Program-made: the position numbers and the translations under genes
Part shown: piece after piece, positions 1-32,379 of the stretch
Layout of the letters: each line of letters begins with the position of its first letter
Position numbering within the stretch: the first letter of the stretch is position 1
Assembly: GCA_903892515.1 (NCBI GenBank)
Contig: CAITIS010000085.1
Coordinates: 1-32,379 of the forward strand
Source of the DNA: an uncultured Planctomycetota bacterium
Lineage (GTDB): Bacteria; Planctomycetota; Phycisphaerae; SM23-33
Direction: 5' to 3'
Length of the DNA: 32,379 nt
The notes under the pieces: generated by a model
What the model saw: the letters and a program-made list of their open reading frames with translations, nothing else
Databases searched by the model: none
Told to the model about the DNA's origin: nothing

Positions 1-207
1 CGTTCGCCATCTCCGGCGTGGTCATGCTGGCGATCCCGCTGACGATCATCGGCATCATGCCGGGCTTCTGGCTGCTATCCAAGCTCACTGGCGGGCACAT
101 CGGCCTCTACGCCAACCCGGTCTTCTTCACCGCCACCGCCATGATCGGCATGATCGCGCTGGCGGGCATCGTGACGCGTAGCTCGATCATCCTGGTGGAC
201 TTCATCC
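1..207. repeat. Direct repeat copy A (~205 bp, RND coding segment); copy B is at 3023-3228
   Basis: Nucleotides 1-207 are ~97% identical to 3023-3228. All ~7 mismatches are synonymous in the RND reading frame. Confidence 0.85.
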
Positions 208-473
208 ACCTGTCACTGTCGCGCGGACGGAGCCTGTTTGACGCCATCATGGAGAGCAGTGTCGTCCGCCTCCGGCCGATTCTGCTGACGGCGGCCACAG
301 CCATGCTCTCAGCCGTGCCCATCACCACCGACCCGGTCTTCTCGGGCCTGGCCTGGGCGCTGATCTTCGGTCTGCTGGCCTCGACGGCCTTCACACTCTT
401 CGTGATTCCGGTGGTGTACTACCTGATCTATGCCAATAAGCCCGGCCATGGGCTGGCGAAGATGGAAGAATAG
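1..473 (+). CDS. RND (AcrB/CzcA-type) efflux transporter permease, C-terminal end; 5'-partial at window edge
   Basis: In-frame from nt 3 to the stop at 471-473. The translation (AIPLTIIGIMPGFWLL...PILLTAATAML...LFVIPVVYYLI) has the hydrophobic pattern of the last TM helices of RND permeases (TM10-12 of AcrB). Confidence 0.75.
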   Translation, partial: FAISGVVMLAIPLTIIGIMPGFWLLSKLTGGHIGLYANPVFFTATAMIGMIALAGIVTRSSIILVDFIHLSLSRGRSLFDAIMESSVVRLRPILLTAATAMLSAVPITTDPVFSGLAWALIFGLLASTAFTLFVIPVVYYLIYANKPGHGLAKMEE

Positions 474-928
474 CTACAGGTTGGCATCTCGCCGGCCTGA
501 TGACGTTGCGGGCGGTGCTCCCGGCTTGATGGAGCTGTGGCTGAAGGCCAGCCACCCCGCTACTTGATGCTCAGGTTGCTGCTCGAAGGCGTTTGCTGCG
601 CCGAACAGAGCCGCCGACGGAGCCGTTCTCGTCGGCCAACGCTTTGGTAATCGCATCAACTCTCGCATGAACAACTCCGATCAGCGTGTTCGGGAATCCA
701 TCCCGTGCTCACAGCGGCCCAGCCATGCTCAGGTCGTACCAGTTGCGGTACTGCTCGCACGATCTGCATTCGCCCCACGGCGTCGCGTCAACGCTCACGT
801 TGCGGTTGGAGATGCCGGTGCCGTTGCTCTTGCCATGCCAGCGATCGTCCTTCTCAGGATCAAGTACTCATGGTACAATCGTTCTTGGTGTCTCAGGCGT
901 TCTTCGCGTCTGGGCAAAGGGAGCAGCC

Positions 929-2797
929 ATGAAGCGTGCCATCATCTCTCTACTGGCTTTTTCATTTCTTTGCGCCGCCCCGGCCAACGCCCTCATGCCG
1001 CTGCAGTACCTGGCACTGCATTGGCAGGACGGCAACATGATGAGTTCCTCCTCCGTCAGCGCCGGCCAGACGATCATCAACACAATGGCAGCCAACGGTT
1101 ACAACACGTTTATCCAGGAGGACTGGCGGTGGGAGTGGTACTGGACGGACCCGTACAACAGGGCCCAGTGGCTGGCCAATGCCCAGACGATCCGCAACCT
1201 GTGCGCGGCCAAGAAGATGATCTACCTGCCATGCGTCGCGGCCATGGGCAATGACGCATCAGTCTTGACGTTCATCAACCGGAACTTAGCCGAGGGCTTT
1301 CTCTCCAAGAACGTGCCGATGTACGTTCACAATGGGCAGATCGTTCCGGTCCTGAACGATGCGACCAACGGGGACCTCGCGAGCCTGCCCTTCGTCTCCA
1401 CATTTGACGCCGTCAACGGAAACGGCATCCCCACAGGCTGGACCTGGATCGACATGCCAGGGACGATGACCTCGCTGGACACCCCCGGGCGTGACGGCGC
1501 CGGTAAATGCCTCAAGATGTGCAACGTCAGCGCGCAAAACGGCATGTGCCGCGTCATGAAGACTATGACCGGCCTGCAGCCCTACCGGCCGTATCACATC
1601 CGGATGTGGATAAAGACGTCGAACTTCAACACCCCTAATTCCTTCTGTTGCAAGGTGGGAGCGACAGATGGCACTTCGCTCCAGATGGCCGACGTCGTTG
1701 ACGCCAATTGGACCTCTCTGGCAAGCACCCAGGGCTGGACGCAATATGACTTCATCTTCAACACCTGCGAATACACGCAAGTCACCCTGTACATCGGCTG
1801 CTGGGGCGGCAGCGGGACGACCAGCAACATTCTCTGGCTCGACGACGTCAGCATCGAACCGCTGGGCTTCTCCAACCCGGTGCGCCGGCCGGGCATGATG
1901 CCCAGTGTCACCAGCGTGGACGGCAAGACGCTGTACATCGAAGGCAAGGACTACAGCACGATCGGCTACCCGGACAACCAGTCCTCGCCCAACCCCGCTA
2001 ACATCTGGAGTCAGCCGCAGATTGTCACCGCCCTGCCCGGCGGGCGGCTGACCGAGAACTCACAGGTGAGGGTGACGTATCACCACACGCAGTCGGTTCT
2101 CTTCTGGGGGGAGATCTGCCCGTGCCTGGCCAATCCCGCTCTGTACGACGAGATCGCCACGGCCATGCACCAGATTCACACGGACTTCAACCCAAGCGGC
2201 TACTTCTTCAACCACGATGAGATGCGTGAGGGCGGACGCGACGAAAGCTGCCTGCGGACCGGCAAGACCCCGGGGGAACTGCTGGCCGATAACATCCGCC
2301 GCTGCCAGAACATGGCCCGCAAGGAGATCGCCCCCAGCAGCCCGGGCAACGGATTCCGCTTTCCGATCATGATGGTCTGGAACGACATGTTCGACAAATA
2401 CCACAACGCCGCCACCACCGGCGGATATTATCTGGTTCGCGGCGCCAACGGCCCGTGGCAGAACTCCTGGCAGGGCCTCGCGCCCGACCTGATCATCTTC
2501 AACTGGAATGCCGGCAGCGCCAACAGCCAGAAGTGGTTCTCGGGCAATTCCAACGTCTCGGGCGATAAGGCCCTCCAGCCCGTGCCCTGCAAGCAGATCC
2601 TCTCCTGCGAAGGCACCAGCCCAACCAGCGTCGATGGCCCGCTCACCACGGCCGCCACGATCACAAATCCCGACGGCTCCTACGGTGTCGTCGGCGTGTG
2701 CTACACGACCTGGGGCGGCTCCTATACCATCGCCCAGATCGCCAACTTCGCCACCGAGGTCAAGAAGTACTGCACGCTGCCGCCGACGCTGCCATAA
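929..2797 (+). CDS. Secreted protein of unknown function (622 aa), N-terminal signal peptide
   Basis: ATG at 929 is preceded by AAAGGGAG and is in frame with the 686-2797 ORF. The N-terminus MKRAIISLLAFSFLCAAPANA is a typical Sec signal (positive n-region, hydrophobic core, ANA cleavage motif). The protein is Trp/Cys-rich and I do not recognise its family. Confidence 0.7.
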   Translation: MKRAIISLLAFSFLCAAPANALMPLQYLALHWQDGNMMSSSSVSAGQTIINTMAANGYNTFIQEDWRWEWYWTDPYNRAQWLANAQTIRNLCAAKKMIYLPCVAAMGNDASVLTFINRNLAEGFLSKNVPMYVHNGQIVPVLNDATNGDLASLPFVSTFDAVNGNGIPTGWTWIDMPGTMTSLDTPGRDGAGKCLKMCNVSAQNGMCRVMKTMTGLQPYRPYHIRMWIKTSNFNTPNSFCCKVGATDGTSLQMADVVDANWTSLASTQGWTQYDFIFNTCEYTQVTLYIGCWGGSGTTSNILWLDDVSIEPLGFSNPVRRPGMMPSVTSVDGKTLYIEGKDYSTIGYPDNQSSPNPANIWSQPQIVTALPGGRLTENSQVRVTYHHTQSVLFWGEICPCLANPALYDEIATAMHQIHTDFNPSGYFFNHDEMREGGRDESCLRTGKTPGELLADNIRRCQNMARKEIAPSSPGNGFRFPIMMVWNDMFDKYHNAATTGGYYLVRGANGPWQNSWQGLAPDLIIFNWNAGSANSQKWFSGNSNVSGDKALQPVPCKQILSCEGTSPTSVDGPLTTAATITNPDGSYGVVGVCYTTWGGSYTIAQIANFATEVKKYCTLPPTLP

Positions 2798-2849
2798 GAA
2801 CGTCGGCAATGGCTGGGTCTCAACGGCCGCTGAGCGCCCGCCGGTTTCG

Positions 2850-3227
2850 CGCACATTCATCAGCGACGGTGGCGGCGTGGCATGGTCAGTGCCGCGCGAT
2901 ATCCGCGCGAGTTTCGGCGGCGAAGGCGAGTGGCAGCTCACGCTGGATGTCTTCCGCGACATGGGCCTGGCCTTTGCGGCCGCCCTGGTGGCTATCTACA
3001 TCCTGCTGGTGGGCCAGACGCGGTCGTTCGCCATCTCGGGCGTGGTCATGCTGGCGATCCCGCTGACGATCATCGGCATCATGCCGGGCTTCTGGCTGCT
3101 GAGCAAGCTAACCGGCGGGCACATCGGCCTCTACGCCAACCCGGTCTTCTTCACCGCCACCGCCATGATCGGCATGATCGCGCTGGCGGGCATCGTGACG
3201 CGTAGCTCGATCATCCTGGTGGACTGA
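2850..3227 (+). pseudogene. Truncated fragment of an RND efflux permease gene; carries direct repeat copy B and ends prematurely
   Basis: The translation (ASFGGEGEWQLTLDVFRDMGLAFAAALVAIYILLVGQTRSFAISGVVMLAIPLTIIG...SIILVD*) matches the TM10 region of RND permeases and extends ~140 bp upstream of what copy A shows. Similarity stops abruptly at 3228, where the frame hits TGA. There is no upstream RND body; the fragment starts right after the 929-2797 gene. Confidence 0.6.
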
Positions 3228-3228
3228 A
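3023..3228. repeat. Direct repeat copy B (see 1-207)
   Basis: Near-identical to 1-207. Similarity ends at 3228 (copy A continues ttcatccacctg, copy B continues tgaagtgcgtatg). Confidence 0.85.
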
Positions 3229-3738
3229 GTGCGTATGAACAACGACCCGGACGAGAGGGCCTGGCATCCGCAGATCGTGGCGACCGACAACGGCGGGGTC
3301 TGCCTGATCTACGAAAAGGGCCTGCGATTTGATCCCAGCACCAAGACCTGGTCGGGCGACTCGGCGATGTATGCCAGGGTTTCAACGAATAGCGGAGAAA
3401 CCTGGGGCCCGGCCCGGCGGATCAGTTCCATCAACGCCCCTAACGGGCGGGCGACGCACGCCAAGAGCTTCGTCTGTGGCCGGCGGATTCACCTCGTTTG
3501 GGGCGACGTCCCGGAAGGTGCGACTCTGCCGAAGCATGCCGGCTACTACGTGACCTCTCCCGACGGGGGCGTGACCTGGAGCGAGCCGGAGCGAGTGTGT
3601 GCGCAGTGGGATGACGCTGCCCCGTGCGCGGTGGTCGGAACGGACACCCGGGCGGTCGTTCTGCTGGCTCATGGCGCCATTTACGCGACGGTCCGCACGA
3701 AACTCCCGGAGCCGCCGGCCGCCAAGCCAGCCGCATAA
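3229..3738 (+). pseudogene. 5'-truncated BNR/Asp-box repeat (sialidase-like glycosyl hydrolase) gene fragment
   Basis: The translation contains two Asp-box motifs (STNSGETW, SPDGGVTW) typical of BNR beta-propeller sialidase-like proteins. It is only 169 aa, begins exactly at the repeat B junction, and has no convincing RBS or start codon. Confidence 0.45.
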
Positions 3739-3882
3739 GTGGCGTGAGTGACTACCGAAGGGAAAGATTCAGATGGCCGCCACTTGTAAGAGTAGCCGCT
3801 GGTGGCCGACCTACAAGTTCATGCGTTTGGCTCCTCTTGGGCGCGTCCGGCGAAATCACACTTGTGCCAGGTGGCGTCTTGC

Positions 3883-5043
3883 CTAGAAATGTCCACCTCT
3901 GCCGAGTTGGCGGGCTTCTTTCCTTGCGGCCTTGCCAGGTGCCCGAAAGCTCCCCTGCCAATTGTCCGGCAGAGGGTCCGTGGAAATCCAGGGGGGGATG
4001 CTGATCCGGAAGTATGTAGCAAGAGCCTGCAAGTATGGCTCGTACATCGCATTCATCTCCCGCAGCTTCTGGTCGGCTGCTTCGCCCTCGTCAACGATGA
4101 CCCCCGCCCTCGCCAATGTGGTCCGCAGTCGGGCCAGCGTTTCGGGTGGGAGGCGGTCGTGTTCCGGCTGTCGCGGCGGAGTCCGAAAGATCACGCAGAG
4201 GTCTACCACCGCGTGGCGAGCCATGGCGAAGGTGAGTTCCGCCTGGCGTTTGCACGGTCTGGCAGGTCCGGCCATTAGGAACGCGCAGCTGTCGAGGACT
4301 GCCGTCAATGCCGCCAGCCACGATTCGTTGTCATGCTGCGAACGAAAGTACGCGAGGATGGGATAAGAGAGGTGCCCTTCGAGAAACTCCGCCGACCATT
4401 GCTCCCATTCGTAGAGGAGTTGCCGCAGCGCCTCCATTCCGCCGTCGTGGCTGTGCCGGCGGAGCATCTCCGCAGCGGTGGGCGGTGAGCCGGCGCGGGC
4501 ATCCAGCAGAGAGATGCTCATCTCGCGCCGTCCGAAAGACTGGTTGAGGGGTGGGAGGTAAGCGATCACCAGAGCGAGGAAGGCAAACCCCATCCCCGAT
4601 TCACATACCACGAGGATGTGGTCCCAAGAGCCCCGGGGCACAACGTCACCCAGCCCGAGCGTGAAGAACGTGGTGCCGCTGAGATACAGGTCGGTGAGAA
4701 ATCCGTAGCTGCCGTCGCGGGCGAGAAAGGCCGAGCCGGCTGCCCAGTGCAGCAGGGCGAAGCCTACGATCAGCCCGGCGGCCCAGATGGTCAGGAGCAA
4801 CAGGATCGACAGCGGCCCGAATACGCTCAGCCAGGTTTCCTGCCACCTCGCCGGAACGATCGATTCAACCATTTTCGTCCAGGCATGCCAGGTGTTGCGG
4901 TAGAACAGGCGGGTAAGTCGAAATCGGCGGGTCACGCGCCGGGGCAGGACGATGGTCTCGAAGCCTTCCCACAGAACCGCCGCGATCAGACCGATGCCAC
5001 ATAAGGTCGCGATGATCGGCACGGGCTCTCCCTTCAATGTCAC
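3883..5043 (-). CDS. Ion-channel family membrane protein (potassium-channel-like pore, filter-like TLGLGD) with a ~250-aa cytoplasmic C-terminal domain
   Basis: Minus-strand ORF 3883-5253. Hydrophobic helices flank FFTLGLGDVVP, which resembles a K+ channel selectivity filter (T-x-G-[YFL]-G-D). The start is uncertain: GTG at 5043 (GGGAG 7 nt upstream) is preferred over the far-upstream ATG at 5253; ATG at 4872 is an alternative. Confidence 0.5.
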   Translation of the reverse strand: MTLKGEPVPIIATLCGIGLIAAVLWEGFETIVLPRRVTRRFRLTRLFYRNTWHAWTKMVESIVPARWQETWLSVFGPLSILLLLTIWAAGLIVGFALLHWAAGSAFLARDGSYGFLTDLYLSGTTFFTLGLGDVVPRGSWDHILVVCESGMGFAFLALVIAYLPPLNQSFGRREMSISLLDARAGSPPTAAEMLRRHSHDGGMEALRQLLYEWEQWSAEFLEGHLSYPILAYFRSQHDNESWLAALTAVLDSCAFLMAGPARPCKRQAELTFAMARHAVVDLCVIFRTPPRQPEHDRLPPETLARLRTTLARAGVIVDEGEAADQKLREMNAMYEPYLQALATYFRISIPPWISTDPLPDNWQGSFRAPGKAARKEARQLGRGGHF

Positions 5044-5274
5044 ACCGCGGACTCCCGGAGAAGGTTCTCGATCTTGGCATCCAGATTTCGAGCGACCACC
5101 AGAGCCTCCGAACCTATGTCTGGGCCTTGCCGCCGGTGGCCATTCTTGATGCAATTCTAGGCCGGAGGCAGAGATGGAATCTCCGCAGGGAAACGCACGG
5201 ACCGACCTGCAGCGGCCCAATCGCCTAAAATGGCTTGTGGAGATGACAGGCAAGCGGTTTCGAGGTAGACGGCC

Positions 5275-6003
5275 ATGAGCAGCCCACAGAAGACAGCCAT
5301 CGTGACGGGAGCGTCTCAGGGGATCGGGGCGGGAATCGTGAAGGCGTTCGTCGAACGGGGTTTCAACGTCGTCGCCAATTCCCGGAAGATGACCCAGTCC
5401 ACCGAGGTCGCGGCCTCCAACCAGGTGGCTCTGTTAGACGGTGACATCGGCGAACCGGCAACTGCCGCCAATATCGTCGAGACGGCGATGGCCCGGTTTG
5501 GCGCCATCGACGTGCTGGTCAATAACGCCGGCGTCTTCTTCACCAAGCCGTTCACGGAGTACACGGCCCAGGACTTCAAGTCCATCATCTCGACGAACAT
5601 CGATGGCTTCCTATATGTCACCCAGCTCTCCATCAAGCAGATGTTAGCGCAGAAGAGCGGCGGGAACATCGTCACGATCACGGCCGCGCTTGCTCGCAAC
5701 CCGATCCGAGGCGTCGCGGCGGCGGTGCCGATGCTCACCAAGGGCGGTCTTGAAACGATCACCCAACACCTGGCGCTGGAGTACGCCAAAGACGGCATCC
5801 GCGTGAACGCCGTCGCGCCGGGGGCCGTCTACACGCCGCTTCACACGGATACTCCCAAGGACGTGATGGAGGGCCTCTCGCCGATGGGTATGCCTTCGAC
5901 GGTCAAGGACATCGCCGACGCAGTCATGTATCTGATCGATGCCGTGACGGTCACTGGCCACATCTTGTACGTTGACGGCGGCGCTCATTTCGGCCGGTGG
6001 TAA
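5275..6003 (+). CDS. Short-chain dehydrogenase/reductase (SDR) family oxidoreductase
   Basis: N-terminal TGASQGIGAGI Rossmann motif (TGxxxGIG), NNAG motif, and an ...YxxxK-like catalytic region; 242 aa is typical of classical SDRs. Confidence 0.85.
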   Translation: MSSPQKTAIVTGASQGIGAGIVKAFVERGFNVVANSRKMTQSTEVAASNQVALLDGDIGEPATAANIVETAMARFGAIDVLVNNAGVFFTKPFTEYTAQDFKSIISTNIDGFLYVTQLSIKQMLAQKSGGNIVTITAALARNPIRGVAAAVPMLTKGGLETITQHLALEYAKDGIRVNAVAPGAVYTPLHTDTPKDVMEGLSPMGMPSTVKDIADAVMYLIDAVTVTGHILYVDGGAHFGRW

Positions 6004-6291
6004 GCAAGCGGAGCCCCTGACTGTATGGAGCTTCGTCACATCCTCTGAGAGGAACTCGCGGCGATGAATGCCACAGGCATTCACATCGACCAGGCCTGCC
6101 ACAGACACTGCAAGGGCAACTGCTTGGGCGTTCTGGCCACGGCGCGACTTGATTTTCCGTAGTGCCGCTTCCTAGCCTTGGTGAGGCGAGAGTTGTGGCC
6201 TCGTTCAGAATCGCGATCTCTCGACCCATGTCTAGTGGGTCTGGCCACTTGACGACCGCAGATGAGGCCGATTCGGCGGAAGGAGCAGACG

Positions 6292-6546
6292 ATGTGCCTG
6301 GGCGTCCCCGGAAAGGTCACGCAAATCTATCGCGAGCATGACGTGCTGATGGGCGAGGTGGACTTCGGCGGCGTCACCAAGAACGTCTGCCTGGAGCATG
6401 TGCCGCAGGTGCGCATAGGCCAATACGTGATCGTTCATGTGGGGTTTGGCCTGTCAATCCTGGATGAAGCCGAGGCCAACCAGGTCTTCGCCTTCCTGGA
6501 AGGCATGAGGCAGGCCCAGGAGCCGGGCGTCCAGGAGGCGGTATGA
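6292..6546 (+). CDS. hypC: [NiFe]-hydrogenase maturation factor HypC/HupF
   Basis: Begins MCLGVPGKV, the invariant MC(L/I)(G/A)(L/V)P N-terminus of HypC. AAGGAG lies 8 nt upstream. The in-frame ATG at 6262 would add 10 residues before the essential Cys2, so it is rejected. The stop overlaps the hypD start (ATGA). Confidence 0.85.
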
Positions 6547-7697
6547 AGTTCCTGGAGGAATACCGTGATCCGGCCGCGGCCAAGAAGCTCCGACGCGCCA
6601 TCCAAGCCGCCACCACCAAGCCGTGGACGATTATGGAAGTCTGCGGCGGGCAGACGCACACCATCGTGAAGTATGGGCTCGAAGAACTCCTGCCGCAGGG
6701 CATCGAGTTGCTGCACGGGCCGGGGTGCCCCGTCTGCGTCACCCCCTTGGAGATGATCGACAAGGCCATCCGAATCGCCTCGCAGCCTGACGTGATCTTC
6801 TGCTCATTCGGGGACATGATCCGCGTGCCGGGCAGCCATCGCGACCTTTCTGCCGTCAAGGCCGCCGGCGGCGATGTCCGCATCGTCTACTCGCCGCTGG
6901 ACAGCCTGCAGATCGCCCAGGAGCATCCCGACAAGTCGGTAGTGTTCTTTGCGGTGGGCTTTGAGACGACCGCGCCGGCCAACGCCATGGCGGTGTGGCA
7001 GGCCAAGCGGCGAGGGCTGGAGAACTTCTCCATGCTGGTCTCGCAAGTGCTGGTCCCCCCTGCCATGACGGCGATTCTCTCATCCCCGAGCCATCGCGTG
7101 CAAGGCTTCCTGGCGGCTGGGCATGTCTGCGCGGTCATGGGTTATGAGGAGTACATCCCGCTGGCCCAGCGTTTCAACGTGCCGATCGTGGTGACCGGCT
7201 TTGAGCCGCTGGACTTGCTCGAAGGCATTTATCGCTGCATTTGCATGCTGGAGGCAGGCCGCTCGGGCGTGGAGAACCAGTACTCGCGCGTCGTAAGCCG
7301 CCCAGGCAACCTGCCGGCGCGGCGGTTGATCGAGGACGTATTCGAGGTCACCGACCGCACTTGGCGCGGAATCGGCATGATCCCCCGCAGCGGCCTGGGG
7401 CTGGCGCCCTCCTACGCCCGCTTCGACGCCGAGCGGCGGTTCGATCTGTCGGATATACACGTTTGCGAGTCACCGGCCTGCATCAGTGGGCAAATCCTCC
7501 AAGGGCTGAAGAAGCCGCGTGAATGTCCAGCCTTTGGCCGGCAGTGCACGCCCCGCACGCCGCTGGGGGCGACCATGGTCTCAGGCGAGGGCGCTTGCGC
7601 CGCCTATTACCACTACAGCCCACCCTCGGACTGCCTGGCATGTCGGCTGGCCCCAGGCGCCGCCGACGGCGGACGAACTGGCTGTAAGCCCGCCTAG
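6543..7697 (+). CDS. hypD: [NiFe]-hydrogenase maturation factor HypD
   Basis: CGGQTH and GPGCPVCV motifs, a C-terminal Cys cluster (CPAFGRQC...GACAAYY), 384 aa. Confidence 0.9.
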
Positions 7698-7744
7698 AAT
7701 GCTTGGAAAGCTCCGTAATGACACCTCATTAGAAGGAGAACCTC

Positions 7745-8830
7745 ATGTCCGATGTGGCGACTATTCGGGCCAAGCGGCCTCCGGATGTAAAGGAGGTTCA
7801 CATCCTCTGGCTCACCGCCGGCCTGGGCTGCGACGGCGATTCCGTCTCGATCACGGCCGCAACTCTGCCGAGCATCGAGGACGTGGTGATGGGGGCGATT
7901 CCCGGCCTGCCCAAGGTGCACCTGCACAATGCCGTGCTGGCATACGAAGTTGGCGATGATTTCATGAAGTTCTTCCATCAAGCCGACGAGGACAAGCTCG
8001 GGCCGTTCGTGCTGGTGGTCGAGGGCTCGATCCCCAATGAGAAGGTCAAACAGCAGGGCTACTGGGCGGCCATGGGCACCGATGCCACAACTGGCCAACC
8101 TATCACCACATGCGCATGGATCGACCGGCTGGCGCCCAAGGCTGTGGCGGTCGTCGCGATCGGCACCTGCGCCACCTATGGCGGCATCCATGCCATGGCG
8201 GGCAATCCGACGGGCTGCATGGGCCTGGCCGACTATCTCGGCTGGAACTTCAAGTCCAAGGCCGGCATTCCGATCGTGAACGTGCCTGGCTGTCCGGTGC
8301 AACCTGACAACTTCATGGAAACCGTGCTGTACCTGCTGCACCAGGTGGCCGGGCTGGCCCCGATGATCCCGCTGGACAAGGAACTACGCCCCACCTGGCT
8401 GTTCAGCGCCCGCACCGTGCACGAGGGCTGCGACCGCGCCGGCTACTACGAGCAGAGCCAGTTTGCCAAGGAATATGGCCGGCCTGAGTGCCTGGTGAAG
8501 ATGGGCTGCTGGGGGCCGGTGGTTGACTGCAACGTCACCAAGCGGGGCTGGATGGACGGCATCGGCGGTTGCCCGAACGTCGGCGGCATCTGCATCGCCT
8601 GCACCATGCCCGGCTTCCCGGACAAGTTCATGCCCTTCATGGACAAACCACCCGGAGCGAACCTTTCCAGCACGGGCGTGGCGGCGTATGGCCATTTGAT
8701 CCACTGGCTGCGCAACATCACGCGGAGTTCGATGAACAAGGAACCCAAGTGGCGGCATAACCGCCCGGAATTGACCACCGGGTACAGGCCCACGACCTAC
8801 TCGCCATCGAATGAGAGGAGCCGTTCATGA
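7745..8830 (+). CDS. hhyS: [NiFe]-hydrogenase small subunit, no Tat signal (group 1h/5-type, HhyS-like)
   Basis: AAGGAG RBS. N-terminal CDGDS proximal-cluster Cys motif, GTCATYGG and a C-terminal Cys cluster (CWGPVVDC...CPNVGGICIAC). No RRxFxK twin-arginine leader. The stop overlaps the large-subunit start. Confidence 0.88.
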   Translation: MSDVATIRAKRPPDVKEVHILWLTAGLGCDGDSVSITAATLPSIEDVVMGAIPGLPKVHLHNAVLAYEVGDDFMKFFHQADEDKLGPFVLVVEGSIPNEKVKQQGYWAAMGTDATTGQPITTCAWIDRLAPKAVAVVAIGTCATYGGIHAMAGNPTGCMGLADYLGWNFKSKAGIPIVNVPGCPVQPDNFMETVLYLLHQVAGLAPMIPLDKELRPTWLFSARTVHEGCDRAGYYEQSQFAKEYGRPECLVKMGCWGPVVDCNVTKRGWMDGIGGCPNVGGICIACTMPGFPDKFMPFMDKPPGANLSSTGVAAYGHLIHWLRNITRSSMNKEPKWRHNRPELTTGYRPTTYSPSNERSRS

Positions 8831-10635
8831 CTACCGTACAGGTGCAACGCGATGCCGCCCAACGGTCGGGCAACCTCGTGGACAAGTCCTGGGATCCCAT
8901 CACCCGCATCGTCGGCAGCCTGGGAATCCACACCAAGATCGACTTTGACAACCGCGTCGTCCAGGAATGCTTCAGCACCTCCTCGCTCTTCCGCGGCTAC
9001 AGCGTCTTCATGAAGGGCAAGGATCCGCGCGACGCCCACTTCATCACCAGCCGTATCTGCGGCATCTGCGGCGACAACCACGCCACCTGCGCTGTGTATG
9101 CTCAAAACATGGCCTTTGGAGTTACCCCGCCGCCCATGGCCGAGTGGATCATCAACCTGGGCGAGGCGGCCGAGTACATGTTCGACCACAACATCTTCCA
9201 GGACAACATGGTCTGCGTGGACTTCTGCGAGCAGATGGTCGCCGAGACCAACCCCAGCGTCCTGGCCAAGGCCGAAAGGACGCTGGCCCCCCACGCCAGC
9301 ATTCATGGCTACCGGACCATCGCCGACATCATGCGATCCTTGAACCCGTTTACCGGCGATTTCTATCGCCAGGCGCTGCAAGTCAGCCGCATGACCCGGG
9401 AAATGTTCTGCCTCATGGAAGGCCGGCACGTGCATCCCTCCACGCTATATCCCGGCGGGGTCGGCACGGTGCCTACGCCGCAGTTGTTCACGGACTACCT
9501 CGTGCGGCTGATGAAGTACATCGACTTCATGAAGATGTGCGTGCCGTTCCACGATGACCTGTTTGACTTCTGGTACGAAGCGCTGCCGGGCTACGAGAAA
9601 GTCGGCAACCGGCGGATACAGTTGGCCTGCTGGGGATCGTTCAACGACCCGTACAAGTGCGATTACACGTACAAGAACATGGCCCAGTGGGGACGGGCCA
9701 TGACCGTGACGCCCGGGATTGTCATCGACGGCAAGCTGGTCACCAACAGCCTGGTAGACATAAACCTGGGCATCCGAATCCTGCTGGGCAGCTCCTTCTA
9801 TCAGGACTGGCAAAACGGCGAGACCTTCGTGGAGAAGGATCCGCTGGGTAATCCGGTGGACCGGCGGCACCCGTGGAACCAGACCACCACGCCCAAACCG
9901 CAGAACCGCGACTTCCACGACAAGTACAGTTGGGTCATGTCGCCGCGCTGGTTCAACAAGGCCAGTGGCGAAACCCTGGCGATGGACACTGGCGGCGGCC
10001 CATTGGCCCGGCTGTGGTCCACGGCCCTGTCTGGATTGGTGGACAACGGCTACATCAAGGCCACCGGCCACAGCATCAAGATGCTCCTGCCCAAATCCGC
10101 CCTGCGGCCAGAAGTCGAGCTGGAGTGGAAGATCCCGCAGTGGGCCAACACGCTGGAGCGGGATCGAGCCCGCACGTATTTCCAGGTGTTTGCGGCAGCG
10201 TCCGCCATGTACTTCGTCGAGCAGGCGTTGAAGGAGTTCCACGCCGGCGACACGCGTACGTGGAGCGACTTCAAGGTGCCCGACAACGCCATTGGCTGCG
10301 GGTTCCACGAATCGGTCCGAGGCGTGCTGTCGCACCACGTGGTGATCCGCGATGGCAAGATCGCCAACTATCATCCGTATCCGCCGACGTGCTGGAACGC
10401 CAGTCCGCGCGACAGCCTGGGAACCCCGGGCCCCTACGAAGACGCCGTCCAGGGCTCGCCATTGTTCGAAGAAAACGGACCGGGCAAGTTCAAGGGCATC
10501 GACATCATGCGGACCGTGCGCAGCTTCGACCCCTGCCTGCCATGCGGCGTGCACATGTACACCGGCGCGGGCAAACTGCTGGAGGCCTACCACACGCCTA
10601 TGTTTGGAGTCCCAAATGACTCACGTGCAGAGTGA
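8827..10635 (+). CDS. hhyL: [NiFe]-hydrogenase large subunit, group 1h (formerly group 5) high-affinity type (HhyL-like)
   Basis: 602 aa. N-terminal L1 motif TSRICGICGDNH and C-terminal L2 motif SFDPCLPCGVH; these are the NiFe-ligating CxxC pairs and, as I recall them, are the published group 5/1h signatures. GAGGAG RBS; ATGA overlap with hhyS. Confidence 0.9.
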   Translation: MTTVQVQRDAAQRSGNLVDKSWDPITRIVGSLGIHTKIDFDNRVVQECFSTSSLFRGYSVFMKGKDPRDAHFITSRICGICGDNHATCAVYAQNMAFGVTPPPMAEWIINLGEAAEYMFDHNIFQDNMVCVDFCEQMVAETNPSVLAKAERTLAPHASIHGYRTIADIMRSLNPFTGDFYRQALQVSRMTREMFCLMEGRHVHPSTLYPGGVGTVPTPQLFTDYLVRLMKYIDFMKMCVPFHDDLFDFWYEALPGYEKVGNRRIQLACWGSFNDPYKCDYTYKNMAQWGRAMTVTPGIVIDGKLVTNSLVDINLGIRILLGSSFYQDWQNGETFVEKDPLGNPVDRRHPWNQTTTPKPQNRDFHDKYSWVMSPRWFNKASGETLAMDTGGGPLARLWSTALSGLVDNGYIKATGHSIKMLLPKSALRPEVELEWKIPQWANTLERDRARTYFQVFAAASAMYFVEQALKEFHAGDTRTWSDFKVPDNAIGCGFHESVRGVLSHHVVIRDGKIANYHPYPPTCWNASPRDSLGTPGPYEDAVQGSPLFEENGPGKFKGIDIMRTVRSFDPCLPCGVHMYTGAGKLLEAYHTPMFGVPNDSRAE

Positions 10636-11137
10636 CGCGGCCCGGCAGATGGCCCAGATCGACACGTTGATCGCCCAGATCGATCAATCAGCCGACCCGG
10701 TAGTCGGCCAACAGATCGAGCAGATCGCGCGGATCATCATGAGCCTGCATCGGGACGGACTGGGGCGGATCATCGACCGGCTGAGTGCCGCAGGCTCGAC
10801 CGGCGATGCGTTGCTGGCCGCCTTTGCCGACGACGCGGTGGTCGGGCCCCTGCTGCAACTCTACGACCTGCATCCGGTCGGCGTCGATGAGCGAATCCGC
10901 CGGGCCCTGGAGAGCGTGCAACCGTTTCTCCAGTCGCACGGCGGCGAGGTCGAACTGGTGGGCATCGACGAAGGCACGGTGAACCTGCGCATGCACGGCA
11001 GTTGCGACGGGTGCCCGGCGTTTGTCGATTCGCTCAAGCTGGCCATCGATAAGGCGGTGCGCGACGCCGCGCCCGAGATGGGCGAGATTCATATCGAAGC
11101 CGCGGCACAACCCGCCAGGCCACGCGGAGCGTCCTGA
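10616..11137 (+). CDS. NifU-domain (Nfu-type Fe-S cluster assembly) protein associated with the hydrogenase operon
   Basis: ATG at 10616 with GGAG 6 nt upstream; overlaps the hhyL 3' end by 20 nt. The C-terminal half has the NifU C-terminal domain pattern (GGEVELVGIDEGTVNLRMHGSCDGCPAF...LKLAIDKAV). Confidence 0.6.
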   Translation: MTHVQSDAARQMAQIDTLIAQIDQSADPVVGQQIEQIARIIMSLHRDGLGRIIDRLSAAGSTGDALLAAFADDAVVGPLLQLYDLHPVGVDERIRRALESVQPFLQSHGGEVELVGIDEGTVNLRMHGSCDGCPAFVDSLKLAIDKAVRDAAPEMGEIHIEAAAQPARPRGAS

Positions 11138-11454
11138 TGGAGAACCGATTCGATTCCGAACGATCCGACGTGGCCGTGACCGAGGCGATGACCGCCCATG
11201 GTCCCATCCGGCCGGGAGACCACGTTCTGCTTCAGCCTTTCGATACTGGCGACATCCTCGACCTGGCCCTTCGTGGCAAGACGGCGATTGTCGAGGCCAT
11301 CGAGCAGGATGTGGAAGATCATCTGTACCTGGCCGTCACCCTCGACGATGATCCGGGGCGTGACTTCGGGCACCTGCGCAAGCCTGGCCACTGCTTCTTC
11401 TTTCGCCCCGAGGAAGTCACACTGCTGGGCCAATCCGAGCAGGAGGCCCCATGA
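11137..11454 (+). CDS. Conserved hypothetical protein (105 aa, acidic), hydrogenase-operon associated
   Basis: Translationally coupled on both sides (TGATG at 11135-11139; ATGA at 11451-11454). No recognisable motif. Confidence 0.5.
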   Translation: MENRFDSERSDVAVTEAMTAHGPIRPGDHVLLQPFDTGDILDLALRGKTAIVEAIEQDVEDHLYLAVTLDDDPGRDFGHLRKPGHCFFFRPEEVTLLGQSEQEAP

Positions 11455-12047
11455 ACGAAGGCTCACCGCGCATCCTGGTGGCCGGTCTGGGCAACATCTT
11501 CCTGGGCGATGATGCCTTCGGCGTGGAAGTCGCCCGGCGGCTGTTGCAGGCCCCCCCGCCCGGGGACGTCCGCGTGGTGGACTTCGGCATCGCTGGCATC
11601 GACCTGATCTACTCCCTGCTCGATGGCTACGACCTGGTCATTCTCATCGACGCGGTCGCGCGGGGCGAGGGGCCCGGCACGCTGTACGTAATTGAGCCCG
11701 AGATGCCCGACGACGGCCAGAACAACACCTCTGTGACTGAAATGCTCGATCCCCACGACATGGACCCGGCCAAGGTGCTGCGCATGGTGACCAGCTTGGG
11801 TGGCCGTGTCGGCAGAGTGCTGCTGGTCGGCTGCGAGCCCACGCCTATGGACGAACACGCGGACATGAGCGATGGCCTGAGCGAGCCGGTCCGTAACGCC
11901 GTGGAACACGCGGTCGAGTTGACTATGCGACTGGTCGCCGACGCACACAAAGATGACGGACGAACTCTATCGGCATGCACTGTGGCCGGAGACCCTGCGG
12001 CCCTCGCGCAGCCGATGTCGGCGGGCCTGAAGGAGGCAAACCAATGA
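11451..12047 (+). CDS. hupD: Hydrogenase maturation endopeptidase (HyaD/HybD/HupD family)
   Basis: AGGAGG RBS. N-terminal ILVAGLGNIFLGDDAFG matches the GxGNxxxxDDGxG protease signature. 198 aa. Confidence 0.85.
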   Translation: MNEGSPRILVAGLGNIFLGDDAFGVEVARRLLQAPPPGDVRVVDFGIAGIDLIYSLLDGYDLVILIDAVARGEGPGTLYVIEPEMPDDGQNNTSVTEMLDPHDMDPAKVLRMVTSLGGRVGRVLLVGCEPTPMDEHADMSDGLSEPVRNAVEHAVELTMRLVADAHKDDGRTLSACTVAGDPAALAQPMSAGLKEANQ

Positions 12048-12178
12048 AGCCCTTACTGCGACTTGTAGAGACAATTGTCGGCGTGGCGCTCTGGCCGCTG
12101 GAGATGCTGGCGGTGCCGATCGGCATGCTCATGGGCATCCGAGACTTTCGGCGCTACCTCCGCATCAGGAGCATGTAG
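12044..12178 (+). CDS. Small hydrophobic ORF (44 aa), translationally coupled to the hydrogenase protease
   Basis: ATG at 12044 overlaps the protease stop (ATGA). A strong SD (GAAGGAGG) lies 7-8 nt upstream. The peptide MKPLLRLVETIVGVALWPLEMLAVPIGMLMGIRDFRRYLRIRSM is one predicted TM helix plus a basic tail. Confidence 0.3.
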   Translation: MKPLLRLVETIVGVALWPLEMLAVPIGMLMGIRDFRRYLRIRSM

Positions 12179-12261
12179 CCCAAACGACCGACGCCGCAAC
12201 GCCGCTCACCGGCGTTTGCCGAGCGCACGGCCCCAGCAGCCCATTGAACAAGGTCGTCTTC

Positions 12262-12339
12262 GTGTCGCGGGCGTCTCGCCCGCGCCAGTAATGCCGAGAT
12301 TCCAAGGGTTTCCGGACGCGGGCGAGACGCCCGCGACAC
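12262..12339. repeat. Perfect 23-bp inverted repeat (GTGTCGCGGGCGTCTCGCCCGCG ... CGCGGGCGAGACGCCCGCGACAC) with a 32-nt spacer; likely a bidirectional terminator/REP-like element between convergent genes
   Basis: Read directly from the sequence. Each arm also contains the small hairpin GCGGGC-GTCTC/GAGAC-GCCCGC. It sits between the end of the hydrogenase operon (+) and the 3' end of the GH42-like gene (-). Confidence 0.7.
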
Positions 12340-12374
12340 TTATTCAACGGCCTTAGCCATGCCGTCACCGCGCG

Positions 12375-13772
12375 CTACACCACTTCAAATTTGCCCAAGT
12401 GCAGCCAGCGATCGGAGTATTCCGTCTTGTTGGCGAAGCTGACCTTGGCTTGCTGGCTCTGGGCATCGATCAAGCCGGCCGACAGCTCGACCAGTCCTGG
12501 CCGCAAGCCTGAAGGCATGGTCAGCGATCGTTCGAGACACACATCGCCAGGCAGCCAGGTGCGAACGTCCACGTCCTTGAAGGGCACGATGAAGGAGTTG
12601 TCGTCCTGGCGGAATCGCAGGGCGAAGTCGTATCGACGGTACAGCGGGGCGATACCGGTGTTCTCGATCCAGCAATCGAAAGCCGACTGGCCGTTGAGCT
12701 TGACCTTGGCCTCAAACTTGGCTTGGCGGAAGACGTACCGGTACCCGATCTTGTCGCAGAAGGTCTGCAGCCGATCCATCCAGGCCTCGGGCAGGCGGCA
12801 GTACTTGGGCATGAAGTACGTCAGGTGGTACTTGTACGCCTGCTCGAAAATGAAGTCGAGATCGAACTTCTGCTTGTGCCACCACATGGGGCTGGGGCCA
12901 ACCTCGAAGAACACCGGCCCGGTCTTCCAGGCCTCGGTCACGCCCGAGGCCAGCAGGTGCTGCGGATAGGCGTCGTAATGATGGTTCCACGAGACGTCTT
13001 TGGTGACGGAATCGGAGCCGGGGGCGTCCAGGTCGCCAAAGGCGTTCCAGCGCCAGCCGCCCCTGCGATCTTTCTGAAGCCCGGCGCGCATCTGCTTACC
13101 GGAGAATTCCCAGAGCTTGATCGTGGTGGGAAACGCTTCGCAGAATACATCCGCAAAGCGCGCGATCTGCTCGTCGGTCATGTCGGCGTCGCCCTCGCCC
13201 CAGGGGCCCATGAAGGCGCAGGTGTAGTTCTCGACCTGGGGATGGCCGTCAAAGCGCCGGCCCAGTTCGCGGATGAACTCGCTCCAGTGTTCAAAATACT
13301 CTGGCGAGTTGGGTTCGGGCATGAAATGCTCGACGTGCTCCCAGCCGGTGAAGTGATATTGCACCATCGGGTACTTGTCGCGATACCATTTTGGCACCAT
13401 CGGCTGGAGGAACCCGCCGAATGCCATGGCGCGGAAGGCCAGCTTCTGGCCGCGCTCCTTGCATACCTGCAGCGACTTCTCGATCACCGAGAAGTCGTAC
13501 CGGCCTTTTTCAGGCTCCATCAATTCCCAGAACCAGCGGCAGTACGCCACCGTCGTGGGCAGGTAGCCGTTGGTGACCAGGTCTTCCTGGCCGCTGGTCA
13601 GCTGCTTGAGTGTGATCGGCGAGGGAAACTGCTCCGGGCCGCATTCGGAGTACTCCATTCGCGGGTACAACTCATCGCCATTGAAGTGCTGGAAAGTGCA
13701 GCAGCCCTTGTGCGGGTTGGCCAGGTACGCATCGCTGTACGCCGGTCGGACTCGGACGAATTTCTCTGCCAC
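12375..13772 (-). CDS. Glycoside hydrolase, GH42-like TIM-barrel (DUF4874/DUF4832-type), cytoplasmic
   Basis: 465 aa with no signal peptide. The region YCRWFWELMEPEKGRYDFSVIEKSLQVCKERGQKLAFR follows the GH42 beta-galactosidase-like pattern (W..lEPe.G.ydF...d..i..a...G..v.l). Confidence 0.55.
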   Translation of the reverse strand: MAEKFVRVRPAYSDAYLANPHKGCCTFQHFNGDELYPRMEYSECGPEQFPSPITLKQLTSGQEDLVTNGYLPTTVAYCRWFWELMEPEKGRYDFSVIEKSLQVCKERGQKLAFRAMAFGGFLQPMVPKWYRDKYPMVQYHFTGWEHVEHFMPEPNSPEYFEHWSEFIRELGRRFDGHPQVENYTCAFMGPWGEGDADMTDEQIARFADVFCEAFPTTIKLWEFSGKQMRAGLQKDRRGGWRWNAFGDLDAPGSDSVTKDVSWNHHYDAYPQHLLASGVTEAWKTGPVFFEVGPSPMWWHKQKFDLDFIFEQAYKYHLTYFMPKYCRLPEAWMDRLQTFCDKIGYRYVFRQAKFEAKVKLNGQSAFDCWIENTGIAPLYRRYDFALRFRQDDNSFIVPFKDVDVRTWLPGDVCLERSLTMPSGLRPGLVELSAGLIDAQSQQAKVSFANKTEYSDRWLHLGKFEVV

Positions 13773-13871
13773 TGTCTACCTCGGTTCTGTATGTGAATGC
13801 GCGGAACGATTTGCAGTCACCGCCGATGCGCGGCCAATACCCGCGCCACCGGCCTGGAATTCAAGGCCGCG

Positions 13872-14648
13872 TCACGGGCTGTCAGAGCCCGCGGCTGCCC
13901 GAAGGATTGCGTCGCGGTCAAATACATGAATGGCCGCCCTGCCGTCGCCATCGGTAATCAGGCAGTGCACCTGCGGCGGCGGCAGGAAGTACAGAATCCC
14001 GGACTTGTTGAGTTTCGTCTGGTCGGCCAGCACGATCACCTGCTGGGCCAAGCGTGCCGCCAGCTTCTTCAGTGGTATCTCCCCGGCCGAGGCCCGGGTG
14101 AGCCCGCGCTTGAGGTCAAAGCCCGCCGCCCCCAGGAACGCCTTGTCCAGCCGAAACGATGCGAGGCACTCTTCGGCGATGTGCCCCACCACGGCCCTGA
14201 GGTCGCGCCGCATCTGGCCACCCAGCAGAATCGTCTCGATGCCCGGGGCTTCAGCCAATTCCGTCGCCAGCGGGATGGAAGGTGTCACGATGGTCAAGGC
14301 CTTGCGCCCAATCAGCAGCGGCGCCATGGCCAGGACGGTGGTGCCGGCATCCAGGTAGATCACCTCGCCGTCCTGGATCATCCCAACGGCCGCTGAGGCG
14401 ATCTGTCGCTTGGCGCGCGCGTTGTGCTTCTGGCGGATGCGGTAGTCCAATTCGATCTGGCTGTACATCTCCGAGACGGCGCCGCCATGGGTGCGACGAA
14501 TCAGCCCCTTGGCTTCGAGATGATCCAGATCGCGACGAACGGTCATCTCCGAGACGCCCAGAACCTTCGAGAGGGCCTGCACGGACTCGTAGCCGCTGTC
14601 GGTGAGCAGCTCGAGAACCCTTTGGCGACGTTGTTCAGATGAATCCAT
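13872..14648 (-). CDS. DeoR/GlpR-family transcriptional regulator
   Basis: N-terminal wHTH (RRQRVLELL...ESVQALSKVLGVSEMTVRRDLDHLE) and a C-terminal DeoR sugar-phosphate-binding domain; 258 aa. Divergent from the 14831-25348 gene array. Confidence 0.85.
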   Translation of the reverse strand: MDSSEQRRQRVLELLTDSGYESVQALSKVLGVSEMTVRRDLDHLEAKGLIRRTHGGAVSEMYSQIELDYRIRQKHNARAKRQIASAAVGMIQDGEVIYLDAGTTVLAMAPLLIGRKALTIVTPSIPLATELAEAPGIETILLGGQMRRDLRAVVGHIAEECLASFRLDKAFLGAAGFDLKRGLTRASAGEIPLKKLAARLAQQVIVLADQTKLNKSGILYFLPPPQVHCLITDGDGRAAIHVFDRDAILRAAAGSDSP

Positions 14649-14830
14649 ACCGCCTCATATGATCGATATCACACATTTCTTGTGCCGGGACAATTACCAT
14701 AAATCCCGCATATGCCCAGATTAACCGACAGTTTCCTGTTGATGCAAGCGGATTCGCATGATAGCTTTTGTGTGATTGGTAGAATTTGCACACACCCTGA
14801 CAAGGTCGCGTCCCGCGAGCGGAGTGAGGC
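14649..14830. promoter_or_regulatory. Divergent promoter/operator region between the DeoR regulator and the first URO-D-like gene
   Basis: AT-richer than its surroundings. It contains a near-consensus -10 (TAGAAT at ~14780) embedded in GTGTGA-N12-GCACAC, plus a second ATCACACA...TTGTG motif at ~14664-14683. These are candidate regulator binding sites. Confidence 0.35.
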
Positions 14831-16096
14831 ATGACACAAGCCGCATGCAAGGTACTGCCGGCCGATAAGGCCGTTCTTCGTGAGTTGGCCCAGAGGTATC
14901 TCGATGCCTGTAACAGCCCGCGCAACCAGGAATGCCGGCGGCTGTGGCACAAGCACGACCTGTGTCGCGGCGAGCGGCCACTGATCCTCACCGAGGCCAA
15001 TGAGGGCGTCGAGATGATCATCGGCGAATACCGGCCGGGCTGCCAGGAGCAGTGGGCACGCGGACGGGAACGGGAGTTCCTCACGCATCTGGCCCACTTC
15101 GAGGTCATTGGCGACGACTACCCGCTCGAACCGTTCGTGGACCTGGCCTGGCAGATCACCGTCAGCGAGTACGGCGTGGCGTTTCACCACACCTCCCCCG
15201 AGACTTCAGGGACGCGCGGGGCGTACCACATCGACGCGCTCATCACCGACCTGGAGCGCGACTTCGACCGCCTCAAGCCCCGAACCTTCACGCTGGACCG
15301 CGCCGCATCCTTAGAGATGAAGGCCGCCCTGGAAGACGTGTACGACGGCCTGCTTGAGGTGCGCATGCGACATCACCCCTGGTGGTCGCTGGGCATGACC
15401 TGGGACGCGATTCGGCTGGTCGGGCTCGAGGGGCTAATGCTGGCCATGTACGACCAGCCTAAAGGGCTGCACCGCCTGATGGCGTTTCTTCGCGACGACA
15501 ACGTGCGGTTGCTGGAGTGGCTGGAACAAGAGCAGCTGCTGAGCCTCAACAATAGCAGCGACTACATAGGCTCCGGCAGCCGGGGCTATACCACCGCCCT
15601 GCCAGGCCGCGACGCTACCGATCATGTGCGACCGGCCGATATGTGGGTCCTGCTGGAGTCGCAGGAAACAGTCGGCGTGGGCCCGGCCCAGTTTGAGGAG
15701 TTCATCTTCCCCTATCAGGACAGCCTGGCCCAGCGTTTCGGCCGGGTGTACTACGGCTGCTGCGAGCCGGTACATACACGTTGGCACGTCGTGAAAAAGC
15801 TGGCCAATCTCAAGCGCGTCAGCGTTTCCCCGTGGTGTGATGAGCCCTTCATGGCTGAGGCGTTGGGTAACAATTGCGTGTACAGCCGCAAGGCCAAGCC
15901 GACGCTGGTCAGCACCGATCGCTTCGACGAGGAACTCATTCGCAAAGACCTGCGCGACACGATGCTGGCAACACGGAAACATGGCTGCACGGTCGAGATC
16001 ATCATGAAAGACGTTCACACGCTTCGAGGCCAGCGCGACCGCCTGACGCGCTGGACGCAACTGGCCCGGGACGTGACGGCCGAAGTGTATCGGTGA
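14831..16096 (+). CDS. URO-D-like (uroporphyrinogen decarboxylase / MtaA-fold) family protein, paralog 1 (421 aa)
   Basis: The C-terminal half (FIFPYQDSLAQRFGRVYYGCCEPVHTRWHVVKKLANLKRVSVSPW) aligns in pattern with the URO-D-fold paralog at 16262-17317. GGAGTGAGG RBS. Confidence 0.5.
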   Translation: MTQAACKVLPADKAVLRELAQRYLDACNSPRNQECRRLWHKHDLCRGERPLILTEANEGVEMIIGEYRPGCQEQWARGREREFLTHLAHFEVIGDDYPLEPFVDLAWQITVSEYGVAFHHTSPETSGTRGAYHIDALITDLERDFDRLKPRTFTLDRAASLEMKAALEDVYDGLLEVRMRHHPWWSLGMTWDAIRLVGLEGLMLAMYDQPKGLHRLMAFLRDDNVRLLEWLEQEQLLSLNNSSDYIGSGSRGYTTALPGRDATDHVRPADMWVLLESQETVGVGPAQFEEFIFPYQDSLAQRFGRVYYGCCEPVHTRWHVVKKLANLKRVSVSPWCDEPFMAEALGNNCVYSRKAKPTLVSTDRFDEELIRKDLRDTMLATRKHGCTVEIIMKDVHTLRGQRDRLTRWTQLARDVTAEVYR

Positions 16097-16120
16097 TCGT
16101 GGGCTGCGGCCCAAGCTTGC

Positions 16121-16255
16121 CTAGAACTGGTTTCATAACCGTGGTACGCCCGCCCTCGGGCGTCAAACCGGTCGAGAAGCCGTAGATATCGCCGCAAAAG
16201 CCACAGCCGAGGGCGGCTGTGCCACGCGTCAAACTGGTTATGAAACCAGTTTTAG
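16121..16255. mobile_element. MITE-like 135-bp element with 20-bp terminal inverted repeats (CTAGAACTGGTTTCATAACC / GGTTATGAAACCAGTTTTAG) and nested internal inverted repeats
   Basis: Read from the sequence. The outer TIRs have 19/20 matches. An inner 10-bp inverted repeat is CCGCCCTCGG/CCGAGGGCGG. The right end is itself the perfect hairpin AAACTGGTT-ATGA-AACCAGTTT. The element lies in the 165-bp gap between the two URO-D-like genes and is AT-richer than its flanks. Confidence 0.45.
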
Positions 16256-16261
16256 CTGTAT

Positions 16262-17317
16262 TTGGAGTGTGCGAACGTGAGTGACTTGCGAGACCCGGTT
16301 CTGGATGCACTGCACTTTCGGCCGCCGGCGTACGTGCCCTGGGCGTGGAAGATGACGATTCCCTGCCGCCAGCGGGTCAGCGAGTTCCTCGGCGGTCAGC
16401 CGGCTGAGACGATGCTCGAGAGCCACTTTCTCGACATCAAAAGCCCGGTGCGCCGCTACGAGCCCATTGGAGAAGGACTGGTTCGCGACAGCTTTGGCGT
16501 GACCTGGGACCGCTCCGTTGATCCCGACATTGGCACGCCCGTTGATTGGCCGCTCAGGGAGCCCAAAGATCTCTTGCGGTATCGATTCCCCGTGGCCGAT
16601 GACGCGTCCTTGTACGAGTTCGTCGGCCCTGAACTGAAACAGAGCCGCGGACGCTTTGGCCGCTTCTGCATCGGCCTGTCGCTGTACGAGCGAGCCTGGA
16701 CGCTGCGCGGGATGACGCAGTTGTTCGAGGACATGATCGACCGGCCGGAGTTCGTGGAGGAGTTGTTCGACGCCATCGCCGATCACACCATCCAGCAGGT
16801 GCATCAAGCCTTGAAGTTCGATTTCGACGCCTTTCATTTCGGCGACGATTACGGCATGCAGACCGGCCTGATCATGGGCCTGGATCGCTGGCGGCGATTG
16901 TTCAAACCCCGGCTGGCGCGAATCTTCGAACCGGTCCGCAAGGCCGGCAAGTTCATCTTTCTGCACTCCTGCGGCAAGGTCGAGAGCCTGCTGGACGACT
17001 TCGTCGAGATCGGGCTGAGCTGCCTGGACCCGTTCCAGCCCGAGGTGATGGACACGGTGGCCTTGATAAAGAAATACCATGGTCGCCTGGCCTTCCACGG
17101 CGGCTTGAGCATTCAAAAGACCCTGCCCTTCGGCTCGCAGGCCGACGTTCGGCGCCAGACCCAACGACTCATCGACGCCGGCAGCGCTGGCGGGCTCATC
17201 TTCTCGCCGGCCCACGCCGTGCCGGGCGATGTTCCACCTGAAAACCTGCGGGCGATGATGGATGTGCTTAAGGCGCAGCCCGGCTACCGCGCGAGCTTTG
17301 GCTCGCAAACTCTTTGA
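16262..17317 (+). CDS. URO-D-like (uroporphyrinogen decarboxylase / MtaA-like methyltransferase fold) family protein, paralog 2
   Basis: Has the hallmarks of the URO-D family TIM barrel: FGDDYGMQTGL, FLHSCGKV, HGGLSIQ. The start is uncertain (TTG at 16262 or GTG at 16277). Confidence 0.65.
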   Translation: MECANVSDLRDPVLDALHFRPPAYVPWAWKMTIPCRQRVSEFLGGQPAETMLESHFLDIKSPVRRYEPIGEGLVRDSFGVTWDRSVDPDIGTPVDWPLREPKDLLRYRFPVADDASLYEFVGPELKQSRGRFGRFCIGLSLYERAWTLRGMTQLFEDMIDRPEFVEELFDAIADHTIQQVHQALKFDFDAFHFGDDYGMQTGLIMGLDRWRRLFKPRLARIFEPVRKAGKFIFLHSCGKVESLLDDFVEIGLSCLDPFQPEVMDTVALIKKYHGRLAFHGGLSIQKTLPFGSQADVRRQTQRLIDAGSAGGLIFSPAHAVPGDVPPENLRAMMDVLKAQPGYRASFGSQTL

Positions 17318-17328
17318 GAGGAACTGCA

Positions 17329-18675
17329 ATGGCGTTTCCGAAAGACTTTGTCTGGGGCGTGGCCGCATCGTCGTACCAGATTGAAGGCGCACTGGCCGAG
17401 GATGGCCGCAAGCCGTCGGTGTGGGACATGTTCTGCGCCCGGCCAGGGGCGATCTGGATGGGCCATAACGCCGCCGTTGCCTGCGACCACTGGCACCGTC
17501 ACAAGGAAGACGTCGCGCTGATGAAGCAACTCGGCATGAAGGCCTACCGGCTGTCGATCGCCTGGCCGCGGGTGATTCCCGACGGCACCGGCGCGGTCAA
17601 TGCCAAGGCCCTGGACTTCTACAGCCGCCTGGTAGACGACCTGCTGGCGGCGGGCATCGAGCCCTGGGTCACGCTGTTTCATTGGGACTTCCCGTACGAT
17701 CTCTACTGCCGCGGCGGCTGGCTGAATCGCGACGTGGCCGAGTGGTTCGCGGAATATTCTGCCGTGGTGGCTCGGCGCCTGGGCGACCGGGTGACAAAGT
17801 GGATGACGATCAACGAGCCCGAATGCGTCTCCGTGCTGGGCCATCAGATCGGCATCCAGGCGCCCGGCGACAAGCTGGCCCCCAACGAAGTCGTCCGCGT
17901 CATGCACCACCTGCTGCTATCTCATGGCCGGAGCGTTCAGGCAGTGCGGGCCAATGCCAAGAGCAAGCCCTCGGTCGGGCTGGTGTTTGCGGCCAGGATT
18001 TTCATGCCCGCCACGGAATCTGCCGCCGACATCGAGGCGGCGCGGACGTTGGCGATTCCCGGCAAGGCCGAAGATCTCTGGGCCAATGGCTGGTGGATGG
18101 ACCCCGTGCTGCTGGGCAAATACCCCGAGAGCTTCGTCAAGCATATCGCCCCGCCCATCGAGCCGGGCGACATGGAGATCATCTCCCAGAAGACGGACTT
18201 CATGGGCATGAACCTGTACAACGGCGCGTACATTCGGGCCACGGCCAACGGCCCCGAGGAAGTGCCGCCGCCCGAAGGCGTGGCCCTGACCTCCATCCAT
18301 TGGCCCTTCACGCCCGAGGCGTATCGCTGGGCCACCCGCTTCGCCTTTGAGCGGTATAAGCTGCCGATCTACATCACCGAAGGCGGCATGGGCGGGCTGG
18401 ATTGCGTATCCCCCGATGGCCAGGTGCGCGACCCGCAGCGGATCGCCTACCTGCACCGCTACTTTCTGGAGTTGGAGAAGGTCATCGCCGAAGGCGTGGA
18501 CGTCCGCGGCCACTTCATCTGGTCGATTATGGACAATTTTGAATGGGGCGAGGGCTACAAGCACCGCTGCGGAATCGTGTTTGTGGACTACCAGACGCAG
18601 CAGCGCATCCCGAAGGATTCGGCATGGTGGTACAAGCGGATCAGCGAGACGAACGGGCGGTCGTTGCATGAGTAA
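17329..18675 (+). CDS. Glycoside hydrolase family 1 beta-glycosidase (beta-glucosidase-like)
   Basis: ATG at 17329 (GAGGAA upstream) gives the typical GH1 N-terminus MAFPKDFVWGVAASSYQIEG. The acid/base motif is TINEP and the nucleophile motif is YITEGG. Confidence 0.9.
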   Translation: MAFPKDFVWGVAASSYQIEGALAEDGRKPSVWDMFCARPGAIWMGHNAAVACDHWHRHKEDVALMKQLGMKAYRLSIAWPRVIPDGTGAVNAKALDFYSRLVDDLLAAGIEPWVTLFHWDFPYDLYCRGGWLNRDVAEWFAEYSAVVARRLGDRVTKWMTINEPECVSVLGHQIGIQAPGDKLAPNEVVRVMHHLLLSHGRSVQAVRANAKSKPSVGLVFAARIFMPATESAADIEAARTLAIPGKAEDLWANGWWMDPVLLGKYPESFVKHIAPPIEPGDMEIISQKTDFMGMNLYNGAYIRATANGPEEVPPPEGVALTSIHWPFTPEAYRWATRFAFERYKLPIYITEGGMGGLDCVSPDGQVRDPQRIAYLHRYFLELEKVIAEGVDVRGHFIWSIMDNFEWGEGYKHRCGIVFVDYQTQQRIPKDSAWWYKRISETNGRSLHE

Positions 18676-18738
18676 GCGGCCCTCGGCGAGGTGCATCGAG
18701 CATATGGATTCCTTCACTAAATAGGCAATGGCGAGTTT

Positions 18739-20082
18739 ATGACAACTATCGAAACAATCGCTACCGAGATCGAAAAGGCGCTGTGCAACCAGCCGATGCT
18801 GGACGTGCACACGCACATTGACGCGGGGCATCTGTCCGCCCGCGGGCTGCATGACGTGCTGCTGTACCACATGGTCATCAGCGATCTGTACGCCGCCGGC
18901 TGTCCCAGCGGGCAGCGGATGAGCGAGTGGCCCGACGAGGCCGAGGCCCACTCGAGACTGGTCGAGGCCGTGCCGTTCCTGCCGAAGATTCAGAATACGT
19001 CCTGTTATTGGGGCGTCCGCATCATCCTGCGCGACCTGTACGGCTGGGAGGAGCCCCTCACGCCCGAAAACTGGCAGCGCGCCGACGCGATTATCCGCAA
19101 GCGATCCGGCGACGCCGCCTGGCCGCGGCAGATCATGGACCGGGCCGGGGTACGGCGAATCGGCGCGGAACTCGGCCGGCGCGGCGACGGCAGCGCTGAC
19201 GACATCATGCAATATGCCGTGGAGTCGGCGTTCTTCACGCGCGTGCAGCAGGGCCAGAACGATGCCCCGCTGTATGAACTCGAGCGAACGTGGGATTGCG
19301 ACAAATTGCCGCCGCCAATCTCCATCAATCTCGATGCCGCCACGAGGCCCAGGCCGCCCAAGACCATTCGCAGCGCCAAGGACGCCCGCCTGGCCATGGG
19401 CCATTACTGTGCGTTGATGCCGTTCGGCAAGGTCTTATCGACGGCGCAGCACATATCCACGGACATCCATTACCGCCTGGTGACGGACCAGGAGATGGAC
19501 GCAGCCGTCTCGCGCCGCGATTGCGCCACGGTGGCCGACCGCGACACGTACGCCAGCTTCCTGCTGGACCTGTTCCTGGCCGCTCTTTCCAAGCACAGCC
19601 ATGAGTTCGTCTACCAGTTTTCGCTGGGGGCCGAACCGCTGCCCTTCGAGACTGCCTCGCGCGTTTCGCAGCGGACGATCGCGCAGTTGGCCGACATTCT
19701 GCAGCGGTACCCCAAGCTGCGGTTCATGTGCTTCGTTTCCAGCCGGCACGCCAACCAATCGCTGTGCACGATGGCGCGCGAGTTGCCCAACCTGTCGCTG
19801 GCGGGGTATTGGTGGCACAACTTCTTCCCCGATGCGATCCGGCAGGTGATGAACGAGCGGCTGGATATGCTGCCGACGAACAAACAGGTGGGATTCTTCT
19901 CCGACGCCTATTGCATGGACTGGCTGTACGCCAAGGCCGTCATCGTGCGGAAGCAACTGGCCTGGGTGCTGGCGGGCAAGGTGGCGCAGGGACAATATGA
20001 CGTGAAAGCTGCATTGAGCATCGCCGAGGCGATCTTGCTGAAGACTCCGCAAGAACTGCTCGGCATGACAATCTACGGCTGA
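18739..20082 (+). CDS. Glucuronate isomerase (UxaC)-like amidohydrolase-fold protein
   Basis: LDVHTHID metal-binding motif near the N-terminus. Collinear pattern matches to E. coli UxaC as I recall it: [13 protein letters not shown] vs [30 protein letters not shown] vs [39 protein letters not shown] vs [28 protein letters not shown]. Confidence 0.65.
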   Translation: [447 protein letters not shown]

Positions 20083-20097
20083 TTTCGTGATGGCGTG

Positions 20098-20198
20098 GCA
20101 CGGGCGTCTCGCCCGTGTGTGTCACGACCGTCCCGGCCGTGAGGTCTTCGGTGCATGGGCGAGACGCCCATGACACGCATGGCCGAGACGGCCATGTC
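20098..20198. repeat. Cluster of three small hairpins of the GGGCG-GTCTC/GAGAC-CGCCC family (CACGGGCGTCTCGCCCGTG; CATGGGCGAGACGCCCATG; CATGGCCGAGACGGCCATG) in the uxaC-like/aldolase intergenic region
   Basis: Read from the sequence. Each unit is a 7-bp stem with a 5-nt loop. Units 1 and 2 are in inverted orientation ~35 nt apart. The same core occurs in the 12262-12339 inverted repeat. Confidence 0.7.
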
Positions 20199-20221
20199 AC
20201 CTTATAGGAAGGTTTGGACGT

Positions 20222-21034
20222 ATGGGACTTGGCAAGCAGATTCATCTGGGCCGGCTGTTCGGGCACTCGTCGGGCCGCCTGTGTTCGATCGCTGTGGATC
20301 ATTTCGTGGGCTATCACGAGGTCATGCCGCCGGGGCTGCGCGACCTGCCGCGGACGCTGCGGCAGATCGTGGCGGCTAAGCCTGACGCGGTCACCATGCA
20401 GATCGGCACGGCCAGGACGTGCTGGGCCGAGCATGCCGGCAAGGTGCCGCTGATCGTTCAGAGCATCATGGGCCGGCCTGACGACACGTGCGACGAGCAC
20501 CTGGCCGAGCCTGACGATGCCGTGCGCCTTGGCGCCGACGCCTTCGCCACCTGCGCGTTCATCCGTGGCCGGAGCGAGGGCGCACACCTGGCCCGCGTGA
20601 GCCGGTTCGTGCGGCAGGCGGAGACCTGGGACATCCCGGTGATCCTGCACATCTACCCGCGGCATTTCGCCCCCGACGGCAGCGTGGAGATTGTGTACGA
20701 GCCCCAGGAGATCGCCTGGTGCGTGCGCTGCGGCATCGAGGTGGGCGTGGACGTGATCAAGGTCCCCTACTGCGGCGACGTGGCCAGCTATCGCCAGATC
20801 ATCGACTCCTGCCCCGTGCCGGTCGTGGCCGCGGGCGGGCCGAAGGCGTCCACCTTGGGCGATGCGCTGGCGATGGCTTCTGCCGTGGTGGAGGCCGGCG
20901 CCAAGGGCATGACCATTGGCCGCAACGTCTGGGGCGTCGAGCAGATCACGCAGGCGGTGACCGCCTTCAAGGCCGTGGTGCATGACGGGCTATCGGCCCA
21001 GCAGGCCATGAAGCAAGCGGGCCAGGCACGGTGA
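20222..21034 (+). CDS. Class I aldolase of the DhnA/FbaB family (fructose-bisphosphate-aldolase-like; substrate unknown)
   Basis: 270 aa. IKVPY contains the candidate Schiff-base Lys, and GRNVWG matches the GRNIFQ signature of DhnA-type aldolases. AGGAAGG RBS. Confidence 0.7.
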   Translation: MGLGKQIHLGRLFGHSSGRLCSIAVDHFVGYHEVMPPGLRDLPRTLRQIVAAKPDAVTMQIGTARTCWAEHAGKVPLIVQSIMGRPDDTCDEHLAEPDDAVRLGADAFATCAFIRGRSEGAHLARVSRFVRQAETWDIPVILHIYPRHFAPDGSVEIVYEPQEIAWCVRCGIEVGVDVIKVPYCGDVASYRQIIDSCPVPVVAAGGPKASTLGDALAMASAVVEAGAKGMTIGRNVWGVEQITQAVTAFKAVVHDGLSAQQAMKQAGQAR

Positions 21035-21960
21035 TGACGAGCCCACAGTTCGACGTGCTGGGCATCGGCGTGCTGGCCGTGGATGAGATCATTCACGTCC
21101 TCTGCTATCCGCCGGCCGATGAGAAGGCCCCCGTGCTCAAGGAAGAACGGGTGTTTGGCGGCCTGATGGGCACAGCCTTAGCGGCCATCGCACAACTGGG
21201 CGGACACTGCGCGTATCTTGGCACGCTGGGCCAGGACGAGCTTTCGCGCTCGGTGCTCGCGGGGTTGTCGGAACTGGGCGTGGATGTCGATCGCGTCTCG
21301 GTCGCCTCCGCCGCCGGGCCGGTCCACAGCATCATCATTGCCGACGATTCAGCCCACACCCGCAACATCTTCTTCAACGAAAGCCGGGTCGCTCCGCCTG
21401 CCCTCACCGCCATCACGCCCGACGTGTTGCGTCGCTGCCGCGTGCTGCTGGTCGATCACGTGCACCTTCAGGCGGCCGTGGCGGCCTGCCGTTTGGCGCG
21501 CGAACTGGGCATTCCCAGTGTGGCCGATGTTGAGTCGAGTGGGGCCGCGCAGGCCGACGAACTCATCTCGGCCGTGGATCATCTCATCGTCTCGCGCAGC
21601 TTCGCCGCGGCGCTAACGGGCGCCAGCGAGCCGGCGGAAATGGTCCGATCGCTCTGCCGGAAGCACCCTCGCGCCTGCACGGCCGTGACGTGTGGCCGGT
21701 CGGGCGTGTACTTCGCCGGCGACGATGGCGCCGTGCAGCACCGCCCCGCCTACGTGGTCACGCCCATGGACACGACCGGCTGCGGCGACGTATTCCACGG
21801 GGCGTACGCGCTGGCGTTGGCTCGTGGCCAGGGCGTCGCACAGTGCATCGACTTTGCCGCCGCCGCTGCGGCCGTGTTTGCATCCCGGCCGCCCGGATGG
21901 CACAATCTGCCGCACGCTAGCGATGTGGCCGCCCTGCTTGGCCGGATAGAGAAGGAATGA
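21031..21960 (+). CDS. PfkB-family carbohydrate kinase
   Basis: N-terminal GxGxxxxD-type motif (VLGIGVLAVDEI) and C-terminal DTTGCGDVFHGAY (the PfkB DTxGAGD signature). The start (GTG 21031 or ATG 21034) overlaps the aldolase stop. Confidence 0.85.
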   Translation: MMTSPQFDVLGIGVLAVDEIIHVLCYPPADEKAPVLKEERVFGGLMGTALAAIAQLGGHCAYLGTLGQDELSRSVLAGLSELGVDVDRVSVASAAGPVHSIIIADDSAHTRNIFFNESRVAPPALTAITPDVLRRCRVLLVDHVHLQAAVAACRLARELGIPSVADVESSGAAQADELISAVDHLIVSRSFAAALTGASEPAEMVRSLCRKHPRACTAVTCGRSGVYFAGDDGAVQHRPAYVVTPMDTTGCGDVFHGAYALALARGQGVAQCIDFAAAAAAVFASRPPGWHNLPHASDVAALLGRIEKE

Positions 21961-21961
21961 G

Positions 21962-23950
21962 ATGACGTCTTCGATCACGTTGCGGATGCAATTCGCGCTG
22001 GGCCACGACGAGGCCATCGTTGCCGCCGAGATCGACCGGGTCTGCAAGCAGGCCAAGGTCGACGAGATCATGTTCTTCGCGTACGGCGAGGAATTGAACA
22101 ATGGCCATGAGAGCCTCCCCGAGATCGCGGCGTGGATGGCGTCGATTCGTCCGCACAAGCAGCGACTCGAAAAGGCCGGCATTTCGTGCAGCCTGAATCC
22201 GTGGCACACGCTGCTGCACATCGACCGCGGAAGGCGGCTCAAGCCCGATCAGCCGTGGCAGACGATGGTCGATTGGCAGGGCTCGCAGGCCACGTCCGTG
22301 GTCTGCCCGCTGGATGGCGCCTGGCAGAATTACTACGCGCAGGCGATGCAGCTCTTCGCGGCGGAGCGCTTCCGCGTGATCTGGATCGACGATGATTTCC
22401 GGTATCACAATCACCCGCCGCTGAACTGGGGCGGCTGTTTCTGCCCGCTGCATGTGGCCGAGTTCAACCGCCGCGCCGGCGCCCACGCCACGCGCGAGGA
22501 AATACTTCACGCTTGCCTCGGGGCGGGCCAGCCGCACCCGTGGCGGCAGATCTGGCTGGACATGTGGCAGGAGACCGCCCTGAAGTTGGCCGAGCGGTGG
22601 CAGGCGATCGTGGCAGCGCATGGCTGCAAGTTGGGGCTGATGTCGTCGGACTTCGACGCCCACAGCGCCGAGGGCCGGCACTGGAGCCAGTGGGCGCGGG
22701 CCTTTGCGGGCAGCGGGCCGTTCGTTCACCGGCCGCATTACTGGGTGTACTCCGACGTGATGGGCAAGGACGGCCTGGCCAACTCGATCGCCATGCTGGA
22801 CCAGAATCGGCGCGTCGAGCCGGCTGGCTCGGAAGTCGGACCCGAGGTCGACAACGGCTACTATTACCCGTGGAACAAGTCGTACCGCCAGACCACCGCC
22901 CAGCTGAACCTGGCCCAGGTCTTCGGCAGCACGAACCTCAACGTCAGCCTGTACGACTTCATGGGCAACCTGCCCTCCGACGACACCAGCCGGGTGAGCT
23001 TTCTTCAGAGCCTCCGGCCAAACCTGGATTTCCTGCAAATGCACTTCCCGCCGACGCTGCAAAGCCAGGGCATCGGCATCGTCTGGCGCGAGGACTACTC
23101 ACGCCGCATGCACGCTGCCAACCCCACGACGGGCTGGCGGGCATTGCATGGCCGTAGCCGGGCATGGGTGCCATGGCTGGGTGCGCTGGGGTTTGGCTTC
23201 CAGATGGCCGATGCGCCGGCGGTGAACGCGCTGGCAGGCGAGATGGCCTGGGCGCTGGACGATGCTGAACTGCATGGCCTGCTGGCTCAAGGCCTGCTGC
23301 TGGACGGCCCGGCGGCGATGGTGCTGGCCCAGCGCGGCTTTTCCGAGCATATCGGGCTGAGCCAGCCACGAACGGTCACGCAGCAGGATGTGCTGTACTC
23401 GATGGAGCAGTTCACCGACCCGGAGTTCGCTATGCGAGTCGGTTCAACGCAGAACGTCAACGCCGGCCACGACGCGATGGTGCAGGGCCGGCCCAGCGCT
23501 CGCGCCCGCGTCATCAGCCGACTGCTGGACCCGCGCGGTAATGACATCGGGCACGGCATGCTTCTCTTCGAGAACTCCCTGGGCGGACGGGTGCTGACCG
23601 TGCCCTTCGCCGCCACCGATGCCGTATTCATGAGCCCGCAGCGGGCCAGCGCGATGATTCCGGCGATCCAGTGGCTTGCCAAAGGCGCAGGTCTTGGCCG
23701 GTCCGGTGGCGGGGCCTGGCTGATTCCGCAGTTCATTTCCGACGGCAAGATCCATCGGGCCGTCATCTGGAATGCGGGCTTTGATCCGGTTGATGCTGTG
23801 AAACTGGAGCTGCCGTCTTCCTGGCCGGTTTTGCGGTCCGCCTATCACCTGCTCCCCGACGGCAAGAGCATCGAACTGGCCTGCAAGGACAACCAGTTCC
23901 GGCTCTCTCAACCGTTGGCGCAATGGGAACTCGTTGTGGCAATCGCCTAG
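21962..23950 (+). CDS. Hypothetical cytoplasmic protein (662 aa), unknown function, co-oriented within the sugar-utilisation array
   Basis: Long ORF immediately after the PfkB stop (a 1-nt gap). No signal peptide; Trp-rich; no motif I can assign. Confidence 0.55.
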   Translation: MTSSITLRMQFALGHDEAIVAAEIDRVCKQAKVDEIMFFAYGEELNNGHESLPEIAAWMASIRPHKQRLEKAGISCSLNPWHTLLHIDRGRRLKPDQPWQTMVDWQGSQATSVVCPLDGAWQNYYAQAMQLFAAERFRVIWIDDDFRYHNHPPLNWGGCFCPLHVAEFNRRAGAHATREEILHACLGAGQPHPWRQIWLDMWQETALKLAERWQAIVAAHGCKLGLMSSDFDAHSAEGRHWSQWARAFAGSGPFVHRPHYWVYSDVMGKDGLANSIAMLDQNRRVEPAGSEVGPEVDNGYYYPWNKSYRQTTAQLNLAQVFGSTNLNVSLYDFMGNLPSDDTSRVSFLQSLRPNLDFLQMHFPPTLQSQGIGIVWREDYSRRMHAANPTTGWRALHGRSRAWVPWLGALGFGFQMADAPAVNALAGEMAWALDDAELHGLLAQGLLLDGPAAMVLAQRGFSEHIGLSQPRTVTQQDVLYSMEQFTDPEFAMRVGSTQNVNAGHDAMVQGRPSARARVISRLLDPRGNDIGHGMLLFENSLGGRVLTVPFAATDAVFMSPQRASAMIPAIQWLAKGAGLGRSGGGAWLIPQFISDGKIHRAVIWNAGFDPVDAVKLELPSSWPVLRSAYHLLPDGKSIELACKDNQFRLSQPLAQWELVVAIA

Positions 23951-24067
23951 ACCGCGGCAGCGACTCGCGGCTGAATCAGGCGGAATTGCTGGTCCACGAC
24001 GCGCTATAGCGATAGCCTATTGCCAGGAAATGGCCCAGCGCGGCCACCTCGATGGAGTGTTCAAGCA

Positions 24068-25348
24068 ATGAGTGCCGACATGCCTGCCAAGCCCGAATCG
24101 ATGCACGCCACGGATGTCCGCCTGCTGTTTGTAACGCGGGCGCTGCGGATGTTTGCGTACGGCTTCCTGTCCGTGCTGCTGGTGCTGTACCTGGCCCAAC
24201 TGGGGCTTCCCGACACCAGGATCGGCCTGCTGCTGACGCTCACGCTGGTGGGCGACATCGGCGTGTCACTCTGGCTGACGACTACGGCCGACCGGCTGGG
24301 GCGGCGAAAGACGCTGGTCATCGGCGCGGCGCTGATGCTGCTGGCCGGCGTGGTCTTCGCCCTGACGGGAAACTTCATCCTGCTGGTGATCTCGGCCACC
24401 ATCGGCGTCATCAGCCCCAGCGGCAACGACGTCGGGCCGTTCCTGTCGGTCGAGCAGGCCAGCCTGTCGCAGGTCATCCCCGACGAACGCCGCACGCATG
24501 TTTTCGGCTGGTATAACCTGGCGGGCTCGCTGGCGACGGCCGCCGGCGCCCTGGCCGGCGGATCCACCGTGCAACTGCTCAAGAACGCCGGCGTGCCGGA
24601 CGTGCCGGCGTATCGCGTGGTCATCTGGGCGTATGCCGCCACGGGCGCCGTGCTGGCGCTGCTGTTCGTCCGGCTGTCCAAGGCCGTGGAGATCGGCCAG
24701 ACGCCCGAGAGCACCCGCATCGCCGGCACGCGAGTATTCCTAGGCCTGCACAAGTCCAAGGGCGTGGTGGCCAGGCTCTCGGGCCTGTTCATGATCGACG
24801 CCTTCGCCGGCGGCTTCGTGATCCAGAGCATCATGGCCTACTGGTTCTACAAGAAGTTCGGGGTCCAACCGGCCACGCTGGGGACAATCTTCTTCGTGGC
24901 CAACATCCTGGCGGCGGTCTCCGCCCTGCTGGCGACGAAAGTGGCCGCCAAGATCGGCCTGATCAACACGATGGTCTTCACGCACCTGCCCTCCAACATA
25001 CTGCTCATCTTGGTGCCGCTGATGCCCAACCTGTCCCTGGCCATCACCATGCTGCTGCTGCGTTTCAGCATCAGCCAGATGGACGTGCCCACGAGGCAAT
25101 CGTACGTGATGGCGGTGGTCGAGCCCGATGAACGCTCCGCCGCCGCGGGCGTGACGGCCGTAGCCCGCAGCGTGGGCGCTGCCGTGTCGCCCAGCCTGGC
25201 CACAATGCTGCTGGCCTTTCCCATGCTGCTGGGGGCCCCCTTCATCATCGGCGGCGGCCTGAAGATTCTCTATGACCTGCTGCTGTACCGAAGTTTTTCC
25301 GCCACCAAGAAGAAAGCGGCAGAGGCGGATTCTGCGTCAACATCGTAG
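24068..25348 (+). CDS. Major facilitator superfamily (MFS) transporter
   Basis: Twelve hydrophobic segments in two halves, with a DRLGRRK loop motif (the MFS signature D-R-x-G-R-[RK] between TM2 and TM3). The start is ambiguous (ATG 24068 preferred; 24020 or 24080 possible). Confidence 0.8.
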   Translation: MSADMPAKPESMHATDVRLLFVTRALRMFAYGFLSVLLVLYLAQLGLPDTRIGLLLTLTLVGDIGVSLWLTTTADRLGRRKTLVIGAALMLLAGVVFALTGNFILLVISATIGVISPSGNDVGPFLSVEQASLSQVIPDERRTHVFGWYNLAGSLATAAGALAGGSTVQLLKNAGVPDVPAYRVVIWAYAATGAVLALLFVRLSKAVEIGQTPESTRIAGTRVFLGLHKSKGVVARLSGLFMIDAFAGGFVIQSIMAYWFYKKFGVQPATLGTIFFVANILAAVSALLATKVAAKIGLINTMVFTHLPSNILLILVPLMPNLSLAITMLLLRFSISQMDVPTRQSYVMAVVEPDERSAAAGVTAVARSVGAAVSPSLATMLLAFPMLLGAPFIIGGGLKILYDLLLYRSFSATKKKAAEADSASTS

Positions 25349-25519
25349 CACGTGAGCATGCACCTTTGCGTCGCCTGAGAGGACGGCCTATACTGTGACC
25401 CTGATGGGTCGGCATCGCGCCACGGCGGGCCCATTGGTCTCGTCGGTTAAGGCGTCCTTGTTCGTTGGTCTGGACGAGGCAGTTCTCGGTGTGCCTCGCA
25501 CTCATATAAGGAGAGTCTG

Positions 25520-28339
25520 ATGCAAGTCAAATGGTTGGTCGCACTTCTGATGGTTGGGTTGACGGTTTCTTTCGCCGCCGCCCAGGACAAGTCCAAGACG
25601 CTCGTGATCAATGATTTCGAGAACGACGCCGACGTGAAGGCCATTGATGTTAACGCTGCGGGCGTAAAGCTCGTGACGCAGGGCGTCACCCACGGCAGCA
25701 AGGCCCTGGAGATCACGCTCGACCCCAAGGCCGAGTCCTCGTACATCTCCATCAAGCAGCCGCCGGCCGACTGGTCGGCGTATGACGCCCTCATGCTGGA
25801 CGTGACCAATCTGACCGACGCGCCCCTGCCGGCCGGCGTGATGATCGGCGACAAGGCCTGGCAGGCAAAGACCACGTACTGGAACCGCCACAACGGTTCG
25901 GCCACGTTCGGTCCGGGCAAGACCACGTGGATCATCCCCGTCCATGGCATGTACCGCGGCGAAGGCGGCAGCCGGAACAACGACATCAAGCGCAACATCG
26001 ACCCCGACAGCATTACGACCCTGAACATCAGCTTCGGCGGCAAGGGTATTCAAGGCAAGGTGATCGTTGACAACATCCGCCTCGTCAAGGCCGACCGGCC
26101 AAAGGGCGTGTGGGCATTTGATTTTGGCCCGGAAAGCCAGGCCGTCATGCTGGGCTGGACGCCCGTGTCCAACAAGTCGGTGTACGACGCCAAGGAAGGC
26201 TTTGGCTTCAATTCCATCTTGCCGGCGTCCAGCGCACGGGACACGAATTTCGGTCCGGCCATGCTGCGCGACTGCATCGAATGCGGTGGCCAGCTCTTCC
26301 GCGTGAACGTGCCCGAAGGCAAGTACGCCGTCGCGGTCTTCTACGAGAACTCCGGCTACTGGGATGGCGAGCAGGCCATGCAGAGCGAGCGGAAGATCGA
26401 CGTGGACGGCAAGACCGTCTGGCAGGAAGAGCGGCCCGAGGGTTCGATGCACTACCTGACCCGCTTTGAGAACGTCGAACCCATCGGCGTGGATATCTGG
26501 GACACGTACATGGCCCAGGAACTGGCCAAGCCGGCCACGTTTGAAGCCACCGCGGGCAAGGAAGGCCTGGCCCTGAAGTTTGAGGCCGACAAGCCGCTGG
26601 GTTCGCGCGTGGCAGGCGTCGTGATCTACCGCACGGATGACAAGGAAGCGGCCGCCTGGATGAAGGCCCAGACCGAAGCCATGGCCACTGAATTCCGCGC
26701 CGCCGCCGTGGCGATGGACAAACCCGCCAAGGCCTTTTCGGCCCCCGAGGAATGGCAGAAGCTCGGCCTGGTTGCCTGGCCGGTAGGGCTCGAAGCCACC
26801 ATCAAGCCCACATCCGTGCCGCAGGACAAGCTTTTGGCCCCGTCGGCTTTGCAGATGTCCCGCCTGGTCGTGCTGAACGAGTATGAACCCTTCTGCCTGG
26901 CCATCCGCCCGCTGAAGGATCTGGGCGCGTGCAGCCTGCGGGTCGAAGGCAGCGCCGAGGGCATCGACGCCCGCACGCAGGTCGTCTGGTACAACACGCG
27001 TCGCACGTTCGGCTCGATCGCCTACACCGTCGAGCCGCACACGCTCCGTGACCAGGCCACCGTGAACCTGCCCAAGGACGTGACGCGCGAGGTCGTGGTG
27101 ACCTGCCACATCACCGACAAGGCCAAGGCCGGCGATGCCAAGCTGACGCTGGTGGTGGAAGACGCGGCCAAGAAGGTCCTGCTGCGCGTGCCGGTCACGC
27201 TGAACGTGCACAATGTCAAGCTCGACCGCAAGAGCGACTACCAGATGGGATTCTTCGGCATCATGCCTCCTCCCGCGATTCCGGCAGCGCGGAGCACGGC
27301 GGTGCTGGAGCAGACGCTCGATATGCTCTCTGAGCACGGGATGAACTACCTGTCCGGCGGCCCGAGCTTCGCGCTGACAGGCTGGAAGGACGGCCAGCCG
27401 ATCATCGACTTCTCGGCGACGGATGCATTCATCGCCGTGGCCATCAAGCACGGCTTCACCGGCCCGATCAGCGGCTACGGCGGGCCGGGCCTAGCCGGTT
27501 CCAGCGACGGCGACGTCATCGGCGAGACGGGCAAGAAGGTCGCCGCCGAATCCGGCCTGCCCTACGAAGAGGCCCTGACGAAGGCGTGGAAGGCCGTCGA
27601 TGAGCATGCCCGCAAGGCCAACTGGCCGCTCATTCAGGCCAAGCTGTGCGACGAGCCGCGCGTGGCCGAGGACGCCAAGCTGCAAGTCGAGTACATGACC
27701 ATCATGGCCAAGATAACCAAGCAGTTCCCCAAGACGGTCCGCACCATCGGCTATTACAGTGCGACCTTCGACAAGCGGCCGCAAGACCAGAAGGACATGC
27801 AGTACTGGGAGCAGCGGATCTTTGAGGCCCTGGACATCAGCGCCCTGAACAGCCACGACCAGTCTACCATGGACGAGGCCGCCAAGCTGGGCAAGGAAGT
27901 CCAGCTGTACAACCAGGGCAAGGACCGCTATTCCTGGGGCCTGTATCAGTGGAACGAGTACCGCAAGGGCGTCAAGGGCCGGCTTGAATGGCACATGAGC
28001 GTGCTGAGCGGGTATCAGTTCTTCGACCTCGACGGGCGCGAGCCAGACTTCGCGGCCGTGTGCTACGGCAAGGACAAGGTCTACCCGACCGTCATGTTCG
28101 AGAACGCCCGCGAAGGAGCCGAGGACTTCTACCTCTGCCAGACGCTGTCTAACCTGATTGCGAAGGGATCTGCCAGCGAGGCAGCCAAAGCCAAGGCCAA
28201 GGCCAAGGCCGTGCTGGATGGCTTGGGCAACGGATTCAAAGTCGGCGACCGCAAGCCGCCCGCTGGCCTCGACTTCAACAAGGTCAAGGCGCAGCTGGTC
28301 GAAGCGATCGAGTCTCTGAACGCCCCGACCAAGCAGTAA
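25520..28339 (+). CDS. Large secreted protein of unknown function (939 aa) with signal peptide
   Basis: Strong RBS (TAAGGAGAG, 7 nt). The N-terminus MQVKWLVALLMVGLTVSFAAAQDKSK is a Sec signal with an AAA-QD cleavage motif. Lys/Asp/Glu-rich, with a short (AK)n run near the C-terminus. Family not recognised. Confidence 0.75.
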   Translation: MQVKWLVALLMVGLTVSFAAAQDKSKTLVINDFENDADVKAIDVNAAGVKLVTQGVTHGSKALEITLDPKAESSYISIKQPPADWSAYDALMLDVTNLTDAPLPAGVMIGDKAWQAKTTYWNRHNGSATFGPGKTTWIIPVHGMYRGEGGSRNNDIKRNIDPDSITTLNISFGGKGIQGKVIVDNIRLVKADRPKGVWAFDFGPESQAVMLGWTPVSNKSVYDAKEGFGFNSILPASSARDTNFGPAMLRDCIECGGQLFRVNVPEGKYAVAVFYENSGYWDGEQAMQSERKIDVDGKTVWQEERPEGSMHYLTRFENVEPIGVDIWDTYMAQELAKPATFEATAGKEGLALKFEADKPLGSRVAGVVIYRTDDKEAAAWMKAQTEAMATEFRAAAVAMDKPAKAFSAPEEWQKLGLVAWPVGLEATIKPTSVPQDKLLAPSALQMSRLVVLNEYEPFCLAIRPLKDLGACSLRVEGSAEGIDARTQVVWYNTRRTFGSIAYTVEPHTLRDQATVNLPKDVTREVVVTCHITDKAKAGDAKLTLVVEDAAKKVLLRVPVTLNVHNVKLDRKSDYQMGFFGIMPPPAIPAARSTAVLEQTLDMLSEHGMNYLSGGPSFALTGWKDGQPIIDFSATDAFIAVAIKHGFTGPISGYGGPGLAGSSDGDVIGETGKKVAAESGLPYEEALTKAWKAVDEHARKANWPLIQAKLCDEPRVAEDAKLQVEYMTIMAKITKQFPKTVRTIGYYSATFDKRPQDQKDMQYWEQRIFEALDISALNSHDQSTMDEAAKLGKEVQLYNQGKDRYSWGLYQWNEYRKGVKGRLEWHMSVLSGYQFFDLDGREPDFAAVCYGKDKVYPTVMFENAREGAEDFYLCQTLSNLIAKGSASEAAKAKAKAKAVLDGLGNGFKVGDRKPPAGLDFNKVKAQLVEAIESLNAPTKQ

Positions 28340-28439
28340 GGCCAATGACGGGACGCTCACGCAGCAACCGCGTGACGGCGGTTCCCACGAGAAGTTTCAT
28401 GTAGATGAAGTGAACGCATTTGAAGCGGCTTTAATTGAA

Positions 28440-28476
28440 GCGCGGCTGGTCTCCGGACCGGCCGCGCTTTCTTTTG
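28440..28476 (+). terminator. Rho-independent terminator downstream of the 939-aa secreted protein gene
   Basis: GCGCGGCTGGTC-TCCG-GACCGGCCGCGC: a 12-bp GC-rich stem with 1 mismatch and a 4-nt loop, followed by TTTCTTTTG. Confidence 0.65.
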
Positions 28477-28607
28477 CGCAACCGCGCAGGCAAAGAATGC
28501 AGTTGAACGTCTCGCCGGGCCACCCATTTTGGCTACAATGTTCACTTGATGAGCGCTGCCGGTGTGCCGGCGCGAGCCACCAGACTTTGTAGGACCAGGA
28601 TCAGCCA

Positions 28608-29714
28608 ATGATTTTCAAACCGATGGGCAATTCGGGCGTGCAGGTTTCAGTCGTGAGTTTCGGCTCGATGCGCTGGCCGTCGGAGCAGGCGTGCGCGGAG
28701 ATCATGCGTTCTGGCCTCGATGCGGGCATGAACTACGTCGATACCTCTACCGGCTACGTCGGCGGCCTGAGCGAGAAGTGGACCGGCCAGGCCATCGCCA
28801 AACGCCGCGGCGAGATTTACGTCTCCAGCAAGACCGCCTTTGGCCAGGCGCCCAAGGCCGATGAAATCCGCCCCGCCATCGAAAAGTCGCTCAAGACGAT
28901 GGGCCTGGACTACTTTGACTTCTACCAACTCTGGGGCTTGCAGACCGCCGAGGTGCTCAAGCAAGCGATGGCCAAGGGCGGCTTCTTCGAAGGCATCGCC
29001 AAGGCTCGCAAGGACGGCCTGATTCGCTACGGCCTGGGCTTCACCTTCCACGGCCCGGCCGAGACCTTTCGCGCCGCTATCGACACCGGCGAATTCTGCG
29101 CCGCCACCGTTTCCTACAACCTGATGAACCGCGCCGAGGAAGAAAACATCGCCTATGCCGCCAGCAAAGGCGTCGGCATCGTGGTGATGAACCCACTGGC
29201 CGGTGGCGTGCTGGGCCTGGCGGGCGACGAAAGCCTGGCGTTCCTGCGCGGACCGACCGGCCGTCCGAGCTTCGGAGCGCTGCGCTTCCTGCTGGCCAAC
29301 CCCGGCATCACGACTTCGATTGTCGGGTTCCGGGCCGTCGAGGAAGTGAGCGAGTCGGTCGCGGCGATGGACGGTTTTGAAAACTTGAATGCAAAGCTCC
29401 GCAGCGAGCAGGTGCGGATGATGGATGCGGTGCAACTTCCGCAGGGCCAGTTCTGCACCTCCTGCCAGTACTGCAAGGACTGCCCATCGGGCGTGAACAT
29501 CTCCAAGATCATGGGGGCGATGCGCGACTTCGTCCGCTACGGCGTGGCCCCGGACCGCTTGGCGGATTGGATCTGGTCCAAGTACGCCCACGAGGACCCC
29601 ATCGCCGAGATGGCCAAATGCACCGCCTGCCGGAAGTGCGAACAGACATGCCCGCAGCATCTGCAGATCACCGATGCCATCGAGCGGATCAAGGCCGTGC
29701 TGACCGGCAAGTAA
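28608..29714 (+). CDS. Aldo/keto reductase fused to a C-terminal 2x[4Fe-4S] ferredoxin-type domain
   Basis: The N-terminal ~300 aa follow the AKR pattern (GxxVSxxxFGSMR..., ...LGLDYFDFYQLWG...). The C-terminus has two CxxCxxCxxxCP motifs (CTSCQYCKDCP and CTACRKCEQTCP). Confidence 0.8.
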   Translation: MIFKPMGNSGVQVSVVSFGSMRWPSEQACAEIMRSGLDAGMNYVDTSTGYVGGLSEKWTGQAIAKRRGEIYVSSKTAFGQAPKADEIRPAIEKSLKTMGLDYFDFYQLWGLQTAEVLKQAMAKGGFFEGIAKARKDGLIRYGLGFTFHGPAETFRAAIDTGEFCAATVSYNLMNRAEEENIAYAASKGVGIVVMNPLAGGVLGLAGDESLAFLRGPTGRPSFGALRFLLANPGITTSIVGFRAVEEVSESVAAMDGFENLNAKLRSEQVRMMDAVQLPQGQFCTSCQYCKDCPSGVNISKIMGAMRDFVRYGVAPDRLADWIWSKYAHEDPIAEMAKCTACRKCEQTCPQHLQITDAIERIKAVLTGK

Positions 29715-29831
29715 GAGCAACGGCGTGTAGCCGCCGAGAACGCGAAGGCCGCCGAGGCGGACCTGCGACACTCGATGTCGCGCATATGACCAGTGCGCCG
29801 CACGCAGACGACCTCGCAAGGCCCTGCAGCG

Positions 29832-31829
29832 TTACTTGGTCTCCTCGATCGCCTTGGGCTTCTGGCCCGTCGTGTCGAAGTGCTTTATCAGCGTAGCAGC
29901 CAGCCCTTCGAGGCTTCCGCCCCCGCCGCCGGCCACCAGCACGTCGGGCATGAACTTCGCCTTGCCTTCCGACAGCACCGTGGCGGTGTTGACGATGGCC
30001 GTGGGGATTTGTCCCAGCGCCCTGACCTGTGCCTCGTACGCCTTGGCGCGGGCCATGCCCACCGCCTCGACCTGCGCGCCCTGCGCCTTGCCGGTCTTCT
30101 CGATATACGCCGCCTCGCCTGCGCCTTCAGCCTCTCTGGCTTTGGCGTTGTTGCTCTTGATATCGATGCCGACCTGCGACTTGGCCAGTTCGGCCTGCAT
30201 GTCCGCGGTGCCCTTGGATTTCTCCGTCTGCACGCGCTGCTCCTGGGCCTCCTGCTGCATCTTGTACGTCAGCTTCTCCTGGTTGGCGATTTCCCTGGCC
30301 GTCAGCACATTCACCAGCGTATCGGGCAGCACCACGTCCTGGATGTACACGCCCTTGGTCTCGATCTTGTAGTCCTTGAGCTTGCCGGCGATGTGATTGA
30401 ACGCCTCTTCCTGCACTTCCTGGCGGGTCTCGATGAACCGGATGGCCGGCATGGCTTGGATCCGGTCACGGAAATGGTTTCCGACCGCCGCTTGCAGCAC
30501 CTCGCTGACCAGATTGCTCATCGAGCCAACGATCGAGATGACCTTGGGCGCCTGCGTGTCGGCCACGTGGATCTGCACCTGCAGGTCGATGACGAAGACG
30601 AAGCCTTCGCGGCTCTTGGCCGTGATGGAACTGAGGTGCTGGTCCAGCTTGTGCGCCTCGGAGACTTCCTCGGCCCAGTTGAGCGTCAGGATCCACGTCG
30701 GCACGATCTCGGCCCGGTAGCAGTGCGGATTGATGGGGTACTTGCCTGTCCGCAGCGGCTCTTCCCAGATGCCGCGGTGCCCGGGCTTGACCAGCGTGCC
30801 GAACTTAAACTCATCGCCCGAGGTGTCCTCCGACACCAGCCCGACGTATGACTTTATCACCGCCACCTGCCCCTGCTCGATAACCAGCATGGGCACGATC
30901 TCGACTGAAACCAGGAACGGGTTCAAGGCGTAGGCGCCGTACAAGAGCGGGTCGTGCTGGAGCCCGATCGTACCGCCGTTGTCCAGGAACCGCTGGAAAT
31001 CCTGGTAGTTGTTGTGCAGGTTGTTCTTGCTGCCCAGCACCACCTCAATGAGCTGCGCGTTGTCCGAACCGGCCTGTTCCATCTTCGCGATATCGTCGAA
31101 GCCACCCAGCCGCCCGGCGATGCTGCCAGATGGCAGCGGCGGGCCCTCGTACGTCGTGACGATTCCGATGGTGTCGCAGGTGCCGGCCGCGCTGGACGCA
31201 GCGGGCTCGATCCTGACAATGTTCATTCGCTCCGACGCCAGTCCGAACGATGCCGGCGTGAGCATGCCCTGGCTGTCGCGCATCCGCAAAAGCTCCGGTG
31301 ACAGCGGCTCGCCGTACGTCGCGTTTCGCGTGATGACCAGGAAGCCGGCCGGATGGATGGGCAGCAGCGTGCCCGGAGGCAGCACAGGCCGCTGAACGCC
31401 CTTCTGCCCGCCGGCTTCGACGAATTGCCGCAGGTTGGCAAAATCGCCGAACTCGCTCTTGTACACGGCCGATTTCGCGCCGATAGGCAAGGGCTGGCCA
31501 ACCTGGGCGATGACCACGCCGATCTGCCCGGCCGGGATCTGCACCCACGGAAATTTCTTGACGCTATAGACCAGCCAGAACTTCCACCGCCACCCGGGCA
31601 TGAGCAGATCGGCCTGATAGCCGGCCTCGCCGTTGAAGGCGATGGGGTTTTCCTCGGTGAGTTTCTTGAACGAGAACCGCTTCATCACCAGCCCCACGCC
31701 GGTCGGCCCGATGATGCGTATGGATGGGACGATCAGGATAAAAGCCAGTATCCCAACCACAGTGCCCCAACCGAATGTGCTGGTGCTGGCTTCCAATGTC
31801 ACGGCCAGAATGGATAACGTGGCAAGCAT
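29832..31829 (-). CDS. Flotillin / SPFH (band-7) domain membrane protein
   Basis: 665 aa. N-terminal TM helix, an SPFH domain, then a long Ala/Glu/Lys/Gln-rich coiled-coil region (QEAQEQRVQTEKSK...AKAREAEGAGEAAY) typical of flotillins. GGGAG RBS 7 nt upstream of the ATG on the minus strand. Confidence 0.85.
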   Translation of the reverse strand: MLATLSILAVTLEASTSTFGWGTVVGILAFILIVPSIRIIGPTGVGLVMKRFSFKKLTEENPIAFNGEAGYQADLLMPGWRWKFWLVYSVKKFPWVQIPAGQIGVVIAQVGQPLPIGAKSAVYKSEFGDFANLRQFVEAGGQKGVQRPVLPPGTLLPIHPAGFLVITRNATYGEPLSPELLRMRDSQGMLTPASFGLASERMNIVRIEPAASSAAGTCDTIGIVTTYEGPPLPSGSIAGRLGGFDDIAKMEQAGSDNAQLIEVVLGSKNNLHNNYQDFQRFLDNGGTIGLQHDPLLYGAYALNPFLVSVEIVPMLVIEQGQVAVIKSYVGLVSEDTSGDEFKFGTLVKPGHRGIWEEPLRTGKYPINPHCYRAEIVPTWILTLNWAEEVSEAHKLDQHLSSITAKSREGFVFVIDLQVQIHVADTQAPKVISIVGSMSNLVSEVLQAAVGNHFRDRIQAMPAIRFIETRQEVQEEAFNHIAGKLKDYKIETKGVYIQDVVLPDTLVNVLTAREIANQEKLTYKMQQEAQEQRVQTEKSKGTADMQAELAKSQVGIDIKSNNAKAREAEGAGEAAYIEKTGKAQGAQVEAVGMARAKAYEAQVRALGQIPTAIVNTATVLSEGKAKFMPDVLVAGGGGGSLEGLAATLIKHFDTTGQKPKAIEETK

Positions 31830-32114
31830 ATGTTACTCCCTTGTATGCCGCTGCTATGAACCCCGCCCAAGCAAGAGGCGGCCAATTCGGTCGACGTGGA
31901 CCCACGAATTGAGCCGGAATTTCCCATCCAGCCTCGGCCCACGACCACCGCGAACGCATGCCCCGCCATTCTCGCTCGTTTTCCACAGCCTGCAAACCTT
32001 TTCCGGCCATGCCGGGAATCCCATTCGCGCGTTTGGACAAGACGCCCTTGTCATGAGTGACCTTTGTTTCTGGCGAGAGGAAGGTGGCTCACGCCTGAGC
32101 CTCGGACATCGCAA

Positions 32115-32240
32115 GAGCTTTGATTTGAAGTGGGATTTGATCTGAAGAAGTAGGCTTTGATCTAAAGAAGAAGGCTTTGATCTAAAGAAGAAGGCTTGAT
32201 GTAAAGAAGAAGGCTTGATCTGGGGAAGATGGCTTTGATT
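32115..32240. repeat. Tandem repeat array, 20-bp unit (consensus GCTTTGATCTAAAGAAGAAG), ~6.5 copies
   Basis: Read from the sequence: units of 17/20/20/20/19/19/11 nt. Copies 3 and 4 are identical and the others are degenerate. AT-rich relative to the genome. Lies upstream (minus-strand sense) of the flotillin gene, near the window edge. Confidence 0.8.
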
Positions 32241-32379
32241 TGTTCGGCCCCAGCGGGGCCGAGGAATGTAGCCACGGGTGGAGCGGCAGGCGGCAGCAGC
32301 CGCCGGACGCGGAACCCGTGGAACGAGGCTCTCTTGCGTACGCCCCGGAGGGGCGAAGGAGCCTCACGGTCTGGTCGAA

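What the first reader, a model, noticed from the sequence alone, without database searches (positions are those of the whole stretch)
1..3738. Rearrangement scar: duplicated RND-permease segment with synonymous-only divergence, flanking a secreted-protein gene and fused to a truncated BNR/sialidase fragment
Nucleotides 1-207 and 3023-3228 are ~97% identical, and every mismatch is a synonymous codon change. That implies two paralogous, once-selected RND genes, or gene conversion, rather than a recent slip. Copy A continues to a normal RND C-terminus and stop. Copy B carries ~170 bp more upstream RND sequence but stops abruptly at 3228, directly abutting a 5'-truncated Asp-box (sialidase-like) ORF. 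Similarity ends at a sharp breakpoint. The ~2.8-kb interval between the copies holds only the gene for a Trp/Cys-rich secreted protein of unknown function. This looks like a deletion/recombination junction between two RND loci. Alternatively it could be a collapsed or chimeric assembly, and that should be ruled out.
Basis: seen in the sequence. Interest (0 to 1): 0.55.

Follow-up and report, generated by a model that had tools for sequence, protein, structure and literature searches.

The report
Recombination scars flanking a secreted-protein gene
The repeat is real: a short leftover piece of a second drug-pump (RND) gene sits 3 kb downstream of a related pump gene's end, with an intact secreted sugar-binding enzyme gene between them and a truncated BNR gene after it. 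This is an ordinary patchwork of old rearrangements in an uncultured planctomycete, and it also confuses metagenome assemblers.

Summary
Window 1-201 and 3025-3225 match at 195/201 bases. The 6 mismatches fall in 5 codons and are all synonymous. The breakpoint is 3225|3226 and creates a TGA stop.

The window is a whole 32,379-nt contig, so copy A is cut by the contig end. A contig from another sample (L093) shows copy A running 222 nt further left. There it is about 10% diverged from copy B (dS 0.34, dN/dS 0.13), while the last 112 nt are identical. Copy B (2803-3225) is therefore an internal remnant of a second, once-functional RND gene whose right end was homogenised by conversion or recombination.

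Copy B starts within 5 nt of the native stop of an intact secreted CBM-containing gene, S. It ends fused to the last roughly 165 codons of a 400-aa-class BNR propeller gene. The S|B and B|BNR junctions recur at 100% identity in independent assemblies, including MEGAHIT k=141 contigs, so they are not chimeras.

Other contigs carry both cross pairings: A-copy→BNR, and S→B-copy→RND 3' end. These are either real deletion and duplication/circle recombinants of the 3,024-bp unit, or mis-resolved repeats. Only reads can decide.

No close relatives exist for a synteny test. The finding is an ordinary rearrangement scar of low to moderate interest.

The parts
1..473 (+). 3' end of RND permease gene 'A'. 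It is cut by the contig start and is intact through to its native stop.
   Evidence: Pfam ACR_tran, profile positions 888-1020/1021, E=6e-18. The C-terminus aligns with homologues through the KPGHG motif. The window is the whole contig.
1..201 (+). Repeat copy A (bA), the A-type haplotype: C14 and A/T/C/C/T at positions 77-89.
   Evidence: It is identical to L093 328-528.
474..928 (.). Spacer between the RND stop and S. It holds no credible gene or RNA. A promoter-like site lies at 851-879. Contig ends cluster at 501-505 (TGACG).
   Evidence: L088 starts at 501. L005 and the 3012-nt contig end at 505.
929..2797 (+). Gene S: an intact 622-aa secreted protein with a Sec signal peptide. It has an alpha/beta scaffold with an inserted CBM4/9/22-like beta-sandwich. 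It is a dispersed paralogue of a three-gene tandem array found elsewhere.
   Evidence: Only 5 homologues were found. Paralogues of 53-65% identity lie in L006/L007. The native C-terminus CTLPPxLP* is conserved. CBM_4_9 or GH20 are found in family members. AF2 pLDDT is 71, with CBM4/CBM22 fold hits.
2798..2802 (.). Junction J1, between the S stop codon and the start of the RND remnant.
   Evidence: S ends natively at 2797. RND protein homology starts at 2799. DNA homology to copy A starts at 2803, and there is no homology upstream.
2803..3225 (+). RND remnant 'B': aB at 2803-3024 plus repeat copy bB at 3025-3225. It is an internal fragment of a second RND gene.
   Evidence: Pfam ACR_tran, profile 842-938/1021. 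Alignment to homologues. Divergence from copy A is 23/222 in 'a', 6/89 in b-left and 0/112 in b-right.
2877..3227 (+). 116-aa ORF with a GTG start, called on the remnant. Its stop TGA (3225-3227) is created by junction J2.
   Evidence: (P0121, found on 7 contigs).
3226..3738 (+). 3' remnant of a BNR/Asp-box beta-propeller gene. The called ORF is 3235-3738, 167 aa. About 240-285 N-terminal residues are missing.
   Evidence: Pfam BNR_2 and BNR_4 partial matches. Best homologues align at 250-400 of 402 aa and 286-440 of 445 aa. tblastn matches P0131 residues 239-398. No N-terminal part lies elsewhere in the window.
3883..5043 (-). Context: ion-channel-like gene. From here rightwards the contig is ordinary chromosome (SDR, hypCD, [NiFe]-hydrogenase, sugar-utilisation genes).

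Best explanation
The left 3.7 kb of this planctomycete contig is a patchwork of illegitimate-recombination scars, with later homologous exchange between two of the pieces.

**Order of the pieces**
1. The intact 3' end of RND permease gene A.
2. A 455-nt spacer.
3. An intact secreted CBM-containing, glycosidase-like gene, S.
4. A 423-nt internal remnant (B) of a different RND gene.
5. The last roughly 165 codons of a BNR propeller gene.

**What is shown**
- B is bounded by two sharp junctions. One lies within 5 nt of the S stop. The other is at 3225|3226 and creates a stop codon.
- Both junctions recur identically in independent assemblies.
- A and B diverged under purifying selection, yet they are identical over their last 112 nt.

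**What is inferred**
- B's parent gene was destroyed by at least two breakage-and-joining events.
- Conversion or crossover with A homogenised B's right end.
- The two pieces now act as direct repeats 3,024 nt apart. That makes the S-bearing unit prone to RecA-type deletion, duplication or excision. This would explain contigs with the S-less form (A-copy joined to BNR) and contigs with the duplication/circle junction (S, then B-left, then A-right, then the RND 3' end).
- The remnants themselves (the 116-aa and 167-aa ORFs) are most likely non-functional.
For: - **Repeat and synonymous mismatches:**
- **Window is the whole contig:**
- **Copy-B side reproduced at 100% identity:** L088 (MEGAHIT k141) covers 501-12283. 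L004 (k141), L003, L002, L091/L092 (Logan), L094 and two further contigs without DNA carry it too. At k=141 the B-specific variants at 3101-3113 and the junction at 3226 lie within single k-mers.
- **RND stop to spacer to S link:** also present in L001, from another sample.
- **Copy A extension:** L093 gives 23/222 mismatches to B, dS 0.34, dN 0.045, and then 0/112.
- **S is complete:** its native C-terminus is conserved.
- **BNR is truncated:**
- **Normal genes of this RND subfamily** are about 1,150 aa and follow a membrane-fusion-protein gene (L095, L096).
- **Cross pairings:** L093 pairs aA-bA with BNR. L005 and the 3012-nt contig carry the 206-aa ORF P0122, which pairs S-aB with the RND 3' end.
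- **No mobility genes, tRNAs or Rfam hits:**
Against: - The upstream part of gene A was never seen. The only sequence left of copy A is 105 nt in L093. It folds into two strong hairpins (z=-7) and may be non-coding, so A might itself be a fragment.
- The link between the RND 3' end and the spacer (positions 501-505) is a point where other contigs start or end. A and B may therefore not be neighbours in every genome of the population.
- The cross-paired contigs come from metaSPAdes-style assemblies. The near-identical core (62 + 112 nt exact stretches) exceeds k=55, so they could be mis-resolved repeats and not real recombinants.
- No reads, no coverage data and no close relatives were available.
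Confidence: 0.6

Rival explanations
1. Assembly artefact. The contig end wrapped once around a cycle in the assembly graph, or two strains were collapsed. On this view copy A at 1-201 and copy B are the same single genomic segment.
For: Copy A lies at the very end of the contig. Other assemblies give roughly 3.0-kb contigs close to the 3,024-nt period (3012 and 2969 nt). They break inside or beside the repeat at 125, 3093, 3127, 3173 and 3185. L001's end runs into a third RND variant.
Against: The copies differ at 6 positions, and by about 10% in the extension. They also have different right flanks, and each flank is seen in several assemblies. k=141 contigs pass through copy B into BNR without a break. 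The A-type haplotype (C14 plus 77-89) is independently present in L093.
Confidence: 0.07
2. The two copies are real but are not neighbours in most genomes. RND gene A with its native downstream DNA, and the S-B-BNR locus, lie at separate places or in separate strains. The join at 501-505 seen in the window and L001 is a minority rearrangement or a mis-join.
For: L088 starts exactly at 501. L005 and the 3012-nt contig end exactly at 505, leaving a 5-nt overlap TGACG. That pattern is expected when alternative sequences exist on both sides.
Against: The join is continuous in two assemblies from different samples, the window and L001. Assemblers do not join contigs on 5-nt overlaps. The alternative contexts were never recovered.
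Confidence: 0.15
3. The 3,024-bp unit (spacer, S, RND fragment) is a discrete mobile or circular element, or a cassette that integrated by recombination with the RND sequence.
For: The graph cycle is 3,024 nt, and the 3012-nt contig almost equals one turn. The ORF P0122, which reads S, then B, then the RND 3' end, is found in two assemblies. Contig ends cluster at 501-505. S is a dispersed copy of a gene family otherwise found in one tandem array.
Against: The unit and the window carry no replication, transposase or integrase gene, no terminal inverted repeats and no tRNA target. No copy was found elsewhere in GTDB representative genomes or JGI metagenomes. A circle is equally expected as a passive by-product of recombination between the direct repeats.
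Confidence: 0.08
4. A recent tandem or segmental duplication of part of a single RND gene, with the few differences being new mutations.
For: 97% identity over the visible 201 nt, in direct orientation, 3 kb apart.
Against: The extension of the repeat is about 10% diverged, with dS 0.34 and dN/dS 0.13. One difference is a two-base serine codon switch. Copy B does not continue into the 3' part of the gene.
Confidence: 0.04

Closest known systems
Gene remnants (pseudogene fragments) left by illegitimate recombination or deletion in bacterial chromosomes
   Same: The coding fragments have sharp breakpoints. A stop codon is created at a junction. The flanking genes are intact. No mobility genes are present.
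   Different: Three fragments from three gene families are packed around one intact gene. One remnant has kept or regained perfect identity with a neighbouring homologue.
Duplication, amplification or deletion by RecA-dependent unequal crossing-over between direct repeats (classical gene duplication-amplification; my own knowledge of the field, not checked in the literature here)
   Same: Direct repeats with a 112-nt perfect stretch flank a 3-kb unit. Contigs exist with exactly the two junction types expected of reciprocal products.
   Different: The repeats are diverged fragments of two RND genes, not rRNA operons or IS copies. The recombinant forms are known only from short metagenomic contigs and could be assembler errors. 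No coverage or selection evidence is available.
Gene conversion between paralogous genes
   Same: There is a tract of complete identity (112 nt or more) next to sequence with dS of 0.2-0.34. The change in divergence along the repeat is abrupt.
   Different: One partner is a dead fragment. The tract abuts a rearrangement breakpoint, so a single crossover, rather than conversion, is equally possible.
Repeat-induced contig ends and cycles in de Bruijn-graph metagenome assemblies
   Same: A repeat copy lies at the contig end. There are contigs of about one period, breaks at repeat borders, and an end that runs into another RND gene's conserved segment (L001).
   Different: The internal copy and both of its junctions are reproducible at k=141 and across samples. 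The underlying repeat is therefore genomic and not an artefact.

Membership tests
RND permease (Pfam ACR_tran / AcrB-CzcA type) | Full-length polypeptide of about 1,050-1,150 aa covering the whole profile (12 TM helices and two large periplasmic loops) | tested here: not met
   Tested on copy B. Only profile positions 842-938/1021 are present. The fragment is bounded by the S stop and the junction TGA. Intact relatives total about 1,146 aa (L095).
RND permease (Pfam ACR_tran / AcrB-CzcA type) | Native C-terminal end, for copy A | tested here: met
   Profile positions 888-1020/1021. It aligns to the end of homologues, including the KPGHG motif.
RND permease (Pfam ACR_tran / AcrB-CzcA type) | Copy A has the upstream roughly 900 codons and a membrane-fusion-protein gene upstream | not testable with these tools
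   The contig starts inside the gene. Only 105 nt upstream of the homologous part are seen, in L093, and they are ambiguous. The protein search appeared to return no targets longer than about 1.75 times the query, so full-length proteins were invisible.
BNR / sialidase-like beta-propeller | Asp-box motifs (S-x-D-x-G-x-T-W) | tested here: met
   STNSGETW and SPDGGVTW occur in the 167-aa ORF. BNR_2 scores 32.7 bits against a cut-off of 31.4.
BNR / sialidase-like beta-propeller | Complete propeller (about 390-445 aa in the closest homologues) with an N-terminal signal | tested here: not met
   The ORF aligns only to 250-400/402, 286-440/445 and 219-355/392 and to P0131 residues 239-398. No N-terminal part lies elsewhere in the window.
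Direct-repeat-mediated duplication/deletion unit | Direct repeats with a perfect stretch long enough for homologous recombination | tested here: met
   Exact stretches of 112 nt and 62 nt in direct orientation, with 3,024-nt spacing.
Direct-repeat-mediated duplication/deletion unit | Both reciprocal recombinant junctions present in the population | tested here: inconclusive
   L093 carries A-left joined to BNR. L005 and the 3012-nt contig carry S/B-left joined to A-right and the RND 3' end. All of these are short contigs from assemblies in which the repeat core exceeds the likely k.
Direct-repeat-mediated duplication/deletion unit | Copy-number difference of the unit relative to its flanks (coverage) | not testable with these tools
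   No reads or coverage values are available.
Mobile element (IS, transposon, integron cassette or small plasmid) | Transposase, integrase or replication gene, and terminal inverted repeats | tested here: not met
   No such Pfam hits anywhere in the window. No inverted repeats at the unit's borders. No tRNA genes.
Mobile element (IS, transposon, integron cassette or small plasmid) | Target-site duplication at the borders | tested here: inconclusive
   A 5-nt overlap, TGACG (501-505), lies between contig ends. The element that would lie between them was not recovered.
Glycoside hydrolase with CBM_4_9 module (for protein S) | Significant match to a curated catalytic or CBM family | tested here: inconclusive
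   S itself has no Pfam hit. Four of 6 family members hit CBM_4_9 and one hits GH20. The AF2 model (pLDDT 71) has a CBM4/22/16-like sandwich. No catalytic residues were tested.

The most novel reading that the evidence does not exclude
The two diverged RND pieces work as a natural 'amplifiable unit'. In the sampled population the 3,024-bp segment carrying the secreted CBM protein would then exist in zero-copy, one-copy and two-or-more-copy (or circular) forms, generated by homologous recombination across a 112-nt identical core. The dosage of this rare secreted enzyme would therefore vary between cells and samples.
Probability: 0.4. Interest if true: 0.35.

Novelty: new member of a known kind. 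Interest (0 to 1): 0.25.

Why it matters
The main value is as a caution and a worked example.
- A contig-terminal repeat that looks like either a 'scar' or a 'mis-assembly' can be resolved a long way by comparing independent assemblies.
- It shows that a dead gene fragment can stay recombinationally active with its living homologue.
- If the cross-paired contigs are real, the locus is a natural case of copy-number polymorphism of a secreted carbohydrate-active protein in an uncultured planctomycete, and it can be tested directly with the public reads.
- It does not reveal a new kind of system.

Tried and rejected
- **Synteny in relatives.** S has no relative in 185,579 GTDB representative genomes. 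HypD's best matches there are only about 70% identical and spread over many phyla. None has BNR, ion-channel or S homologues nearby. The test could not be done.
- **Finding the full-length RND gene A.**
  - The protein search listed no target above 360 aa for a 206-aa query, which looks like a length limit of about 1.75 times the query.
  - A padded query, S fused to the RND part, returned no RND hits at all.
  - Partial proteins at contig ends are not indexed.
  - An exact 41-mer from the remnant had no match in JGI metagenomes.
- **A stand-alone 'mini-RND' family of about 205-220 aa.** Rejected. Two such hits on long contigs (P0075, P0079) were checked. Both are pieces of full RND genes split by frameshifts in long-read assemblies.
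- **Homology between the sequence upstream of copy A (L093 1-105) and the 3' end of S.** None above chance.
- **The L093 hairpin motif as a repeated element in the window.** Not found.
- **Coding or RNA content of the 474-928 spacer.** Nothing found.
- **Mobile-element genes in the window.** None found.
- **Literature search for the sample identifiers.** Nothing relevant.


Full report
**1. Checking the observation**

The repeat is real. Window 1-201 and 3025-3225 match at 195/201 positions in direct orientation, 3,024 nt apart. It is the only sizeable repeat in the 32-kb window.
- The six mismatches lie at copy-A positions 14, 77-79, 86 and 89. They fall in five codons of the RND reading frame and all are synonymous. 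One is a two-base TCC/AGC serine switch.
- Positions 90-201 are identical in both copies.
- Similarity ends at 201|202 and 3225|3226, not at 207/3228. In copy B the last shared T plus the next two bases form the stop TGA at 3225-3227.
- Copy A continues to a normal RND C-terminus and stop at 473. It matches Pfam ACR_tran positions 888-1020 of 1021.

**2.

The window is a complete contig. The 116-aa ORF on copy B occurs on 7 contigs in the public collection, and the longest is 32,379 nt. Copy A is therefore cut by the contig start, and the visible 201 nt understate the repeat.

**3. Anatomy**

*RND remnant B.* In copy B the RND-homologous reading frame starts at NVGNGW, nt 2799. This is the point where homologues leave a hypervariable periplasmic linker.

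*Gene S.*
- The gene upstream (929-2797, 622 aa, Sec-type signal peptide) ends with its native C-terminus. The motif CTLPPxLP-stop is shared with its paralogues. Junction J1 therefore lies within about 5 nt after the S stop.
- S belongs to a very small family. Only five homologues turned up in the 5.8-billion-protein search.
- Its three closest relatives (53-65% identity) form a tandem array next to a GH4 gene and a microcompartment locus, on contigs from the same samples.
- Family members hit CBM_4_9, and one hits GH20.
- An AlphaFold model (pLDDT 71) shows a CBM4/22/16-like beta-sandwich inserted in an alpha/beta scaffold.
- S is thus a probable secreted carbohydrate-active protein, not merely a Trp/Cys-rich unknown.

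*BNR remnant.*
- Downstream of the junction at 3225|3226, the ORF 3235-3738 (167 aa, two Asp-boxes) aligns only to the C-terminal roughly 150 residues of BNR propeller proteins of 390-445 aa.
- About 240-285 N-terminal residues are missing and are not found elsewhere in the window.
- In the BNR frame the junction falls right after the W of an Asp-box-like position. A microhomology such as TGGACT may therefore have mediated the join. This is inference only, because the parental BNR sequence is unknown.

*Surroundings.*
- The spacer 474-928 has no credible gene, Pfam hit or Rfam hit. It has one promoter-like site at 851-879, which is no more than chance gives.
- The rest of the contig is ordinary chromosome: ion channel, SDR, hypC/D, a [NiFe]-hydrogenase, and sugar-utilisation genes.
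- There are no transposase, integrase or tRNA genes.

**4. Is it an assembly artefact?**

Independent assemblies settle the copy-B side.
- L088, a MEGAHIT k141 contig from another sample, equals window 501-12283 at 100%. It runs through S, remnant B and the BNR fragment without a break.
- L004 (k141), L003, L002, L094, two Logan contigs and two further contigs carry the same junctions.
- At k=141 the B-specific variants at 3101-3113 and the junction at 3226 lie within single k-mers. S-B-BNR therefore exists on real molecules.
- The link from the RND 3' end through the spacer to S is also present in L001, from a different sample.

The chimera or collapse reading is rejected for these junctions.

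**5. The other copy, and its history**

L093 is a 1,319-nt scaffold from yet another sample. It carries, in order:
- 105 nt unrelated to S;
- an RND segment homologous to 2803-3024 with 23 mismatches;
- a segment 100% identical to window 1-201, including C14 and the A-type bases at 77-89;
- the BNR fragment and the start of the next gene, to window position 4016, at 100%.

L093 therefore shows copy A's leftward extension. Divergence between A and B by region:

| Region | Mismatches | Rates |
|---|---|---|
| 'a' (2805-3024) | 23/219 | dS 0.34, dN 0.045, dN/dS 0.13 |
| b-left (3027-3113) | 6/87 | – |
| b-right (3114-3224) | 0/111 | P(no synonymous change) about 3e-4, or 4e-3 with the lower local rate |

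The b-right region holds 29 synonymous sites.

So B descends from a separate RND gene that evolved under purifying selection. Its right end was later made identical to A by conversion or crossover. A recent duplication of one gene is excluded.

**6. Population-level structure**

All four pairings of left context (aA or aB) with right context (RND 3' end or BNR) occur in some assembly.

| Pairing | Where seen |
|---|---|
| aB→BNR | window, L003, L004, L088; robust |
| A-type→RND 3' end | the window's left end |
| aB→RND 3' end | L005, and a 3012-nt contig encoding the 206-aa ORF P0122 |
| aA→BNR | L093 |

- L005 switches from B-type (G14) to A-type (77-89) inside the 62-nt exact stretch.
- L093 must switch inside the 112-nt exact stretch.
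- These are exactly the junctions expected from unequal crossing-over or excision between the direct repeats. One is an S-less deletion form. The other is a duplication or circle junction of a 3,024-bp unit.
- They are equally what a k≤55 assembler could produce by mis-resolving a 187-nt near-identical core.
- I put roughly even odds on real recombinants. Reads are needed to decide.

**7. Unexplained**

- Contig ends cluster at 501-505. L088 starts exactly at 501. L005 and the 3012-nt contig end exactly at 505, sharing TGACG. This pattern implies alternative sequences on both sides in the same populations. A polymorphic insertion with a 5-bp duplication, or a microhomology join, would fit. Neither alternative sequence was recovered.
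- The 105 nt upstream of copy A in L093 fold into two strong hairpins with a shared stem (z=-7), yet they are open in the RND frame. They could be a palindromic insert in the hypervariable loop or non-coding DNA. Whether gene A is full-length therefore remains unknown.
- L001's left end carries a third, consensus-like variant with two amino-acid changes. It is probably a run-on into another RND gene's conserved segment.

**8. Comparison with what is known**

- Two short RND C-terminal 'genes' on long contigs were checked. Both are frameshift-split full genes in long-read assemblies. There is therefore no support for a stand-alone mini-RND family.
- Normal loci of this subfamily have a membrane-fusion-protein gene followed by a permease of about 1,150 aa (L095, L096).
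- The closest known kinds are gene remnants from illegitimate recombination, gene conversion between paralogues, and duplication or deletion mediated by direct repeats.
No close relative exists in GTDB representatives, and the population is absent from JGI metagenomes.

**9. Verdict**

The feature is a genuine but ordinary rearrangement scar, with a conversion tract and possibly an unstable 3-kb unit. The interest score is 0.25.

Noticed in passing
window 501-505: Contigs from other samples start exactly at 501 (L088) or end exactly at 505 (L005 and a 3012-nt contig), overlapping by TGACG. This suggests alternative flanks here, such as an insertion polymorphism or a microhomology junction.
   Followed up: partly
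L093:1-105: The sequence just upstream of copy A of the RND segment forms two strong hairpins that share the stem CATGGTCA/TGACCATG (DNA fold z=-7). It is nevertheless open in the RND frame. The motif is not repeated in the window.
   Followed up: partly
L006:3256-9231 and L007:5026-11001: Three tandem paralogues of the secreted protein S (627, 616 and 626 aa) lie next to a GH4 gene and a bacterial-microcompartment locus (EutN, class II aldolase, aldehyde dehydrogenase). The contigs come from the same samples. The family is otherwise nearly absent from public data.
   Followed up: partly
L001:1-57 (window 125-181): The end of this contig carries a third variant of the conserved RND segment, with 8 differences and two amino-acid changes towards the family consensus. 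It is probably a run-on into another RND gene.
   Followed up: partly
window 6290-12050: A hypC-hypD-[NiFe]-hydrogenase small and large subunit-NifU-like-HycI cluster. The best HypD matches in GTDB are only about 70% identical and are scattered over many phyla (Pirellulaceae, Ignavibacteriales, Chloroflexota, Actinomycetota and others).
   Followed up: partly
window 12262-12339: A long GC-rich inverted repeat (arms of about 23 nt, roughly 30-nt loop) lies between convergent genes. The MEGAHIT contig L088 ends inside it, at 12283.
   Followed up: no
window 32136-32239: An AT-rich 20-nt tandem repeat (TTTGATCTAAAGAAGAAGGC, 5.3 copies) lies close to the right end of the contig.
   Followed up: no
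window 20095-20200: Two adjacent 24-nt units, each present twice in tandem, lie in an intergenic stretch upstream of the DeoC/PfkB genes.
   Followed up: no
window 12375-31829: A sugar-utilisation neighbourhood: GH42-like/DUF4832 protein, DeoR regulator, GH1, DeoC aldolase, PfkB kinase, MFS transporter, a 939-aa protein with an agarase-CBM-like domain, an aldo-keto reductase with a 4Fe-4S domain, and an SPFH protein. Several large ORFs have no Pfam hit.
   Followed up: no
L095:3216-6660 and L096:3140-6618: In long-read metagenome assemblies the orthologous RND genes are split into two or three ORFs (927+219 aa; 640+129+205 aa). These are probably frameshift errors, and they mimic short stand-alone RND C-terminal genes in protein databases.
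   Followed up: yes
window 4016 and 2735: Several independent contigs end at 4016 (L093, L094) or start at 2735 (L003, L004). This hints at further strain-level variants at these points.
   Followed up: no

Follow-up and report, generated by a model that had tools for sequence, protein, structure and literature searches.

A conserved isomerase-kinase-aldolase triad in a probably mosaic sugar-utilisation gene cluster of an uncultured Planctomycetota bacterium

The window analysed here, a stretch of 32,379 nucleotides of DNA from an uncultured Planctomycetota bacterium, contains a 10.7-kb block of genes flanked by a DeoR-family regulator (Table 1). This block is a real sugar-utilisation gene cluster, and the question that it raises is whether its nine genes encode one conserved catabolic pathway, as an earlier note had proposed from the sequence. 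The ORF calls recover every gene named in that note at its stated position and place all but the regulator on the + strand, and the tight, co-oriented arrangement over about 10 kb, divergent from DeoR, is borne out: the reading frames partly overlap (by 4 bp at both UROD351/GH1 and aldolase/PfkB), and the gap between PfkB and U662 is 1 bp. Our analysis leans towards the view that the cluster, which is probably co-transcribed, combines four modules in a mosaic peculiar to its lineage rather than forming one conserved nine-gene pathway, and that its conserved module is a sugar-splitting triad.

Table 1. Features of the cluster and its divergent regulator, in window coordinates
Feature	Position	Strand	Description
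DeoR-family regulator	13872..14648	-	258 aa; divergent from cluster
Control region, divergent	14649..14830	.	between DeoR and U421
U421	14831..16096	+	421 aa; predicted remote URO-D/MetE-type TIM-barrel fold
Structured spacer, long inverted repeat/hairpin	16097..16261	+	between U421 and UROD351
UROD351	16262..17317	+	351 aa; URO-D family, MtaA-like rather than HemE
GH1 beta-glucosidase (putative)	17314..18675	+	453 aa; PF00232, TIGR03356
UxaCl, UxaC-like amidohydrolase-superfamily protein	18739..20082	+	447 aa; putative aldose-ketose isomerase; conserved core gene
19-nt palindromic hairpin unit, three copies	20099..20196	+	isomerase-aldolase spacer
DhnA/MJ0400-type class I aldolase (predicted)	20222..21034	+	270 aa; PF01791
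PfkB-family sugar kinase, ketose-1-kinase-like	21031..21960	+	309 aa; PF00294
U662, predicted GH42/GH164-fold three-domain protein	21962..23950	+	662 aa; cytoplasmic; candidate glycosidase
MFS_1 transporter, probable importer	24020..25348	+	442 aa; PF07690

The conservation of the neighbourhood, named beforehand as a test that could refute the nine-gene proposal, was assessed in 80 species-level genome loci anchored on UxaCl (orthologues 55-63% identical) from Chloroflexota, Verrucomicrobiota, Planctomycetota, Poribacteria, Hydrogenedentota, Armatimonadota, Acidobacteriota and Bacteroidota; UxaCl homologues as a whole number more than 2691, at about 60% identity and across phyla. A PfkB kinase adjoins UxaCl in 44 of the 80 loci and a DhnA-type aldolase in 27, both being nearby in 23, and the usual order elsewhere is aldolase-kinase-isomerase, with the first two genes directly upstream of UxaCl. 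This triad recurs in at least eight phyla; PfkB, the aldolase and an RPE-like epimerase are all missing from 29 loci (about 36%), some contigs being short. GH1, U662 and MFS genes, in contrast, are found beside UxaCl in none of the 80 loci. URO-D-like genes occur near it, at distances of up to 6 kb, in four to six loci and directly downstream in two (L082 and L083), and the U421 gene in one; it adjoins UxaCl in L086, and a 411-aa protein with no Pfam match precedes the closest UxaCl orthologue. When 80 loci are anchored on U421 instead, no other window gene is conserved except a URO-D-like gene in three. The aldo/keto reductase-ferredoxin fusion, which had been suggested as a partner that processes the aldehyde product, never stands alongside the triad in the 80 UxaCl loci, nor is any aldehyde-disposal gene consistently linked to it there. 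The evolutionarily conserved part of the cluster is the isomerase-kinase-aldolase triad only, three of the nine genes, so that the 10-kb unit as a whole fails this comparison whereas its core is kept. The functional tie of the GH1, U662, MFS and URO-D-like genes to the triad consists of adjacency and overlapping codons in one organism.

In the proposed route, the metal-dependent UxaCl would convert an aldose to a ketose, the PfkB kinase would convert the ketose to a ketose-1-phosphate, and the aldolase would cleave this to DHAP and a short aldehyde; what the analysis shows are the gene content, the folds, the pattern of conservation and the conserved active-site residues, and the individual reactions, the pathway's direction and its substrate are inferred. 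UxaCl has no Pfam match, and its C-terminus alone matches the NCBIfam glucuronate isomerase model (41 bits against a cut-off of 387). Its profile matches in the PDB are an uncharacterised amidohydrolase (4i6v, 3e-28) and the uronate isomerase Bh0493 (2e-12). The metal-binding HxH pair, the Tyr and the Asp known from uronate isomerase are kept as the invariant residues H24, H26, Y43 and D389. The position of Arg357 in Bh0493, however, is occupied by an invariant tyrosine, Y391, and UxaCl may therefore be wholly inactive on uronates.

The kinase, which carries a catalytic GCGD motif (250-253), has as its best PDB matches the sulfofructose kinase YihV (7e-30), an uncharacterised Agrobacterium kinase, ribokinases and ketohexokinase (2e-13), and scores 60 bits against the IolC model (cut-off 300). 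Its nearest solved relatives, YihV and ketohexokinase, phosphorylate C1 of ketofuranoses, and all of 30 orthologues keep the counterparts of D13, K27, S95 and D244 (YihV numbering), which bind the sugar or take part in catalysis. The sulfonate triad of YihV is K27-N109-R138 (PMC8006165). Of these the cluster kinase keeps K27 only; at N109 and R138 the window protein and all 30 orthologues have other residues, F/L/M and F/H/L/Y/V respectively. Such hydrophobic or variable residues argue against an anionic group at C6 and would favour a deoxy or neutral sugar.

The aldolase matches PF01791 at 100 bits and PRK07226 at 190 bits, under the cut-off of 241, and its PDB matches are led by MJ0400 (1e-33), followed by an archaeal class I FBP aldolase (2e-21) and LsrF (2e-14). 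K180, within a DVIKVPY motif that aligns with MJ0400-type enzymes, is the candidate Schiff-base lysine. Judged by sequence, the protein is a DHAP-type class I enzyme nearest to MJ0400 and the archaeal class I FBP aldolases, all of which bind DHAP; MJ0400 handles 6-deoxy-5-ketofructose-1-phosphate. The order of reactions first suggested for the cluster (isomerise, phosphorylate, cleave) is strengthened by these affinities to ketose 1-kinases and DHAP-type class I aldolases.

Other genomes have an alternative to the aldolase. Among the 80 loci, the aldolase is present in 27, the RPE-like epimerase in 16 and a RuBisCO-like protein (RLP) in 13; RLP and the epimerase occur together in nine, but the aldolase occurs with the epimerase in one and with RLP in two, so that the aldolase and the RLP/RPE genes are almost mutually exclusive beside UxaCl and PfkB. 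The replacement of the aldolase by RLP and the RPE-like epimerase is consistent with a kinase product that can be processed in either of two ways. The RLP beside UxaCl and PfkB has no near relative among the characterised RLP clades, the R. rubrum-type included. As to other neighbours, UxaCl and PfkB are accompanied in Verrucomicrobiota and Planctomycetota operons by a GFO/IolG-like dehydrogenase and an AP_endonuc_2 (IolE-family) protein, CUT2/nucleoside-type ABC transporters adjoin the triad in Chloroflexota, a small cupin lies near it in five to seven loci, and a CE15-like esterase gene lies near UxaCl in L053.

With the triad as the first module, the MFS importer (PF07690 at 114 bits) and U662, probably a cytoplasmic exo-glycosidase, would form the second module and an ordinary GH1 beta-glucosidase the third, together taking up a glycoside or oligosaccharide and releasing monosaccharide(s). 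U662 has no sequence match in Pfam, NCBIfam or the PDB, and no profile match to any glycoside hydrolase of the PDB, although 270 homologues (47-55% identity) are spread over many phyla. Its structural model (pLDDT 91, pTM 0.92) has a TIM barrel, an alpha/beta domain and a beta-sandwich, and the top Foldseek matches are GH42 beta-galactosidases, a GH164 beta-mannosidase and a GH35-like glucosyltransferase (E 1e-18, TM about 0.6). The three-domain architecture is shared with the clan GH-A families GH42 and GH164 (Foldseek probability 1.0), but the identity is 9-12%, there is no Pfam GH42 match, and no Asn-Glu acid/base or Glu nucleophile of the canonical kind was recognised in U662. A C115...C159-x-C161-xx-H164 cluster may match the GH42 zinc site in its spacing. 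The model makes U662 a candidate glycosidase of an undescribed family. A transporter adjoins U662 in five of six contexts; the pairing with MFS is also seen in an Armatimonadota genome, and a Chloroflexota operon combines U662 with a CE15-like esterase, GH4 and UxaE. The GH1 protein, in which no signal was seen, matches PF00232 with 469 bits, exceeds the 478.5 cut-off of TIGR03356 (BGL) with 541 bits, and has canonical motifs (TINEP 165-169, ITEGG 354-358, NFEW 408-411). It looks like an ordinary neutral beta-glucosidase, which does not support the idea that it frees the sugar isomerised by UxaCl.

The fourth module would comprise two URO-D-superfamily proteins. UROD351 matches PF01208 at 79 bits over its C-terminal half only (residues 149-337), and its MtaA/CmuA-type NCBIfam matches fall far under cut-off. 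Aligned to MtaA (4ay7), it keeps the His-x-Cys of the zinc methyltransferases, but has His where MtaA has Cys as third ligand, giving a candidate zinc site of His-x-Cys (LHSCG, 234-238) and His318; a corrinoid partner is also missing, neither corrinoid protein nor activase being present among the large ORFs scanned in the window. U421 has no sequence match in Pfam, NCBIfam or the PDB, but 3673 homologues (50-74% identical). Its model (pLDDT 90) has URO-D as the best PDB fold match (Foldseek E 1e-5, TM 0.4-0.5), suggesting a weakly URO-D-like protein and a remote fold relative. Neither protein reaches the HemE or MtaA equivalog cut-offs, and the U421 family has an invariant set of its own (CCEP 310-313, C336 and H396). 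Most of the family and fold guesses in the earlier note were right; the caveats concern U421, related by fold only, UxaCl with its lack of a Pfam match, and the "662-aa unknown", which is without a sequence family but has a GH42/GH164-type fold by model.

The spacer between U421 and UROD351 contains a very stable hairpin (MFE -81.3 kcal/mol, z = -6.8 against shuffles), which may separate U421 transcriptionally from the rest; its inverted repeat was seen in contigs of the same species only. The isomerase-aldolase spacer also folds (-73.6 kcal/mol, z = -4.4) and contains three sites of a 19-nt palindromic unit, CATGGSCGAGACGSCCATG, against 0.09 expected. In the control region, two sigma-70-like + strand matches (14634-14663 and 14758-14785) are not above chance for the region, and a ATCACACA/TGTGTGAT motif repeated at 14668 and 14769 is a putative operator. 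The regulator (PF08220 HTH_DeoR, PF00455 DeoRC) is AgaR/GlpR-like but under equivalog cut-offs, and its effector is probably one of the route's sugar phosphates. Three to four of the 80 loci have a DeoR-like regulator beside the triad, and others have GntR.

The logic of the triad would be that of sulfo-EMP, IolB/IolC/IolJ and the fucose/rhamnose routes, although the enzymes come from other protein families. The sulfo-EMP pathway of E. coli (YihS, YihV, YihT, YihQ, YihO/P, CsqR) likewise imports, deglycosylates, isomerises, 1-phosphorylates and cleaves to DHAP and an aldehyde under a DeoR-type regulator, and its YihV is the nearest solved relative of our kinase; its isomerase, however, is AGE-fold rather than UxaC/amidohydrolase-fold, its aldolase LacD-type rather than DhnA/MJ0400-type, and its glycosidase GH31 rather than GH1 and the GH42-like protein. 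The likeness in logic with different families, noted at the outset for this and the Ashwell pathway, was borne out. The Ashwell hexuronate pathway (UxaC, UxuB/UxaB, UxuA/UxaA, KdgK, Eda) also starts with a UxaC/Bh0493 homologue and continues with a PfkB kinase and an aldolase, but it has reductase and dehydratase steps that the cluster lacks, its aldolase is of the pyruvate-type KDPG class, and UxaCl is far under UxaC model scores. Among the large ORFs scanned in the window there is no UxuA, UxuB, UxaA, UxaB or GH31, as had been said of the Ux genes. IolB, IolC and IolJ convert 5-deoxyglucuronate through DKG and DKGP to DHAP and malonate semialdehyde, an isomerase, PfkB kinase and aldolase in series acting on a uronate-type sugar, but with a cupin isomerase and a class II aldolase; IolG, IolE and IolD are absent from the window. 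The DHAP and MTA-isoprenoid shunts for 5-deoxy- and 5-methylthio-pentoses direct a ketose-1-phosphate either to an aldolase (DHAP + aldehyde) or to RLP, the same choice as beside UxaCl and PfkB. They differ in all families (MtnK/MtnP, MtnA, class II Ald2) and from the isomerase-then-kinase order, and no nucleosidase is linked to the triad.

The leading candidates for the triad substrate are an acidic (uronate-type) sugar and a 6-deoxy or 5-deoxy sugar. In a hexuronate route resembling EMP, glucuronate or galacturonate would become a keto-uronate, be phosphorylated at C1 and yield DHAP and tartronate semialdehyde; elsewhere the phosphorylated keto-uronate would be turned into a pentulose phosphate by RLP and epimerases, a decarboxylation suited to that branch. 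The homology of UxaCl to uronate isomerases, its metal ligands, Tyr and Asp, the Iol precedent, the CE15-like, GH4 and UxaE associations and the absence of UxuAB/UxaAB are consistent with this. We nevertheless consider it rather unlikely, if possible, since the kinase positions facing C6 are hydrophobic, UxaCl has Tyr for Arg357, the GH1 is a neutral-sugar enzyme, and neither tartronate-semialdehyde reductase nor glycerate kinase is recurrently linked in the 80 loci. The hydrophobic positions would instead suit either a 6-deoxyhexose, such as D-fucose or D-quinovose set free by enzymes of the GH1 type, or a pentose of the 5-deoxy or 5-methylthio kind. Once isomerised and phosphorylated at C1, the sugar would be split into DHAP and either lactaldehyde or acetaldehyde, in a counterpart of the DHAP shunt that begins with the isomerase, and the RLP branch would resemble the MTA-isoprenoid shunt; the MJ0400 affinity, the alternation of aldolase and RLP/RPE, the small cupin and the CUT2 transporters point the same way. 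The pocket argument is drawn from alignment, however, the RLP is not near the characterised clades, no nucleosidase, phosphorylase or lactaldehyde enzymes are linked in the 80 loci, literature support was not found, and we judge this route unlikely.

That the genes share no pathway and are independent neighbours assembled by rearrangement is suggested by the lack of co-occurrence outside the triad and by the repeat and hairpin elements of the spacers, but the overlaps and 1-bp gap that join UROD351-GH1 and aldolase-PfkB-U662, the single orientation with one divergent regulator and the carbohydrate-related nature of all products make it doubtful. The original nine-gene route, which would need the two proteins of URO-D fold to decarboxylate a (keto)uronate or to demethylate 4-O-methylglucuronate, found no positive evidence and is very improbable: the zinc-type H-x-C of UROD351 and the few URO-D-like, U421 and 411-aa genes beside UxaCl accord with it, but such associations are about as frequent in unrelated loci (3/80), the corrinoid machinery is absent, no gene is conserved beside U421 across 80 loci, and the strong hairpin stands between U421 and the operon. 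Sulfoquinovose, metabolised in a sulfo-EMP manner by a non-orthologous isomerase and aldolase, is recommended by YihV as best kinase match and by the regulator, transporter, glycosidase and reaction logic. It was largely refuted as substrate by the loss of two of the three sulfonate-binding residues and has hardly any probability left; GH31 sulfoquinovosidase, SQ mutarotase, SLA reductase/dehydrogenase and sulfonate exporter are neither in the window nor recurrent in the 80 loci.

No published description of the triad was found in the literature searched, and it would represent a widespread sugar-splitting route across bacterial phyla.

The isomerase, kinase and aldolase genes of the locus form a core that recurs in many phyla, and the operon that surrounds them in the window is a local, lineage-specific assembly of modules. 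With the 447-aa isomerase, UxaCl, as anchor (55-63% identity), we collected 80 genome loci at species level, the 80 best of 470 and many of them on short contigs, and searched them for every window protein; their sources include Chloroflexota, Poribacteria, Verrucomicrobiota, Planctomycetota, Hydrogenedentota, Armatimonadota, Acidobacteriota and Bacteroidota. Among these best 80 loci, a PfkB kinase lies near UxaCl in 44, the aldolase in 27 and both in 23; a DeoR-like gene is found in 3-4, a relative of the 351-aa protein UROD351 in 4-6 and one of the 421-aa protein U421 in a single locus. The counts are from tblastn at E <= 1e-10 for the window proteins, and at E <= 1e-8 in a recount adding new neighbours called with a crude ORF caller, with query coverage of at least 50%. 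In the 48 loci that extend 4 kb or more to each side of the anchor, the kinase is present 27 times and the aldolase 18 times. Most often the genes run aldolase-kinase-isomerase, and a GntR regulator and an ABC transporter of the CUT2 type are frequent neighbours; an ABC transporter with its binding protein adjoins the triad in Chloroflexota loci L007, L019, L027 and L033. The earlier note had read the whole 10 kb as one sugar-acid pathway. On these neighbour counts, co-occurrence fails for the 10-kb unit and holds for the three-gene core (the triad), and the nine-gene cluster is rejected as a conserved unit, with GH1, the 662-aa protein U662 and the MFS transporter found around UxaCl in 0/80. 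The aldo/keto-reductase-ferredoxin fusion, once proposed as a downstream aldehyde reductase, also accompanies the triad in 0/80 and is dropped from the pathway. In four Poribacteria loci (L017, L021, L024 and L026), the neighbours of UxaCl are an SDR and two unlike PfkB kinases, one of them of the triad type, and the aldolase is not nearby.

Features of the sugar locus and its flanks, with positions in the window
Feature	Position	Strand	Matches and remarks
NiFe-hydrogenase maturation/structural cluster	6543-12047		HypD, small and large subunits, NifU-like, HycI-type protease
465-aa protein	12375-13772	-	DUF4832 and partial GH42-type N-terminal match; adjoins DeoR gene
DeoR-family regulator	13872-14648	-	HTH_DeoR (66 bits) and DeoRC sensor domain (160 bits)
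Repeated motif	14668-14675, 14768-14776, 14787-14796		DeoR-operon divergent region
U421	14831-16096	+	without Pfam model
Hairpin	16097-16261		U421-UROD351 spacer, 165 nt
UROD351	16262-17317	+	partial URO-D match (Pfam)
GH1	17314-18675	+	TIGR03356, Pfam/NCBIfam
UxaCl	18739-20082	+	without Pfam model
Palindromes	20099-20196		isomerase-aldolase spacer
Aldolase, DeoC superfamily	20222-21034	+	Pfam/NCBIfam
PfkB kinase	21031-21960	+	PF00294
U662	21962-23950	+	without Pfam model
MFS_1 transporter	24020-25348	+	Pfam/NCBIfam
939-aa protein	25520-28339	+	weak agarase-CBM-like and galactose-binding-like domain matches; directly downstream of MFS gene
Aldo/keto-reductase fused to 4Fe-4S dicluster domain	28608-29714	+	

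The genes of the locus lie where the earlier note had placed them, and Pfam and NCBIfam confirm the families of DeoR, GH1, the aldolase, PfkB and MFS. The genes are closely packed, with 4-bp overlaps between UROD351 and GH1 and between the aldolase and PfkB, and a gap of 1 bp between PfkB and U662; G+C in the 32.4-kb window, which is part of a metagenome assembly, is 61-67%. UxuA/UxuB and UxaA/UxaB are absent among the window ORFs scanned, as the first reading had it, and so are GH31 and a corrinoid protein. A NiFe-hydrogenase cluster lies directly upstream of the sugar locus. The DUF4832/GH42-like gene may belong to the same regulon, and the 939-aa protein may be a secreted polysaccharide-active protein. 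In the divergent region, the recurring motif ATCACACA / TGTGTGAT / TGCACACAC is a candidate operator. The spacer behind U421 holds a long, very stable hairpin (-81 kcal/mol, z = -6.8), an inverted repeat GAACTGGTTTCATAACC... without a T-run that is present in same-species contigs only and could be a processing element, a terminator or a MITE-like element. The spacer behind UxaCl contains three copies of a 19-nt palindrome, CAYGGSCG-AGA-CGSCCRTG (0.09 expected by chance), which may be REP-like or mRNA-stabilising hairpins. An Rfam search of the window gave zero matches, and promoter and terminator scans gave nothing exceeding chance.

The kinase (PF00294, 114 bits against a cut-off of 25.8; GCGD at 250-253) has the sulfofructose kinase YihV as its best match among solved structures (7e-30), with ketohexokinase lower in the list; both of these enzymes phosphorylate a ketofuranose at C1. 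The catalytic core of YihV is kept: across 30 triad kinases, the equivalents of D13 and S95, which hold O3 and O4, of the in-trans Lys27 and of the catalytic Asp244 are all invariant. Its sulfonate triad, K27-N109-R138 (PMC8006165), is incomplete, since in the window kinase and 30 orthologues only the Lys remains, with F/L/M at the position of N109 and F/H/L/Y/V at that of R138. The aldolase is closest to MJ0400 (1e-33, full length); archaeal class I FBP aldolases come next, then LsrF, and each of these enzymes binds a DHAP-type C3 phosphate. Its PF01791 match (100 bits) and the alignment of the Schiff-base Lys motif, DIVKTSY in MJ0400 with DVIKVPY (K180) in the window, bear out the earlier assignment to the DhnA-type class I aldolases. 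It falls below the equivalog cut-offs for ADH synthase (TIGR01949, 154 against 299 bits) and archaeal class I FBP aldolase (131 against 430), and below that of the subfamily PRK07226 (190 against 241).

UxaCl matches no Pfam model at E <= 0.01, the UxaC model included, and scores 41 bits against the NCBIfam glucuronate isomerase PRK02925 (cut-off 387), over its C-terminal 130 residues only. A profile built from its homologues has matches in 4i6v, a structural-genomics amidohydrolase (3e-28), and in Bh0493, a uronate isomerase (2e-12). In 27 sequences H24, H26, Y43 and the strand-8 Asp, D389, are invariant, and they align to the HxH ligands, Tyr50 and Asp355 of Bh0493, the roles of which (metal ligands in the case of HxH) were reportedly described by Nguyen et al. 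2009. The equally invariant Y391 (SDAY) aligns to Arg357 of Bh0493 (SDAR), which is said in the same work to contact the C2 and C3 hydroxyls of the substrate; 4i6v also has a Tyr here. Because the core residues are kept and Arg357 is replaced by Tyr, UxaCl is, as judged from sequence, a UxaC-fold, isomerase-like protein, though not a demonstrable uronate isomerase. The UxaC-like label of the earlier note is thus upheld by fold-level relatives, metal ligands, Tyr and Asp, and is not borne out by the curated UxaC models or at Arg357. A search of a plasmid collection for annotated relatives returned just one remote Paenibacillus glucuronate isomerase.

Taken by homology at every step, the most economical reading of the triad would be that UxaCl isomerises an aldose to a ketose, the PfkB kinase would give the ketose-1-phosphate, and the aldolase would split this into DHAP and an aldehyde. 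Sulfoquinovose is disfavoured as the substrate by the replacements at N109 and R138, and sulfoglycolysis accessory genes are neither present among the window ORFs scanned nor recurrent in the 80 loci. In favour of a uronate-type sugar are the isomerase's ancestry, a possible analogy with IolB/IolC/IolJ, a Chloroflexota operon in which genes for a CE15-like esterase, GH4 and UxaE surround a U662 homologue, and a CE15-like gene near UxaCl in another locus (L053); a branch with a RuBisCO-like protein (RLP) and an epimerase would suit decarboxylation. However, the kinase positions that face C6 are hydrophobic and the isomerase has Tyr in place of the Arg, and for these kinase-pocket and isomerase residues a deoxy or neutral sugar fits better.

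The RLP branch is seen in a recurrent operon of Verrucomicrobiota and Planctomycetota (L023, L036, L047, L054, L057 and L084, e.g. L084:3415-11365) that combines an RLP, a GFO/IDH/MocA dehydrogenase, an AP_endonuc_2 TIM-barrel protein, an alpha/beta-hydrolase, an RPE-like epimerase (RPE), PfkB and UxaCl; the aldolase is very rare in operons of this type. The aldolase (27 loci) is nearly exclusive of RPE (16) and RLP (13): it occurs with RPE in one locus and with RLP in two, and RLP and RPE occur together in nine. That they are hardly ever found together argues that the aldolase and RLP/RPE are alternative fates of one kinase product. The DHAP shunt and the RLP-dependent MTA-isoprenoid shunt show a similar either/or pattern. 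In the RLP the K-x-D-E metal site is intact and Lys177 is missing. The protein stands apart from the characterised clades, with weak and roughly equal matches to OiaX, form III RuBisCO and MtnW.

The two proteins first described as URO-D-like have fared differently. UROD351 matches PF01208 over profile positions 160-344 only, without a match to the HemE equivalog, and compared with the zinc methyltransferase MtaA it keeps His-x-Cys and has the third ligand changed from Cys to His; it is not HemE. U421 has zero matches in Pfam and NCBIfam (URO-D and HemE included) and in a PDB sequence search. It resembles URO-D weakly, by its predicted model alone (pLDDT 90; E 1e-5, TM 0.4-0.5), and its family has its own invariant CCEP/Cys/His set. 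Neither protein shows the defining features of the HemE or MtaA systems. The suggestion that they decarboxylate or demethylate a uronate is pure speculation, and the hypothesis is unsupported: a corrinoid methyltransferase system would have a B12-binding protein, and none is present among the window ORFs scanned, while URO-D-like genes occur near the triad at a low rate (4-6/80), about equal to that in unrelated loci (3/80, U421-anchored). In those 80 metagenome loci (the best 80 of at least 548), no other window gene was found apart from the URO-D-like gene in three, and U421 has no strongly conserved neighbour. In L159 and L160 (~5300-11250), U421 homologues adjoin a glycyl-radical-enzyme-like protein, its activase and a further URO-D-like protein; immediately upstream of U421, eight other loci have a GFO/IDH/MocA-like oxidoreductase.

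The locus also contains two proteins related to glycosidases. GH1 scores 541 bits against TIGR03356 (cut-off 478.5) and has the full set of sequence motifs of a neutral beta-gluco/galacto/fucosidase: TINEP at 165 (NEP acid/base), ITEGG at 354 (TENG-type nucleophile) and NFEW at 408 (glycone). U662, the unknown of the earlier note, is without a sequence-family match in Pfam (Glyco_hydro_42, 42M and 42C), NCBIfam and PDB profiles, and hhalign gave no alignment with the window's own GH42-like gene. Its fold is no longer unfamiliar: the predicted model (pLDDT 91, pTM 0.92) has the three domains of GH42, a TIM barrel, a trimerisation-type alpha/beta domain and a beta-sandwich. The best Foldseek matches are GH42 beta-galactosidases, a GH164 beta-mannosidase and a GH35-like beta-1,2-glucosyltransferase (E 1e-18 to 1e-19, TM ~0.6; 9-12% identity). 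The confident model and the GH42/GH164 matches make U662 a candidate clan-GH-A-like three-domain glycosidase. In GH42 the acid/base Glu follows beta-4 and the nucleophile Glu follows beta-7; the invariant acids close to those strands in U662, D144/D145, E237, E295 and D332, are candidate catalytic residues. C115/C159/C161/H164 have the spacing of the GH42 zinc site and may form one.

Homologues of U662 at 47-55% identity are found in Bacillota, Armatimonadota, Planctomycetota, Chloroflexota, Hydrogenedentota and Kiritimatiellia. A sugar transporter adjoins the homologue in five of six contexts, and an Armatimonadota genome has the U662-MFS pair as in the window. The Chloroflexota operon (L175:42-13998) encodes an SBP, two permeases, the CE15-like esterase, GH4, the U662 homologue and a GH42M-domain protein, together with a UxaE-family epimerase, Amidohydro_2, SIS and a DeoC-family aldolase; its gene content suggests a further uncharacterised uronate/oligosaccharide route with a member of this family. 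In a closely related assembly (L008:17132-20535), the U662 gene is called with 708 aa and extends into the MFS gene, which suggests a strain difference or a frameshift at the 3' end relative to the window.

The locus is not a member of sulfo-EMP, of the lower Iol pathway or of the fucose/rhamnose pathways, although its logic is like theirs, and the triad is a variant of a known pathway type within a lineage-specific mosaic operon. A search of the literature on UxaC-like enzymes with RLP, PfkB, class I aldolase, 5-deoxyribose or URO-D-like sugar clusters returned nothing relevant, and a description of the triad was not found; the enzymes in the Luteolibacter paper on L-glucose are canonical ones. 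A more ambitious proposal, to which we give a rather low probability, is that the triad is a so far overlooked, glycolysis-like route by which an abundant sugar, acidic or deoxy, is broken down, spread over Planctomycetota, Verrucomicrobiota, Chloroflexota, Armatimonadota and Acidobacteriota. An example would be the conversion of a hexuronate to a keto-uronate, a keto-uronate-1-phosphate and finally DHAP and tartronate semialdehyde. The aldolase would in some lineages give way to an RPE-like epimerase and a new RuBisCO-like enzyme, and U662 would be the first member of a new glycoside hydrolase family of GH-A, supplying the route.

The U421, UxaCl and U662 families are large and conserved (47-62% identity across phyla, with hundreds to thousands of members each) and are without a Pfam model or a described function. 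The alternation between the aldolase and RLP/epimerase provides a handle on an uncharacterised RLP clade. The triad is found repeatedly in lineages from soil, freshwater, sponges and sediment that are major polysaccharide degraders and poorly cultured. Naming its substrate would correct the annotation of thousands of MAG genes, and could show by which route a common sugar, perhaps of the uronate or the deoxy type, is fed into the central metabolism of these phyla.
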